DNA from: an uncultured Acidobacteriota bacterium
GTDB taxonomy: Bacteria > Acidobacteriota > UBA6911
NCBI GenBank assembly: GCA_963827655.1
Contig: CAWHCF010000022.1
Span: 160,001-224,000 of the forward strand
Length of the DNA stretch: 64,000 bases
Direction of reading: 5' to 3'
This document shows, in pieces, positions 1-64,000 of the stretch (positions within the stretch are counted from its first letter, which is position 1; every line of letters begins with the position of its first letter). The notes under the pieces were generated by a model. It did not search any database, was not told the origin of the DNA, and saw nothing but the letters and a program-made list of their open reading frames with translations. A program made the translations under genes and the position numbers.

Positions 1-569
1 AAACTTTCGGTTGTGACAATATCGCTCGAAGGCATGTCGTTTTCGAGAATGCCGTTGACGACTTTCCACCCGTTGGGGAGTTTCGGATCCTTCAGTTTCC
101 AGCCTGTCATATCCCGGCCGTTGAAGATTGGCCGGGACGGTCCCCACTTGGGATTTTGATTAGCGGGAAGCGGCGGCGCCGGAACACCGCTCCAGGGCTG
201 ATCGGCGCCTTCTTCGACGATCGCCTTTCCCTTGAGTTCACGTCCGGACGCGGAAAGACTCCCCTCAAAAACCAGATCTCCCTTCATCTTCTCGTATTGA
301 GGCGGGAGCGAGAATTTCAGACGTCCACCGTCGAATTCCATCTGCTTGATGGGGCGGGCGCTCCCGACTCGTCCGACAAAGCGGCCCGAGTACTTGTTCC
401 CGTTCCGCGTTACTTCCAACCAGGACGGGTAGGCGGCGCCAGCGGGACCAACCGTCAGATCCCACCGGCCAACGGCGTCGTTTGCCGCGCCGCTCCAACT
501 CCGAGAAAGGCTGGAAGTAAGAACGAGGCTCATCGCCAACGAGAGCCAGGTAAGAATTTTGCGTCCCAT
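1..569 (-). CDS. DUF1080 (3-keto-disaccharide hydrolase-like) secreted protein, runs off window edge
   Basis: Not in the ORF track. Manual translation from ATG 569 (RBS GGAGG): MGRKILTWLSLAMSLVL...GRWDLTV...YPSWLEV...PKWGPSRPIFNGRDMTGWK...NGWKVVNGILEN...SSDIVTTES; FNGRDMTGW is typical of DUF1080. Confidence 0.8.
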   Translation of the reverse strand, partial: MGRKILTWLSLAMSLVLTSSLSRSWSGAANDAVGRWDLTVGPAGAAYPSWLEVTRNGNKYSGRFVGRVGSARPIKQMEFDGGRLKFSLPPQYEKMKGDLVFEGSLSASGRELKGKAIVEEGADQPWSGVPAPPLPANQNPKWGPSRPIFNGRDMTGWKLKDPKLPNGWKVVNGILENDMPSSDIVTTES

Positions 570-624
570 AGACTCCTCCAAGAAACAGCGAAAGACAGTG
601 GACCATGATCCCAAAGCATGGCGC

Positions 625-668
625 AAGATTGCAATTGTCGATAGTCAATCGTCAATTGTCAATCGATT
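625..668. repeat. Degenerate heptamer (GTCAATC/GATTGAC) tandem repeat
   Basis: gcaattgtcgatagtcaatcgtcaattgtcaatcgatt; same unit as 2889-3012 and 17187-17226. Confidence 0.65.
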
Positions 669-735
669 GGCCCATCACGGTTCGTTGCGTTTCTTCGAGG
701 CTTCGTGTCTTGGAGGTTGGCTTTTGTTGTGGGTG

Positions 736-1812
736 TCAGGGAGCATAGCCGGAGCGAATGGCACGGGCCCGGTCTCGCATTCTTTCGGCTTCGGGGTAAT
801 TTCCAAGGTCCGTGAAAACCGTCATCAGATTCTCGAGGCTTATGGCGACGCTGGGATGCCGCGAGCCAAAAGATTTTTCCTGAATCGCGAGCGCTCGCCG
901 GTACAGCTGCTCGGCATCGTCATATTTTCCCTGGAAGCGGCATACTTCCGCCAGGCTGCTAAGGCTTTCGATCAGATTCTGGCTTTCGGCGCCCAGGGCC
1001 TTCTCGAGCAAGGCAATGGAGGCCCGAAACAGGGGCTCCGCCTCGGAGTATTTCCCCTGGTCCCGGTAAAGCGTCGCCGTATTTCGGAGAACGGTCGCCA
1101 TCGTCGGATGTTCGGTCAGCTGCGCTTTCTCGAGAACGGCCTGGGCCTGGCGATACAGCGGAAGCGCCTTCGCGAAGTTCTTCTGGTCCGCGTATGAAGC
1201 TGCGAAATTATTGAGGCAGGTCGCCATCAGTAGAGGGTAGGGTTGGTTCGAGCTCTCAAGGGCCCTGAGAGCTCGCTGAAAGAGTTCCCGGGCTTCTTTA
1301 AACTTGCTCTGGTGCCGGAAAAGTTCTCCAAGGTTCAAATAGACCGGGGCGAGCCTTGGATCCTCGGAACCATAATTTCTTTCCCATATTTTGAGGGCGC
1401 GGCGATACAAGGGCTCTGCAAGCTCGTACTTACCTTCTGTCCGGTAGATGTCCGCCAGGTTGTTCAATCCCGTCGCAATCACCGGCTCCATGGGACCCAG
1501 CAGTTCCTCGCGGATCGATACAGAACGTTTTAGAAATTCAACCGCTTCGTCCAGTTTTCCAGTAATGCTGTGAAGCACGCCCAGATTGTTGAGAGAAGCA
1601 GCCAACTGCTCGTCACGCGCCCCAGAACGCTCCGCTTCGCCCAGGGCAGCCCTGAAATTCCGTTCCGCCTCGATGTAATTGCCTTGGCCATAAGCCTTCA
1701 TCCCGGCCTGGTTGAGCCTGGTCCACTCGCTTCCCTGCGCTCGGGCATGCAGCGAACCGATCAGAATCGATAGTATTGCGGTGAGGAAAAAACGGGATCC
1801 GGAAACCGGCAT
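736..1812 (-). CDS. Secreted tetratricopeptide repeat protein (kinesin-light-chain-like 42-aa TPRs)
   Basis: Signal peptide, then repeated A..LNNLA..Y..QGKY.EAEPLY.RAL.I.E units. Confidence 0.9.
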   Translation of the reverse strand: MPVSGSRFFLTAILSILIGSLHARAQGSEWTRLNQAGMKAYGQGNYIEAERNFRAALGEAERSGARDEQLAASLNNLGVLHSITGKLDEAVEFLKRSVSIREELLGPMEPVIATGLNNLADIYRTEGKYELAEPLYRRALKIWERNYGSEDPRLAPVYLNLGELFRHQSKFKEARELFQRALRALESSNQPYPLLMATCLNNFAASYADQKNFAKALPLYRQAQAVLEKAQLTEHPTMATVLRNTATLYRDQGKYSEAEPLFRASIALLEKALGAESQNLIESLSSLAEVCRFQGKYDDAEQLYRRALAIQEKSFGSRHPSVAISLENLMTVFTDLGNYPEAERMRDRARAIRSGYAP

Positions 1813-1935
1813 CTTGTATTCCTTTCCCCCATTCGGAATACCTCCCCTCCCGCTTATGACAAGGTTGACAGCGTTTCTTCGAGTCCTCGTATCTTAGTGG
1901 TTGGTCTTTGCTCCAAAAAGCAGCATCAGGCAGTT

Positions 1936-2643
1936 TCAGTTGCTCTGGGCCATGGCCAGGCTCTCCTCGACGATGCGGCCATCAAAAAGGTGCACGGTCT
2001 TTTGCGCGTGCCGGGAAAAGCGAGGATCATGCGTCACCATGCAGATCGTGGCGCCCTCCTGGTGAAGATTGGCGAGCAAATCCATAACCGCCTCGCCGTT
2101 CTTGGAATCCAGGTTCCCGGTAGGTTCATCGGCCAGGAGAATGAGTGGCTGGCCCACCAGAGCGCGCGCCACAGCTACTCGCTGCTGCTGGCCTCCCGAG
2201 AGCTGGCTGGGCAGGTGCTTGGCCCGGTGCGCCATCCCTACTTTTTCCAGGGCCTCCGTTACCCGCCCCTTGCGGTCCGCCGATCTCATTCCCCGATATG
2301 TAAGTGGAAGCTCAACGTTCTCAAAAACCGTCAGGTCTCCGATCAGATTAAAACTCTGGAAGATAAACCCGATCTCACGATTGCGAATTCGAGCCCGTTC
2401 CGAAAGCTTCAGATTCTCCACCGCCTTGCCGCTCAGCCAGTACCCACCTTCCGAAGGCGAGTCGAGCAGCCCAAGAATCGAAAGCAGCGTGGACTTGCCG
2501 CAGCCCGACGGGCCTGCAATGGATACGAAATCACCACTGCCTATCTCCAGGTGAATACCTGAAAGGGCATGTGTCTCTACTTCGTCGGTTAAGAAGACCT
2601 TGGTGACGCCATCGAGGCGTATCAGTGGCTGCTCAGATCCCAT
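1936..2643 (-). CDS. ABC transporter ATP-binding protein (LolD/MacB-like)
   Basis: Walker [38 protein letters not shown]; RBS GAGGAGG. Confidence 0.95.
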
Positions 2644-2760
2644 CACTACTTTCCTCCTCTGTAAAATCTGGCGGCAGCAGGTTACCTCTACCCGCTGTGC
2701 GTCGCTTTGTTACCCCCGGGCACTCAATCTCAATAAACAACTCAAATCGAAGTTGCCTAT

Positions 2761-2789
2761 TAGACGCAGGAAAGGGCAAAAGAGTTTGC
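2761..2789 (-). promoter_or_regulatory. Putative ECF sigma promoter for the ABC ATPase
   Basis: Minus strand GCAAAC-N17-CGTCTA(ATAGG), matching the AAC/CGT pattern of ECF promoters. Confidence 0.5.
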
Positions 2790-2888
2790 TTGAAATCGGC
2801 GGAAATACCGGAGAGCTTTGCGCCGGTCACCGCGCCACTGGTCCAACAATGAGCTGAAACGTAAAACCTGGTGCCATGGTTCAGATAA

Positions 2889-3012
2889 ATTTACGATTGA
2901 CGATTGACGATTGACGATTTAAAAAACCGGAGGCCCTGCATAATCGACAATCGTCAATTCCGCAGGGCCTCTGTTTTTTTAAATCGTCAATCGTAAATCG
3001 TCAATCGTAAAT
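2889..3012. repeat. Long hairpin (~51-bp arms) made of GATTGAC heptamers; possible terminator or mRNA stabiliser
   Basis: Left arm atttacgattgacgattgacgattgacgatttaaaaaaccggaggccctgc is a near-perfect reverse complement of 2962-3012; begins about 10 nt after the stop codon at 3022. Confidence 0.85.
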
Positions 3013-3021
3013 CCCTGTGGG

Positions 3022-3849
3022 TTACTTGCCTGCCTTCCTTATATAGATACTTCCGTTGAAATTCGTGAAGTGGATCTCCGGGCCGCCCCCGTTGATCGTG
3101 CCATACACAGCCTTGTCGACGCGGACCCTGTATTTCCCGCCTTGGCCGCGCGAGTCCTCGACGACAGGTTGCCGCGTCGCAGGGTCGAGCTGGATGTCAA
3201 AATCGCTGAAGATTTCGCCGTTGTCGGTCTTCACTACTACCTTGGCCTTGATGTTCTCGGGAAACGTGACATCCACCTTCCCGTTCATGGAACTGAAGGA
3301 CATGGTTTTGCCCTGCATCACCTGGTTGAAAAGAACGACCACACCACCGTTGAGCGCGTGAGCTACGGCTGAACCAGAGATTCCGGTGAGCGTCACTGAA
3401 CCATTCACATTGTTCGCCTCGATATCGCCCTGAACTCGCTCTACCTTGATATCACCGCTATTCACACAGCCGAGCTTCAGGGACGTCCGAGTCGGAACTT
3501 GAATCAGCAGATCAACTGGGCGGCTGTGAGAAGAGGCGCTTACATCGATGACGTTGTTTTCCTCGACCACCGTCAGCCCGGTCGTCGCGATCTGAAGGCG
3601 CTTCATTCCTTCGGTTCGCTCTGCTGACTTCTCTGATCGTCTCGACCGGCCGGCGCGCGAGCGCGCCTCCACAATGACTTCCTTCCCATCGTAGGCCGTC
3701 ACCGTGATTCCACCGTGAATCAGATTGGCCTTGACCTGTCCGGGCCGGGAAGGATCGGAGAACGGAACCGTCACCTTGTCGGAGGCCTCCTGGCCGCACA
3801 AGGATCCGGACATAAGAAGCAGGATCAGGGAGCAATAAAGACGTTGCAT
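3022..3849 (-). CDS. DUF4097 beta-strand-repeat (adhesin-like) exported protein
   Basis: Signal peptide MQRLYCSLILLL; repeated NG-x-I/V units; ends INGGGPEIHFTNFNGSIYIRK. Confidence 0.85.
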   Translation of the reverse strand: MQRLYCSLILLLMSGSLCGQEASDKVTVPFSDPSRPGQVKANLIHGGITVTAYDGKEVIVEARSRAGRSRRSEKSAERTEGMKRLQIATTGLTVVEENNVIDVSASSHSRPVDLLIQVPTRTSLKLGCVNSGDIKVERVQGDIEANNVNGSVTLTGISGSAVAHALNGGVVVLFNQVMQGKTMSFSSMNGKVDVTFPENIKAKVVVKTDNGEIFSDFDIQLDPATRQPVVEDSRGQGGKYRVRVDKAVYGTINGGGPEIHFTNFNGSIYIRKAGK

Positions 3850-3853
3850 TAGC

Positions 3854-4714
3854 CTATTCCTTCCTTTCAAGTACACGAATATTGCCGTTGAAAGCGTCCA
3901 GTTTGATCTCCGCTCCTCCCTTTCCCACGCGGACTCCGGAGAATCTGTCGCTTCGATAAATGAACTTGCCGTCGCGGCGCTCCCGTGATCCTTCACCGGG
4001 GGGGAGATAGCTGACAGGAAAATCGCTATACACATTGCCGTTGAAAGTCTTGAAGCGCAAATCAGCCGAAAGATTCGGGCGGAAGTAAAGATCGACGTCG
4101 CCGTTGAGTGAGCCGAAGTAAGAATCGGCAGCAGGGTTTTTACTGAAGACCACTTTCACCTTGCCGTTGACCGCATAGGCTCGACCCGAGCCGGCCACAT
4201 CCGACATCTCGATGCCCCCATTGATATTCTTGATATCAAAGGCGCCGGAAAGATTGCTGATCTTGATCTCGCCGTGGTTCACGGTTCGTAGATGGAGATC
4301 CGTGCCGGTCGGCACTTTGAGTTGAAAATCGAAGCTGACGAGGTATCCATAGTGTCGCCAACCTGGGTAGTTAACACCGCCGTCGCGGCACCTCCACGGG
4401 GTGTCGACATAGGCGACGATCTGGTTTTCTTTTTGTGACAGGTCGAGGCGGACGTCCTGCCGCGCCTTTTCGAGTTTTTCCTTCGACTCTGCCCGGATCG
4501 TCTTGTTGACGACCAGTTGAACCTCGCGTCCGTTGTATCCGGTCACTTCCACTGAACCGTCGATGTTGTCCACCTTTACTTGCTTGATCCCAGGGGCATC
4601 CGTCAGAATAAAGTTCTTTTGGATCGTCTCTTTCTCTTCCACTTGAAGCTCGCCCGCGCCGAGCGAGACCGTCACAGACCATGCGGCAAACGTGATCGAC
4701 CATAGTTTTGTCAT
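3854..4714 (-). CDS. DUF4097 family exported protein (paralog)
   Basis: Signal peptide MTKLWSITF; NINGGIEM, SLNGDVDL, TFNGNVYSDF, DAFNGNIRV. Confidence 0.85.
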   Translation of the reverse strand: MTKLWSITFAAWSVTVSLGAGELQVEEKETIQKNFILTDAPGIKQVKVDNIDGSVEVTGYNGREVQLVVNKTIRAESKEKLEKARQDVRLDLSQKENQIVAYVDTPWRCRDGGVNYPGWRHYGYLVSFDFQLKVPTGTDLHLRTVNHGEIKISNLSGAFDIKNINGGIEMSDVAGSGRAYAVNGKVKVVFSKNPAADSYFGSLNGDVDLYFRPNLSADLRFKTFNGNVYSDFPVSYLPPGEGSRERRDGKFIYRSDRFSGVRVGKGGAEIKLDAFNGNIRVLERKE

Positions 4715-4796
4715 AGAGTTCTCTTTACAATTGGGCTTGGTCCCGATTGATCCTGCTGGTATCGGTTGATGCCATCCGGTAATCCGCAATCGGGAG

Positions 4797-5606
4797 TTAG
4801 CTTAGTTCGCGCAATCCCCGTTCAGCCCGCTGCCTGACTACCTGGTGCATGGTTTCGTCTTCCGCCAGTTGGCGCAGAGCTGTCGCCGATTGCCGTTCGC
4901 GTATTTGCACCATGAGATCGATGAGCGCGATCTGGACCAGCGGTGAATTCTGGCGCGTCAGCGCCCGGATCAGGCCCTGCCTCACATCAGCCCGGTCCGA
5001 GAAGTTCGACAATGCATCGACAGACGCGAGCCTGACGTTGGTGTTCGGATCGTAATTCAACGCATCCAGCAAAGCCGATATCACCTTTTCATCCGGAGAG
5101 GTCATGCGAGAACTCCAGCTCACGCCCTGAAGTCGCTCGCTGGCGGATTGCTGCTGGAGCAGCGAGAGGGCAACCAGTTGCCTCATGTGATGTAACTCAG
5201 TGCGCAGTTCCGCGAGCTCAACATTGCCTCGCCCCTTGACACTCAGCAGGTAACCCGAGGTCAATCCGACTATCAAGAAAACCAGGGCCAGCCCGGACTG
5301 GAACGCAAGACGGCCTGGCGAGAACCCTTGAGCCCACGAGCTCGCCCTCGCCCGCCAGCGACGGGAAGGCTGGAGCAGTCCCTCTTTGTATCCCTCCAGC
5401 ATTCCATGGAAGCGCGCCCGCATGCCTTCGGGCGCCTTCTCTTCCGGCCAGGCTGAAAGTTTCCTCCAAACAAAATCGAGGCTCTCAACCTCTTCACGGC
5501 ACCCGGCACACTCCTCAAGGTGCGACCGCACTTCAGCCTTCGTGGTTTCGTCCGTGTCGCCAAGCAAATAATCCGGGAGCAGTTCATCCATGCGGTTACA
5601 TTTCAT
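4797..5606 (-). CDS. Anti-sigma factor (zf-HC2, one TM helix, C-terminal HEAT repeats)
   Basis: MKC...HLEECAGC zinc motif, one TM segment, DPNTNVRLASVDAL HEAT-like; directly downstream of the ECF sigma. Confidence 0.85.
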   Translation of the reverse strand: MKCNRMDELLPDYLLGDTDETTKAEVRSHLEECAGCREEVESLDFVWRKLSAWPEEKAPEGMRARFHGMLEGYKEGLLQPSRRWRARASSWAQGFSPGRLAFQSGLALVFLIVGLTSGYLLSVKGRGNVELAELRTELHHMRQLVALSLLQQQSASERLQGVSWSSRMTSPDEKVISALLDALNYDPNTNVRLASVDALSNFSDRADVRQGLIRALTRQNSPLVQIALIDLMVQIRERQSATALRQLAEDETMHQVVRQRAERGLRELS

Positions 5607-5684
5607 GGCGTAACACCTCACTTCCGCAGCATTGAAACAATCGCGCAGACACGAATTTGCGCCTGCTTCGGGGAGCGGCACAGC

Positions 5685-6239
5685 TCACGACGCCTTCTCT
5701 CCCTGAATTTGAAAAAACGCATTTCTCAAATCCTTGATCGCTCGATACACTCGAACCTTGACCGCGCCGATTTCGCACCCAAGGATTTCAGCGATCTGTT
5801 CGTACTTCAGTCGCTGGAACCGGCTCAGGATCAGCACCTCTCGCTTTTCGGGAGACAGTTTGGCTAGCGCGCCGCGCAGCAGAGCCAGCTCCTGCGATTT
5901 TTCGATTCTTTCTCCGGGGGCTGGGTCAGAACTCATCGGTTCCTCCTGTTCGTCCAATGTGACTTCCCGCTGCTTCTTTCGCAGCTGATCAAATCGAACA
6001 TGACGGGCGATCTGGTACATCCAGGAAGTGAACTGGCTGTTGTCCCGGTAAGCGTGCCGGTACTTGAGCATGCGGAAGAAAACCTCCTGGACCAGGTCTT
6101 CGCTGAACTGCTGGTTTCCGCTCAGGCGAACAAAGAAGTTGTACAGACTCTCGTGATACCGCTCGAACAGGTGCCCTAGATTTGCGATCTCGCCATCACG
6201 AACTTTCAGCATTAATTGGTGATCTGTCGGCGAAGTCAC
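5685..6239 (-). CDS. ECF RNA polymerase sigma factor
   Basis: EDLVQEVFFR region 2, FTSWMYQIAR, region 4 YEQIAEILGCEIGAVKVRVYRA. Confidence 0.95.
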   Translation of the reverse strand: MTSPTDHQLMLKVRDGEIANLGHLFERYHESLYNFFVRLSGNQQFSEDLVQEVFFRMLKYRHAYRDNSQFTSWMYQIARHVRFDQLRKKQREVTLDEQEEPMSSDPAPGERIEKSQELALLRGALAKLSPEKREVLILSRFQRLKYEQIAEILGCEIGAVKVRVYRAIKDLRNAFFQIQGEKAS

Positions 6240-6295
6240 GCGCTTTCTGTCCTGTCTCCGTCCATGGTCTACAGCGAGTCCGTCCGTCGGTCAAG

Positions 6296-6322
6296 TAAAC
6301 TGCATCAGCGTCAAAAGGTTAC
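6296..6322 (-). promoter_or_regulatory. Putative autoregulatory ECF promoter
   Basis: Minus strand GTAACCTTTT...AGTTTA, about 55 nt upstream of the sigma gene. Confidence 0.45.
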
Positions 6323-6508
6323 AAGGAAGCGGAACCGAATCCTGGCAAATGGTTAACTCAGTATTACGTATTTATCAATAATAGTCATAATTTACAACAA
6401 CATCACTTAAGTATTTAATTGATGGTGGCGGCTAGAGCCGTCTGCCCCGGCTCTTCACCTGCGGCGACACCTGGTTCCTGCGCACGATGACTAATCGCCC
6501 GATGCAAA

Positions 6509-7051
6509 CTACGTGACCGATTTCCTGTCCGGGTGTGCGCCGCGTTCCTTCTCTGAATCGCGAGAAATCACGCTGATCCGGCCGTCCCCTTCCATGTAAG
6601 CCTTTTTCACCTCGGCCACGTCTTCCACACCCTGCTCGCGCAGGTAGCTCATCAATTCCTGCTCGCCGATTAACTCCCGCCTCATATTCCGCCGAAGCAT
6701 GTGGCCATTCTCAATCAGGGGCAATGGCGGAGGATGCAAAAGCCGCTGAAGTCGTGGGAATTGGTAACCAAGCCAGTCCAGGGTGAAGTCCCAGAAGACG
6801 AGCGTCGCGACCAGCGCAATGCCCTCTGTGATGGACTTGTACTCGCCCGCCATCGCGTTCTGTGCGGCGTCCGCAATCAAGACTACGACCAGCAGGTCGG
6901 CAAGGCCAATCACACCCGCCTCCCGCTTCAAGACAAAACGCATCAAAGAGAACAGCGCCAGATACGTGAGCGTCCCGCGCATAATGATCTCAAGTATGGA
7001 AACCGTCGGAACGAATGCGCCTTTCCAATCGATGTTAAATAGAGTCTCCAT
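6509..7051 (-). CDS. DUF421 / YetF family membrane protein
   Basis: Three TM helices, DLLVVVLIADAAQNA, LREQGVEDVAEVKKAYMEGDGRISV. Confidence 0.9.
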   Translation of the reverse strand: METLFNIDWKGAFVPTVSILEIIMRGTLTYLALFSLMRFVLKREAGVIGLADLLVVVLIADAAQNAMAGEYKSITEGIALVATLVFWDFTLDWLGYQFPRLQRLLHPPPLPLIENGHMLRRNMRRELIGEQELMSYLREQGVEDVAEVKKAYMEGDGRISVISRDSEKERGAHPDRKSVT

Positions 7052-7304
7052 TCAGGTTTCTCCCCCGCCAAGCAGGCGGCGTGCTGGTTTGAAACCAACC
7101 TCAAGGTTCGAGACCGGGAACAGTACCAATATTAGTGGTGTTTGTTCCGAGCGCTAACCACGAAGACACGAAGGCGCCAAGAAAGGCGAAAAAGAATTCG
7201 GAGATCACCGTGTACGAAAGTCGCGAAATCTCACGACGGCGGGCCGTTCCATACAGTAGAATTCGCGTCAATGAATTCGGACATCCTTGCTCGGGAGCAC
7301 ATGC

Positions 7305-7676
7305 ATGGCAGCTAAACCCACGACCATCGACCAGTATCTCGCGGCCTTGAGCGATGACAAGCGTGCTGCGCTCGAGAAGCTTCGCAAGATCATCAGGGCC
7401 GCGGCGCCGAAGGCTGAAGAGTGCATCAGCTACCAGCTCGCCGCTTTCCGTCAAGATGGAATGCTCGTGGCCTTCGGCGCAACCGCGAACCACTGCGCCT
7501 TCTACCTCATGAGTTCCTCCACGCTGGAGGCTCACAAGGACGAGATCAAGGACTATGACATCAGCAAGGGGACCATCCGCTTTCAGGCAGACAAGCCCCT
7601 GCCGGTTGCCCTGGTGCGGAAGCTGGTAAAGGCACGGCTCGCGGAGAACGCGGCCCGACGCAGAGAATCAAAATAG
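7305..7676 (+). CDS. DUF1801 (YdhG-like) protein
   Basis: TIDQYLAAL...LRKIIRAAAPKAEECISYQ...SKGTIRF..DKPLP..LVRKLVKARLAE. Confidence 0.9.
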   Translation: MAAKPTTIDQYLAALSDDKRAALEKLRKIIRAAAPKAEECISYQLAAFRQDGMLVAFGATANHCAFYLMSSSTLEAHKDEIKDYDISKGTIRFQADKPLPVALVRKLVKARLAENAARRRESK

Positions 7677-7845
7677 CCAGATCCACCGATGGACAAAGAC
7701 CAGGTACTGGTGTGGCTCGAATGACGCGGGACCCGGCGCATCGTCGAGGGGATGGCTCGATACGGCATCTTACACCCAGCTTCGCGCGTTCGGCGTGTCC
7801 ATGCGGCGACAGTGGTCGCACTCGCCAGCCCCGCGGCTGCCGGGT

Positions 7846-9777
7846 TTACTGCGTCGGGCTCGGTGACAGCGGCGGCTTGGGAAACTCGCCAGCTGGCTTC
7901 CTGACCGAGACATCCTCGAAGAGCAACGACGGTACGACAAACGAAACCAATGGTCCCGGGATATCGCCGAAGGCGAATTCGAGCGCCATCATGCTGCCGA
8001 AGGGATTTGGACTCGGCGCGCGGAACGGTGACGTGTATGCGATGCCGTCCTTGCCAGCGGCAAGAATATCCCTGAAGCTGGAGAGACTCAGTTCACCGAT
8101 TTCGGCGTTGCGGATCAGCCTCTCGCGACCGTCCTGAAAGACTTGGTAGGCGAGGATGGCGCCTTCCACGCGCGTACCTTCCTGGCCAGGCATCATTGCT
8201 GCGAACATAGCCCGGTCGCGGCTGATCTGGATGGAGGGATTCCCTACGCGACGAACCAGGATCCCATATTCCTTACCACGCTGTTTGGCCAGATCGATCA
8301 ATCTTTGTTTCAGCTCCGGCGCCGTCAAGCCTCCCTCGGCGGTCACGATGACATTGCTCGGCAGCGCCTGGTTGCCTCGCCGATTGCCCGAGCTGGAAAG
8401 GATCCCACGGACAGGATTCCGCATGGAAAGAAGCGTCTTGAGGATTCCGGCCTGCACGACCTGCGTCTCCCCGGCGCGAACGGCGTCATCATCGACTGGG
8501 TAGCCACCGACGAGCGGGGCACCGCCGTGCTGAGATAGACCAGGTCTGTCGGCCACGCTCAGAAAGGTGGGAAGCACACGCGAGCCGACGCGGTCGATCA
8601 GTGGATTCTCGGCTTGTGACGTCATGCGGGAGGTCATCTGAGGGTTATCGGAGATGGGCATGCGTGCAGCGAGCAGCTTGGGCGCGAACCCCTGGCTAAA
8701 GACCTCGGCGGCAGCTTGTCCCTCGAAGAGGACTGGCCCGGTGTAGTTATCCGGAGTTGTGGCGGAGCGAAGGGCCTGAAGGTTGGCACGTATGTTTCTC
8801 ACCATTCCTTCAAGTTCGGCTTTCTTTGGAAGTTGCTCCAACAAGGGTGCATAGGCCGTGACGAAGTCCTGCAACGGCATCCCGTCGTCGGCCTGGGTGG
8901 CAGCCTGGGCCACCAGGGATACAAGGGGCGTCTGACGCACGAAAGAGGAACCTTCGCTATTGACATACCAGATCGTCGAGGTGCCGCCGCTGATCCGTAC
9001 GGAAGACGTGTAAATATCCGGTGTCTTCACAAAGATGGAAGATAGGTCTCGAACGTGAGCTTCCAAGTCGGCCTGACGAAACTGAACGACCGGAGCAGCG
9101 GCTGGAGAAATCGTTACCGGGTCGGCCTTGGCAAAGTCGGGGATCTCGTCGCTGCGTGTCCGGTTCTGCAAAGCGGCTCGCTTTTTGGAGAGATCGTCGA
9201 GCGCCTTCTTATAGGCGCCGTCCGTCGCAAGCCAGAGCTGGCGGCGCAGCTCGTCGTAGTCGTTCTCCACTGTGACGGACATGACACCGCCGAACATGCG
9301 GGCGACGCCGGAAGGTCCCACCGGAAACGAAAGAAAGTTCGTGTTGTCGAGAGCAGGGCTGCCAACCCGGACTTCCACAATCAGCATTCGGTTGCGCGAC
9401 TCTCCGCTGGCGAGGAGGCTGCCCGCGGTCGCAGAGGCGTGAGTACCCGACCTCTCCTGAATCCGGTAAGCAATAAAATAGGGACCGTCGAGATTCTCCA
9501 GCTTGAGCTTCTTCATCGAGCGATCCAGTTCGTCGCGCATGGCACGAAGAATGATATTGTCCTGCGCAAATAGTGTAGTACCGGCCAATAGCAAGGTAAT
9601 AACCAGACAGGCTGACGAAAGCAGTTTGGCAGCCGGTGAGCTTCGTCGTGAGGCGTCATTCCTGCTGGGCGCTTCGCGCCAACCCCTCGCTAACGAAGAG
9701 AGTGGAAGCTCGAAGGGTTTCCGCCGGCCCTCAACACCTGTCGGTGCGTCCATCAATGCGCGCTTGCAGTCTTTCAT
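7846..9777 (-). CDS. TldE/PmbA-like (non-catalytic) metallopeptidase subunit with signal peptide
   Basis: AMRDELDRSM, EVRVG, YTGPVLFEG, DDDAV, SSGNRRG, PSNVIV, VVPSLLF; no HExxGH; ATGA overlap with the upstream gene. Confidence 0.8.
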   Translation of the reverse strand: MKDCKRALMDAPTGVEGRRKPFELPLSSLARGWREAPSRNDASRRSSPAAKLLSSACLVITLLLAGTTLFAQDNIILRAMRDELDRSMKKLKLENLDGPYFIAYRIQERSGTHASATAGSLLASGESRNRMLIVEVRVGSPALDNTNFLSFPVGPSGVARMFGGVMSVTVENDYDELRRQLWLATDGAYKKALDDLSKKRAALQNRTRSDEIPDFAKADPVTISPAAAPVVQFRQADLEAHVRDLSSIFVKTPDIYTSSVRISGGTSTIWYVNSEGSSFVRQTPLVSLVAQAATQADDGMPLQDFVTAYAPLLEQLPKKAELEGMVRNIRANLQALRSATTPDNYTGPVLFEGQAAAEVFSQGFAPKLLAARMPISDNPQMTSRMTSQAENPLIDRVGSRVLPTFLSVADRPGLSQHGGAPLVGGYPVDDDAVRAGETQVVQAGILKTLLSMRNPVRGILSSSGNRRGNQALPSNVIVTAEGGLTAPELKQRLIDLAKQRGKEYGILVRRVGNPSIQISRDRAMFAAMMPGQEGTRVEGAILAYQVFQDGRERLIRNAEIGELSLSSFRDILAAGKDGIAYTSPFRAPSPNPFGSMMALEFAFGDIPGPLVSFVVPSLLFEDVSVRKPAGEFPKPPLSPSPTQ

Positions 9778-11567
9778 CGAACTCCTCCTGCGGCGGAACG
9801 GCTGCCGCTCTCGTCCATTGGCGCAGGCAGCAACGGGGGCTTTTCCTGAGATTTGACCTTCTTCTGGACTTCAATCTGCGATATGAGGATGGCCGGCGAG
9901 ACGGCAGCGACCGGCACGGCGCCTGACTCGGCGCCACAGATGCCGTTGAAGACGTTAAGGGTGTTGTCCGCGGCGACAATCTTGCTGAAGGCGGTCAGCG
10001 GTGTGCCGATGAGGTCGACTCCCCGAACCAGTTCCTCGCGGCCGTCGGGATAGATCCGGTATACCAGGATGGGGAGAACGTTGAAGGCATTAGGGATCAT
10101 GCGGCCGGTGATCGTAAAGCCGCCCTGAATGTCTTCGAAGAAAAGGCCGAACGGCTTGTTTTCAGCCTTTAGCTGCTCGATCAATTTGACTTTCAATTGC
10201 TCCCGTGTGAGCGCGGCCGAGGTTTCGACAAACAGGTTGGATTGTCGCGCCACGGGCCGCAGGCCAGGCGACTTCCGCCCATGTCCGTTGGACCGGGCAA
10301 AACCCTCAATCGGAGAACGAGACATGAGGAAACTCTTGAAAACTCCTCTGTCGATCACGGGGACCCGCCGCGCCCGAACGCCCTGGTTGTCAAAATTATA
10401 AGAACCGATCAGGTCCCAGTCTTTAGCCCGGCGCAGCGTAGGATCGAAGAAGATGTTGAAGGTTTCGGGCAGCAACTGCTCGTTGATCTTTTTCTTGAAG
10501 GTCTGTCCCTCCTCCTCCCGTTTCTGCCGGTGCCCTTCGATGCGGTGGCCGAAGACTTCATGGAGGAAAACGCCGCTCGCGCGGCCGGACAGGATCGCGG
10601 GCCCGATGTACGGATCCACAACGGGCGCCTTGCGCAGGGCATGCAGATCCTGAATGATCTTCTGAACTGCTCTGAGAACCGTCGCGTCGTCAGGCAGTCC
10701 TTCCGGAGTGAATGCGAAGAAGGACTCGTAGCGCGGCAATTCCATTCCGTCTTCCGCTTTCGTGAACGCCGAAACGAAAAGGCGATAGTAGCGCTGCGAC
10801 GTTTGCAGTTCCGAACCCTCACTGTTCGTGAACCAGCGGGTCTCTGCATTCGCAGAAAGGTAGGCGTTCGCTTCGTAAATATCTCCGTATTTCGCAAATG
10901 GAGCCGTGTATTTCCTGAGCTTTTCTTCCCAGGCTTTAGAATCCAGGCTGATCTTCTGAACGGGCTCTATGTGTTTCTCGGGCTGCTCCTGCGAAAAGTC
11001 GGGAGACTGATCCTCGGGTTTCACCATGACCTGAACGTTGGTTCGCACTTTGGTGAACGCTTCGGCGGCGCTCTTGTACCGCCGGTCGGTGTGGTACCAG
11101 AGCAGTTGACGTATTGCCTCAGGGTTGTCCTCAATCGGAGCTTCAACAAAGGAAAAACGATCAGAGAAGTCGAAGCCAGGAAAACTGCCGCGGATGTCGT
11201 GAGTATTGTCGATGTTGTAGTCACCGACTCTCACGTCGATATCCAACTGACGGCGCCGGCTCTCCGAGCTGTTGACAAGCTTGCCGAAGGCACTGTTCAC
11301 GTTGACGGTATGGGTGTCGGTAATCTCGTAGCTCAAGAAATAGGGCGGAACGGCCTGTTTCTTCAGCGTCTCCATTGAACGGCTGAGTTCCGCTTTCATT
11401 GCATCCAGAACTGGCGCGGGGCCCGTCGCCGGGAAACCGGTACTGAATGCAAGCATGGACAGGCAAAAGGTCAGAATCGAGGCCAGATGTAAACGAAGCG
11501 CTTTGCGGCCGTAGCGGATCGGCGACCTCTTGACTAGATCGCAACCGGGATTGACAGAATCTCTCAT
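9774..11567 (-). CDS. TldD-family zinc metallopeptidase with signal peptide
   Basis: HEVFGHRIEG zinc motif, DNQGV, SNGHGR, RQSNL, GICGAESG; start codon uncertain (11567 has a GAGGGG RBS). Confidence 0.9.
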   Translation of the reverse strand: MRDSVNPGCDLVKRSPIRYGRKALRLHLASILTFCLSMLAFSTGFPATGPAPVLDAMKAELSRSMETLKKQAVPPYFLSYEITDTHTVNVNSAFGKLVNSSESRRRQLDIDVRVGDYNIDNTHDIRGSFPGFDFSDRFSFVEAPIEDNPEAIRQLLWYHTDRRYKSAAEAFTKVRTNVQVMVKPEDQSPDFSQEQPEKHIEPVQKISLDSKAWEEKLRKYTAPFAKYGDIYEANAYLSANAETRWFTNSEGSELQTSQRYYRLFVSAFTKAEDGMELPRYESFFAFTPEGLPDDATVLRAVQKIIQDLHALRKAPVVDPYIGPAILSGRASGVFLHEVFGHRIEGHRQKREEEGQTFKKKINEQLLPETFNIFFDPTLRRAKDWDLIGSYNFDNQGVRARRVPVIDRGVFKSFLMSRSPIEGFARSNGHGRKSPGLRPVARQSNLFVETSAALTREQLKVKLIEQLKAENKPFGLFFEDIQGGFTITGRMIPNAFNVLPILVYRIYPDGREELVRGVDLIGTPLTAFSKIVAADNTLNVFNGICGAESGAVPVAAVSPAILISQIEVQKKVKSQEKPPLLPAPMDESGSRSAAGGVR

Positions 11568-11945
11568 AGATCCCCCTCTCCAGTCTTCAGAGCGCTGACT
11601 GTCAGACTTGATGTCGAAACGGGCCAACGGTTGGGCGGGGTCCCGCGGGGATTGAGCCGCCGTCCGCCCGCTCAACGGCACGCGACTCAATTAATTGTGA
11701 TTTCAGGAAAGAGATCGTTTCCTGAATCAATTGAGAGTGTGTGTGGGCCTCCGCTTCAAATCGTAACCGGTGTGGCTCCGAGGTATGACCATGATGATAT
11801 CATGCTTCCGCACAGTCGCGAAGCTGTTGCGCGACTTGAAAACCTCTTGTCGGAACGAAGAGCATGAGCGACATTGGCTCTTCGTGTCTTTGAGTCTTAG
11901 AGGTATTTGTCAGACAGCTTAATCACGACGACACGAAGAACCACA

Positions 11946-13370
11946 TTATTGCTTTTCGATTACTTCCTTGATCACGTGACCATGCACATCGGTAAGCCTT
12001 CGGTTAATGCCGTTGTGATAGAAAGTCAGTTTCTCGTGGTCGAGCCCGAGCAGGTGCAAGACGGTCGCGTGGAAATCGTAAATAGTGGCTACGTTCTCGA
12101 CCGCACGTCTGCCGAAGTCGTCTGTAGCACCATAGCTGACGCCGTGCTTCACCCCCGCTCCGAGCATCCAGACCGTAAACCCGTCCGGATTGTGATCGCG
12201 GCCAAGCGTGCCAGCCTGATGCGTTGGCATACGGCCGAACTCTGTAGTCCAGAGAACCAACGTGTCGTTCAAGAGGCCGTGGCTCTTCAGGTCTTTGATG
12301 AGCCCCGCCGTAGGACGGTCCAGAATCGGGCAGTGCCTTTCGTAATCCGCCTTGAGTGTCTTGTGCGCATCCCAGTTCAGCAGGCCATCCACGCCGGATG
12401 CGCGAGAGCCACAAAAGAGCTGCACAAAGCGAACTCCCCGCTCAATGAGCCTCCGTGCCAGGATGCAATTGCGGGCGTAAGCGGCAGTCAGCGGATTAGG
12501 ATCATCGGCGCCGTACAGGTCGCGCGTTGCCTTCGATTCCCTGCTCAGATCTGCCGCTTCGGGTGCTGACAATTGCATGCGGGCTGCCAGTTCGTAAGCC
12601 CGGACCCTGGCTGCCAGCTCTGAAGTGCCTGGATGCTCTTCCGCGTGCAGTTTATTAATGAAGCGCAGAAAGCTCAGCGTCGCCTCGTCTGCGTCCGAAC
12701 TGGTCTCCTTCGGCCGAGCGAGGTTGCGGATTGGCTCGGCGTCGCTAAAAGTAATGCCCTGATACTCGGCTGGCAGAAAACCCGCGGTCCAGTTAGCCGG
12801 ACCTGAAGGAGGAATTCCGCGAATATCAGGTATCGCGACGTAGGCAGGAAGGTTTTCGGTCTCGCTGCCCAGCGCATAGCTAACCCAGGCACCAACGCTA
12901 GGGTAACCCTCGATGACGAAGCCCGTGTTCATCTGACAACATGCGGGGCCGTGGGTGTTGCTCCGGGCGGTCATGGAGTGAATAAAGGCCATCTCGTCGA
13001 CGAGCTGACCAAGGTGCGGCAACAACTCCGTGACGTACTTTCCCGTTGTGCCACAGCGCTTGAATTCCCACGGGCTGCCCATGAGATTCCCGTTCGCCCC
13101 CTGAAAGGAGACGAGCTTCTCTTCACCCGGCAGCGGCTCTCCATTGCGTTTTTGTAGTTCGGGCTTGTAATCGAACGTGTCCATATGCGACACGGCGCCC
13201 GGACAGAAGATCTGAATCACCCGTTTGGCTTTCGGCAGGAAGTGGGGTTGTCGCACGTCGGCCGCTAATTTGTTTCGCTCAAGGAGCAGGCAGGCGAAGG
13301 CGATGCCCTTCAGGCCGTCACCGATTTCACCGAGAAACTGTCTTCGATTCACCCAATGGTTACATGACAT
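11946..13370 (-). CDS. DUF1501 domain protein
   Basis: RRQFL Tat-like motif, [60 protein letters not shown]. Confidence 0.95.
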
Positions 13371-16248
13371 GAACAAACTCGTTCGCATTCAGCAGGGCGC
13401 GGCAGAAAACCGACAGCCCGTGTCGATTAATCAACTCCAGAGCCGCCGCCTTTTCCTGCGGCTGCGGTGCGCGCCCGAAGGCGAGCCTGTAGGCGCGCTC
13501 GACCTGCGCGCCTCGGTCCGTCTCTCCTGTTTCGCGAACCAGGCGCTCAGCAAGAAAGGCCGCCTGGTCCACAACGAAACGACTATTGAGAAGGGTGAGC
13601 GCCTGAAGCGGACTGGTAGTCACGACCCGCTTCGGCTCCGGAAGCGTTGAGTCCGGGCAGTCATGGGTGGCCAGCACGTCGTCACGAACCGATCGAGCAA
13701 ACTGGTGGTACACCGAACGCCGGAAAGTCTCCTCTGGAAATTCCTCTACCGGAAGATAGGTCGCCACGTTATCTACCGTGTATTTGTAGAGTTGAAACCC
13801 GGGACCACCCACATCCCGTTTCAACTTTCCACTCACGGCGAGGATGGTATCGCGAATCGCCTCTGCCTCCAGCCGCTTGGGCGGGAAACGCCAAAGATAG
13901 AGCGCCTCGCTGTCGGCAGCCGCCGCCTTGGCGTCGTACTTGCTCGATTGCCGGTAGGCGGCCGAGAGCATGATTTCGCGGTGAAAAGGTTTGAGCCTCC
14001 ATCCGAGTTCCACGAGCCGATTCGCCATCCATTCGAGCAACTCCGGATGCGTGGGATGCCCGCCATTGAATCCGAAATCACTGGGTCTATTGACCAGGCC
14101 GCGGCCAAAGTGGTAGTGCCACAGTCTATTCACCAGCACCCGTGCCGTGAGTCCGTTGCGGTCGTCGGCAATCCAGCGAGCCAGCGCGAGGCGGCGCGCG
14201 CCTTCCGGAGCGTTCGGATCCAGCTCGAAACCGGGAAGCATCCTGCTCATTACGGCGAGGCTGCCGGGAGCGATGACTTCTCCCTTATCCGCGGGATTGC
14301 CACGTTTCAGGATTCGCGTCGACTCCTGCGGTTCGGTAAACCGTCCGATATATGCGGTCGGCAATTTGGGGATTTCACCGATCCGTCTCTCTAATTCCTT
14401 GCTGCGCCGGCTCAGCGCCTTCCACTGCTCTTGCTCTGCGCTCGAGAGCACCTCGAGCAGGAAAACCTCTTCACGTTCTCCCTGGTCAAAGGGCAGGCGC
14501 TTGGAGGAATCCACGAGCTTCGCCCAGTTTACGCCGTCAATCGACGTCTCAAAGACGTACTTGACCGGAACTTGAGTGAGGAATCTCCCCTGAAAAGCGC
14601 CTGACCGGTCGCGCGACCAGAAAACCCTCGCGATCCTGTGTGTCCTGGGAAATTCGATCGTGACTTGACCCATACCGCGTTCGCTCGAAATCCAGAGCTT
14701 ATCGAACTTGCCGTCCACCAGGTTCTCTACCTCGTACGCCTCGGTCCCGGTGCCGGTAGACCGCGTCGATCTCGCGCTCGCGCGGGCGCCGGTGGATTGG
14801 AGCGCAACATTTGCAGGGCTCGGCTCGTCCGTCCAGATTTCGAGCTCGTCCATTGCGGGCGGGCTGTTCTGCGGAACCGCTGCCTCCACGCTCATCCGCA
14901 CGAAGCGAGCCTCGATAGGATTAAAGGTCTCTTCGGTTCCCCGCGGCTCGACCGGCGGCTTGTACCTGGCCGCAATGGTATCGCGCTGTTGTTCCACGAG
15001 ACGGGCGGTCTTCGCCTTCAAGCCGGACATCTGATCAAGGATTTCTTTCAGCTCCTTCCTGAGTGGTTCCTCGGCAGCACGGCGATGCGCTTTTTCTTCT
15101 GCGGTGGCCAACTCGCGCTCGGCGTGTTCCACACCTGCAAATGCAGCCTGGATGCGATGGTAATCTGCCTGCGAGATTGGATCAAACTTGTGGTCGTGGC
15201 AGCGCGCGCAATTCACGGTAAGGCCCAGGAAGCCCATCCCGGTTGTCGCCACAATATCATCGAGATCGTTGGCACGCTTCTGCAGTTCGCCTTCAACGTT
15301 TTCGATTTTCACTGTGTCGTGGATTCCGGCAACCAGAAAGCCGGTCGCGACCTCGACGTCGGGATTGTTCGCCGCGACCTGATCCCCGGCCAGGTGCTCG
15401 ATTATCATCCGGTTGAAGGGTTTATCCTGGTTGAAGGATCGAATCACGTAATCGCGCAAAGGCCAGGCGCGCTCTCGCAGATGGTTCTGCTCGTAGCCGT
15501 GGCTCTCACCAAAGCGGATCACATCGAGCCAGTGCCGGGCCCAGCGCTCGCCGTAGTGAGGTGACGCGAGCAACCGGTCGATCAGCTTCTCGTATGCGTC
15601 AGAACTCTCGTCGCTAACAAACGCCTCCACCTCGCCGGGAGTCGGAGGGAGGCCGAGCAGGTCGAAGGTTGCACGCCGAATGAATGTTCTCCGGTCGGCT
15701 GGTGGTGACGGCTGCAGGCCTTTCTCGTGAAGCTTCGCGTAGATGAAGCGATCGATGGGCGAGGCCGACCAGCCAGCCGGCGAGCCATCAATATTCGGCG
15801 GCCGAACCACAGTCAACGGCTGCAACGACCACCAGTCCGGCCCTGCCCGCGGCCGAACTATATTCTTGCCAAGGACTCCAGTCCACGGAGCGCCGGCTTC
15901 GATCCACCTGCGGATGATCGCCTTCTCACCGGCGGGAAGCGGGTCGCCGGGAGGCATCTCGTCCGAAGCGATTCTCTTGAACAAAAGACTGTCGTCGGGG
16001 TTACCCGGCAAGAGTGCCGAGCCCCTTGTGCCCCCTTTGCGCGCCGCATCCAGGCTATCGAGGAGCAAACCCGAGGTTTTCAATTGAGCATTGTGGCAGG
16101 AGAGGCAGCGCTTCTCGAGAATTGTCTTGGCCTCCGCCTCGATTCCGGTGCCATCCTGGGCGCGCAGCGAGAATCCGCAAACCGCTGCGAGGAGGACGGC
16201 CAAGACTCCTATCCGCCCGGCAAGCGCTTTCGACCGCCGACTATTCAT
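13360..16248 (-). CDS. Planctomycete cytochrome c + DUF1549 + discoidin-like insert + DUF1553 protein
   Basis: CLSCH and [11 protein letters not shown] heme-type motifs, [32 protein letters not shown]; central F5/8-like segment ([21 protein letters not shown]). Confidence 0.9.
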
Positions 16249-16698
16249 GTTTCTACTCCCTCCGCCATCGGGCGACCCAGCTTGTGGCGCCTTCAGTCCG
16301 AAGCAGAGAATCCTGTCACGGCTGATAATAGCCAGTATTAGGGTCAACGTGAAGGAGGTTTTCACGAGGTGACGGCTAGCCACCGTACCTGTGATCGGAG
16401 GTTCTTCTTTTGGAGTGCGTCCCGGCCGCGCGTCGCTTGCGCGTCTGTTCAACAGATCTGGCTGCGGGAAGCGGCGCGTTCTCGTTTCGGCGATCCCGCC
16501 GGCGTTATCGCAGCGCTCAGCGTCGGACTCGAGTGTCTCGGCCGCCAAGGCAGTTCGAATGAGCTCGCCCAAATGAGTTCGATGGTAGAGGGCGTCGATC
16601 GTTTGGCCCTGCTCTCCTGATCACACGGCGCTCGTGACGGCTGTCCCCATGCTCGATCACCGCGTGACGCGCAGATGCCCCACATGGTCCAGTGGCCG

Positions 16699-17067
16699 TT
16701 ACTTCTGGCCAACACGTTTCAGAGAAAGCCTTGCATTATCCGTCCTGTCGCCTCTGGTTCGTTTCATCTCGCCTTTGATTTCATTCTCGGTGGCTTTCAA
16801 GTCGAAGTGGATCGTCCCTTTGCCTGTGGGTATTTCAAACGTCAGCTTGTCGCCTTCCACTTTGCCGTTCTGCATCGGATGCTGCTCATCCTCGGTGGGT
16901 CCGCCGCTTCCAGAAAGCTGGCCGCCCTCTTGTTTTAAAATCATGAAGACCGGCTCGGATTTTGCTTCGTCCTGCACGTCGACGAATCTTCCGGACCATT
17001 TGCCGGAGACGTCGATGGCAGCAAGTGGCAGAGCCACGAACGCGACCGCAAGAAATAAAGTTCTCAT
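16699..17067 (-). CDS. Small secreted beta-rich hypothetical protein
   Basis: RBS AGGAGG, signal peptide, DVSGKWSG...LKQEGGQLSGSGGP...GKVEGDKLTF. Confidence 0.75.
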   Translation of the reverse strand: MRTLFLAVAFVALPLAAIDVSGKWSGRFVDVQDEAKSEPVFMILKQEGGQLSGSGGPTEDEQHPMQNGKVEGDKLTFEIPTGKGTIHFDLKATENEIKGEMKRTRGDRTDNARLSLKRVGQK

Positions 17068-17186
17068 TGTATCCTCCTGGTTGGACATGCTGGCAGCTAC
17101 AACGGACTTGCAGTCCTGATAGTTCGAAACATCTGGAGGGGAACAATTCTTCTTTTCTGCAGCCCTAACGAAGGGTTGACCCGTTG

Positions 17187-17226
17187 AAATTGTCAATCGA
17201 CAATCGTCAATCGTCAATCGTCAATT
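17187..17226. repeat. GTCAATC heptamer tandem array next to the ADOP stop codon
   Basis: aaattgtcaatcgacaatcgtcaatcgtcaatcgtcaatt. Confidence 0.8.
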
Positions 17227-19766
17227 CATTCATATCTCAGCGCCACCGTTGGGTCGGTGCGTGAGGCTCGCCTCGCCGGCACGTAGCCGGCGAGAGTCGC
17301 GACTGCCAGCATCAACAGCGTCGCCATCACAATGGTGGCCGGGTCGGTGGGTTTCAACCCAAACAGGTACTTCTCGACCAGACGCGTGGCTGCCAGTGCA
17401 CCGGGGACACCCAGGACGATCCCAATCCCGACCAGCAGCATTGTTTCCCGGAGAACCATCCGGAGCATGGCCGAGCGCTGCGCGCCCAGAGCCATGCGGA
17501 TGCCGATTTCCCGAGTCCGCCGGACCACGGCGTAAGACATGAGACCGTAGAGGCCGACGCAGGCCAGGAGCAGGGCCAGCGCGCCAAAGAAACTCAACAG
17601 CTTGGCGATCAACTGCTCGTCGGCCAGAGTTCGGTTGACCTGGTCTTCCAGCGTCCTGACATTCCGAATCACGAGGTTGCTGTTGATCTCCTTCAGCGCC
17701 TGGCGGATTTGTCCGGTCATGGCGGAGGGGTTTCCCACCGTGCGCACCTCGATAGCGGAAACACGACCCTGGCCTTGCACCCAGGGAAGATAGGTCATGC
17801 GGGGGGTCTGCTGGCGCAGGTTGTCGTATTTCGCATCCTGAACCACGCCGACAATTTCAACCGCCTGGTCCCGATCCAGTTGCGCCGCAAAAGGGATATA
17901 GCGCCCGAGCGAGTCTGATTTGGGAAAATAAACGAGCTTCCCCAGGGGGCTCTGCTGACCAAAGTAGTGTCGCGCCATCGTTTCGTTGATGACGCCGACC
18001 TTGGGTGACGTTGCCGTGTCCTCGTAGCCGAAGTCGCGCCCGAGCAGCAATCTCATCCCGAGCGTTTCAAAGTAGCGGTTGGATACCCAGTTTTGCCGGA
18101 CATCGCCATCGGTTTCGGGATTCACATTGGAGCCCGGCACGCGCACGGGCGCGGTGGTTGCCGATCCACTCAACAGGCCATATTTGGAAAGGCTGGCCGA
18201 TCGCACGCCCGGCAGGGCGTTGAGCCGCTGGTGCACCTGAGGGCCCAGCGCGGCGATTTCAGGCGGCTTGAGCGCGGCCGGATCGGCCATGACCGTGATT
18301 GAGAGGACGTTGTTGCGCTCGAAGCCGGCGTCGAACGCCCGCAGATTCTGCAGGCTGCGGATCAGCAGCGCGGCGCCCACCAGGAGCACAAGAGAAAGCG
18401 CTACTTGCGAGATAACCAGCGTCCGGCTAAAGCGCTGTCTGGGCGGGCTGCCGCTCTGGCTGCCGGCGCTTTCTTTCAGCGCAGGATTCAGATCCACGAC
18501 CGCTGTCAGGAGCGCCGGTACCAAGCCAAAGAAAATCCCGGTCAAAAGCGAGACGGCCAGCGTGAAGCCGAGCACACGCCATTCCGGGCGAAGATCGAGT
18601 TGTATTGGAGAGCCCCCGCCCGAGGCAAGCCCGAGCAGAAGCTCGCTGCCCCACGCCGCAAGGAGCAGACCCGTGGCACCGCCCATGATGGCAAGCAGCA
18701 TGCTTTCCGTGAGTAGTTGCCGGATCAGCCGGCCACGGCCCGAGCCGAGGGCCAATCGAATGCCGATTTCCTTTTGCCGTGACGCCGATCGCGCCAGCAG
18801 CAGATTAGCCACATTGCAACAGGCGATGAGCAAGACCAATCCGACCACGGCCATGAGCAGCCGCAGCGGCTGCGAAAAACGCATTCGCAGCGCGGCAAAG
18901 CCTTTGCTGCCGGGCTCGAGTTCCACCCGGACCTCTTCGAGCTTGGGCGCGCTGTGGATCAAGCTACCTTTTCCGCTCAGGATCTCGTCGGCCAGCAGTT
19001 GACGATACAGGAACGTCAAGGCCGTTGTGGCCTGCCGCTCATCGGTACCGGGTTTCAAGCGTCCCATCGTTCTGAACCAGGTCGCAGTGCGCACTTCCAG
19101 GAGACTCCTCGGCTCCAGGCTGGGTTGCATCCGAATAGGAAGCCAGATGTCGGGAAGTACCCCCACCGATTCGCCAAAAAACTCCCGGGGTGTGACGCCT
19201 ACGATCGTGAAAGCTGCGCCATTGAGCATGATGGTCCGCCCCAGGATCGAGACGTCGCGGGCGAACTGGCGTTCCCAGAAGCCATGGCTGATGACGGCGA
19301 CAGGGCCTTGCGGTCCCCCCACGCCAGGCACCTGGTCATCTTCCGCGGTAAACACCCTCCCACGCATGGCGTTCACGCCGAGAACGGAGAAGTAGTTCCC
19401 GGAGACGAGCCTTCCGCGCAATCCCCCTGCGAGCTGCAGCTCGCCGTAGCCCTCCATGCTGACCCGCAGCACGTCAACCGAACCGCTCGCAAAGATCCCC
19501 GACAGCGCGTCCTGACGCTGGGAAATCTCGCGAAAGATCGGGAAGTTGAAGTCGCGGCCTCGATTGCCGTGAACCGGTCTGACGACGACGAGCTGCTCCG
19601 GATTCTCGACTGGAAGCGATTTCAGGAGCACAGCGTCTATCAAGCTAAAGATGGCGGTATTCGCCCCAATGCCGAGAGCCAGAGACAGTACCGCCACCGC
19701 CGTGAAGCTGGGACTCTTACCCAGCATCCGCACGCCGAACCTCAGATCCTGCCAGAAAGTCTCCAT
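17226..19766 (-). CDS. ADOP-type ABC transporter permease (duplicated MacB_PCD/FtsX)
   Basis: METFWQDLRFGVRML.KSPSFTAVAVLSLALGIGANTAIFS, CCNVANLLLAR, RTREIGIRMALGA, DPTVALRYE. Confidence 0.95.
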   Translation of the reverse strand: METFWQDLRFGVRMLGKSPSFTAVAVLSLALGIGANTAIFSLIDAVLLKSLPVENPEQLVVVRPVHGNRGRDFNFPIFREISQRQDALSGIFASGSVDVLRVSMEGYGELQLAGGLRGRLVSGNYFSVLGVNAMRGRVFTAEDDQVPGVGGPQGPVAVISHGFWERQFARDVSILGRTIMLNGAAFTIVGVTPREFFGESVGVLPDIWLPIRMQPSLEPRSLLEVRTATWFRTMGRLKPGTDERQATTALTFLYRQLLADEILSGKGSLIHSAPKLEEVRVELEPGSKGFAALRMRFSQPLRLLMAVVGLVLLIACCNVANLLLARSASRQKEIGIRLALGSGRGRLIRQLLTESMLLAIMGGATGLLLAAWGSELLLGLASGGGSPIQLDLRPEWRVLGFTLAVSLLTGIFFGLVPALLTAVVDLNPALKESAGSQSGSPPRQRFSRTLVISQVALSLVLLVGAALLIRSLQNLRAFDAGFERNNVLSITVMADPAALKPPEIAALGPQVHQRLNALPGVRSASLSKYGLLSGSATTAPVRVPGSNVNPETDGDVRQNWVSNRYFETLGMRLLLGRDFGYEDTATSPKVGVINETMARHYFGQQSPLGKLVYFPKSDSLGRYIPFAAQLDRDQAVEIVGVVQDAKYDNLRQQTPRMTYLPWVQGQGRVSAIEVRTVGNPSAMTGQIRQALKEINSNLVIRNVRTLEDQVNRTLADEQLIAKLLSFFGALALLLACVGLYGLMSYAVVRRTREIGIRMALGAQRSAMLRMVLRETMLLVGIGIVLGVPGALAATRLVEKYLFGLKPTDPATIVMATLLMLAVATLAGYVPARRASRTDPTVALRYE

Positions 19767-19793
19767 CACTCCTCCGTTGTGAAAACCAGTAGC

Positions 19794-19809
19794 GCACGAG
19801 CCGTGCCAA
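19794..19809 (-). promoter_or_regulatory. Sigma-54 (-24/-12) promoter
   Basis: Minus strand TTGGCACGGCTCGTGC (GG-N10-GC), about 28 nt upstream of the permease ATG. Confidence 0.7.
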
Positions 19810-20045
19810 CGACTCCGTCGCTCGAAGCTATTGAGTGAGTTAGCGCATACCGAAAGGCAGGCAGTTGCCCGACGGATAGAGGTGTCCGCTATTGGGATGG
19901 GAATCCTTCGAAAGCGAACAGTCCACTTGCGCTTCATCGCGGCTTCGTGATTAGTAGCCGCCTGGACGTCGCACATCGCCAATCTGGCACTGAAGCCGAA
20001 CCGTCGTGTCCGTTGGAACGACACCAAAGGTTAAGTGGAAAAGTG

Positions 20046-22964
20046 TTAAGGCTTCCACTCCGCCATCCAGATGTTGCCCGTACGCTCGCCCATAGGGAAC
20101 ACGATCTTGTCTTGGGCAACCGAGATTTCAAGGAGGCTGGGAGGCACGCTCGAGATGGAGCGCCGGGCCCCGTGCAGATGATAGACAGGCTCGGCTTCGC
20201 CGAGTGGGCGCTTGGTTTTCGGATCCAGCCGTTGGCCCCAGAGACAAATGTAACCGTCCCGAGCCGAGCGGAAATAGAGCGAGTTGCTGTCCGGCGACCA
20301 GCGCGGAGTACTGTCCAGCGTTGCGCCGTTCGTCACCGCGATCCAAGTGCTCTGCCCGATTGCCGACATTCCTTGAAATGGCGCGATGAACAGTCGAACC
20401 TGGTCTCCAACGATGGCATCGAAGGCGATCCAGCGCCCATCGGGGGCGAAATGGGACCGCAAAAGGGGGTACTCCGGATGCTTGAGCACGATGGCCTTCT
20501 CTCGCGAAGCGACGTCCAGCAGACCGATCTGTTTTCGATCCATTGGCCAGTAGAGGAGGTACCTATTATCGGGGGACCAGTCCCAGGCCAGAAAGCAGTC
20601 GTCGCACACGTTTGCAGGGAGGGCATCTCCCGAGCGGACACCGCTGAGGGATGAAATGTTTACCTTGGGCTTCCCACCCGCCCAGTCGTTGTAAGCGATC
20701 TTGGATCCATCCGTGCTGATGGCCGGGCGACTCTCAAATGCCGGCGAGATGGTGATGGCTCTCTCCTCTCCCGTCCGGAGTTCCTTCGCCCAAACATCAA
20801 AATTGCCCGCTCGATCGGACGCAAACACCAGTCGCTGACCGTCGCCTGAAATAGCGGGCTGAACGTCGACGGAGGTGGCTTCGGTCAAGCGGCGGAGCGG
20901 GCCATTGGCTGCTGCTTCGCGATGATTGATCGGCAGACTCCAGATGTTGACGTTCGTGGTCAAGTTAGAAAAAGCGATTCGGCGTCCGGCTGACGTCGCA
21001 GGAGAATCTTCCGTGCCCGCTCCAAAGGTGAGCCGCTGGGGAGCATCCGTAACGCGCCAGTCTGTGGACGAAACGGCAACCTGCCAAATATTCCTGCTGT
21101 CCCCAACATCAGCCGCAAAAAGAACGCGGCCCTCGGCGGTCCAGACAGCGGGAATCAGCATCACGGCTGGCAGGTTGCCGCGTGTCGTCGGAAGTCCGTG
21201 CTTGCGCAAGGCTGCCAAAGCTCCTGTTCTGACCACGGGCCCGTTGTCGAGCGGTGTGACCCACCAGTCCCAACTCTCCGACGGTGGCGGGTTTCCGAGC
21301 TGATCCCCTAAAAACAGAATGTGCTTTCCATCCGGGGCCCAGACAGGAAAACGGCTGACGGCGAACTCTGGCTGAAGCTGCCTGGGAGGTCCCCCGGTGA
21401 TGGGAACAACAAAGGTCCGGCCGGCGTCAAGGCCCACCCAGTAGGCGATCCAGCTCCCATCGGGCGAGAACCGGGGTCTGCGTCCTTGCGCGGCGAACTT
21501 TGTCGCTTGTCCTCCCAGAGCAGAAACAACATAGACAGCGCCACCGTCCCGCTCGGAGCGGAAGGCGATCTTGGTCCCGTCAGGCGAAAAGGCCGGCTCG
21601 TGGTCATCGGCTGGATCCGTCGTCAGGCGGATCGCATCTCCTTTACCCACTTGCTGGACCCAGATGTCGAGATTGCCCTCCCCGCTGCGGTCCGATGCGT
21701 AGGCCAGCAGCTTGCCATCCGGCGACAGGGCGGGATCAGTGGTCAATCCCGAATCCGAGGTCAGCCGCGTGAGAATCGGGGCGGGGTTCGAGGGCCCCTG
21801 GCGGGTGAGCCACCACGTGAGACCCGCAGTGGCCCCCACCAAAGCCAAGCCGGCGATCGCCGCGGCGAAATAGCGACGCCGCGTGTTGATGGACGGCGGC
21901 ACGGGAATTGGAGACGATGGGTGCCGGGCCAGGCGCAGTTGAAAGCCCAGATCACGCGCGGACTGGAACCGTTCTTCGGGCTCCTTCTCCAGGCAATGCC
22001 GTACGATTTGCTCGAGCTGTGGCGATACCTGCGCAATCGGTGGCGGGTCTTGCTTAAGAATCGCATTCATCGTCTCGACGCTCGTATCGCCCAAAAACGC
22101 CCGCCGGCCCGCTAGCATCTCGTACAGAACCGCCCCCAGCGCGAAAATGTCCGACCTATGATCAGCCGTTTGCCCCTGCACCTGCTCAGGCGACATGTAG
22201 GCAGGCGTTCCAAGAACCATTCCGGGAGCGGTCTCGGTCGGGACCTGATTCTGCTGCTCCGGCCCTGGTTGCACCAGCCTGGCCAGCCCGAAGTCGAGAA
22301 TCTTCACGCGGCCGTCCCTGGTGATGAAGATGTTCTCCGGCTTGAGATCCCGGTGCACGATACCTTTATCATGGGCGGCAGCCAGGCCCTGGGCGATCTG
22401 GCCGGCATATTCGATCGCTTTACCTTCAGGGATGGCGCCGCCGGCGAGCCGCTGGCGCAATGTGGCTCCTTCGAGCAGCTCGGTGACCAGGTAGGGCGAA
22501 TCCTCTTCTCTGCCGATCGCGTAGATCGCCAGGACATTGGGATGGTTCAGCATGCCGGCCGCTCGCGCTTCCTGCTCGAACCGCCGCAGGCGCTCCGGAT
22601 TGCGGGAGTATTGTGACGGCAGAATTTTGATTGCCACTTGCCGGTTCAGAGCCGGGTCCAGGGCCCGCCAGACTTCACCCATGCCGCCAGCGCCGAGCGG
22701 AGCAATCAACTCGTACGAGCCCAGGCGCTGTCCACGGGCCAGCCGCGGCGCTTCGTCGGCGAGGGCGCGCGCCGCCACCTCCACAGCGGGTGATTCCAGA
22801 AAGGGGTCGTCTGGTTTGTGTGCTTCGAGCAGTGAGACAACTTCCCGGCGCAATTCGGCATCACCTGCGCAACTCTGGTCGAGAAACGCGGATCTCGCGG
22901 ATGGGTCATGATCCAGGGCGGCCTGATAGATCCGCTCGACCTTTTGCCAGCGCTCCGGCGTCAT
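20046..22964 (-). CDS. Hanks-type Ser/Thr kinase with TM helix and PD40/TolB-like beta-propeller
   Basis: GAGGMGEV, VAIK, HRDLKPEN, DFG, GTPAYMSPEQ; repeated P.FSPDG..IA. Confidence 0.95.
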   Translation of the reverse strand: MTPERWQKVERIYQAALDHDPSARSAFLDQSCAGDAELRREVVSLLEAHKPDDPFLESPAVEVAARALADEAPRLARGQRLGSYELIAPLGAGGMGEVWRALDPALNRQVAIKILPSQYSRNPERLRRFEQEARAAGMLNHPNVLAIYAIGREEDSPYLVTELLEGATLRQRLAGGAIPEGKAIEYAGQIAQGLAAAHDKGIVHRDLKPENIFITRDGRVKILDFGLARLVQPGPEQQNQVPTETAPGMVLGTPAYMSPEQVQGQTADHRSDIFALGAVLYEMLAGRRAFLGDTSVETMNAILKQDPPPIAQVSPQLEQIVRHCLEKEPEERFQSARDLGFQLRLARHPSSPIPVPPSINTRRRYFAAAIAGLALVGATAGLTWWLTRQGPSNPAPILTRLTSDSGLTTDPALSPDGKLLAYASDRSGEGNLDIWVQQVGKGDAIRLTTDPADDHEPAFSPDGTKIAFRSERDGGAVYVVSALGGQATKFAAQGRRPRFSPDGSWIAYWVGLDAGRTFVVPITGGPPRQLQPEFAVSRFPVWAPDGKHILFLGDQLGNPPPSESWDWWVTPLDNGPVVRTGALAALRKHGLPTTRGNLPAVMLIPAVWTAEGRVLFAADVGDSRNIWQVAVSSTDWRVTDAPQRLTFGAGTEDSPATSAGRRIAFSNLTTNVNIWSLPINHREAAANGPLRRLTEATSVDVQPAISGDGQRLVFASDRAGNFDVWAKELRTGEERAITISPAFESRPAISTDGSKIAYNDWAGGKPKVNISSLSGVRSGDALPANVCDDCFLAWDWSPDNRYLLYWPMDRKQIGLLDVASREKAIVLKHPEYPLLRSHFAPDGRWIAFDAIVGDQVRLFIAPFQGMSAIGQSTWIAVTNGATLDSTPRWSPDSNSLYFRSARDGYICLWGQRLDPKTKRPLGEAEPVYHLHGARRSISSVPPSLLEISVAQDKIVFPMGERTGNIWMAEWKP

Positions 22965-23527
22965 CGCTTCAACTCACGCTTCAGCCAAGCCTTGGCTGCT
23001 CTCCAGTCTCTTCCCACAGTGTCCGTCGAAATTTGCAACGCTTCAGCTGTCTCCTCCAGGCTCAATCCTCCGAAGAAGCGCAATTCCACCACGCGCGCTT
23101 TGCGCGGATCAAGTTTGGCCAGTTCCTGAAGCGCCTCGTCCAGCGCGACCAGATCAGAATCGACGTTTGTTACTACACCCAGCCCTTCCCCAAGCGTCAC
23201 CTGGCGCCAATCGCCACCGCGCTTCTGATACCGTCGGTTGCGAGCAAAGTCTACCAGGATTCGACGCATCAATTGGGCCGCCACGGCGAAGAAGTGGGCG
23301 CGATTCTGCCACCGTACGCGGCTGGAGTCCACGAGCTTGATATAGGCCTCGTTCAGCAGGGCCGTGGTCTGAAGGGTGTGTCCAGCGTGCTCGCGACGCA
23401 TGTAGCCCTCCGCAAGGCGGTGGAGCTCGTCATAGACAAGCGGCATCAGGCGGGACAACGCATCCTGGTCGCCATTGCCCCAAGCCATCAACAGCTCCGT
23501 GACGTCCTGATGGGACTGGCCGCTCAT
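22961..23527 (-). CDS. Kinase-associated ECF sigma factor (TIGR02999/ECF43-like)
   Basis: LVYDELHRLA, HTLQTTALLNEAY, NRAHFFAVAA, ELRFFGGLS, TVGRDWRAAKAWL; ATGA overlap with the kinase. Confidence 0.9.
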   Translation of the reverse strand: MSGQSHQDVTELLMAWGNGDQDALSRLMPLVYDELHRLAEGYMRREHAGHTLQTTALLNEAYIKLVDSSRVRWQNRAHFFAVAAQLMRRILVDFARNRRYQKRGGDWRQVTLGEGLGVVTNVDSDLVALDEALQELAKLDPRKARVVELRFFGGLSLEETAEALQISTDTVGRDWRAAKAWLKRELKR

Positions 23528-23635
23528 CGCGTGCACCGGATGCCGACACTATAGCATCCCTGTAGCTTATTTATGCGGAGTTTCCCGGCCAGATCGCGCC
23601 TATACCTGGGTGAAACCAAAAAAGGAGGTTTTAAG

Positions 23636-24928
23636 ATGATCATGAAATCCGCCATACAGTTCCTCGTGACGAGTGGGCGTAACGACAAACAATCCCTGTT
23701 GGTGAGGCCGCGCCGGCTGGTGGTGACTTTTGCCATAACCCTTGCCTTCGCCCTCGCCCGCCTCGCGACTGACCCGGCTGCCTTCGCCGGGAATGGCAAC
23801 GAACACTGGGTGGGGACCTGGAGCACCGCTCTGCACGCCCCGGACGCGGGCTTCGGTATAACGAACTCTGGCTTCAACAATCAGACTCTGCGCCAGATCG
23901 TGCACACGAGCGTCGGCGGCGATCGGGTGCGCGTGCGGCTGTCCACGTTCGGGGCCAGTGCCCTGGTCATCGGCGCGGCGCACATTGCCCTCCGCGGCGC
24001 GGGCGCGGCGATCGTGCCGGGGTCGGATCGGACGCTGACCTTCGGCGGCCAGCCGTCCATCACCATCCCGCCAGGCGCGCTCGTGCTGAGCGACCCGGTG
24101 GATCTCGACGTGCCCGCGCTCGGCGACCTGGCGGTGAGCATCTTCGTGCCCGGAAGTACCGGACCGGCGACGTGGCACTTCGAAGCGCTGCAGACCTCGT
24201 ACATCTCTCCGCCCGGAGATTTCACGGCAAGCGCCGTCATGCCGGTTGACTCGACGACGCAGGGATGGTTCTGGCTGGCCGGCGTGGAGGTGATGGCATC
24301 CAAGCAGACGGGGGCGATTGTCACCTTCGGCGACTCGATCACGGACGGTACGAGGTCAACACCGGACATGAACAACCGGTGGCCGGACCGGCTCGCCCGG
24401 CGGCTGATGGATCAGCCGGGCAATCACAAGATGGGCGTGCTGAACGAAGGGATCGCCGGTAACCGAGTCCTCCATGACATCATCGGTCCTAACGCCTTGG
24501 CCCGGTTTGACCGCGACGTGCTGTCCCAGACCGGAGTGACGCACGTGATCGTGCTCCTCGGGGGAAACGACATCGGCTTTGAGGCGTTCAGGCCCGCCGA
24601 GGCTGTGACCGCCGGTCAGATCATCGAGGGCCACAGGCAGTTCATCGGGCGCGCGCACGCGCGAGGACTCAAGATCTACGGCGCCACCCTGACCCCGTTT
24701 GAACTCTTATCGCCGGCGCAAGAGGTCAAGCGCCAGGAGGTCAACAGGTGGATTCGCACGAGCGGCGAGTACGACGCGGTGATCGACTTCGACGCGGTCA
24801 TGCGCGACCCGAGCCTCCCAACGCGATTAAACCCGGACTACGACAGCGGGGACCATCTGCACCCGAACGACCTCGGCTACCAGGTGATGGGCAACGCCAT
24901 CGACCTGAAGCTGTTCAAGAACCACTAG
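23636..24928 (+). CDS. Secreted SGNH/GDSL hydrolase
   Basis: RBS AAGGAGG; GDSITDG, NEGIAGN, GGNDIG, GDHLHP. Confidence 0.95.
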   Translation: MIMKSAIQFLVTSGRNDKQSLLVRPRRLVVTFAITLAFALARLATDPAAFAGNGNEHWVGTWSTALHAPDAGFGITNSGFNNQTLRQIVHTSVGGDRVRVRLSTFGASALVIGAAHIALRGAGAAIVPGSDRTLTFGGQPSITIPPGALVLSDPVDLDVPALGDLAVSIFVPGSTGPATWHFEALQTSYISPPGDFTASAVMPVDSTTQGWFWLAGVEVMASKQTGAIVTFGDSITDGTRSTPDMNNRWPDRLARRLMDQPGNHKMGVLNEGIAGNRVLHDIIGPNALARFDRDVLSQTGVTHVIVLLGGNDIGFEAFRPAEAVTAGQIIEGHRQFIGRAHARGLKIYGATLTPFELLSPAQEVKRQEVNRWIRTSGEYDAVIDFDAVMRDPSLPTRLNPDYDSGDHLHPNDLGYQVMGNAIDLKLFKNH

Positions 24929-24942
24929 CCCAGAAAAAGAGC

Positions 24943-25017
24943 GATAGTCACCACAATCCCGAACACAATTATCAGACGTTTTTGAGCTGGCTTAATTCGG
25001 GGATTGTGGTGACTGTC
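24943..25017. repeat. REP/MITE-like inverted repeat between convergent genes
   Basis: gatagtcaccacaatcccgaa ... ttcggggattgtggtgactgtc. Confidence 0.7.
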
Positions 25018-25064
25018 CCTCGTCAGTATCGCCTCCTTGTCCCGCAGCGCGCATGCCGACACGT

Positions 25065-25712
25065 TCAGAACAGCCGGCCATCTTCAATGGCAAATGCCCT
25101 GCAGGGACAGCCGTCACCGCTTTCGATCCTTAGCGGCAGCGCCGCGAAGAACACCTTCTCGGTCTCGACCTCATCCAGGTTCGTCAGTCCCTCGACAATG
25201 GTCACGCCTCCACCCAGTAGGATCTTGTGGATGTGTGTCAGCTCTTCCCTGTTGTTTACGTCGGCCACGGAAGGCGGTTCGACGCCAAGAAGCTTCACCT
25301 TCCGCTCCACGCACCAGCGGGCGAGCTCTTCGGCCACGCGCGGCAGGTTGTCGCGGTAGTATTGCGGCTCGTCCACATGCCGGCTCCAGCCGGTGCGGAG
25401 CAGCAATGACTCCCCCGGCTGGAACCTGTCTGCCACGCGTCCGAGCTGCGTCACGCCGATGAGGGTCTTTGCCTTAATGCCGTCAAGATTTACTACCCAG
25501 GCCGGGCCCATGCAGCGGTCGAGAGGAATCTGATCGATAGTTTCGGGGCCGGCGGCGAAGTGTGCCGGCGCATCCATATGGGTGCCCGCGTGGGAGTAAA
25601 GGTGGAGCGTGCGCGCGTTCCAGCCGTCACGCTCGATCGACTTCGTGGTTTCGAACTCCACGCCACGCATGCCGTGACCGAGCGTCAGAGTAAGGTCGAT
25701 AATTCGCATCAT
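25065..25712 (-). CDS. Cyclase family (kynurenine formamidase-like) metal hydrolase
   Basis: HAGTHMDAPAHF, LLLRTGW, IVEGLTNL, GDGCPCRAFA. Confidence 0.93.
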   Translation of the reverse strand: MMRIIDLTLTLGHGMRGVEFETTKSIERDGWNARTLHLYSHAGTHMDAPAHFAAGPETIDQIPLDRCMGPAWVVNLDGIKAKTLIGVTQLGRVADRFQPGESLLLRTGWSRHVDEPQYYRDNLPRVAEELARWCVERKVKLLGVEPPSVADVNNREELTHIHKILLGGGVTIVEGLTNLDEVETEKVFFAALPLRIESGDGCPCRAFAIEDGRLF

Positions 25713-25816
25713 GGAGCTCTTTGGGCCAGGACCAGGCCGGCTGCAAGTAACAATCGCCGGCGGTATTCGGCAAACAAGGAGCCGGTCACTTCATTTTTGT
25801 ACCACAAGGGAGAGTT

Positions 25817-28616
25817 TCACGAAGCGGTCGAATCAATTCCCGACGCGGCTGCTTTCGATGACTCTTCCTTGAGTTTCACAACCGTGTAGCCGACCTTGGC
25901 AAGTATTTGCGGAATGCCTCGTACCAGCTTTCGATCTTTCTCCTTCTCCTCCTCGGCTAATGTCCCTTCCCCAATTGCCGCGGTTTCGGCCGGCGTGTAG
26001 AGTCTGGCCATTTCCTCAAACGACAGCAAGCGCCACGGGAGAAGATCCTTGTGCAGCTTCTGTTCCTTGTTCGTTTCGGCGGCCCAGCGCCAACCCGCCT
26101 CAATCTTCGCCTTCATCCATCGCCCGTGTTCCATTTCCGCCAGGGACTCAAGCGCAGAGCCGGCGAAGTCCGGGAAGGTTTCGTTGCTGCGGGCGGGAAC
26201 CATGATGCAGCCGACTCGGGCCAGCTTGCTCGGTATGTCTCGCACGAGGCCGCGATTCTGTTCCCTTTCGTCTTCAGGCAACTCGGCAAACGCTTTCAGC
26301 GAACTGTGAGTCCTGAGTTCATCATTGGTCTGGGGTCCCCAGCGGTATCCCTTGGCTCGTAATTCTTCACAAAACAGTTCGTGCGCAGCTTCGGCCAGTT
26401 TTTCAAGCAGTTCCCCTTCCAGATCCATCCGGTGTATCAGGGCCAGGAAATCCTGTCCATCCACGTGCAGGTCGAGCTGCGCCTCCGAGGGGAGGCTGGA
26501 GCGCTCGAACCGGGTCTTGCCCCCGAGCAGGCTCATCGCGATGATCGCCTCCATCGATCGGACTCCGTGTTTGTAATCCTGCGTTTCCAGGAAAGCGCGC
26601 AGCACACCTTGATCAATGTTCATTAGCTGCTTGCCTTCTTTCTTGTGGAGCAGCTGAGGCGCGTTACGCTGAAGCGCCGAGCGCAGCAGGATACCCCGGC
26701 GGATGATGTAGTAGGGATCAGGGGGAGCCGGAGTATCATCAGCAGGTTTCTGACGATTCGGGCCCAGGATATTGACGTACCCTTTGAGCCGGCTGATGAA
26801 ATCCGGTCCCTTGGCTGCGCGGAACTTCTCCGGGCCCAGCCTTTGACCAAAGGTTTCCATGCTTGAGCTGGTGCCGCCTGCGAAGACGAAGATTGAGCGC
26901 CCGATGGGATGAGTGATCTGTCCTTCCTGAAAGCTGCCGTCCTGCATCGGAGCCAGGAAGTAGCGCAGCCAGCCGAGCGCATTTCCTGCCAGCGCCGTGT
27001 CGAACTCATCCCAGAATACGAGCGGAATCAAACCCGACAATCCTACGTCGCGCACCTGGTGCAGCGCCTGAAGCAGTTCCCCGGGGTCATTGCGCTGCGA
27101 GAGATTGAACTCCAGCACCTTGATTTGATCGGGCAGAAGTGAATTAGCCACTTCGATGATGCCGAAAGATTTGCCGGACCCCGGAGCTCCGAAGACTGCG
27201 ATGGACAACGGCCGCTTCTGACGGCTCTGGCGGCAGTATTCACTCACCAGCGTACGAATGCTGCGAAAGCTTTCGATCTCGCGCCGATCCACGGTCAGTA
27301 GATTGCCGAACTGTCCGAGCGGCACGCCCTGCAATGCGCTCTCGGCTCCTTCGATCACAGTCTGCCGGGCGATCTGGTCCAGAGCGCCGGCGCGGCGATC
27401 TTCCAGAATGGTCCACAAAGCCGGATGCGGCGCTATTCCCGTTCCCGCCGCGGGCTGGGTCAGGAAGCGCGCTTCACGCACCTCGGTTTCCGCGAAGAGT
27501 TGTTTCTCGCCGGCCAGCTCCGTCAGCGATCGATCCGATGGGAAAGGCCAGTTGAGCCCTGGACGCGACTTCCCCCCTGACGCCAAATCCTTCCACATGA
27601 AGCTTGCGCATCGCAGCCAGGCCACTCTGGATGCCCTTGCCGATGTCGGGCTGCTCGCTCGAAAGCATCAGCTGCCTGGCAATGCCGGCCGTGAGACAGG
27701 AAGTGTAGCCGATCATTCCGCCGGGATGACTTTGTCCCCACATACCCTCGATGACCGCGGGATCGAAGAACAGCCGGCATTTCGGTCCGCCGCCCGCTTC
27801 TCCCCCGCCCTGTGACCGCGACAGGAGAAACGCGCCGTCCGTATGGAACGAAATCACAACATGAGCGCAATGAGAGAGCGCATTGACGCGCGGGTTATAG
27901 ACCAGTTCCCAAGCCAGGTCTTGCGCGGTGCGCTCCCAGGAGAGTTCGCGGCTGATCTGCACTTCCGTCAGGCGCAGATCATTGACCGTCATGACCACGA
28001 TCAGCCGTTCGGCGCAACTCTGATGCAGGTGCTCCCACAACTTGCCCTGAGCCACGGGTCGAGCCATCTTCAAGAGAATCCAGGGACGCCGCCCTTCCGT
28101 CGTGATGGCGCGAGGCCAGAGTTCCGGATGCTCGCGAAAGCCCAGGTCCGCATCGTCGAGCACTACGATCCTGGCTTCCGGGGTATCGTCCACCACGAGC
28201 TTCCAATCGGCGCCTGGCACTCCATCGACCGCGCTGCGATCCAGTCCCAGAAACTCCTCCACGCGCCAGGCCGGTTTCTCTCTATCGAGAGGCGATTTGA
28301 CGCCGTACTTGAAGAGGGACCACAGGGCGTAGGAGTGATGGTAGCGTCCATCGCCCGGATGGACCGGCTCCGCGGGCGCGCCCGTCTGACGGACTTCGCA
28401 TTGTGCCTGCCCGGCCCCGCGCAACTCCCTGGCGACGGCGTCGATCAGATCGGCCAGCAACGCCGCTCCTCCCCGCTGCCAGTAAGCGCGAGTACAGTCG
28501 TCCGCATTCCACCCTGCCCCGCCGCCTTCCGAACGCCGGGTGCGGGCGAGATTCCAGTCAATCGATACATCCCCGGTAACGACAACCGCGTGCTGCAAGC
28601 CGTGAGTGTCGGCCAT
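25817..28616 (-). CDS. PfkB/HldE-like N-domain + Clp-type AAA+ ATPase + tandem RyR repeats; one frameshift near 27524
   Basis: ORFs 27474-28616 and 25817-27625 join at ATC GCT g ACG GAG CTG. Motifs VVVTGDVSID, FGAPGSGKSF, LVFWDEFD, PDFISRL, HGVRSME, LAEAAHELF..GYRWGP, LAEMEHGRW..GWRW..KLHKDLLPW. Confidence 0.75.
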
Positions 28617-28763
28617 AATCCCACTCCTCTTTAAGCCTGTGGCATTCTTATATCAGCAAAACAAATAATCAAGCACCGCCGACACTGCTTTCCTCTCGCA
28701 AGGATTCTTCGCGTTTCTTGGTGTCTTGGTGGCTGGTTTCGTTATGCGGAGTTTTCGAACTTC

Positions 28764-31184
28764 CTATTCGTAGCGCAAGGCGGTCATCGCATCGACGCGG
28801 GCGGCCCTGCGGGCCGGCAGGTAGCACGCAGTCAGAGCGACCAGCAGGAGAACCAAGCCCACCCAGACCATGGTGACTGGATCGGTGGGGCTGGTTTCGA
28901 AAAGCAGACCCTGGACGAGGCGCGTCAGGGCCAGCGCCCCGATGACCCCGACGACCAGGCCGGCGGCGACGGGAACGGTCCCACCGCCCACCACCAGCTT
29001 GATCAGGTCCCAGGAAGAAGCTCCCAACGCGGCGCGAACACCCAGTTCTTGCGTGCGTTGTGCAGTGACGTACGAAAGCACGCCGTAGATTCCCACGGCG
29101 GCCAGCAGGAGCGCCAGTGCCGCGAACACCCCCAGCAGCAGCGTGCGTAACCGCGTCCCGGCTACGGATTCGGCCTTGATCTGTTCCAGCGCCCTGGCGT
29201 CGGGCAGAGCCTGGTTCTTGTTGATACGCCAGATCGACTGTTGAATCGACTTGATGAGCATCGAAGGATCGCCCGCGCCCTTGGCTAGAAGGCTGACGCC
29301 GACTATCGGGCTCTGCGCGTAACTGACGTACACGCCGGCGTCCGTGCTGTCCAGGCCGCTTACCTTCTCGTCTCCGACAATCCCGACCACCTCCCATGGC
29401 ACCTCGGGGCCGAGCTCGCGCTTGCCGGTGATGATCTGCTCGATGACAACCTGCTTGCCGATCGGGTCTTCATCGGGAAAATGCCGCCGGACGAAAGTTT
29501 CGTTGATAACGATCACGGGCAACGATCCTTTGACGTCGCGGTCGGCGAGTCCGCGCCCTCTCCGGATCGGCATCCCCAGCGCGAAGAAATAGCCGGGCGT
29601 GACGATCTTGAAGAAGCAGGCTGGACGCTTGGACTGCTCGTAGGCCCTTCCCGCAATGCGAAAAGGCATGCCAAAGCTCCAGCCTTGCAAGGGGAGGGCG
29701 GAGGTAAAAGCCGCTTCCTTTACGCCTGGAACGGCCCGAACCGTTTCCAAAGCCTGATTCAAGTAGGTCGTCAACCGCGCGCCGTCCGTATCTTTGTCCA
29801 TCATGAGCTGGAAATACATGGTGACGACATTGGTCGAATCGAAGCCCGCGTCAACGTTGGTCAATCGCTGAAAGCTGCGGATCAGCAGTCCCGCACCCGA
29901 CAGCAAAATGAAGGCCAGGGCGACCTCCGACATGATGAGCGCATTGCGCGACCAGCGCTTCCCGCGGCCTACGAATCCACGGCCGCCTTCCTTCAGGGCC
30001 TCGGCCGCATCGCGACGCGACATCTGCAGAGCCGGAGCCAATCCAAACAGCAACCCTGTGACCAGCGCCAGCGCCGCCAGGAAAAGCATGACGCGAAGAT
30101 CTATTCCGACCTTTGCGTAGGTAGGTAGAAAGAAGGGCGGCAAAAGTCTGTGGATACCGTGAAAGAGCCCGTAGCCCAGCGCCAGGCCCACGGCGGCGCC
30201 GAACGCCGACATCAGCAGGCTTTCGGTCAAGAGCAGTCGGACGAGCCGCCGGCGTCCGGCGCCGAGCGCTGCGCGGATGGCCATTTCGCGCGACCGCATC
30301 GTCCCGCGCGCCAGCAGGAGGTTGGCCAGGTTGGCGCAGCCAATCAACAGCACCGCTCCTACCGCCGCCATCAGCACGATGAGCGAAAGCCGCAACTGTG
30401 GTCCGACCATGCGGTCGATCCATCGGTCGATCGTAACTCCCCAATCCTTCTTCATGGCGGGGTACTGTTCGGCGATGCGCGCGGCAATCGCGCTCATCTC
30501 TGCCCGCGCCTGTTCCAGGCTCGTTTCCGGCTTCAGGCGCGCGACGGCGGTCAGGTAGTGGAAATTTCTGGTTGCGGTTTCCGGTTTGAAGGCAAGCGGA
30601 AGCCAGATGTCGGACCATCCACGGTCGAACTCGTTGTCGCCCGGCAGCACACCGATGATGGTGTAACTCTCGCCGTCCAGAGTCAGATCGCGTCCCAGGA
30701 TGCCGGTGTCGCTGCCAAAGCTCGATTGCCAGATCCGGTGGCTCAGCACTGCCACGCGATCTTTGCCCGGCAGATCCTCGCCATTTGCGAAGGCCCGGCC
30801 CAGCGAAGGTCGAACGCCAAAGATGTCGAAGTACGGAGCGCTGACCAGCCCGACCCGGAGCTGGCGCGGCTCCCCGCTGCCCGACAACGTAACAGTCTTC
30901 CCGCTCGAGGCCGCGATCATCTGGAAGACGGTGTTCTGCTTCTGCCAGTCGAGAAAGTTCGCGGCGGAGATCACGTTCCGCGTCCCACCGGGAGGTTTCT
31001 CCCAGAGCTGAACGATCCGCTCGGGCTCGGGATAGGACACCGGCCTCAGCAGCACGCCGTCAAGGAAGCTGAAAATCGCCGTGTTGGCGCCCAGGCCGAG
31101 AGCGATGGTCAACACCGCGACCAGAGTGAAGCCGAGATTTTTGCGGTAACTGCGCAAGGCGAAACGAACGTCGTCCCACAGCAT
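28764..31184 (-). CDS. ADOP-type ABC transporter permease
   Basis: MLWDDVRFALR, ALGLGANTAIFS, CANLANLLLAR, RTQELGVRAALGA, DAMTALRYE. Confidence 0.95.
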   Translation of the reverse strand: MLWDDVRFALRSYRKNLGFTLVAVLTIALGLGANTAIFSFLDGVLLRPVSYPEPERIVQLWEKPPGGTRNVISAANFLDWQKQNTVFQMIAASSGKTVTLSGSGEPRQLRVGLVSAPYFDIFGVRPSLGRAFANGEDLPGKDRVAVLSHRIWQSSFGSDTGILGRDLTLDGESYTIIGVLPGDNEFDRGWSDIWLPLAFKPETATRNFHYLTAVARLKPETSLEQARAEMSAIAARIAEQYPAMKKDWGVTIDRWIDRMVGPQLRLSLIVLMAAVGAVLLIGCANLANLLLARGTMRSREMAIRAALGAGRRRLVRLLLTESLLMSAFGAAVGLALGYGLFHGIHRLLPPFFLPTYAKVGIDLRVMLFLAALALVTGLLFGLAPALQMSRRDAAEALKEGGRGFVGRGKRWSRNALIMSEVALAFILLSGAGLLIRSFQRLTNVDAGFDSTNVVTMYFQLMMDKDTDGARLTTYLNQALETVRAVPGVKEAAFTSALPLQGWSFGMPFRIAGRAYEQSKRPACFFKIVTPGYFFALGMPIRRGRGLADRDVKGSLPVIVINETFVRRHFPDEDPIGKQVVIEQIITGKRELGPEVPWEVVGIVGDEKVSGLDSTDAGVYVSYAQSPIVGVSLLAKGAGDPSMLIKSIQQSIWRINKNQALPDARALEQIKAESVAGTRLRTLLLGVFAALALLLAAVGIYGVLSYVTAQRTQELGVRAALGASSWDLIKLVVGGGTVPVAAGLVVGVIGALALTRLVQGLLFETSPTDPVTMVWVGLVLLLVALTACYLPARRAARVDAMTALRYE

Positions 31185-31191
31185 GCCCTAT

Positions 31192-31219
31192 TAGACTCGG
31201 GCTCGGAGGAAAAGGTTAC
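31192..31219 (-). promoter_or_regulatory. Putative ECF promoter giving a leaderless permease mRNA
   Basis: GTAACC-N16-AGTCTA, then ATAGGGC and the ATG; no Shine-Dalgarno. Confidence 0.55.
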
Positions 31220-31499
31220 CCGTGAATTGTCGAAGCCACTAAGAAAACGCGAAGACTCGGAGAGAACAGTTAGTGCTGCTGTTCGTAATTGCGGTGACGT
31301 ATTTTGGCAGTGGGGCCTGAAGAGCCGACTGAGAGTAGGCCCGGCCGTCTTGAAAATCCCGCCCCTGAGAAGCTGTGAAAAAATTCAGCGAACGGCTCTC
31401 GATTGACCGGCAGCCGTCTGGCTTTTGTGGCGCGGGTCATTAGAGACCGTTGCAAAACTCAGATGCGACCCGCAGAAGTGGCTACACACTTTCTGAGCA

Positions 31500-33457
31500 A
31501 TCGACATAGGTAGGCGGTCACTCGCTGTGCCTGTTACACCACGTGCATACGGGTCCGTACACGGCGGTTCGGCTGGTAGGCCCGGTGAAGAGCTGCTAAC
31601 CTCGGAAGCCCCAGAGAGTCAAAGTGGGCGTTCGGTAGTGCCCGCATCAGAGTGGAAGAGTTGCTCAGCTGCCAAGGCCCGTGGCTGCAATTAGCGAGCT
31701 TGTATGCGGAGACCGCATCTAGTCCCAGCTTCCGCAGTCCCTTGTATCGGCCTTTGCAGGTCTTCCACTGCTTCCACTGCACACACCTCAGCCTACGGCG
31801 AATCCACGAGTCCAGTTCTCGGAAAACCGTGGGTGTTTCGCAAAATCGAAAGTACGCCATCCACCCTCGCATGTAGCTTGCTAGGTCGGATATGCGCCTC
31901 GTCCTGCTGATCCCCCGGCTCCGCTGCGTCAGTTCCCGTATCCGATCCTCGAAGCGTTTGCGCGCCTTCGGCGCTATTCGCCGCCTCGGCGCCTTCTCGC
32001 CTGTGAAACTGAATCCCAGAAACTTTCGCTTCCACGGCGCCGCCACTGCGCTCTTCTCCCCGTTTACCTTCAGCTTCAGCTTCTTCGTGATGAATGCGCT
32101 TAGGCTCTCCATCACTCGCTGCCCTGCTCGTTCGGTCCGCACATAGATGTTGCAGTCGTCCGCGTACCTCACAAAGCGGTGCCCGCGTCGCTCCAGCTCC
32201 CGGTCCAGGTCGTCCAGCATCAAATTTGATAACAGTGGCGAAAGTGGGCCCCCTTGCGGCGTCCCCTCCTCCGTCGGAATCACCACGCCGTCCTCCATTA
32301 CTACTCCCGCCTTCAGAAATCCGCGCAGCAGTTTCAGCACTCGCTTGTCCTTCTCCCGTTTCGCTACTCGCCCCATCAACATGTCCTGGTTGACTCGGTC
32401 GAAAAACTTTTCCAAATCAAGATCCACGACTATCCGATAGCCCGCCGCTATGTGTTCCTGCGCTCGTGCCACCGCCTGATGTTGCGATCGACCCGGTCGA
32501 AATCCATGGCTGTGCTCGGAGAATGTCGGGTCCCACCGCTGTTGCAGTACCTGCAGTACTGCCTGCTGATAAATCGATCCAGCACGCAGGGAATCGATAG
32601 ATTCCTCACCCCTCCGTCCGGTTTCGGTATCTCCACCCGTTTCGCCGGCTTCGGTCTGTAGGTCCCTCCCAGCAGTTCTTCCCGATGTTTCGGCCAGTTC
32701 TTCCTCAGGTACTTGGGTAGTTCCTTGACGGTCATCCCGTCTATCCCAGGTGCCCTTTGTTCCGCTGTACTCGTTTCAACGCCTTCCTCAGGTTCTCTGG
32801 TTCACATATCTCCTCCATCAACCGCTCGACTGTTCCTTCGCTTTCCGGTTCCTGGTCCGCCACGCGCAGTTCGGCCCTTCCGTCGTCCTCGGAGCTTCAC
32901 TCCTCGGTTCTTCCGTAAAGGCCAGCTCTAGCTGGTTCTTCTGCCGCTTCCTACTCGTGAGTCCCATCCCGTACTTGCGTCCCCATTTACCCTCCTGTCC
33001 AGAAGGGCACCGTTCAGGCCTTCACCAAAACGTTCCCGGACCGGCGACCCCTTCTCGTTTCTCCCCTTTCGGGTGAGTATCCCGGTCGAGTGGTCCGACT
33101 GCTCCTGGCTACTATGCCCTCTGCTGACTCCTGCATTGAGCTCAGGGGCTCTCTCGATTCCCTCAGTCCTCTTCCGGACACAATGCAGATCTCCCGAGGT
33201 AAGTATGACCGCCTTCCGCACACAACCGCCGGATCTACGCTGAGTGAACTTGATGGATATGGACTTCGCGGTCAAGGGGCCGCTCGTCCGTCGCCTCGCG
33301 CCTCTTATCCGGTTTTTGTTCATCGGCTCGTGCGTTTGCTCGACGCTTCCTTCAGACCCCACCTCACGGTGGGCGCCCTTGCGCTTTGCTACCCTTCACC
33401 TCCATCAGGTTGGGGAAAGACTTTCACTTCCAAGCTGTCATACAATGCTCGGCGCAC
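31500..33457 (-). mobile_element. Group II intron, class IIC
   Basis: 5' end GTGCGCCGAGCAT at 33457; domain V GAACCGCCGTGTACGGACCCGTATGCACG with CGC triad; 3' end CCTATGTCGAT at 31500; hairpin 8 nt upstream in the 5' exon. Confidence 0.9.
31534..32967 (-). CDS. ltrA: Group II intron reverse transcriptase/maturase, several frameshifts, no endonuclease domain
   Basis: MGLTSRKRQKNQLELAF start; RVEIPKPDGGVRNLSIP, DLDLEKFFDRV, GTPQGGPLSPLLSN, RYADD, FLGFSF, domain X GWMAYF..LDSWIRRRLR. Confidence 0.9.
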
Positions 33458-33461
33458 CCCC

Positions 33462-33488
33462 TGTGGCGACGGGCCATTGGCCCGTCGC
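33462..33488. repeat. REP-like hairpin (intron target)
   Basis: TGTG-GCGACGGGCCA-T-TGGCCCGTCGC; related hairpin GGACGGGCT-tgat-AGCCCGTCC at 33546-33567. Confidence 0.75.
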
Positions 33489-33723
33489 AATTAACGTGAT
33501 CGCTATGCCTTAAGCTTAGAAGTTCAGTAGTGCCCCTCGGGAACCGGACGGGCTTGATAGCCCGTCCGCACATGAACCGGGCGAGTTTTGCGACGGTCTC
33601 TGATGACCCGCGCCACAGACCAATTTTTTCATAGTTTCTGACGGGCCTTCGGCCCTAGGCGACAACACAGCTGACTCCTACCGCTCCTGCCCAATAAGTC
33701 AGCGTATTTATGAGCCAACCAAC

Positions 33724-34554
33724 TTAGTGACCGAGGTGCGTGTGAAGCCAGTCTACCATCTTCTGTTTATAAGCCTGGAATTCAGGGGTCCGCTCCCAGC
33801 TGCCGACTCCATGAGCGCCCCCTTCAACCGTGAAGATCTCGCAGCGCGCGCCGGCTTGCTTCATCTTTTCGCACATCAGTACCGATTGGTCGTATGGAAC
33901 CAGATCATCCTTCGTTCCGTGGATCAGAAGGTATGGAGGCATGTCTTTGAAAACGTGGGTAATCGGCGAGGCCTTCCGCAGCAGCTCAAAAGACTCATCA
34001 TTGAGTTCCGACAAGCCGAGGAATGCCTTGATCGAGTCCGAAAGAATCCGCTGTGAGCGCGCGCGTGATGCCAGATCGTGGGGACCGTAAAAAGAAACGA
34101 CGGCAGCAACGCGCGCATTCGGTTTTTTCCGTGTGCCTGCAAACGACACCAGGTGGCCGCCCGCCGACTCGCCGACAAGCGCTATGCGATTGGGGTCCGC
34201 CTTGTATTGTCTCGCGTGGGTCTTGACATACTCAACCGCACTCTCGACATCTTCCACCGCGGCCGGGAAGCGGTATGCCGGCGCCAGCCGGTAGTTGATC
34301 GTGAACCAGGCGAACCCGCCTCGGGTCAGCGGTTCAAACAGCGGCTTCACGAAAGTCTGTTTATCGCCACGGGTGAAGCCCCCGCCGTGAACCACGATCA
34401 CGGTCGGAAAAGGCCCCGCGCCGTCCGGCACATAGGCGTCAAGCGTGAGCCGGACATCACCCTTGCTGGCGAATTCAATATCGGTGCGGAGTTCAGCAAA
34501 AGCCGGCACTGAAAGGAGCAAAATGGAAACAAGGATCTTCATGGCACTCTCCAT
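33724..34554 (-). CDS. Alpha/beta hydrolase (HSL/BD-FAE-like esterase), secreted
   Basis: HGGGF, NYRLAP, GESAGGHL, HGTKDDLVP, GGAHG. Confidence 0.93.
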   Translation of the reverse strand: MESAMKILVSILLLSVPAFAELRTDIEFASKGDVRLTLDAYVPDGAGPFPTVIVVHGGGFTRGDKQTFVKPLFEPLTRGGFAWFTINYRLAPAYRFPAAVEDVESAVEYVKTHARQYKADPNRIALVGESAGGHLVSFAGTRKKPNARVAAVVSFYGPHDLASRARSQRILSDSIKAFLGLSELNDESFELLRKASPITHVFKDMPPYLLIHGTKDDLVPYDQSVLMCEKMKQAGARCEIFTVEGGAHGVGSWERTPEFQAYKQKMVDWLHTHLGH

Positions 34555-34574
34555 CTCATCCTAAGTGCTATTAG

Positions 34575-34654
34575 TGTTTCTTCGTGTCCTCGTGTCTTTG
34601 TGGTTAGAGCTGCCTAACAAATACCACTAAGCCTCCAAGACACGAAGAAACACC
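34575..34654. repeat. Inverted pair of 9-bp-period (CACGAAGA-type) repeats
   Basis: gtgtttcttcgtgtcctcgtgtctttgtggt ... accactaagcctccaagacacgaagaaacac. Confidence 0.7.
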
Positions 34655-34696
34655 AAGAATCTTTGCTCAAGAAGAAGACAGCCCGACGAGTGACAC

Positions 34697-35113
34697 TTAG
34701 TCTTCAATCCACAAGAGATGACCCGCCAGAGTACTGCGCTTGAGGGAATTAAAGAATCTCCGATCAGCAGTCACCATAGGGCAACGCCGTGAGACCGCCA
34801 AGGCAAGATAGAGACTGTCATACAGACTGCGGCGGTGTTCAACGGAAATATCCAAGGCAATCTCGAGCATCGGCCCGGAGGGATAGAGCTTCACGGGTGA
34901 GACAATGAGATTTCGGATAATCTCTTTAGCCGAGGTCGGTGGAATTTCTGCGCGCATCACTTTCTTCCACAATGCGTTTCCGGCTTCCGTGAGAATCAGG
35001 TCTGGAGCGATCAGTTCGTCATTTCCGTTCAAAAACCGAATGGCCGCTTCGCTGTAGATCTCCGGCACAAACCATTTGACGACAATACTGGCATCGACAA
35101 CGTAACATGTCAT
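34697..35113 (-). CDS. vapC: PIN-domain toxin (VapC/FitB)
   Basis: VVDAS, APDLILTE.GN, SLYDSLYLALA, VTADRRF; ATGA overlap with the antitoxin. Confidence 0.92.
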   Translation of the reverse strand: MTCYVVDASIVVKWFVPEIYSEAAIRFLNGNDELIAPDLILTEAGNALWKKVMRAEIPPTSAKEIIRNLIVSPVKLYPSGPMLEIALDISVEHRRSLYDSLYLALAVSRRCPMVTADRRFFNSLKRSTLAGHLLWIED

Positions 35114-35343
35114 CGCGCCCGATCTTCACGAATTAGAGCGGCGCTATCGCTGTGCCTCCGGCGCGCCAGTTTTCTTTGCACTTTCAGCGCCAGCTTGCGA
35201 AATTCCTCGACACTCGGCGTTTGGACATTTCGTTCCAGGATTGTTTTTACTTCAGCCTGCAGAGATCGTCCATTCTGCTCGGCGCGCTCTTTCAGGCGTT
35301 CAACTAGTTTGCGATCCAGGTCTCTGACTAATATCTCAGGCAT
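35110..35343 (-). CDS. FitA-like ribbon-helix-helix antitoxin
   Basis: ILVRDLD...RLKERAEQNGRSLQAEVKTILE...DSAALIREDR. Confidence 0.9.
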   Translation of the reverse strand: MPEILVRDLDRKLVERLKERAEQNGRSLQAEVKTILERNVQTPSVEEFRKLALKVQRKLARRRHSDSAALIREDRAR

Positions 35344-35362
35344 TAGCGCACTCCGGTAATTC

Positions 35363-35391
35363 TGATAGCATTATGATAGCACGCATGTCAA
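35363..35391 (-). promoter_or_regulatory. TA promoter/operator
   Basis: -35 TTGACA (35391-35386) followed by two TGCTATCA boxes (35374-35381 and 35363-35370). Confidence 0.65.
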
Positions 35392-36872
35392 TTACCCAGC
35401 CAGGCCAGGATCCTGGGCCACTGCTGGTACAGGGCAATGCCGGAGATGCCGCCGTAAAAAATCGAGCACAACACCAGGCCGGCAAGCATCACGCGGGGGG
35501 GCCGCAATTCGCGCGGGAGAAGCGTCAGACTCACATACAGGACGTGCAACGCCGAAAATGACAGGGCAAAATTCACCAGGACCGCGGAGGCGATCGCGAG
35601 CACGAGCGGGTTGGGAGTCAACTTCAGCAAGACCATACCCCAGAGGCCGTAGACGGCCAGCAGCAAGTAGTAAACGTATTTCACCTTGTTTCCCGGGAGA
35701 TGCCGCAGCCCCTGAATCCCGGTCCAGAACACATCGGTCCAGCGCCGGCTGATGCTGTCTAACACGGAAATCTGGCTAGGGAAGAAAATAACAAAGCCGC
35801 AGAGCAGCGTCAGGAACCAGAAAGCGCTTCCATGGCGGACAGACACAGCCTCGGCAGTCATGGCCGCGACGGCATTCCCTTCCACGTCCTGAACCCCGCG
35901 GATGAACTCGTAGGAGAGCATTGCTGGAAGCGCCATGCCAACGACACAAGCCGGAGCCCAGAGAAGAAGCTGATCGCGAAGGATATGCCGCAACCAGCCT
36001 CTCCATTTGATCATATTTTCGCGGGTGATCTCGAAAACCTTGCCTGAGTGCGAAAGCCTGACCGACTTCCCGCCAAGCGCGCTCGGAATCGCGCCCACCA
36101 GGGATCCCATGCCCCAGCCCTTGTCGCGCGCGTAGTTCGAAAATGACGTGTTATGCAAGCCCCCGGCGCCCGCGGTGGCGGCAAAGGCTGCCAGCGTGGC
36201 CCAGCTGAAATCGCCGGGCGGCAGCGCCCCGAATCGATACAGGCCCGAAAGAATCTCCCACTTGGTATCCCAGCTCACCAGGAACACGGAAACAAAGCCG
36301 AGGTAGGTCAAGACCAGCACCAGCTTGGCGCCCATTACCCGTTCAAGGGAGTTGTAGATCTTGCCCCCGAAGATAAGCGGCACGAACGCCGCCAGGAAGA
36401 TCGCATAGCTCAGGTCACGAACCAGAGCGCCATCCTGAGCCGTGGGGAGCCGCCGCAGAATGACGGCCGCCAGGGGGACTGCCGCATTTGCGGCCAGGAA
36501 AGGGAAATAGGTTCCCAGATCGAGGATGAGATAGAAAATGGCCCAGGCTCGCGGCCTGGATGATGTGCGAAAAAATCCCACAAAAATCGACTCGCCGCTG
36601 TACAGCGCATAGCGCATGACCGAGAGGTTGTAGGTCACCTGCAGCAGGATCGCGACCGTTGCCAGCCAGAGAACCTGGCCGCCATACTGGGCCGTAACCA
36701 GCGGACCCAGCAACCACTCCCCGCCGCCGATGTTTGATCCCGCCATGAGCAATCCCGGCCCCAGGAGCAGCCTCCAGTCGGCCGCATGAAAAACAGGGGC
36801 AGCAGGTAGTTCTGACTGCTCCCAGCGCGGAAGGCCGGGAGCGCGCGGGGGCGCATCCACAATGCTGATCAT
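35388..36872 (-). CDS. Nramp-like (APC superfamily) membrane transporter
   Basis: LGPGLLMAGSNIGGGEWLLGP, RYALYSGE, YARDKGWGMG; about 11 TM segments. Confidence 0.75.
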   Translation of the reverse strand: MISIVDAPPRAPGLPRWEQSELPAAPVFHAADWRLLLGPGLLMAGSNIGGGEWLLGPLVTAQYGGQVLWLATVAILLQVTYNLSVMRYALYSGESIFVGFFRTSSRPRAWAIFYLILDLGTYFPFLAANAAVPLAAVILRRLPTAQDGALVRDLSYAIFLAAFVPLIFGGKIYNSLERVMGAKLVLVLTYLGFVSVFLVSWDTKWEILSGLYRFGALPPGDFSWATLAAFAATAGAGGLHNTSFSNYARDKGWGMGSLVGAIPSALGGKSVRLSHSGKVFEITRENMIKWRGWLRHILRDQLLLWAPACVVGMALPAMLSYEFIRGVQDVEGNAVAAMTAEAVSVRHGSAFWFLTLLCGFVIFFPSQISVLDSISRRWTDVFWTGIQGLRHLPGNKVKYVYYLLLAVYGLWGMVLLKLTPNPLVLAIASAVLVNFALSFSALHVLYVSLTLLPRELRPPRVMLAGLVLCSIFYGGISGIALYQQWPRILAWLGN

Positions 36873-36930
36873 GATCAAACACCAAGACGCGAAGAAACGC
36901 CGAGAATTTTTCCGGAGAAGGACGCCAAGA

Positions 36931-39234
36931 TCACTTCAGGTGCTTCTCCAGGAACCGGAAGGTTCCCTGGCCGTTGATGGTATGGCCGCCATTGAAGAAC
37001 TCGATTTCGGTGCGATCGCCCAGGCCGAACTGGTCGTACAGCCGGCGGACCTTGGCGTACTCCGATGCCACCCATTCATCCGGCGCAACGGTGTCGGCAT
37101 GACCACGCTCGACCATGAATGGCCGCGGAACCAGCAGGTAGACCATGTCCGCGTAGTTGAATGTGCTCCCCAGATCGAAGTAGGGCATCTCCCATTCGAC
37201 TGTGAACATGAAGCTGTAACGGCTCTGCGTGGAAACGACCTTGCGCGCCCAGTCGTTGAAATCGGCGGAGCAGATCGAAAGGCAGTAACGTTCCAGCAGC
37301 GGTGGAACACGCACGGCCGTCTCACCACCGTAGCTCAGCCCGTAGAAGGCGATGCGCTTGGGATCGACCTGAGGCAACGTTTCCAGCCAATTCAGAATCT
37401 GCTCATGCTGCGCCAGAATGAAAGAGAAGAGCGACGCTTTGACCGCATTGGCTTTCCGGCTTAGAAAACGATAGCGATCTTCACCACGATAAGGATTATG
37501 CGGGGCGAACGTGATGAATCCGCGTTCCGCCAGCCTGGCGGCGAAGTCGTGGTAGGCGCGGTGGTCGCCTTCAATAGTATCCTTGGGGACAGCGCCCCGG
37601 CCGTGCTGGCACACGATCACGGGCCGCTTCTCACCGGGTTTAAGGTCCTTCGGCACCAGCAGGACTCCCCAGGCAAACACATCCGGGAAGACGTCCAGCA
37701 CGACTTCGTAACCGGTCCACTTCGGGTTGTCGTAGATCTTGCGCGATCGCGGATTGAGCGCCAGCAGCGGATCTTCCAGCCTGCCCAGGACCTCGTCCCA
37801 GAAGTATTTCCGGTGCTTGCGGGTTTGTTCCAGGAACCGGTCGAGCGAGGGTGTCTTGGGATCGACGTCCCATTGGAGGAACCGGTCGCGCGCGCGATCG
37901 GAATCGCGCAGCAGTAACTGAACGTGGTTCTCAAGCTCCTTGACCTGCCGCTTCTGGCGTGCCGCCGGATCGAGTTTTTTGCGCCGCTCGACCGGCAGCC
38001 GGTCGGAGATCGGTATCTGGGAGCGACTCCCCAGCATTTGCGCCAGCTTCCCAGCCGCCTCCGGCGACCCTGGTCCTGCCGGCCCGCCGCCAGCATCTCC
38101 CACGAGATAGGCTTTCTTCTGGAAGCCCGGCTGGATCAGAGCAGACATCCGGTTGAACTCGGCCTGCACGTTCGCGAATGGAGGAGTGACGATTCGACCC
38201 TCGGCGCCTCCTCCACGCCGCCCCGGGCGCGCGGGAGGAGGACCGCTTATCTTCGGCGCCGCGCTCCACTCGACTACCAGCCCGCGCGGGGCAATGAGGC
38301 TCGCTATTTCAGCGCTGCCGAATTCTCGCAACAACCCGAAGACGTTGCGATAAATCGGCTCCTCCCAGATTCGCTCCTGCGGATCGAAATAGCCGCTCAC
38401 CAGACACGCCTCGATTCGCGGGTCGGTCGCCGCCGCATAGAATGCGATCAGCCCACCCTCACCATAGCCGGCCACCGCGATTTTCGCGTCGTTGCCGGCG
38501 CGCTGCTTGAACCAGTCCACGACGGAATGCACCTTCTGCACTTCGTATCCGATGATGTGCCGTCCCATGTTATATGCCTGGCGATAGATCCACTCGCGGT
38601 GCGGCTGGTTGGTCCAGGCAACGTCCGGACTACCCGACCACTCATCGGAGCGATCGATCAGCACGGGAACCACGACCTGGAAACCATTCTCCGCGAACCG
38701 GCGCGCGAACTGGGATTGACTCTCGACCCCGGGGGCCAGACCAGCGATTTGCTCCGGCGTCTGATCGGCGTCCGGGAGCGCAACCAGGCAGCCGACCGGC
38801 GGGTCCTTGGGTTCCAGTAACAAACCTTCACCTGTCACTCCCTCCAGCACGCGCCACCGCACCTGATAGATGCGATAGCGATCCGTTTCGGAAACCAGTG
38901 CCGGATTGTCGTCGTCGCCAAATCGCTCCATCACGACCGCAACCCGCGGATCGGCGAGCCCGATGCTCTTGGCAAAGCGCTGGCGATTGGGCCGGATCGA
39001 TTCGTCATAGGCCTCAGCCGAGGCGAAATCGCGGTTCCAGTAGTTGGCGCGTTTTGCGGACGATCCCGCGATCTTTTGCTCGATGAAACGGTGAAGGCCG
39101 TCCATCATTTTCGTCGAGAGATCACCGTCCCACGTCAGGGGCTGCGTGTTGGGGAGGGTAACAACCTGGAGGGCTGGAACATCGCTGATTATGAACAGCA
39201 GGGCAGCGAACGCAAGAACGTGTTTCAAATTCAT
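36931..39234 (-). CDS. Secreted duplicated alpha/beta hydrolase (dienelactone hydrolase-like)
   Basis: Two modules: GYGEGG (no Ser nucleophile) and GLSYGG...ADTV...GGH. Confidence 0.8.
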   Translation of the reverse strand: MNLKHVLAFAALLFIISDVPALQVVTLPNTQPLTWDGDLSTKMMDGLHRFIEQKIAGSSAKRANYWNRDFASAEAYDESIRPNRQRFAKSIGLADPRVAVVMERFGDDDNPALVSETDRYRIYQVRWRVLEGVTGEGLLLEPKDPPVGCLVALPDADQTPEQIAGLAPGVESQSQFARRFAENGFQVVVPVLIDRSDEWSGSPDVAWTNQPHREWIYRQAYNMGRHIIGYEVQKVHSVVDWFKQRAGNDAKIAVAGYGEGGLIAFYAAATDPRIEACLVSGYFDPQERIWEEPIYRNVFGLLREFGSAEIASLIAPRGLVVEWSAAPKISGPPPARPGRRGGGAEGRIVTPPFANVQAEFNRMSALIQPGFQKKAYLVGDAGGGPAGPGSPEAAGKLAQMLGSRSQIPISDRLPVERRKKLDPAARQKRQVKELENHVQLLLRDSDRARDRFLQWDVDPKTPSLDRFLEQTRKHRKYFWDEVLGRLEDPLLALNPRSRKIYDNPKWTGYEVVLDVFPDVFAWGVLLVPKDLKPGEKRPVIVCQHGRGAVPKDTIEGDHRAYHDFAARLAERGFITFAPHNPYRGEDRYRFLSRKANAVKASLFSFILAQHEQILNWLETLPQVDPKRIAFYGLSYGGETAVRVPPLLERYCLSICSADFNDWARKVVSTQSRYSFMFTVEWEMPYFDLGSTFNYADMVYLLVPRPFMVERGHADTVAPDEWVASEYAKVRRLYDQFGLGDRTEIEFFNGGHTINGQGTFRFLEKHLK

Positions 39235-39399
39235 TTCCTGTCGACTCCTTTACCGATGACATCGAGTCCCGGTGGCAAGTGCGCTGATCACATACGCCCC
39301 CGAACGCGAAGTTCCGCTGTTGACAGCCGTGACCCGGCGCATCTAGAGTGAACACCGTCGACAAAATCCAAGAGCTGTCCAATAAAAACAGGAACAAAC

Positions 39400-40914
39400 A
39401 TGTTCAAGAACATCACTCGATTTCTCGCCCTCGGACTCACGGCGCTCGTTTGCTGGTACAACGGTGAGGCCGCGCAAACGCCTGCCACAACGGGCGCGAG
39501 GCCCAACATCCTTTTCGTCTTTACCGACGACCATGCCTACCAGTCGATCGGGGCTTACGGCTCCAGGATCAACAAGACGCCGAACATGGACCGGCTGGCA
39601 CGGGAGGGAATGCTGTTTCGCAATGCATTTGTCACCAACTCGATCTGCGCGCCCAGCCGGGCAGTGATTCTCACGGGAAAGTACAGCCACCTCAACGGCG
39701 TGCTTGACAACGTACTAACGTTTGATGGATCGCAACAAACCTACTCCAAGCTGCTTCAGAAAGCCGGCTACCAGACCGCCCTGATCGGCAAGTGGCATCT
39801 GAAGAGCGATCCGACCGGCTTTGATTACTGGCAAATCCTGATCGGGCAAGGCCCTTATTATAATCCGCCCATGATCGAGAACGGGACTAAGGTCACGCAC
39901 ACGGGCTACACAACCGACATTATCACCGATATTGCGCTCGATTGGCTGAAGAACCGGCGTGATCAGAAGAAGCCGTTCATGTTGATGTACCAGCACAAGG
40001 CGCCGCACCGCGACTGGCAGCCCGGCCCGAAATATCTGACCAGGTATGACAACATGACGATTCCTGAACCGGATACTCTTTTCGATGACTACTCCGGCCG
40101 CGGCTCGCCGGCCAAGACTCAGGAAATGAGCATCGAGAAGTCTCTTAACGAAACGGATCTCAAGCTGGTGCCCCCGAAGGACCTCACTCCGGAGCAGCGC
40201 GGGCCCTGGGACGCCGCTTATAATCCCGCCAACGCGGCCTTCCGCAAGGCCAACCTATCAGGCAAAGAGCTGGTGCGGTGGAAGTACCAGCGCTATATCA
40301 AGGACTACCTTCGCTGTATCGATTCCGTGGATGAGAACCTCGGCCGGGTCCTGCAGTACCTGGACGAGACTGGCCTGGCGAAAAACACGGTCGTGATTTA
40401 TTCGTCCGACCAGGGATTCTATCTGGGCGAGCATGGGTGGTTCGACAAGCGCTGGATGTACGAGGAATCGCTGCGCACGCCGCTCCTGGTCCGCTGGCCA
40501 GGCGTGGTCCAACCGGGAAGCGTCAATCACGATATGGTGCTCAACCTCGACTATCCGGAGACGTTCCTCGACATTGCCGGGGTTGGAGTGCCGGCCGACA
40601 TGCAGGGGCGCAGTCTCAAACCATTGCTCATGAACAAGACGCCGAAGGATTGGCGCCGGAGTATTTACTACCACTATTATGAGTATCCCGGCCCTCACAG
40701 CGTGCGGCGACACTACGGCGTGCGCACCGATCGTCACAAGCTGATCCACTTCTACCAGCTCAACGAGTGGGAGCTGTACGATCTTAACAAGGACCCGAAG
40801 GAGCTCCGGAGCGTGTACGGCGATCCAGCCTATGCCAAGATCCGCGATGAACTGGCCGCCGAGCTCAAGCGCTTGCGGACGTTGTACAAGGTGCCGGAGG
40901 ACACGCGCCCGTGA
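39400..40914 (+). CDS. Formylglycine-dependent sulfatase (N-acetylglucosamine-6-sulfatase-like)
   Basis: [49 protein letters not shown]. Confidence 0.95.
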
Positions 40915-40958
40915 GATGATGCGAAAGAATTGGGTCTGTGGCGCGGGTTATCGTCAAG

Positions 40959-41070
40959 AAATGACATGAGATGAAATTGATGACAAATGGGAAACCGGCT
41001 GGCTGGCACCGGGATCCTTGAGACTACCCACATTGGTCATTTGTCATTGGTCATTTTTCATTTGTCATTT
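40959..41070. repeat. AAATGAC/GTCATTT heptamer inverted repeat between convergent genes
   Basis: aaatgacatgagatgaaattgatgacaaatggg ... cccacattggtcatttgtcattggtcatttttcatttgtcattt. Confidence 0.7.
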
Positions 41071-41105
41071 AAGCACACTCCAAGGCGCCGCCTTGGACTG
41101 CGGCC

Positions 41106-41675
41106 TTATCGCTGCGCGGCCGCATGGCTCTTTTCCCCCCAGAGTAGAAATCTGAGGAGCATATTGTCCTTGGTCCGAATCAAGCCCAGGGCGGATGAAG
41201 GAGGAGTCAAATTGTAGTCGCTGAAACTCACCTGGGAATTGCCATCAAGTTCCAGCCGGTCGTCGCCGATCGACGTGATGGCTACATCCGCCGCCACCGG
41301 TTTACTGATGTCCTTGATCGTGAGTGTGCCGCTGATGTCGAATCGGCTTGACGCCTTCCGCGCGACCCGGTTCGAGGCAAAGGTCAACCGGGGAGGCTGA
41401 TCGGCCGCGAGAATAAGATTCAAAACCTCTGCGAGAACCTGCTTGCGCTCGGCCGGCTTCAACCATTCATCGCGGCACACAGCGCTTCGCGCTTCGATCA
41501 CGAGTCGAATGGAAGATTCTTCCGGCTTGTCGCGGTTGTAAAGAGCTTCGCCTTCGTATTGCTCGAAAAACAAGACGTGCTTCTTGCCTGTCCTGAGACC
41601 ACTCTTGAAAATCTCGAGCGCGACTACGCTCTCATTCGAGGGACCGATCTGATAGGGTGCTGCGTTGCTGGTCAT
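41106..41675 (-). CDS. YceI family protein
   Basis: LILAADQPPRLTFAS, ISGTLTIKDISKPV, SFSDYNLTPP. Confidence 0.75.
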   Translation of the reverse strand: MTSNAAPYQIGPSNESVVALEIFKSGLRTGKKHVLFFEQYEGEALYNRDKPEESSIRLVIEARSAVCRDEWLKPAERKQVLAEVLNLILAADQPPRLTFASNRVARKASSRFDISGTLTIKDISKPVAADVAITSIGDDRLELDGNSQVSFSDYNLTPPSSALGLIRTKDNMLLRFLLWGEKSHAAAQR

Positions 41676-41736
41676 AGTTTTTTGAGAATACCATGGATCC
41701 TTCTTCGAGTCTTCGTGGTTAGTGCGGTTTCGAGAG

Positions 41737-43071
41737 CTAATAATACGCGAGATAGCGATCGAGTTCCCAGGGATGCACCTGGCCTATGTATTCCTGCCAC
41801 TCGGCCCGCTTGGCTTCGATAATATGGTTGGAGATGTGCGTCCCCAAGGCTGCCTGCAAGAACTTGTCTTTCTCAAATGCTCGAATAGCTTCGCTCAAAT
41901 CTCCCGGCAGGTTCTGGACTCTCAGCCTGCGCCGCTCACGCTGGCTCATGCTGAGAATATCCTTGTTCACCGGTGGGCCCGGGAGAACCTTGCGGCGGAT
42001 GCCATCCAGTCCGGAGCGCAGGATCGCGGCCAGACAAAGGTAGGGATTACACGCAGGATCCGGCAGGCGAAACTCGCACAGCATTCCTTCGCGGTACCTT
42101 GAAGACAGGCGTATCAGCGGGCTGCGGTTCACTTCGGACCAAGCCACGTGAGTGGGCGCCTCAAAATTCGGAACCAGCCTCTTGTAAGAGTTCACCAGCG
42201 GGTTTGTGATTACCGCCATACCTCGTGAGTGCTCCAGCAGTCCGGCAATGTAATAGAGTCCCGGATTACTGAGCCTGTATTTGGCATTGGGTTCGTGGAA
42301 AGCATTCTTGCCGCTTTTGTAGAGCGTCTGGTAGATGTGCATTCCCGAACCGTTCTGGCCAATCAAGGGTTTGGGCATGAACGTGGCGTGAAGGCCGTGA
42401 TCCAGAGCTATCTTTCTGACCAGAAAGCGGCATGAGCTGATGTTGTCGGCGGTGTTGACCGCGTCGTCGAGCTTGAAGTCGATTTCATGCTGGCCCGGAG
42501 CGACCTCATGATGCGCGGCCTCAACCTGAAACCCCATGCGCTCGAGAGTGTTGACCATATCCCTGCGCGCCTCTTCGCCCCGGTCAACCGGGGCAAGATC
42601 GAAGTATCCGCCGACATCGTGGGTTATGCTGGTTGCCTTTCCGTCCGCGCTTCGCAGGAAGAGGAAGAACTCGACTTCGGCACTCACCATAAGGCTGTAG
42701 CCCAGGTTCGCAGCGTCCTGGAGAACGACCTTGAGCGCAGTCCGGGGACAGCCGGCGAAAGATGATCCATCGGGTAAGCGAATATCACAGATCATCCGCG
42801 CCACCTTCCCTCTGCGATCCTCCCAGGGAAATACCCTGAAGGTGGAGGCGTCGGGCACCAGCAGCATGTCGGATTCTTCCACGCGTGAAAACCCATCGAT
42901 GGAAGATCCATCGAAAACTACCTGACCGTCGAGCGCCCGCTTGAATTGATGCTCCGGCACCTCCACGTTTTTGATCGAGCCCAGAATGTCAGTAAACTGG
43001 AGGCGCAGAAAACGCACGCGCTCTTCCTTTGCCAGTTCAAGAACCTGGTCCGCCGTCATGGAATCGGTCAT
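41737..43071 (-). CDS. Glutamine synthetase type I-alpha-like protein with divergent motifs
   Basis: FDGSSIDGF, YFDLAPVD, HHEVAPGQHEIDF, ATFMPKP, NSYKRL, VHPWE; 444 aa. Confidence 0.88.
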   Translation of the reverse strand: MTDSMTADQVLELAKEERVRFLRLQFTDILGSIKNVEVPEHQFKRALDGQVVFDGSSIDGFSRVEESDMLLVPDASTFRVFPWEDRRGKVARMICDIRLPDGSSFAGCPRTALKVVLQDAANLGYSLMVSAEVEFFLFLRSADGKATSITHDVGGYFDLAPVDRGEEARRDMVNTLERMGFQVEAAHHEVAPGQHEIDFKLDDAVNTADNISSCRFLVRKIALDHGLHATFMPKPLIGQNGSGMHIYQTLYKSGKNAFHEPNAKYRLSNPGLYYIAGLLEHSRGMAVITNPLVNSYKRLVPNFEAPTHVAWSEVNRSPLIRLSSRYREGMLCEFRLPDPACNPYLCLAAILRSGLDGIRRKVLPGPPVNKDILSMSQRERRRLRVQNLPGDLSEAIRAFEKDKFLQAALGTHISNHIIEAKRAEWQEYIGQVHPWELDRYLAYY

Positions 43072-43136
43072 TTGAGCTCCCTTGTGTTTTTCAGTCTCAC
43101 CACCAAGTCACGAAGACGCGACAATTACCAAGCCTC

Positions 43137-46058
43137 CTACACTCTGTAGAAATATTTTTCCACGAGCTTCCTGACATTTGTGGCATGGTCTTCCCATTGC
43201 GCCAGAAACTCGTTCCGAACCGCCGATGGCGTCTGCGGAGGAATTCCAATGCTGCGCGCCAATCGCACGAGCTGCGGCGATTCGCGCGAGATTTCCCGCA
43301 ATCCCCATTCCTCCATGAGTTGATAGTGGTTCTCCACAAGCCTGTGAAAGCGGTGCGCTGCCATCAAGGCGCGGGCCTCTTCGTTCGAGAGCGCTTCCAC
43401 GCCTTCCAGGGCCAGGATGGCTTCCGGGACGCTCGGCGTTCGCACGGCGTCCTCGTTCTTGCCGTAAAGGAGTTGCAGAAATTGAACCAGAAACTCCAGG
43501 TCCGCAATTCCCCCTTTTCCGTACTTGAAGTCCAGGTGGGTTTGGCTCTCCCGGCTCTTCTCCGTTTCTATTCGTCTCTTCAGATGGCGAATGGACTCGA
43601 GCGCTTCTTCATCCCATTGAAACTCGTAGATTATTTCGGCCAAGAGGACGCTCCAGCGGCGCAGCAATTCATCCGTCGGGTCCAGCATCCGGCAGCGCAC
43701 CAGCGCCATGCGCTCCCACGGCTGCATGGACTGGCGGGCGTAGTCCACAAAGCTGGTCCAGGAGCGCGCCAGCAAGCCGGCGGAGCCTTCAGGACGAAGC
43801 CGCAGATCGAGATGGTATGCCACTCCTTCCGAGGTGACCCCGGCCAGCAAGTGAAGGATCTTTTCGACGCGCTCGTCCTGGGCTCGCTGGATCCGGGCCC
43901 GGAGTTCGGGCGCCGCGGCGCTGTCAGGCTCTTCGTATAGGAAGACAAGATCCAGGTCTGACCCATAATGGAGCTGTCTGCTTCCGAGCTTGCCCAGGGC
44001 GGCGATCCGTAACGCCACCTGCGGCAAGTCCGTCTGTGCTTCAATGTCCGGTTGCGCGCATACCGCAGCCGCCTTGACGCACGCTTCCGCCAGGTTACTG
44101 AGTTCCTTGCCGATTTCCAGCGCGTCGGCCAGTCCCGCAAGGTCTCGATATGCGATTCGTACCATCTCCCGTTGCCGGAACTTTCGGATAAGGTCCTCTT
44201 TAGTTTCTCCACGCGGGGACTGGCCGAACCGATCCTGAATTTCCTGATACATGTCGTCCCACTCTCGCCCCTCCAAAATATGGGTACCTTGGGCGAGGCT
44301 GTCGAAATATTCGGGGTGACGCGTAAGGATCTGCTGGCACAGGTTGCTGTGAGCAAGCAGGTTGGCAAGGCGCGTCAGGTGCGGCCGGCGAGAGGCAAGA
44401 GTTCGAAGGAAAGAAATCCGGTTTCCGGTTGAGGCCGCAAAGCTCTCGAGATGATGCAGGGCCAGATCCGGATCGATGGTATCTCGCAGCAGTTCCAGCA
44501 GGGTGAAGGCAAACTCAAGGAACGCCCGCCGCTCGCCCGGCGGCAGCATTCGACCCGACGGGCCCAGGGCGATCAGGCGAATGTTCTGCCAGGCCTTCTC
44601 GATATCCCGGAATCCGTATTGCGAAAGAAGTTCGCGAACTCTATCCTTTGGGACCCGGTCACTGAGAAGCTGGGCCAGTTCCTGCTCGTAACCCTTCAGG
44701 TAGAGGTACCCGGGCGTCAGATAGATCCTCTCCAGAATCGCGCGGACTCTGGACCGGTGGAGCTGAAGCGTGGAACGAAAAGCTGCTATGGCTTCGGCGT
44801 CGTTGCCTGCGAATCCAAGCCCTTTGGCCAACAGCGCCAGCTCTTCAGAATCCTCCGGAACGATGGAACGGAAGGTCAATCCCCTGAGCTGGAGCCGGTG
44901 CTCCACGATGCGAAGAAACCGATAGGCCAGGGAAAGTTGAGACTCTTCTCGTTCCAAAAGAAGTCTAGCCTCCGCCAGACGCGCAATCGCTTCAAGCGTG
45001 GACCGGACGCGGACCGCCGCGTGCTTGTGCCCAGCGATCAGTTGCAGGTACTGCGCGTAGAACTCGATGTCCCTGACTCCACCGGCCCCTTGCTTCACGT
45101 CGGCCTTGAGCCCGTATTCCTTTTCCGTGCGATGCTTGACCCGCTTGATTTCCTCCAGAGAGGAATCGTCCATCTGGCGCGCGTAGGTGTATTTCTCGAC
45201 GAAGTCGCTGAAGCGGCGGCCAAGATCGTGATCGCCTGCAACGAACCTCGCCTTGATCAGCGCCTGGCGTTCCCAGGCTTCGCCCCACGATTCGTAGTAG
45301 CTAATCAGGTTGGAAACCGATGGCACCAGCGGTCCCGTCTTGCCATGAGGGCGTAGACGCATATCCACTCGATAAAGCGGTCCGTCGGCGCCGGGCTGGG
45401 ACAAGAGCGAGACCAGCCGCTCTCCCAAACGGGTAAAAAAGCGAAGCTCGTCCGCATCATCAGACCCGCGCCAGAAGAAGACCAGGTCCACGTCGGAGCT
45501 ATAATTGAGTTCGTACCCTCCAAGCTTTCCCAGCGCGAACACCGCAAAGCCCTCCGGGGCCGCGCTGTCACCGATACTTGCAGGCCGCTGGCCGGCCAGT
45601 GTCAGCCACGAACAGGAAAGGGTTGCCGAGATCACAAAATCAGCCAGGCGGGACAGCCGCCGGATTGTTTCCTCAAACGGCGACAGGCCGGAGATATCCA
45701 GCAATGCAATTTCCAGATACTCCCGGCGCTTGAAGGCGCGGAGTTGATCGATTGAATCGGCGCTGCCGATTCCGGAGTGAAATTCTGTCCAGTTTTCTTC
45801 GCAAGAAGAATGCGTGATCGGTGTTTCCGTGGGTATGCGCTTCGCTAACCGAAAGATCCACTCCGGGTGGCGCGCCAGCGCATCCAGCATCGGAGGCGAC
45901 AGGACAAGAAGCTCGGCAAGTTTCTCGAGAAGAGACGGCTCGCAGTCCGCAAGGGCCTCATAAGCCGCGCGCGAGCTCTCCGCCAAATGCTGCAAGGCCC
46001 GCGACGCCCTCATCGGGGCAAACGTAGCCCGGGCTGCAGTTGTTAATCGATCCCGCAA
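43137..46058 (-). CDS. glnE: Bifunctional GS adenylyltransferase/adenylyl-removing enzyme
   Basis: Two nucleotidyltransferase modules: GKLGGYELNYSSDVDL..YRVDMRLRP..WERQALIKAR and GKLGSRQLHYGSDLDL..DLRLRPEG..WERMAL. Confidence 0.95.
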   Translation of the reverse strand: MRDRLTTAARATFAPMRASRALQHLAESSRAAYEALADCEPSLLEKLAELLVLSPPMLDALARHPEWIFRLAKRIPTETPITHSSCEENWTEFHSGIGSADSIDQLRAFKRREYLEIALLDISGLSPFEETIRRLSRLADFVISATLSCSWLTLAGQRPASIGDSAAPEGFAVFALGKLGGYELNYSSDVDLVFFWRGSDDADELRFFTRLGERLVSLLSQPGADGPLYRVDMRLRPHGKTGPLVPSVSNLISYYESWGEAWERQALIKARFVAGDHDLGRRFSDFVEKYTYARQMDDSSLEEIKRVKHRTEKEYGLKADVKQGAGGVRDIEFYAQYLQLIAGHKHAAVRVRSTLEAIARLAEARLLLEREESQLSLAYRFLRIVEHRLQLRGLTFRSIVPEDSEELALLAKGLGFAGNDAEAIAAFRSTLQLHRSRVRAILERIYLTPGYLYLKGYEQELAQLLSDRVPKDRVRELLSQYGFRDIEKAWQNIRLIALGPSGRMLPPGERRAFLEFAFTLLELLRDTIDPDLALHHLESFAASTGNRISFLRTLASRRPHLTRLANLLAHSNLCQQILTRHPEYFDSLAQGTHILEGREWDDMYQEIQDRFGQSPRGETKEDLIRKFRQREMVRIAYRDLAGLADALEIGKELSNLAEACVKAAAVCAQPDIEAQTDLPQVALRIAALGKLGSRQLHYGSDLDLVFLYEEPDSAAAPELRARIQRAQDERVEKILHLLAGVTSEGVAYHLDLRLRPEGSAGLLARSWTSFVDYARQSMQPWERMALVRCRMLDPTDELLRRWSVLLAEIIYEFQWDEEALESIRHLKRRIETEKSRESQTHLDFKYGKGGIADLEFLVQFLQLLYGKNEDAVRTPSVPEAILALEGVEALSNEEARALMAAHRFHRLVENHYQLMEEWGLREISRESPQLVRLARSIGIPPQTPSAVRNEFLAQWEDHATNVRKLVEKYFYRV

Positions 46059-46064
46059 AGCGGC

Positions 46065-48639
46065 TCACTCCGCGCTTATCCCCCGAAACATACGGCTGAG
46101 GTGTTCCTTCCACTGAGACAGTTCGTCATCGGGAATCTGCCCACCGGTGAGCGTCGTGACATAAAAATTGTTTTCCGCGCGCGCCGCCCAGGTTGCAACC
46201 TTTGCGGAATGGATGTGCAGTCCGCTCCTCGAAAGGGCGCGTGTCATGAGGTAAAGAAGTCCTTGCAGATCGCGGGCAATGACGTGCACCACCGTGTGTT
46301 CCTCCGACAAGTCGTTCCTCAACTCGACACTCTCCAGCAAGACGCCGCTCGGAGGATGTTTCCCTCCGGCTTTCAAGAACTGCTCAACGCTGCGCGCGCC
46401 TGTCAGGACCTCCTTGAGAGCTGAGCGGACGCGGTGGGCTCGATTTTCCGACACCTGCATCCCCGCGGACCTAAGCCAGAGCGTATCCAAGACAATGGGG
46501 CGGGCGCTTTCCATGGTGTACACCTGAGCTTTTTGAATGTCGGCGGTGCACCCGTAGAGCACACCGGTAATCTTGGCCAGAAGGCCGGGCTGCGGGTCGT
46601 CGTAAGTGCAGACCGTGAGTTCCGAGAAGTCGTCTCCAGGCCGGTTGTAGATATCAAGCACGACCTTCTCCTCTTCGAGGCGGCTCAGTAACTGGATGTG
46701 AAAAGCGATCTCGTCCAGCGGTGTATTGAGGACGTAACTCGCCGGCATGGAGTCACAATGCTTCCGGATCGCCTCCTCCTGGTGTGGTTGATGTGAAGCT
46801 GCAAGCTTGCGGCGAACTTGAACGATCTTGTCTTCGACCGCTTCCGTACCGGCTTGGGAGCGGCCTGACAAATAGCTCTGGACCTTTTGATACAATTCTT
46901 GCAGATCACGAAAGTCCATGGAGGTCCAGTTCCGCTCCGCCACCGCCCTCGTGTCCACGTATGTGAACACATAGAGATGCCTCAGCGCCTCCACCGAAGG
47001 AATCTTGTCCGCCACGTTCTGAATCACCCCGGCGGATTTGAGATCCTGCAGTCTGCTGGTCCTCACCAGGAGCAGATGGTGCCGCACCAGGATTTCAAGC
47101 AGCTCTCGTTTATCGGGTGGGAGCTCCAGTCGAGACCCAGCTTCTTCGGCCAACCGCGCGCCGGCTTCGCTGTGGTTCGTCGCCCGGCTGGAGCTTGCCG
47201 GCATCATGAAGAAGAGCCGCCAGACAGAGCACGTCGAAATGGGAACATTGGTCGATCAGCTCGCTGAAGTGCGGTCCGGAGGGGTCGCGTCGATGTTTCA
47301 CCTCTTCGAGATGCTCGATGATCTTCAGCGAATGCTCGCCCACCGTGTAGCGATGCGCAGGATCCGGGGGAACAAAGCGCATCACCTCCGAAAATCCGGG
47401 GATGAAGCGATCCAGGTAGCCGAAGCTGCACATAGAACGGAGCGACCTTGCCACATCGCGTCCTTCACCCAGAATATTCAAAAAAGCCCACGACTCTTCC
47501 GGCGAGGGCTCGCTTTCGCCCGCTCCTCCGCTGGAATACTCCTCCAGGCTCTTGAGATCTTCCAGGCTGACCGGAATGGAGTAGCGCTGAGAGAGATGGA
47601 AAAGCTTGGCCACCGACTCCGGAACTTTATCGATCTCTTTTTTTTCGAGGTGCAGGTACCCGTCGGCCAGACGCACGCCGCCCAGCTCTAACGGCCCCTC
47701 AAGAACGTGGCGCAGCGCCGATTCTCGAAACGAGGCGAGGGTCTCAGCATGCCCGTAGTGCCGTGAAAGCCATTCCTGCGCGGACTCAGCCGACGATTCG
47801 CGGGCTATCCGATCCTGGTAGTTGTTCACCAACACATCGGAGCGTTTTCCTGTGACCAGGTGGAGCCAGTTGCGGGCCTGCCAGAACCATTCTGCCGCAG
47901 ACTGCACCGCTGCGATGCGCGATGCCGACAGGTAGCCTTTTCTCTCGAGCGTCGACGGAAGGGAGGCGTCGTCGACTCCCAGAAGGAGCTTGTAGATCCA
48001 GCGACCGCGGTGCAAGTCCCGCAGCGAGCCGGGTCCCTGCTTGAGGTTCGGTTCCACGGAGTAGAGAGAATTTGCCCGGCCTCGCCCATCGGGCCCGGTT
48101 TCTGAATAAAACTCAAGCGTCAGGTCGAGAGGGGAGAGATTCTGGCGGAGCTGAAAGTCCAGCGCCTCTGACAGGTAGCGATCACCGCAGAGATGCCTGG
48201 TATCCAGCAGGGCGGTTTTTGTGGCCAGATCCCATGTGGAAACTTCGGATACCGGACGATAGGAGTAACCAACGCGAACCTCACGAAACGACAGGAATAC
48301 GTCCATAACCAGGCGGAAGGCCATGTGAACCGCAGCTTCCACCCAGGGGTCTTCCTCTTCCGAGGGGACGAAGGCGATATCCACATCGGAAAAAGGATTC
48401 AACTCCTTGCGCCCATATCCTCCTGTCGCCAGAATGGCGAGTCCCGAATGCCTGGTCTTGGCACATTCTTTGTCGGCAGCCCTGCATGAAGCTTTGTAGA
48501 TCTCGTCGACAATTCCGTCCACAAGCGCCACGTGCTGCTCGAGCAGTTCACGACAGGGCGCCGTGCGAGCATCGGATCGAAACAACTCGGCCCGGCCATC
48601 GCGAAACTTTCGACGAAGTCGGCCTATCTCGTTCTGCAT
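46065..48639 (-). CDS. glnD: PII uridylyltransferase/uridylyl-removing enzyme; one frameshift near 47181
   Basis: GGYGRKELNPFSDVD, EPNLKQGPGSLRDL, HRYTVGEH..ALLHD; second frame resumes at NHSEAGA and ends in two ACT domains; junction GGC g ACG AAC. Confidence 0.9.
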
Positions 48640-48760
48640 GCTCCGCTCTCAACGGGAGTAAAGAGGACAAGGCCCAGGCCGGCGGCGATCACGGGCTGCA
48701 CACAAGAGTCTCAGTTCTTTACGCCGGCTGTTCTAACTGCGCAACGGCTTCGCCCCTCGT

Positions 48761-48810
48761 GGAGTGCGGTAGCTTGCTACCGCCTTAGTTTTGGCGAAGC
48801 TTGCTTCGCC
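48761..48810. repeat. REP-like twin hairpins
   Basis: ggagtGCGGTAGcttgCTACCGC and GGCGAAGcttgCTTCGCC. Confidence 0.6.
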
Positions 48811-49152
48811 GGCGAGGGGTTCGCCCTTGTGACACGAAGCGAGCGCGCCAGGACGACTCTCGATTGGGCGTTTCAACGGACTTCGCTCTTCTGGCATGGC
48901 ACGGTCCGGCACGCCGAAAGTGCCGCTCGGAAGACTCTCGCTTCTTGCTTCACACGATTCATCATGTTTACCGGGCATCCCTCAAAAATGCGGACGGCTG
49001 ACAGAAGCACCGGGCCTGGTCAGCTGTCGGTTGTTAGAGTCGCCGTGACGGGACTCCGACTCCCAGAACGGGAGCGGAATCCTCGTCAGGCTTGGCATAA
49101 CGCGCTTGCTGCCTCGTGCAGAAACAACGCGCAGGGATCCCGGCGGCGGGTT

Positions 49153-50571
49153 TTAGATATCGAAATAGAGAGCGAACTCGTACGGATGAGGTCTGAGCCT
49201 GATTGCATCTACCTCTTTGGTACGCTTGTAGCTCAGCCACATGTCAATGAGATCCTGAGTGAACACGCCCCCCGTGAGCAGAAAATCATGATCCCGCTCC
49301 AGGGCATCCAGCGCCTGGTCCAGCGACCCGGGCATTGATTTCACCTTGGCCGCCTCCTCGGGTTTGAGATCATAGAGATCCTTATCGATCGGAGCCGGAG
49401 GCTCGATCTTGTTCCTCACCCCATCCAGACCTGCCATCAGCATGGCCGGGAAAGCAAGATACGGGTTGCAACTTGGATCGGGAGTCCTGAACTCGATCCG
49501 CTTGGCCTTCTCGTTGGTGGAGTACATCGGTATCCGCACACAGGCGCTGCGGTTTCTCTGAGAATAGACCAGGTTAATCGGGGCTTCATACCCGGGCACC
49601 AGCCTGCGATACGAATTCGTGGTAGGGGCGATCAAAGCGCAAAGAGCATCGGCGTGCTTCAAAAGGCCCCCGATGTAATACTTGGCCGTATCGCTAATGA
49701 GCGCGTACCCGTTCGGGTCATAGAAGATATTCTTGCCCCCTTTCCACAGGCTCTGATGCGTGTGCATCCCGGAACCATTGTCCTGAAAGATGGGTTTGGG
49801 CATGACCGTGACCGTCTTGTTATGCTTTCGTCCAACGTTTTTTATCACGTACTTGTACAGAAGCACCTGATCCGCCATTTTGGTCAGCGTCGTGTAACGC
49901 ATGTCAATCTCGGCCTGACCAGCCGTCCCCACCTCGTGATGGTGGATCTCGACGATGATGCCAACCTTTTCCAGCGTCCGCAGCATATCAGAGCGGACAT
50001 TCTGCAGATGATCCATGGGAGGCACCGGGAAATAGCCCTCCTTGTACCGCGGCTTGTATCCCAGGTTTGGCTTATCTCCATTGCCCGAATTCCAGAAACC
50101 CTCCTCTGAGTCAATGTAGTAGTAGCCGTAGTTGTAGCTCTGATCAAATCTCACGCTGTCCAGTATGTAGAACTCGATTTCCGGACCCCAGTAGCTGATC
50201 TCGGCGATACCGGTGGATTTCAGGTATTCTTCCGCCTTCTGAGCCACAAAGCGAGGATCGCGCGAATAGGGCTCTCGCGTCACCGGATCCTTCACATTGC
50301 AAGTGAGACTCAAGGTCGGGTGATCGGTGAACGGATCCATAAACGTCGTGGTAGGGTCGGGGAACAAGAGCATGTCAGACTCATCGATGGTCTGGAATCC
50401 CCGAATGCTGGATCCGTCGAAACCGATGCCGTTTTCAAACAGGTCGGTCGTGAATTCGTTGGCGGAGATGGAGAAATGGTGCCATAATCCCGGCAGATCC
50501 ACAAACTTGAAGTCCACAATCTCAACTTTGTTCTTCTTAGCGGATTCAACTACTTCCTTGGCAGATGTCAT
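49153..50571 (-). CDS. glnA: Glutamine synthetase type I-beta (adenylylatable)
   Basis: FDGSSIRGF, GPEIEF, KEGYFPVPP, HHHEV, HTHQSL, PGYEAP, KRIEFR, DKDLYDL adenylylation Tyr. Confidence 0.97.
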   Translation of the reverse strand: MTSAKEVVESAKKNKVEIVDFKFVDLPGLWHHFSISANEFTTDLFENGIGFDGSSIRGFQTIDESDMLLFPDPTTTFMDPFTDHPTLSLTCNVKDPVTREPYSRDPRFVAQKAEEYLKSTGIAEISYWGPEIEFYILDSVRFDQSYNYGYYYIDSEEGFWNSGNGDKPNLGYKPRYKEGYFPVPPMDHLQNVRSDMLRTLEKVGIIVEIHHHEVGTAGQAEIDMRYTTLTKMADQVLLYKYVIKNVGRKHNKTVTVMPKPIFQDNGSGMHTHQSLWKGGKNIFYDPNGYALISDTAKYYIGGLLKHADALCALIAPTTNSYRRLVPGYEAPINLVYSQRNRSACVRIPMYSTNEKAKRIEFRTPDPSCNPYLAFPAMLMAGLDGVRNKIEPPAPIDKDLYDLKPEEAAKVKSMPGSLDQALDALERDHDFLLTGGVFTQDLIDMWLSYKRTKEVDAIRLRPHPYEFALYFDI

Positions 50572-50661
50572 TTTGTTCTGTCTTCCTCCTCGGGCGTCAG
50601 GGTCATCCCGATCTTTCTTTCTGGATTTATGAGTAACCAAGCTTCTAACCTAAAGCCCAGG

Positions 50662-51000
50662 CTAAAGCGAATCCTCGCCTCTTTCCCCGGTACGCACTCG
50701 CACGGAATCTTCCAGCGGAAAGATAAAAATCTTCCCATCACCGATCTCGCCGGTGTAGGCAGACTTTCGAATCGCCTGGACTACTTCGTCGCATTGATCG
50801 TCAAGGACGGCGACCTCAATTTTGATCTTGGCGAGAAGATCAATACTGTATTCCGATCCACGGTACCGCTCCACCTGCCCCTTTTGACGGCCCGCGCCGC
50901 GCACGTCGGTAACCGTCATGCCGACCACACCAACGTCAGCCAGCGCCTCTTTGACATCCTGAAGCCGGTGAGGACGAATGATGGCAAAGATCATTTTCAT
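50662..51000 (-). CDS. glnB: Nitrogen regulatory protein P-II
   Basis: GRQKG..ERYRGSEY (uridylylated Tyr51), TGEIGDGKIF, RVRTGE; 112 aa; no adjacent amtB. Confidence 0.93.
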   Translation of the reverse strand: MKMIFAIIRPHRLQDVKEALADVGVVGMTVTDVRGAGRQKGQVERYRGSEYSIDLLAKIKIEVAVLDDQCDEVVQAIRKSAYTGEIGDGKIFIFPLEDSVRVRTGERGEDSL

Positions 51001-51066
51001 AGTCACACTTCCGTTGCGAGAAGGGCAAAGAATGAACTTCAACCGGAACCAGCAAAAACGCGGCAC

Positions 51067-51094
51067 ACTATAGCATCGATTCCAGGAATGTCAA
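51067..51094 (-). promoter_or_regulatory. Sigma-70 promoter of the gln cluster
   Basis: TTGACA-N16-TATAGT with TG extended -10. Confidence 0.7.
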
Positions 51095-51395
51095 CACTAT
51101 TGATCAATAAAATTAGCATTTTCGTCAAGATTCAGAGAGCGATTTCGACAGTTTCGCCTAATCTTAGTCTTTAGCAACTGTGGAAACTACCAAATGTCAG
51201 CAGTTTTCCGAGCAAATGGCAAAGATTTGCTTGGTGTCTTCGCGTCACTCTTTGATGCGGCTGGCGGGATCGAGGGGATTGGTATAAGGCTTATGGCGAG
51301 GGCTTCGCGGCGGAGTTGGGCCCGCGCGGTGACGGCCAACGACGATCCATCTATCCGAGAGACTTGGAGGAGCGGGCGAAGCTATAAATGTCTGC

Positions 51396-52725
51396 TCAGC
51401 GACTCTCGAGACCGGCGCGATGTCGTTGCTCGCGCCTGTACTCCATGGAGGCCAGCAGCTGCTGGAACCGAGGGTGATTCCGGATGCTCGCCAGATGCGG
51501 ATCCCGGCGCAGCCAACCTTCCCGGTCGTCTCCCGCGCGGGTCGCTCGGTCGAGCCAATCGAGCGCATGGTTGGTGTCGCCCATCAGCGCATAGAACTCC
51601 GCCGCCCAGAGAGGCCCCAGATACGAGGTTCCTGCATACGTCTGAACCTCCGCATCCATTTCGCGGACCGCTTCGGTTGGCTTGTGCTCCAGGGCCAGCA
51701 GCAGGGCCCAGCACAGTCGGCCCTTGTAGTTCGCTCGATGCTGGGCGTCCACGCGTTCCAGCGCCTGGCGGGCCTTCGGAAGGTCTGCCGAATCCATGTA
51801 GGCGCGAGCCAGGAACCAAAGGGTTGCGCGGCTGGTGGAATCCTGCTCCAGGATTCGCTCGAATTCCCGGATCGCGCCGGGCAGGTCCCCCTGTTCCCGA
51901 AGCAGTTCCCCGAGATTGAGTCGGGCCGGCCAGAACAACGGCGACTTCGCAATAATCTGCCTGGTCTGCTGAATTGCCTGCTCGTAGTCCCCGTTGCACC
52001 GGTGGTACAACGGCAGCCACATCTGCGCCGCCCAATCGTCGGGGTTCGCCTGCACCGCCTGAGCCACCTCGGCAGGGACCAACTCCTTGCGTCCCTGGAT
52101 GAGATAGGTCCCCGCCAAAACTGTGTGGGAACCGCCACACGCGGGATCGTCCCGTAGGGCCTGCCGGGCTTCCGCTTCCGCCTTGTAAAGCCAGCCCGGA
52201 TCGTTGGAGTCGCCCTGATGAACGAGCATCACGTGAGTTAAGGCATACGAGGCCCGGGCGGCGGCAAACCGTGGGTCGAGCGCAAGCCCGCGCTCGAGCA
52301 TCTGCCGCACCTGTACAGGGTCGTGTCGCGCTCCCTTCCCCCCAACCAGCCCGGCTCGCTCGTAGTACTCGTTCGCCTCGGCGTTCATGGAGGGATGGGC
52401 GCCGTCGCTGAGACGCGGACCGCCGGCAGGCACCGCCGGCTTTCCACGCAGCTGGACGCCGACCCAGGCCAATGCCGCGACCGCCACCATGGCAGCGGTC
52501 CAGAGCCAGCGCCGGCGCAATCTCGGGACTGCCGGCACTGGCGCGGGGACCGCCCAGCCGACTGGATGGCCTCCAGCGCGGCTCGCACCTCACCGGCGCG
52601 TTGGTATCGTTCCCCGGGGGACTTCGCCAGGAGGCGCTGAATGATCGCGGCCAGGCCGGCGGGCACGTGCTGGGGGAGCGCGGCCGCCGAATCCCGCATG
52701 ATCGCCGAGGTGATCTCGAATGCTG
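51396..52725 (-). pseudogene. 5'-truncated Ser/Thr kinase (C-lobe end, TM, TPR), frameshift near 52553
   Basis: AFEITSAIMRD..LLAKSPGERYQRAGEV, TM, TPRs, ends RDPHLASIRNHPRF; catalytic N-terminal part absent. Confidence 0.75.
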
Positions 52726-53159
52726 GACACTGCCGTAACGATCGGCGTTACGTGGGCGAAGACCAACTGCCGGCGGTGCGCGCTATTGGGGACGTTGGAA
52801 GGTTCTATTACTGGCGACTTGGCCTGATCGAACTGCCAGTGCATGACGTCGCTGGCGGATGCCTCAATACCCGTCGACCAGCGCGACGAGTCATCAGAAC
52901 GATGTTGCTCGTCTGCTCCAAGCTCGCGCGACGATCGATCGGCATGGATCGAGTTAGTTTCCTTCTTGTTACCTTTACGGTTGGGCTTTTGCAAGTTGGC
53001 TGTTATGTTATTGATGTTGTTGGTAACCTTGGCCGTCGTCAGTTGGAACCGCAGGTTGGCTGCACCAGATCGGCAATGCGCGATTCGCGTGACCCGGCGC
53101 ATCGTCCCCCCTTGAGCCGCGCAGTCCGTTATTGTCGGTCTGCTGGAAGGTTACGCGAA

Positions 53160-53572
53160 CAGATTCATCGACGGTGGCATCCGGCGGGGATGCTGTCCAG
53201 GTGACAAACAACGCCGGATACACTTCCTTCGAGTTCGTCGGATGGCGCCTACACCTGCTTCGTGCAGACCATGCTCACGCCGAGCCCGCTGTGGAGCCTG
53301 CCGACTTCCGGCGGCGTTCCCGGCAAGGTGCTGGAGGGAATTGTTCCAGGCAACTTCGTGATCGAGGGAGGCATTACCTGTATCTGACCGGCCCTCGGTC
53401 GAGACACGGCTTCAGTGCTTCGACTTCGCGACCCGCAGGTCCGCGACGGTGGCACGTAACGTCGGCAACGTGGACGTTCCACTCACGGCCTCTCCGGACG
53501 GCCCGCAGATCTCTCTATCCCCCCGGTGCACTCCTCGGTTGAGTTCCTGATGCTGGTGGAGAACTTCCGGTG
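53160..53572 (+). pseudogene. Degraded C-terminal PD40 beta-propeller fragment of a kinase-like protein
   Basis: SGGDAVQVT..., LWSLPTSGGVPGKVLEG, SPDG, ends LMLVENFR-stop; multiple frameshifts. Confidence 0.6.
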
Positions 53573-53630
53573 AGACCGCCTGCTCAATTACGAGATGCCT
53601 TAAGACAGCGATTCTCGATTCGAGATTGCG

Positions 53631-54953
53631 ATGAAACTGAGTGATGACTTTTTCGATGTTCGCAGGGCTGAGTTACGACCTGCCCTGTTGATGTTCGGAT
53701 TCTTTTTCGCCGTAATAGCGGGATTTCAGGTATTGAAGCCTCTGAAGAAGGGGTTGTTCGTGGCCCAATTCGGAGCCGAACAGGAATTGATCGCCAAAGG
53801 TCTGAACATCGATGTGGCATTTGCCGCCATGGTTGCTTTTTCCTTTCTGTACAACCGCCTGGGCGGGCGGCGTCTGGTCGCTTGTCTGGTCGCGATCTTC
53901 CTTGTCGCCCTTGCAATTTTTGCCGCTCTGATCAGCGACCAGCCTTCGGCCATTTTTAACTATGCATTTTATCTGTTCGGCGATCTCTGGAGCACGATCT
54001 GGGTGGCCACCTTCTGGGCGTTTCTCAATGAAATGTCCACCACTGATCAGTCAAAGAGACTGTATGGCTTCATCGGAACCGGTGGATTGCTGGGTGGAAT
54101 TTTCGCCTCCGCGCTGGTTACCTCTTTCGTGCGCGGATACAGCTCTCGTCCACTGATCTTGTTCTGTATCGTTCTGACCCTGCTTATCGGGCTGTTCACT
54201 TTTCAGGCCGATCGACTCGCTCGCCGGCCTGGGGCTGCATTGAGATATCACGAGCGCCCCATGCTGCTGGAACGCATTCGTACCCGGACTACTTTCGACG
54301 GCGCCCGAATGGTTTTCAAATCGAAATATCTGCTCTCGATAGTCGGTATTCTTGCCCTGTATGAATTCTGTTCCCAAATTCTGGATTTCCAGTTTTCGTC
54401 GGTTCTGGCGGCCCAGATGTCAGGCGGGCGGGATATTCAGGCTTACCTGGCGGGCGTCTACTTGATCACCAACATTCTTTCCCTGGTCGTACAGTTCATA
54501 CTCACCACTTTTCTCTTGAAACGATTCGGTCCGGGAGCCGGTTTGATAGTTCTACCCATTGCCATGGCTCTTTCCAGCGGGGCCTTCTTCTGGAATGCCT
54601 CTTTACTGATGGGGAGCCTCTTGATCATCTCGGACAACGGCCTCAACTATTCGATCAACCAGACCTCGAGGGAAACGCTTTTTGTTCCTACGTCCAGCGA
54701 TGCCCAGTACAAGGCGCGCGCCTTTACCAACATGTTCGTCCAGAGGCTGGCGAAGGGAGCTGCAACTACGGTTTCAGCTGTTTTCATCCTGATCGGAATC
54801 CGTTGGCTCAGCCTCATAACTATCGCCATAACGATCGGGTGGATCGCCATCGCACTATACGCGGGCCGGCGATTCCAGCTTCTGTCAGAGCAGAGCAACC
54901 AGAAGGAGATCGCCGCGATACAAAAGAAGGAACTCCGTGCGGGAAGTTTCTAA
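53631..54953 (+). CDS. NTP/NDP exchange (TLC/Npt-like) MFS transporter
   Basis: VLKPLKKGLF, FWAFLNE..QSKRLYGFIG.GG, NYSINQTSRETLFVP, QYKARAF.NMFVQR. Confidence 0.8.
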   Translation: MKLSDDFFDVRRAELRPALLMFGFFFAVIAGFQVLKPLKKGLFVAQFGAEQELIAKGLNIDVAFAAMVAFSFLYNRLGGRRLVACLVAIFLVALAIFAALISDQPSAIFNYAFYLFGDLWSTIWVATFWAFLNEMSTTDQSKRLYGFIGTGGLLGGIFASALVTSFVRGYSSRPLILFCIVLTLLIGLFTFQADRLARRPGAALRYHERPMLLERIRTRTTFDGARMVFKSKYLLSIVGILALYEFCSQILDFQFSSVLAAQMSGGRDIQAYLAGVYLITNILSLVVQFILTTFLLKRFGPGAGLIVLPIAMALSSGAFFWNASLLMGSLLIISDNGLNYSINQTSRETLFVPTSSDAQYKARAFTNMFVQRLAKGAATTVSAVFILIGIRWLSLITIAITIGWIAIALYAGRRFQLLSEQSNQKEIAAIQKKELRAGSF

Positions 54954-55001
54954 GGTGTCCTCGGGCAAGCTTCGGGAACGCGGTGAAGCCAGGAGGCCGT
55001 C

Positions 55002-56163
55002 CTACTCGAACGTCCCCGAGGCGCCGCCGCCGCCAAATTGGCCGCCGCCTCCACGGAACCCCTCTTCTTCAGGAGGCGCCGCCTGTGGTGTCAGGGTTAC
55101 CACGGTCCCCGCAAGCTCGAGCGCGCTCCGCTTCTCCGGGGATTCAAACAACACCTGCGCCGTGAAGCCGCGTCGCTCCCGGCCCGGAGCCGAATCGAGC
55201 CGTCTCCGTATCAACACGGCCGCGGCTATGAGGGCCAGCCCGCCGGCGCTGAAAACGATCCAGAGCGGAGCGCGGCGAGCATAAAAGAACAGGGTAGCAA
55301 GCGAAGCGACCGCCATGAGGGCGCCGGCATGGAGGAAAAGACGCCGCCGGCTTCGCAACCCCCAGGCGAAAACGACGAGCGGTAAGACGCCGGTCAGAGC
55401 CAGCGAGATGTAGCGAAAGGCGGACGATTGGTAAATTGCGTGCTCCTTCGAGGTAATGCGTTCGATGATCTTGTGGTCGAGCGAGTAAAAGTTAACCGCA
55501 ACATAGAACACGACGAGCGCGAACGCGAGGAGCGCGGCGCAGGACCGCCGGTGCGATGGAGGGAGCCGCGGTGACTCGGAACCCGCGGTCAGGACCGGAA
55601 GCAGTAGTGAAGCGACGACAATCCACAGTAGCCGGGCGTAGGCGAATTGAGAGAGAAGCGCGACAAAAAAAATCCCCGACAGCACCGCATAAGGCCAGTA
55701 TCCCCACCTCCATGAAGCGGCCGCACTGATCAAGGCGCACAGAAGGAAGAGCAGCGCGTCGCCCTGTTTGAGCGATTGGTTCAGAAGCGCGATTCCCACC
55801 ATGACGTGGCCCAACCCCACGAGTGAAGTTGCGGCTTCGATTCCTCCCTGGGCGCGCTTCAGCACCCCGATCTGATATTCGGCGAGCGCAAGGCATGCGA
55901 GCCCAACGACAAGGGTGAAAGGCCCATGGTGAGAGAAGGCGCCGAAGGAAATCGCGATCAGGGCGAAAAGCCCCTTCCAGAGCGATTATGGTAAAGACAA
56001 AATAGAGAATGCGAAAGACTCGACCGACGCGCACGCGGTCGTCGGCGTATGCGGCATCGATCGCCAGGCGCGCGACTTCGTCGATCACACCCGCCCGGCG
56101 CCAGCCGCGGGCTGCACTCCGGACTTCGAATCGCCGATCGGCTTCGGCGGCGTCGGCTCTCAT
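55002..56163 (-). CDS. Polytopic membrane protein with Gly-rich tail, partner of the DUF2157 gene; frameshift near 55968
   Basis: MRADAAEADRR..WRRAGVID; frame switch in the GGGGCTTTTC run; many TM segments; ends FRGGGGQFGGGGASGTFE. Confidence 0.7.
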
Positions 56164-56181
56164 TCAATTTCCTTCATTCTA

Positions 56182-56414
56182 GGGTTCGCGCAGAAATAAG
56201 TTCGCATTCTGCTGCAGGCCCCCAGGCCCGCTGGCGAGGCGCGAGCGACGATGCGTACCCGGTGCGGTACGTGAGGAGCGAGCAACAAAGCCAGCGGGCC
56301 TGCGGGCCGCAGCCCGAAGGGGCGCGATCCTCAGCGCGCTTGGCGAACAGAAACCGGTTCATGATTCACCACCGATTCTCGCGCCAGAATGTGAAGTTAT
56401 TTCTGCGCGAGCCC
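56182..56414. mobile_element. 233-bp MITE with TA target-site duplication
   Basis: TIRs gggttcgcgcagaaataagttcgcattct / agaatgtgaagttatttctgcgcgagccc; TA at 56180-81 and 56415-16. Confidence 0.85.
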
Positions 56415-57360
56415 TAAGCTGCAGTTTACGAAGCCCGGCGATCACGCCCACGGCGCTGACCAGGAACCATAACCAAACCAGAATCGGCTCGTGCGTCAGG
56501 TGAAATAGCAGCCGGCTCGAGCCGATGTATCCGGCGATAACTCCGAAAGCGAGAAGCGAAAACCGATTCTGGCGATACGCATACCAGGCTAGTCCTGCGC
56601 CGCCGCCCAGCAGAATTGCAATGGAGACGAACTCTTTCCCGGGGGCGTCTCCCAAGCCCCAGGCGACCGATCCAAAGAAGAGCAGCCACCCGAGGTGCAC
56701 TGCGACCGGTTCGAAATGCGGTTTTCTGCCGCTGCGCCGGAGGTAACTGCCCAGGAGAATAAAGAGCACGCCACAGGCCAGGGCATTGAGCCGCACCGAA
56801 TCCTCCAGCCCGCGCCACAAGCTGTTTTCAATCAGTGTGACGGAAACGCCTCGCCACGCCGCAAAGGTCGACATGGCCAGCGAGAACACAGTCCTGGAGT
56901 CATAGCGCAAGGCGAGGACTGCCATGAGAATCGCGACGATCAAGAGATGCCATGGCCATTCGCGACCGAATGGCGTGAACCGGGCCTCTATGAAGGCCAG
57001 GTCGGCCGCTGCAAGGAGAACTCCCAGGAGGAGAACATAATCGAACGCGAAATGCGGCGGGGCGGTCTGCTCCCACGAGAACGGCGGTGCCTTGCGTGCG
57101 ACCCAAGCGAGCGCGGCGCCAGCAGCGATCCCGAGAGCCACGGCGACGGCGACCGGTCCTATATGCTCGAAATTCTCTTTCACCAGGAGACCGGCGCCGG
57201 CCACGGCCAGGAACACGCCCCCCCAGAGAAGGAGGCGAATTTCGTGGTACACCGATACGAGCTCGCCTCGTGCCACTCGCAGAAGCAAAGGAGCCTGCTC
57301 GGGGGTGAGGAGACCTCGCCGAACCAGTTCCGGAATGGCGCTAGCGACGTCGGGATTCAA
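56359..57360 (-). CDS. DUF2157 family membrane protein; C-terminus altered by the MITE
   Basis: LVRRGLLTPEQ, EIRLLLWGGV, about 10 TM segments. Confidence 0.75.
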   Translation of the reverse strand: MNPDVASAIPELVRRGLLTPEQAPLLLRVARGELVSVYHEIRLLLWGGVFLAVAGAGLLVKENFEHIGPVAVAVALGIAAGAALAWVARKAPPFSWEQTAPPHFAFDYVLLLGVLLAAADLAFIEARFTPFGREWPWHLLIVAILMAVLALRYDSRTVFSLAMSTFAAWRGVSVTLIENSLWRGLEDSVRLNALACGVLFILLGSYLRRSGRKPHFEPVAVHLGWLLFFGSVAWGLGDAPGKEFVSIAILLGGGAGLAWYAYRQNRFSLLAFGVIAGYIGSSRLLFHLTHEPILVWLWFLVSAVGVIAGLRKLQLRARAEITSHSGARIGGES

Positions 57361-57564
57361 ATTATTCCTCCTCTTGTCGTGGACAGAGCTGCCGGAGCCG
57401 GTCTGGTGCGGGGCTTGCGACTCATCGGTCGGCGGAATTCAATCGTACCCATACCGGCGCCCGCAGATCCCGAAGGACCTGTTCAGCGTCTCGATCGCAC
57501 TTCGTTGTTGCCGAGCTGACCCGATAAGCTCTGCTAGAACAGCTCTGGTAAAAGTACACATCCG

Positions 57565-58762
57565 CTAATGCGGGCAGACGATACCGCTGGTCCCTCGAAC
57601 CAGCACCGTCGCGTCACACGTATAAGTGCCGACTACCAGCGTCCTCAGATCGGCGCGCACACCGAAGGTTAGTTGAATATCGGGCTGTGTGTTTCCGGTG
57701 ATCGTAGAGTTCACGAGCGTGACGCCGGCACCGTTATCGGCGAAGAATCCCACGGCGCCGTTCTGGTTGCTCACGAGCCTGGCCTGATTCACAAGCGTGA
57801 GTGTGGATCCGCTCAGAACGCGGATTCCACTCGCGGTGTTGTTGTGGACATTGAGTGTGCTGAATCCAGGCGCGCCCGAGAATTGCGGTGTATTGAACAC
57901 TGTCATGACGGAACCCTGCTGTATCACCAGGCCGCTGCCGTTCAGGCCGCTGCCATTATTGAAGCTGTTGACCGTAGACGCGGCATCGAGGTCGAGCCCG
58001 GCTCTGGAGTTCACCGAAACGCCGTTGGCCTGGATTGCCGGAAGCGTTGACGGTTCCCCCGAAGAGAAACATGTGGGCGCCCGAGACGACGGTCAGACCC
58101 GTCGAGAGATTGTCGTTCGCATTGATCACAGTCTTCGAATCGTTCACGAAAGCATTGGCGTTCGTCGCGATCTGAATGCCGAGAGCATTGCGGGTGGCGG
58201 ACACGGTGGCCTGTGAGAAAGTGATCGAGCTTCCGTTGACATTGATGCCGAAAACACGATTGGCGGTCGCCGCGAAGGCGCCCGACACCGTGGCAGCGGA
58301 TCCGGTCTGAAGCTCGAGACCGTGGAGGCCGTTGCGGCTTGTGGTGACATCGGAAAGGATCGCGCTCGAAGCCGTCCGGAACGAGATCCCGGACACGCGG
58401 TTGTCGTGCGAGTTCACGCGGGTCAAGGTGACGTGGGCGCCATTGATGCCGGTAATACCGCTCAAGCCGTTGCGCACTTCAATATTGGCAAGCGACACTC
58501 CGCTCGCGCCTGCGATCGTGACTGCATCCTTACCGCCGCCGTCAATGATGGCAGTGCCCACGCCTATCAATGAAAGCCCATCGGTCCGGATCACAATCGG
58601 TCCCGCGCAGACGCCGGTAAATTCGATCGTCTGGTCTTTTTCATCGGACACGGCGTCGGCCAGAGACTTCTTGGCGCAATCGAGCGGTTTGTTCTCAGCG
58701 TACGCGGTTGCGGCCCGGGCCAGGATACAAAACGAAAGCAACATCGCTGCGGGATATCGCAT
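57565..58762 (-). CDS. Secreted right-handed parallel beta-helix protein; frameshift near 58030
   Basis: Signal peptide MRYPAAML; repeated N..xGI/L turns; junction CCA GGC c AAC GGC. Confidence 0.75.
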
Positions 58763-58979
58763 GGAAAACCTCCTCCAATTGCAGGAAATGCACAGACAAA
58801 ACCTCTTGTCTGCGCTTCGAGTGTCTGAAAAGCAATTGATGAAGGGGGAGTGCTGCGAGTTTATAAGCAAGGTACGCTCGAATCAACCGAACGTGCCTTG
58901 AGATCACGAATCGCCGGCGGTTTTTTTACTGCCACTGTGCGCGCGGACCCAGCGCAGGTCCTGCTGTAGCGAGACCGCC

Positions 58980-59378
58980 TTACTTCTCGCCAACACCCTT
59001 GAAGAACGTGTAACAAAAGACGCCGTCCGCCTCGGCCGTGCGATAGAGCGCTTTTATCCCGTTGTCGAATCTCTCGCTCTTGACGATGCCCGCCGCCAGC
59101 GCGGCTTCGCGCACGCCTTCGATCATCGCTGTGAAGGTTTTCCTGGTGAAGCCGTCGACCAGGTCGGGACGGCTCGCATCGGCGTACACCATGCGCGGCG
59201 ACACGCGCACGCGTTTGAAGCCCGCGCCCACCAGGAGTGGGTAGACCTCGCGTCCTATGTTGGCGTTGCCGCCCGCCCTGCGCTGCAGCTCGACCTGGCA
59301 GCCGATCGCCTCGCGCGCCGCTTCGCTGTCGGGATGGAAGTAGGCCGAGCCGTGGTCCCCCTCGATCAGCGTGATCTC
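58980..59378 (-). pseudogene. C-terminal half of a class I SAM methyltransferase; N-terminus missing
   Basis: ITLIEGDHGSAYFHPDS...VSPRMVYADASRP...FCYTFFKG; no SAM-binding motif. Confidence 0.7.
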
Positions 59379-61343
59379 CTCGTCGAGCTGTTGATTGGGG
59401 TTGCCGATGGGCTGGCTGCCGCTCACGATGCCAGCATCTTACACCGCGACATCAAGCCAGATAACATCCTGGTGAGCAAGAGCGGCTACGCGAAGCTGGC
59501 CGATTTCGGCCTGGCAAAGCTGCACGAGCCCCTGGATACCGAGGCGCCGACGCATGGGCCCACGGAGGGGCGCACCCTGCCCGGCCTCCTCATGGGAACC
59601 GTGGCCTACATGTCCCCGGAGCAAGCGACCGGCGAGCCGCTGGACGCGCGCAGCGACATCTTCTCTTTCGGCGTTGTGCTGTATGAACTGCTTGCGCGCC
59701 GGCGTCCATTCGAAGGGGCCACCGACCTGGAAGTGCTGCTGGCGGTGAGGCACCATGCGCCGAGGCCACTCGCGGAATCTCGTTCAACCGTGCCCTCGGT
59801 CCTCTGTTTGGCGGTGGAAAAGGCTCTGGCGAAAGATCCCGCCGATCGCTACCAAGCCATGCGAGAGCTGGTCGTGGATCTGCGGCGGCTGGTGCGCCAA
59901 TCGGATGCCTCAGAGCCGCCGGGCGAGCAGCATCGGAGTTGGGTGATGGTAGTCGTTCTGCCCTTCCGGAACTTGAGCACGGATCCCGAGCAGGAGTACT
60001 TCAGCGACGGCCTTACGGAGGAGACCATCGGCTCGCTCGGCCAAATGAGCCCCGATCGAATCCGCGTCATCGCGCGGACCTCCTCCATGGCTTACAAGCA
60101 GACCATCAAGACGGCCGGGCAGATCGGGAGGGAACTCCGCGCCGATTACCTCCTGGAGAGCAGCGTCCGCCGCGACTCGACCCGTGTTCGTATCGCCGCG
60201 CACCTCATTCGCGTCGAGGACCAGACGCAGGTCTGGGGCGCCACATACGACCGCGCGCCCAATGACTTTTTGGGGTTGCAAGACGAGATCGGAACCGCAA
60301 TCGCCAACCAAATCCTGTCCAAGCTATCGTCGCCGGCGCCGTTGGAAGTCGGGGCCCGAAAAGCGCCGGATCCACAGGCTTACGATTTGTACCTGCGCGG
60401 ACGATTCTACGGCCACCAGCTCGCGCCACCTTTTCTCCTCAAGGCGATCGAGTGCTTTCAGGCCGCGATCGCGAAGGATTCCTCCTACGCACTCCCCTAC
60501 TCGGGAATCGTCGAAGCCCACGTGAATCTTATGATGGCCGCGGACGCGCCACCTCAGGAGCACTGGGAAAAAGCGCGGCTTGCCGCCCAGAAAGGCCTGG
60601 CCCTCGGTCCCGATCTCCCCGACGTGCATGCGGCCGCGGCGTATATGAACTTTTTCGTGGGCTGGGATTGGACGGCCTCGGAGCAGTCGGCGCAGAAGGC
60701 CCTCCAGCTGAACCCGAACTCTATGGCTGCACGCTGGTACTACGCACATATGCTTTCCAACGCTCTCCGGCATGATGAAGCCATTGCCGTGTTCAAGTCA
60801 GCGCGCGAGCTCGACCCGCTCTCTCCGTTCGCACACTCCTTTTTCGGTCAGTTTCTTTTCGACGCGCGGCGGTACGAGGAAGCACTCGATCCGATTAAGC
60901 AGTCCCTCGCGCTTGACTCCAACTTCTTCCACGCGCATGACGTCTTGAGCCGCCTCTATGCGGAGACGGGCAAACTCGATGAAGCGATCGAGGAATGTGA
61001 GAAGAGCTATCAGCTATCGGGGATCCTCTTTGCGCTTGCCCGCAAGGGCTATCTCTACGCGAAGATGGGCCGCCGCGCCGCAGCGGAACAAGTGAAGTCG
61101 ACGTTGATCCAGCTGTCGAACGAGAGGTTCGTTCCCCCTTACCACTTCGCTCTCATCCACGCAGGCTGGCGCGATCGCGAGACGGCGCTCGATTGGCTAG
61201 AGAAGGCTTACGAAGTGCGCGATGTTCGGCTGGTTTTTCTGCCCCCCGATCCGATCTGGGATTTTCTTCGCGACGAACCCCGCTTCAGGAAACTGCTCCA
61301 AAGATGCGGCTTCCCGAATGGGCGAACGGCCACCGGGATTTGA
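59378..61343 (+). pseudogene. 5'-truncated Ser/Thr kinase + TolB-N-like domain + TPR
   Basis: Begins LVELLIGVADGLAAAH..HRDIKPDN, DFG, GTVAYMSPEQ, VLPFRNLS..EYFSDGLTEE; no Gly loop or VAIK. Confidence 0.75.
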
Positions 61344-61435
61344 CGGATTGACCCGAAAGAAGGCCTTGATCCGCGGATCCTTGAGCATATTGATTTCCAC
61401 ATCGGGTATTGCCACGTGTGCCGGCCACGCGTCAT

Positions 61436-61640
61436 CTAGCTCGGTTGATCTCGCCCGTCTTGAAATCGCAGTCGCCCAAACGTGACATTGAGCCAATGCG
61501 CCCTGTCACTCAGTCCATACATTTGACTGGAGATCAGGCGCCCGGCCGCCAGGGCGGCACCGATGAGCACGAGCACAAGTGTGTCCCACGATAAGAGCCA
61601 GAGCATCTTGCCACGACCGCCGCCGATCGACCGCACATCC
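61436..61640 (-). pseudogene. Remnant of an ADOP permease C-terminus
   Basis: IGGGRGKMLWLLSWDTLVLVLIG..AAGRLISSQMYGLS resembles the last FtsX segment of the two intact permeases. Confidence 0.5.
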
Positions 61641-61653
61641 CCACCCGATCCAA

Positions 61654-64000
61654 CTAAAAGTTGAAGCGGAGCGACAACTGCACCTGTCGGGACGTGCCCG
61701 TGCCGACGGTGCGATTGAGGCCCGTGGTTACCAGCCCGAAGCTGGCCGGCGACGTGAAGGTCGTGCCGGGGTTCCCCGCCTGTGTGCGGTTGAACAGGTT
61801 GAACGCATCCATCCGTATAGTGATCGCCTTGTTCTCGGAGACGCGAGTCCTCTTCTGGAGCGAGAAGTCCACCTGGGTGAGCCCGGGTCCGACAGCGATG
61901 GATCGCCCGGCGTTACCCCACGTGCCGTTCGCCGGAATTGCGAACGCAGCCGGATTCAGCCACTGGGCGAAGGTTGGTCCGCCCTGCGGATAAATGGAGA
62001 CACCAGGGACGAGGTCGGGCCGCTGACCTGAGGTATTGCCGTCGGGAACGGCGCCTGAGCTGCGTGCAATCGTTACGGTCAGCATGCGCCCGGTGCGCGC
62101 CGACCAGATGCCGCTCGTCTCCCAGCCGCCGAGGATCTTCGAAAGCGGCCCCGAGGTAAGCATGCGCTGACCGGGGCCAAATGGGAGCTGGTAAATCCAG
62201 TTGGTGGTGATGGTGTGGCGGACATCGGTGTTGCTGTTGCCCCGGTCGCAGGCACGGCACAGCGCGATCTGGGGCTGCGTCCCTTCACCGCCGCCCGTGC
62301 TGTTGTCGTTGATGGAGTGAGACCACATGTACTCGGTCCCCCAGTCCAGGCCGCGCGCGACACGCCGGTACAGAGAAACCTGCAGGGCGTTGAAATTGCT
62401 GCTACCGAAGCCGTTCTTCTCGTCCATGCGACCGAAATTCGGCAGCGGGCGTGTCTTTGTGACAATATCGAGGTTGTTGATGTACGTGCGCGACGTAACC
62501 TTGCTGGCTGAGCTCCCCACGTAGCCGATCTGCGTGACGAAGCTGGCGGGCAAGTCCTGCTGGATCGAGAGGCCCCACTGAACGCTGTACAGGTCGCGGA
62601 TGTCGCGCTGCAAAGAGCGTGGGGTAATGCCGACCGCTTGGGCCAGGGCCAGGAACGGATCCACCGGGTAGGCAAGGCCGGGCGCTTCTGCGGCGGTCAG
62701 AGAGTAGTTGTCGGACACGTTGTCCAGGGCGGCGTTCTTGTCGTCAATCTGGCCGGGGCCGTGATAGACGCCGATGCCGGTGCGTATCACCGTCTTGCCC
62801 CGCAGCGCCTTGGGCGCCCAGGCAATGCCGAGACGCGGGTCGAAGTTATTGCGGTCCGGGAAATACCAGGGAGTCCCATGCGGGCAGAAGCCGCCGCACG
62901 CGAGGTCGAACACCCGGTAGCGGTCCTTCACCTCGCGGTTCACCCCGTAGTACTCGTAGCGCAGGCCGAGATTCAGGGTGAGGTCGGGCGTCACCTTGAA
63001 GTCATCCTGCACATAGGTGAAGAAGTACCACTTGCGAGTACCAAGCACGGGATCGCCGCTGCCGATGGCGACGCGGTCCACCTTGTTGGCGAGCAGGTCG
63101 TCGCGGCTGGCGTAGGTGATAGAGATCGACCGGAAGGCGGGATCGGCCACGTTGACGTGAGCGCGGCGAATTTCACCGCCGAACTTCAGATTGTGGCGGC
63201 CGCGGGTGATTACCAGGTTGTCGAGAAGCGAATAGGAAGTCCCGGTCTCGACCAGTAGATTCGAGCTGTTCAGCGTGGTGAAGCCGGAGACGGCGATCGA
63301 TTCGTCAAACGGGGCGAAAGTGTAGCGATTGAGAGCCGACCTGTTGAAGCCCACCTTCACCTCGTTAACCAAGGTTGGCGTGAAGACCCGCTGCCACTGC
63401 ATGGCGTAGTTTGAGGGCCGGAAGAAACTCTCCTCCCGATCGCCCTCGATTATCGTGCGCGGATTAATGATCGTGCCGTCGTCGAAGTTGTAGCGCGCGT
63501 AGAAGGTGTTACGCTCGTTGAACTGATGGTCCACCCGCACGGTGAACGCATTCTCATCCCAGACCTGACTGACGTCACCGAGCGCCCGGTCGACATCGGC
63601 GTTGGAGGTCCGCTCGGTGCCCAAGGGATAGGCTTCCACGATAGGCCGGATGTTCGGATCGGTGGCGCGAGCGCGGAAGGACGCGCTGGGCACGTCGTTG
63701 CGGAAGGTCTGGCTGACCCGCTGGCGGAGACCTTCGTAATTGGCGAAGAAGAAGGTGCGGTTCTTCACAATCGGGCCGCCGATATTGCCGCCAAACTGGT
63801 TCAGTCGAAACGGCTGCTTCGTGGTGTCGAACGGGTTGCGGGCGTCGAGCACATCGTTGCGGAGAAATTCGAAGACGCTCCCGTGGAACTCGTTTGAGCC
63901 CGATTTAGAGACGATGTTGACCTGGGCGCCCGCGCCTCCACCCGATTCGGCCGAATAGAGGGTGGAGTTGACCCGGAACTCGGCGATTGAATCGCTGCTG
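61654..64000 (-). CDS. TonB-dependent receptor (Oar-like), 5' part outside the window
   Basis: SIAEFRV..YSAESG..SKSGSNEFHGSVFEFLRNDVLDARNPF, NQFGGNIGGPI, LNLGLRYEY, DRNNFDPRLG, C-terminal RQVQLSLRFNF. Confidence 0.95.
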   Translation of the reverse strand, partial: SSDSIAEFRVNSTLYSAESGGGAGAQVNIVSKSGSNEFHGSVFEFLRNDVLDARNPFDTTKQPFRLNQFGGNIGGPIVKNRTFFFANYEGLRQRVSQTFRNDVPSASFRARATDPNIRPIVEAYPLGTERTSNADVDRALGDVSQVWDENAFTVRVDHQFNERNTFYARYNFDDGTIINPRTIIEGDREESFFRPSNYAMQWQRVFTPTLVNEVKVGFNRSALNRYTFAPFDESIAVSGFTTLNSSNLLVETGTSYSLLDNLVITRGRHNLKFGGEIRRAHVNVADPAFRSISITYASRDDLLANKVDRVAIGSGDPVLGTRKWYFFTYVQDDFKVTPDLTLNLGLRYEYYGVNREVKDRYRVFDLACGGFCPHGTPWYFPDRNNFDPRLGIAWAPKALRGKTVIRTGIGVYHGPGQIDDKNAALDNVSDNYSLTAAEAPGLAYPVDPFLALAQAVGITPRSLQRDIRDLYSVQWGLSIQQDLPASFVTQIGYVGSSASKVTSRTYINNLDIVTKTRPLPNFGRMDEKNGFGSSNFNALQVSLYRRVARGLDWGTEYMWSHSINDNSTGGGEGTQPQIALCRACDRGNSNTDVRHTITTNWIYQLPFGPGQRMLTSGPLSKILGGWETSGIWSARTGRMLTVTIARSSGAVPDGNTSGQRPDLVPGVSIYPQGGPTFAQWLNPAAFAIPANGTWGNAGRSIAVGPGLTQVDFSLQKRTRVSENKAITIRMDAFNLFNRTQAGNPGTTFTSPASFGLVTTGLNRTVGTGTSRQVQLSLRFNF

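Follow-up and report, generated by a model that had tools for sequence, protein, structure and literature searches.

A widespread prokaryotic protein family combining a ribokinase/PfkB-fold domain, a AAA+ ATPase module and tandem ryanodine-receptor (RyR) repeats is, with a probability of about 50%, a ligand-gated AAA+ component of Thoeris-like, TIR-driven signalling by NAD-derived nucleotides. Relatives of the gene adjoin TIR immune-signalling genes, which suggests that the protein reads or processes NAD-derived alarm molecules. One member of the family lies in the analysed 64,000-nt stretch of a contig from an uncultured Acidobacteriota bacterium (hereafter the window); this copy is broken and orphaned and therefore of limited value, and the finding is the family.

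Domain architecture

The gene and its parts were placed as follows, with coordinates counted within the window and the basis for each assignment in parentheses.

25817..28616, minus strand: whole gene, PfkB-fold domain plus AAA+ module plus two RyR repeats (open reading frames [ORFs] and end-to-end match to the 930-aa homolog P0001)
27522..28616, minus strand: N-terminal ribokinase/PfkB-fold domain, 365 aa (AF2 model, Foldseek, VIA, Atlas)
27518..27526, minus strand: frame break, one surplus base relative to related contigs (sequence, P0001 alignments, 4/4 contigs)
26441..27448, minus strand: helical linker and AAA+ ATPase module with lid (AF2 pLDDT 94.0, Foldseek, VIA)
27167..27190, minus strand: Walker A, GAPGSGKS (G, K and S invariant in 83/83 homologs)
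26999..27022, minus strand: Walker B, LVFWDEFD (D and E invariant in 83/83 homologs)
26207..26413, minus strand: RyR repeat 1 (Pfam stretch 405-473, C-ORF numbering; same place in the genome search with PF02026)
25871..26161, minus strand: RyR repeat 2 (PF02026 match at 25997-26161)

Two overlapping ORFs in different frames, an N-terminal one of 380 aa (N ORF; 27474-28616) and a C-terminal one of 602 aa (C ORF; 25817-27625), yield a read-through product of ~932 aa with one frame change included. Residues 1-365 of the N ORF are 92% identical to P0001, while P0001 358-930 is covered by the C ORF from its residue 28 on (94% identity), and the frame switches at ~27521, directly after ...FPIGSIAD. 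An earlier sequence-only reading of the window had proposed a single protein of ~930 aa once a frameshift near 27524 was repaired, and the end-to-end alignment with P0001 bears out both the length and the place; the motifs that it quoted (VVVTGDVSID, IVVLDDADLG, GAPGSGKS, LVFWDEFD, FLAPMQDG, IFVFAGG, PDFISRL and HGVRSME) all occur in the two translations.

The HldE/ribokinase-like N-terminus recognised by that reading is supported by the structural model (AF2 pLDDT 90.5), for which the best Foldseek match was HldA (E 1.8e-10), VIA gave Z 18.8 to the ribokinase fold (270-278 residues aligned, rmsd about 4), and PfkB occurred in 26 of the 30 nearest Atlas clusters. The likeness to HldA, ribokinase, pseudouridine kinase and adenosine kinase extends over the whole domain, but identity to PfkB kinases is 10-15% and no Pfam family matched the domain at E ≤ 0.1, PF00294 (PfkB) included; the PF00294 scan of the genome returned 12 other places, none of them this gene. 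A GG motif is kept (QRGGAALLA) and aligned with the N-terminal GG of PfkB kinases. The DxxGAGD catalytic/anion-hole motif, which in PfkB kinases contains the catalytic Asp, is replaced by IEGMWxQxHPGGMIGYT. Local-mode hhalign against PfkB kinases of the same genome was collinear and not significant; in both of these non-significant alignments G299 or P298 occupies the position of the catalytic Asp, and the QSHPGGMIGY stretch holds no acidic residue. With the PfkB catalytic signature absent, the fold does not imply kinase activity.

For the AAA+ module, the best Foldseek matches were Skd3/ClpB NBD2 (E 3.3e-7), and the VIA Z scores for ClpA D2 (16.3), FleQ (16.2), NtrC1 (15.9) and RuvB (15.1) include neighbours that are tied, as rows no more than 1 Z unit apart are read as equal. 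The module shares its core and lid with the Clp/Hsp100 D2 domains (ClpA, ClpB, Skd3) and with sigma-54 activators (FleQ, NtrC1, LuxO) at Z 15-16.3, though at 13-16% identity and as a single AAA+ module between two ligand-type domains. On the predicted structure it is equally close to both groups, which cannot be separated, so that of the earlier label 'Clp-type AAA+' the AAA+ assignment with ClpB-D2-like motifs stands and the Clp-specific clade, given ClpA D2 next to FleQ, does not. Both the Arg-finger motif (PDFxSR) and the sensor-2 motif (HGxRS) are intact, in the positions of the Arg-finger and GAR sensor-2 motifs of ClpB D2. Invariant among 84 sequences are K213, D216, F217, R220 and S298; conservation of H294, G295 and R297 is at least 90%. 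The window protein scored below the Pfam cut-offs for AAA_22 (18.6, cut-off 27), AAA_16 (17.5, cut-off 32.6) and nSTAND5 (PF25199; 17.8 bits against a gathering score of 34, best homolog 27.8), while homologs P0098 (26.6) and P0013 (21.3) exceeded the PF00004 cut-off of 21.2 with a partial match. No aromatic-hydrophobic-Gly pore loop was evident by reading of the sequence.

The two C-terminal RyR repeats claimed by the sequence-only reading were confirmed by PF02026 (E 7.4e-21; 74.6 bits against a gathering cut-off of 27.4), which matched in two stretches. The tandem aligns to RyR1 2753-2940 and to RyR Repeat12 crystal constructs (profile E down to 2.9e-23), and thus resembles the pairs of eukaryotic Repeat12 and Repeat34, whereas here it is prokaryotic, with no channel and no other RyR domains.

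Two phage proteins provide a template for the repeats. In RyDEP, 2'/3'cADPR is bound and cleaved in a pocket made up of H, W(+3), H(+25) and D(+42) (PMC13232231), and RyR Tad has a 2'/3'cADPR ligand pocket of the same residues and spacing (10.64898/2026.06.04.730250). Repeat 2 appears to keep all four residues and may form a ligand pocket, with H500, W503, H525, K563 and D564 (C-ORF numbering) at the corresponding positions; the mapping was made by spacing and by the range of a weak PDB match (35tm_A) that spans exactly this stretch, rather than from a printed residue alignment. A 22-aa insert precedes the KD pair and shifts the D, which in homologs such as P0054 stands at +17 from the second H. 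These positions are strongly conserved (H 60/60, W 59/60, H 55/60, K 59/60, D 60/60), as are those of repeat 1, H415, F418, H440 and N457 (H 60/60, F or Y 60/60, H 54/60, N 59/60). The likeness to RyDEP and RyR Tad therefore consists of a common PF02026 domain, the pattern H-x2-W...H(+25)...(K)D(+42) in repeat 2 and a partial version (H, F/Y, H, N) in repeat 1. In contrast to those small (139-183 aa), single-repeat phage homodimers, the repeats here form a covalent tandem that ends a 900-aa cellular AAA+ protein, relatives of which adjoin TIR genes instead of opposing them. Because RyR Tad, which is a sponge, and RyDEP, which is an enzyme, share these pocket residues, sequence cannot separate sensing from cleavage.

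Family distribution

The family is large: of the 8000 candidates that were scored, 5844 reached E ≤ 0.001, most of them 850-960 aa long, and it comprises at least 1546 clusters at 50% identity from bacteria and archaea. Intact homologs include those of the isolate Maioricimonas sp. JC845 (L071) and of L008 and L031. Its distribution is patchy: the 80 loci collected span at least 10 phyla, archaea among them, phyla are intermixed in a quick tree of the family, and the gene is present in none of 40 relatives. Some members lack RyR altogether.

The window protein matched no model of PADLOC-DB 2.0 (best mad8, E 0.016) and matched NCBIfam far below threshold only. A literature search found no paper on an architecture of PfkB fold, AAA+ and RyR, in line with the sequence-only reading, which knew of no described function; nor did the literature searched contain a cellular RyR-domain protein with a shown ligand. 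The main texts of Kaur 2020 (eLife) and of a 2022 NAD-ADPr survey (Viruses) are without RyR, ribokinase or PfkB.

Linked genes in related loci

Gene linkage was counted over 68 related loci with a full-length gene, in which ORFs were called crudely with our own script. The conserved neighbours that the sequence-only reading had suggested looking for do exist: an unannotated partner protein of ~190 aa occurs in 33/68 loci (anywhere in the locus), TIR genes in 27/68, DUF4062-NACHT-TPR genes in 18/68 and a second RyR protein in 13/68; at least one linked gene is present in 55/68 loci and none of them in 13/68. Linkage is tight, with 28 of 33 partners and 19 of 36 TIR genes within 0.5 kb of the gene, and one adjacent TIR scores as ThsB (E 6.9e-51). 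In the L031 operon the gene occurs with a ThsB-like TIR gene and a SLOG-like-SLATT gene. As a crude control, the density in the window's own TIR-rich genome (31 TIR matches in 8.18 Mb) predicts a TIR gene in ~6% of 17-kb loci, compared to 40% observed. Further genes were seen in individual loci or in some of them, including a NUDIX gene 5 nt downstream (L012), an integrase gene ~3.2 kb upstream on the same strand (L037), Fic and nuclease genes, and membrane TrkA_N-RyR proteins, the last without a match in PADLOC-DB 2.0.

The partner is usually translationally coupled just downstream of the gene: it directly follows the gene, on the gene's own strand, in 23 of the 65 loci with room for it, and in 22 of these 23 cases the gap is -35 to +21 nt. 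Loci with the partner do not group together on the quick tree (20-22 changes, ~23 in shuffles). In 7 of 150 family representatives the partner domain is fused after the RyR repeats (E 1.9e-28 to 7.6e-80), and long partner forms carry SLATT_1 (30.6 and 35.2 bits, cut-off 26.3); SLATT is a membrane-associated pore domain. The partner's motifs, its SLATT fusions and a 0.89 Atlas lead point to a SLOG-like protein, a lead that is not statistically significant. Its LAEGADR and GGT motifs coincide with motifs of DprA and the LOG family, but hhalign probabilities were <1% against the same-genome DprA and against two LOG-family (PF03641) matches, and the partner profile matched only GAPDH (E 0.033) and nucleoside 2-deoxyribosyltransferase (E 1) among PDB sequences; on these weak values the SLOG label remains a lead. 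The partner had no match in PADLOC-DB 2.0. Co-folding prediction of the partner with residues 1-712 of one family protein (from L008; RyR part excluded) scored 0.00, which speaks neither for nor against binding.

The window copy

The copy in the window is an orphan. Neither the window nor its genome, which is 90% complete, contains a match to the partner profile. When partner, TIR and STAND proteins were compared with the window by tblastn, nothing emerged beyond TPR-repeat matches and the RyR repeats of the gene itself, and the nearest of the 31 TIR matches lies ~138 kb away. The PF02026 scan of the genome returned two places, both of them repeats of this gene, and hence no second RyR gene. 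The window neighbours are ordinary genes (cyclase, permease, lipase). The earlier description of a stand-alone gene with no evident partner accordingly holds for the window and its genome and fails for the family, in which the partner is coupled or fused and TIR and STAND genes are neighbours.

All four related contigs that cross the break, from three independent soil runs (X1 twice, X2 and X3), are one base shorter, with the omitted base placed at 27520, 27523 or 27526, so that the break is a one-base surplus in the window copy. The copy is probably a decaying orphan relic. A serious alternative, if short of even odds, is that the organism carries an unbroken gene and that the surplus base is an assembly or sequencing error, as could be argued from the four in-frame contigs and from the differences to relatives, of which 22 of 40 listed places fall on the third codon position (p 0.004), a pattern expected of a selected gene. 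The search for sequencing runs yielded none with the exact window (best share 0.55) against which the surplus base could be checked. Against an error, the base does not lie in a long homopolymer, long ORFs covering ~50 kb of the window look intact, the partner is missing from the genome, and the only two other breaks seen both lie in the neighbouring group II intron reverse transcriptase, meaning that breaks cluster in dispensable genes.

Proposed function

Under the favoured reading of a ligand-gated AAA+ component, the RyR tandem, chiefly repeat 2 (H-x2-W...H...KD), would bind an ADP-ribose-type signal from the neighbouring TIR or DUF4062 STAND proteins. Ligand binding would control AAA+ ring assembly or ATP turnover, in the manner of the regulatory domains of sigma-54 activators, and the kinase-fold domain together with the SLOG-like partner (free, or fused to the protein or to SLATT) may bind or modify a nucleotide or deliver the output. 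The earlier lean towards nucleotide sensing and defence fits both the genomic context of the relatives and the two 2026 preprints on RyR ligands. RyR-less members and the 13 loci with no linked gene suggest that the PfkB-AAA+ core may also act independently of RyR ligands.

The closest known arrangement is Thoeris, with a TIR signal maker (ThsB) and a SLOG-containing effector (ThsA), and the relatives' loci likewise contain both TIR genes and a SLOG-like protein, which in some cases carries a SLATT fusion; the window has neither a TIR nor a SLOG gene nearby. In a 2025 preprint on TIR systems, Thoeris includes SLOG-effector 'type III' and TIR-SLATT configurations, and the main text of that source describes no AAA+, ribokinase-fold or RyR component and contains none of the terms 'RyR', 'AAA', 'ribokinase' and 'PfkB' (10.64898/2025.12.03.692087). 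A more speculative extension, to be held only tentatively, is that cellular RyR-repeat proteins are host-side receptors of TIR-made cADPR signals and that the family founds a Thoeris-like class of its own. In this class a Repeat12-type tandem would gate a AAA+ ring, and the ring, with the ribokinase-fold domain and the SLOG-like/SLATT partner (and in some loci membrane TrkA_N-RyR proteins), would execute or tune the response; the cADPR-RyR link of animal calcium channels would then trace back to an immune sensor module of prokaryotes.

Among the other readings, the one that survives best, though unlikely, is a host brake or recycler, with the RyR module cleaving or sequestering cADPR-type signals and so setting a threshold or ending signalling, and the kinase-fold domain phosphorylating the released ADPR or ribose for NAD+ salvage. 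Repeat 2 retains the H...D pair that is the catalytic dyad of RyDEP, itself encoded within an NAD+-resynthesis operon, but the tested RyDEP homologs did not cleave 2'/3'cADPR despite high conservation with DyoEdafos RyDEP, though 6/8 bound it (PMC13232231). Kinases of ribose and of nucleosides have this ribokinase fold and a NUDIX gene follows the gene in L012, whereas the PfkB catalytic Asp position, in a low-confidence alignment, holds no acidic residue, and a brake would leave the conserved AAA+ motor unexplained.

It is improbable that the family is a housekeeping sensor of metabolism or energy, that is, an adenine-nucleotide-regulated, kinase-like AAA+ protein with no immune role and coincidental neighbours. 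The ordinary genes around the window copy and the loci without linked genes agree with such a role, as does mammalian Repeat12, which binds ATP and has been proposed to sense metabolism (as quoted in 10.64898/2026.06.04.730250). A housekeeping role is at odds with the absence of the gene from all 40 relatives, the mixing of phyla in the tree, the adjacent TIR genes, and the operon coupling and fusion to a SLOG-like, SLATT-linked partner.

Least probable is counter-defence by a cell-resident sponge or degrader of immune signals on prophages or integrative elements, for although the characterised RyR-domain proteins outside animals are all phage anti-Thoeris factors and an integrase (L037) or Fic and nuclease genes occur in some loci, the gene lies in operons together with the very TIR/STAND and SLOG-SLATT genes against which it would have to act, its 900-aa AAA+ architecture is unlike small phage sponges, and a clear phage match covers repeat 2 only. 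That match, to an RyR-domain protein of Sinorhizobium phage Phosso (E 6e-4), was the sole clear one in a search of phage records, in which 69 records matched weakly; DyoEdafos was not among the best 60 of the 69. Mycobacteriophage matches (E ≥ 0.2) lay on the strand opposite an annotated gene and were rejected as chance.

Implications

RyR domains were shown in 2026 to bind or cleave cADPR immune signals, solely in small counter-defence proteins of phages. In the large cellular family described here, the same domain is joined to a AAA+ motor and a kinase-fold domain, and the family is genetically linked to TIR, STAND, SLOG-like and SLATT genes. Should the RyR tandem be the signal receptor, TIR signalling would gain a receptor of a new type as well as a new step that depends on ATP, two large families of "hypothetical proteins" would receive names, and the Repeat12/34 domains of animal ryanodine receptors, which are poorly understood, would have a prokaryotic model open to testing.

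The gene and its frame break

The gene at 25817..28616 on the minus strand is covered by two overlapping open reading frames (ORFs):

27474-28616, minus strand, N ORF, 380 aa, in a different frame from the C ORF
25817-27625, minus strand, C ORF, 602 aa, in a different frame from the N ORF

All eight motifs quoted in the sequence-only reading, which had proposed a PfkB-like, Clp-type AAA+ and tandem RyR protein, were found in the two translations. Searched with the C ORF, a 5.8-billion-protein collection gave at least 5844 matches at E ≤ 0.001 (8000 candidates scored), and the best 120 were mostly 850–960 aa long. The closest match, a 930-aa homolog (P0001), aligned to N ORF residues 1–365 (92% identity) and to the C ORF from residue 28 to its end (94% identity). 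Because it aligns to both ORFs, one frame change is placed after ...FPIGSIAD, at ~27521, bearing out the single frameshift proposed near 27524. The exact window stretch was not found in public runs (best share of words, 0.55). Among contigs compared from four soil runs, all four crossing the site (two from run X1, one from X2, and one from X3; 95–99% alike) have one base fewer at 27520–27526, which puts close relatives in frame and leaves the window with one surplus base. Third codon positions hold 22 of the 40 listed differences from the related contigs (p = 0.004; 34 further differences are unlisted), indicating that the gene is under selection in the population.

Domain architecture

The N-terminal 365 residues matched no family in Pfam, NCBIfam, or PADLOC, and a PF00294 scan of the whole genome hit 12 other places, the target gene not among them. 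The AlphaFold model of this domain (61 sequences; pLDDT 90.5, pTM 0.91) is a complete ribokinase fold, and the HldE/ribokinase likeness first read from its sequence was upheld by Foldseek (HldA, E = 1.8e-10, then ribokinases and ketohexokinase), VIA-align (pseudouridine kinase, Z = 18.8, rmsd 4.0, 277 residues, tied with ribokinase, adenosine kinase, and tagatose-6-phosphate kinase), and the Atlas, where 26 of the 30 nearest clusters are PfkB. Aligned by profile to PfkB kinases from its own genome, the domain is collinear over its full length, at no significant score; QRGGA falls opposite the PfkB GG motif, and IEGMWxQxHPGGMIGYT takes the place of the kinases' DxxGAGD, leaving the catalytic Asp position without an acidic residue. 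The ribokinase fold is present, the PfkB profile fails, and the catalytic signature is tentatively read as absent; the domain's role may be to bind, not to phosphorylate, a ribose-containing ligand.

The middle module was modeled (pLDDT 94.0) as an AAA+ core with lid. Its top Foldseek matches were Skd3 and ClpB NBD2 (E = 3.3e-7), and its VIA-align scores were tied among ClpA D2 (Z = 16.3), FleQ (16.2), NtrC1 (15.9), and RuvB (15.1), such that Clp-type is inseparable from sigma-54-activator-type; the AAA+ assignment of the earlier reading stood, and its Clp-type qualifier could not be told apart from the alternative. Walker A and B show no variation among 83/83 homologs, and conservation of the K..DF..R and HG.RS motifs across 84 sequences is complete or no lower than 90%. 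This conservation fits an active, ring-forming ATPase.

The C-terminus matched PF02026 twice (E = 7.4e-21), confirming the tandem RyR repeats, and animal RyRs carry tandem Repeat domains to which the two align as a pair (best profile E = 2.9e-23). Two 2026 preprints concern RyR domains (PMC13232231; 10.64898/2026.06.04.730250). In PMC13232231, the ligand residues of RyDEP, a phage anti-Thoeris protein, are H75, W78, H100, and D117, and phage homologs other than RyDEP are nanomolar sponges; 10.64898/2026.06.04.730250 describes the phage anti-Thoeris protein RyR Tad as a gcADPR sponge with residues H129, W132, H154, and K170/D171. The residues so reported share the spacing H, W +3, H +25, and D +42. 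The corresponding positions (C ORF numbering) are H500, W503, H525, and K563-D564 in repeat 2, with the D displaced by a 22-aa insert (D is at +17 from the second H in insert-free homologs), and H415, F418, H440, and N457 in repeat 1; in both repeats, they are kept in 54–60 of 60 homologs. A weak PDB match, 35tm_A ("Ryr domain-containing protein", 139 aa), which we infer to be RyDEP, spans exactly the pocket stretch with a one-residue offset.

Family distribution

With the N-domain alone as query, at least 1546 clusters (representatives at 50% identity) were recovered at E ≤ 0.001. Most members are ~900 aa, with varying architectures: 10 of 28 scanned representatives (727–778 aa) are without RyR, and the two of these read as sequence both stop ~12 residues past the AAA+ lid, while 7 of 150 listed representatives (1050–1193 aa) carry an extra C-terminal domain. 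The gene was found in 0/40 relatives searched (24 from the same family, 16 from the same class). The 80 loci analyzed belong to the Chloroflexota (n = 32), Acidobacteriota (n = 20), Planctomycetota (n = 7), Actinomycetota (n = 6), archaea (n = 2), and others, and phyla are intermixed in a quick family tree. Such a distribution is what an accessory gene that moves horizontally shows.

Linked genes and the partner protein

ORFs in these loci were called by a crude in-house script and then clustered; the full-length gene was present in 68/80. A gene for a ~190-aa protein, termed the partner, directly follows the full-length gene in the same orientation in 23 of the 65 loci with room (the gap is between −35 and +21 nt for 22 of these) and is present anywhere in the locus in 33/68. 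TIR genes occur in 27/68 loci, DUF4062-NACHT-TPR genes in 18/68, and a second RyR protein, mostly a ~600-aa membrane TrkA_N-RyR protein, in 13/68, with at least one of the four in 55/68. Distances were ≤0.5 kb for 28/33 partners and 19/36 TIR genes, and one adjacent TIR matches ThsB, the Thoeris signal maker (E = 6.9e-51). As a crude control, the density in the window's own TIR-rich genome (31 PF13676 matches in 8.18 Mb) predicts TIR genes in ~6% of 17-kb loci, compared to 40% observed.

The partner matched nothing in Pfam or PADLOC, has the invariant motifs GxTGHR, LAEGADR, and WDG...GGT, and belongs to a family with at least 5273 hits annotated only as "hypothetical". Its SLOG nature is a lead only, drawn from the Atlas (0.89 to YpsA-SLOG), weak nucleoside-deoxyribosyltransferase matches, and DprA/LOG motifs, the likeness to DprA and LOG being at motif level and not significant. 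Long forms (505–627 aa) add SLATT_1 and SLATT_3 two-transmembrane domains (2 of the 8 scanned exceed the Pfam cut-off). The partner domain is also fused at the C-terminus, after the RyR repeats, in all seven long representatives of the PfkB-AAA+-RyR family (P0129, P0148, P0150, P0179, P0221, P0240, and P0251; E = 1.9e-28 to 7.6e-80). These natural fusions are Rosetta-stone evidence, at the sequence level, that the two proteins would act together.

The TrkA_N-RyR proteins (locus L011, 11252-13066; L027, 1539-3332; L070, 11322-13121; and nine further loci) begin with hydrophobic helices, carry a TrkA_N (RCK-type) domain, and end in a RyR domain, and their genes often follow the partner gene; they look like membrane, channel-like proteins and could be effectors gated by the same ligand. 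Other genes in the loci encode NUDIX, RelA/SpoT-TPR, and Fic proteins and a PD-T4-6-like kinase. In locus L012, a NUDIX hydrolase gene (10702-11226) starts 5 nt past the homolog's stop, where the partner usually sits; the next gene is a STAND-TPR gene of the DUF4062 type. ADP-ribose is a common substrate of NUDIX enzymes.

The window copy

The partner profile had no match in the window or its 90%-complete genome, no RyR was found in that genome beyond the target gene, and the nearest TIR gene is ~138 kb away; three of the 31 TIR matches cluster on C7 (75293-78109). The "stand-alone" label of the sequence-only reading holds for this copy, flanked by cyclase, MacB/FtsX-type permease, and GDSL lipase genes, and fails for the family with its linked and fused partners; the status is a local accident. 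The surplus base is probably real decay, as long ORFs totaling ~50 kb of the window appear intact and the only two other breaks seen both lie in a neighboring group II intron reverse transcriptase; an assembly error is an appreciable, if lesser, possibility.

31534-33373, minus strand, group II intron (Rfam RF02001 at 33205-33373, 129 bits; RF01998 at 33107-33166)

The intron's reverse-transcriptase/maturase ORF is in pieces that lie in three frames (32896-32741, 32801-32448, and 32775-31534), hence the two breaks, and strong GC and AT skew at 32000-33500 overlaps the intron. The orphan state and the break suggest that the window copy is a relic of a system that lost its context.

Two genes likely form a sigma/kinase signaling pair:

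22961-23536, minus strand, ECF sigma factor gene, 4-nt overlap with the kinase gene
20046-22964, minus strand, 972-aa Ser/Thr protein kinase with PD40 beta-propeller repeats

Two large duplicated MacB_PCD/FtsX permeases (17226-20027 and 28764-31184) have no adjacent ABC ATPase; such permeases are typical of Acidobacteriota and consistent with the closest homologs' taxonomy. A 496-aa ORF (35388-36878, minus strand) with no Pfam family at E ≤ 0.001 is flanked by two alpha/beta-hydrolase genes.

A proposed role in TIR-driven signaling

The evidence best supports reading the gene product as a ligand-gated AAA+ component within Thoeris-like signaling driven by TIR proteins. The RyR tandem would bind an ADP-ribose-type signal, the AAA+ ring would respond, and the kinase-fold domain with the SLOG-like or SLATT partner would bind, modify, or act on the nucleotide. 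Fold, motifs, gene linkage, and fusions are observed; the ligand, the direction of signaling, and the chemistry are inferred. Rival readings are that the product serves the host as a brake or recycler, cleaving or sequestering the signal; that it senses metabolic energy; or that the gene is a counter-defense gene of a mobile element. No description of a cellular RyR protein of this architecture was found in the searchable literature (main texts, for the bioRxiv preprints), and the PfkB-AAA+-RyR family looks like a new variant of TIR/NAD-derived signaling systems.
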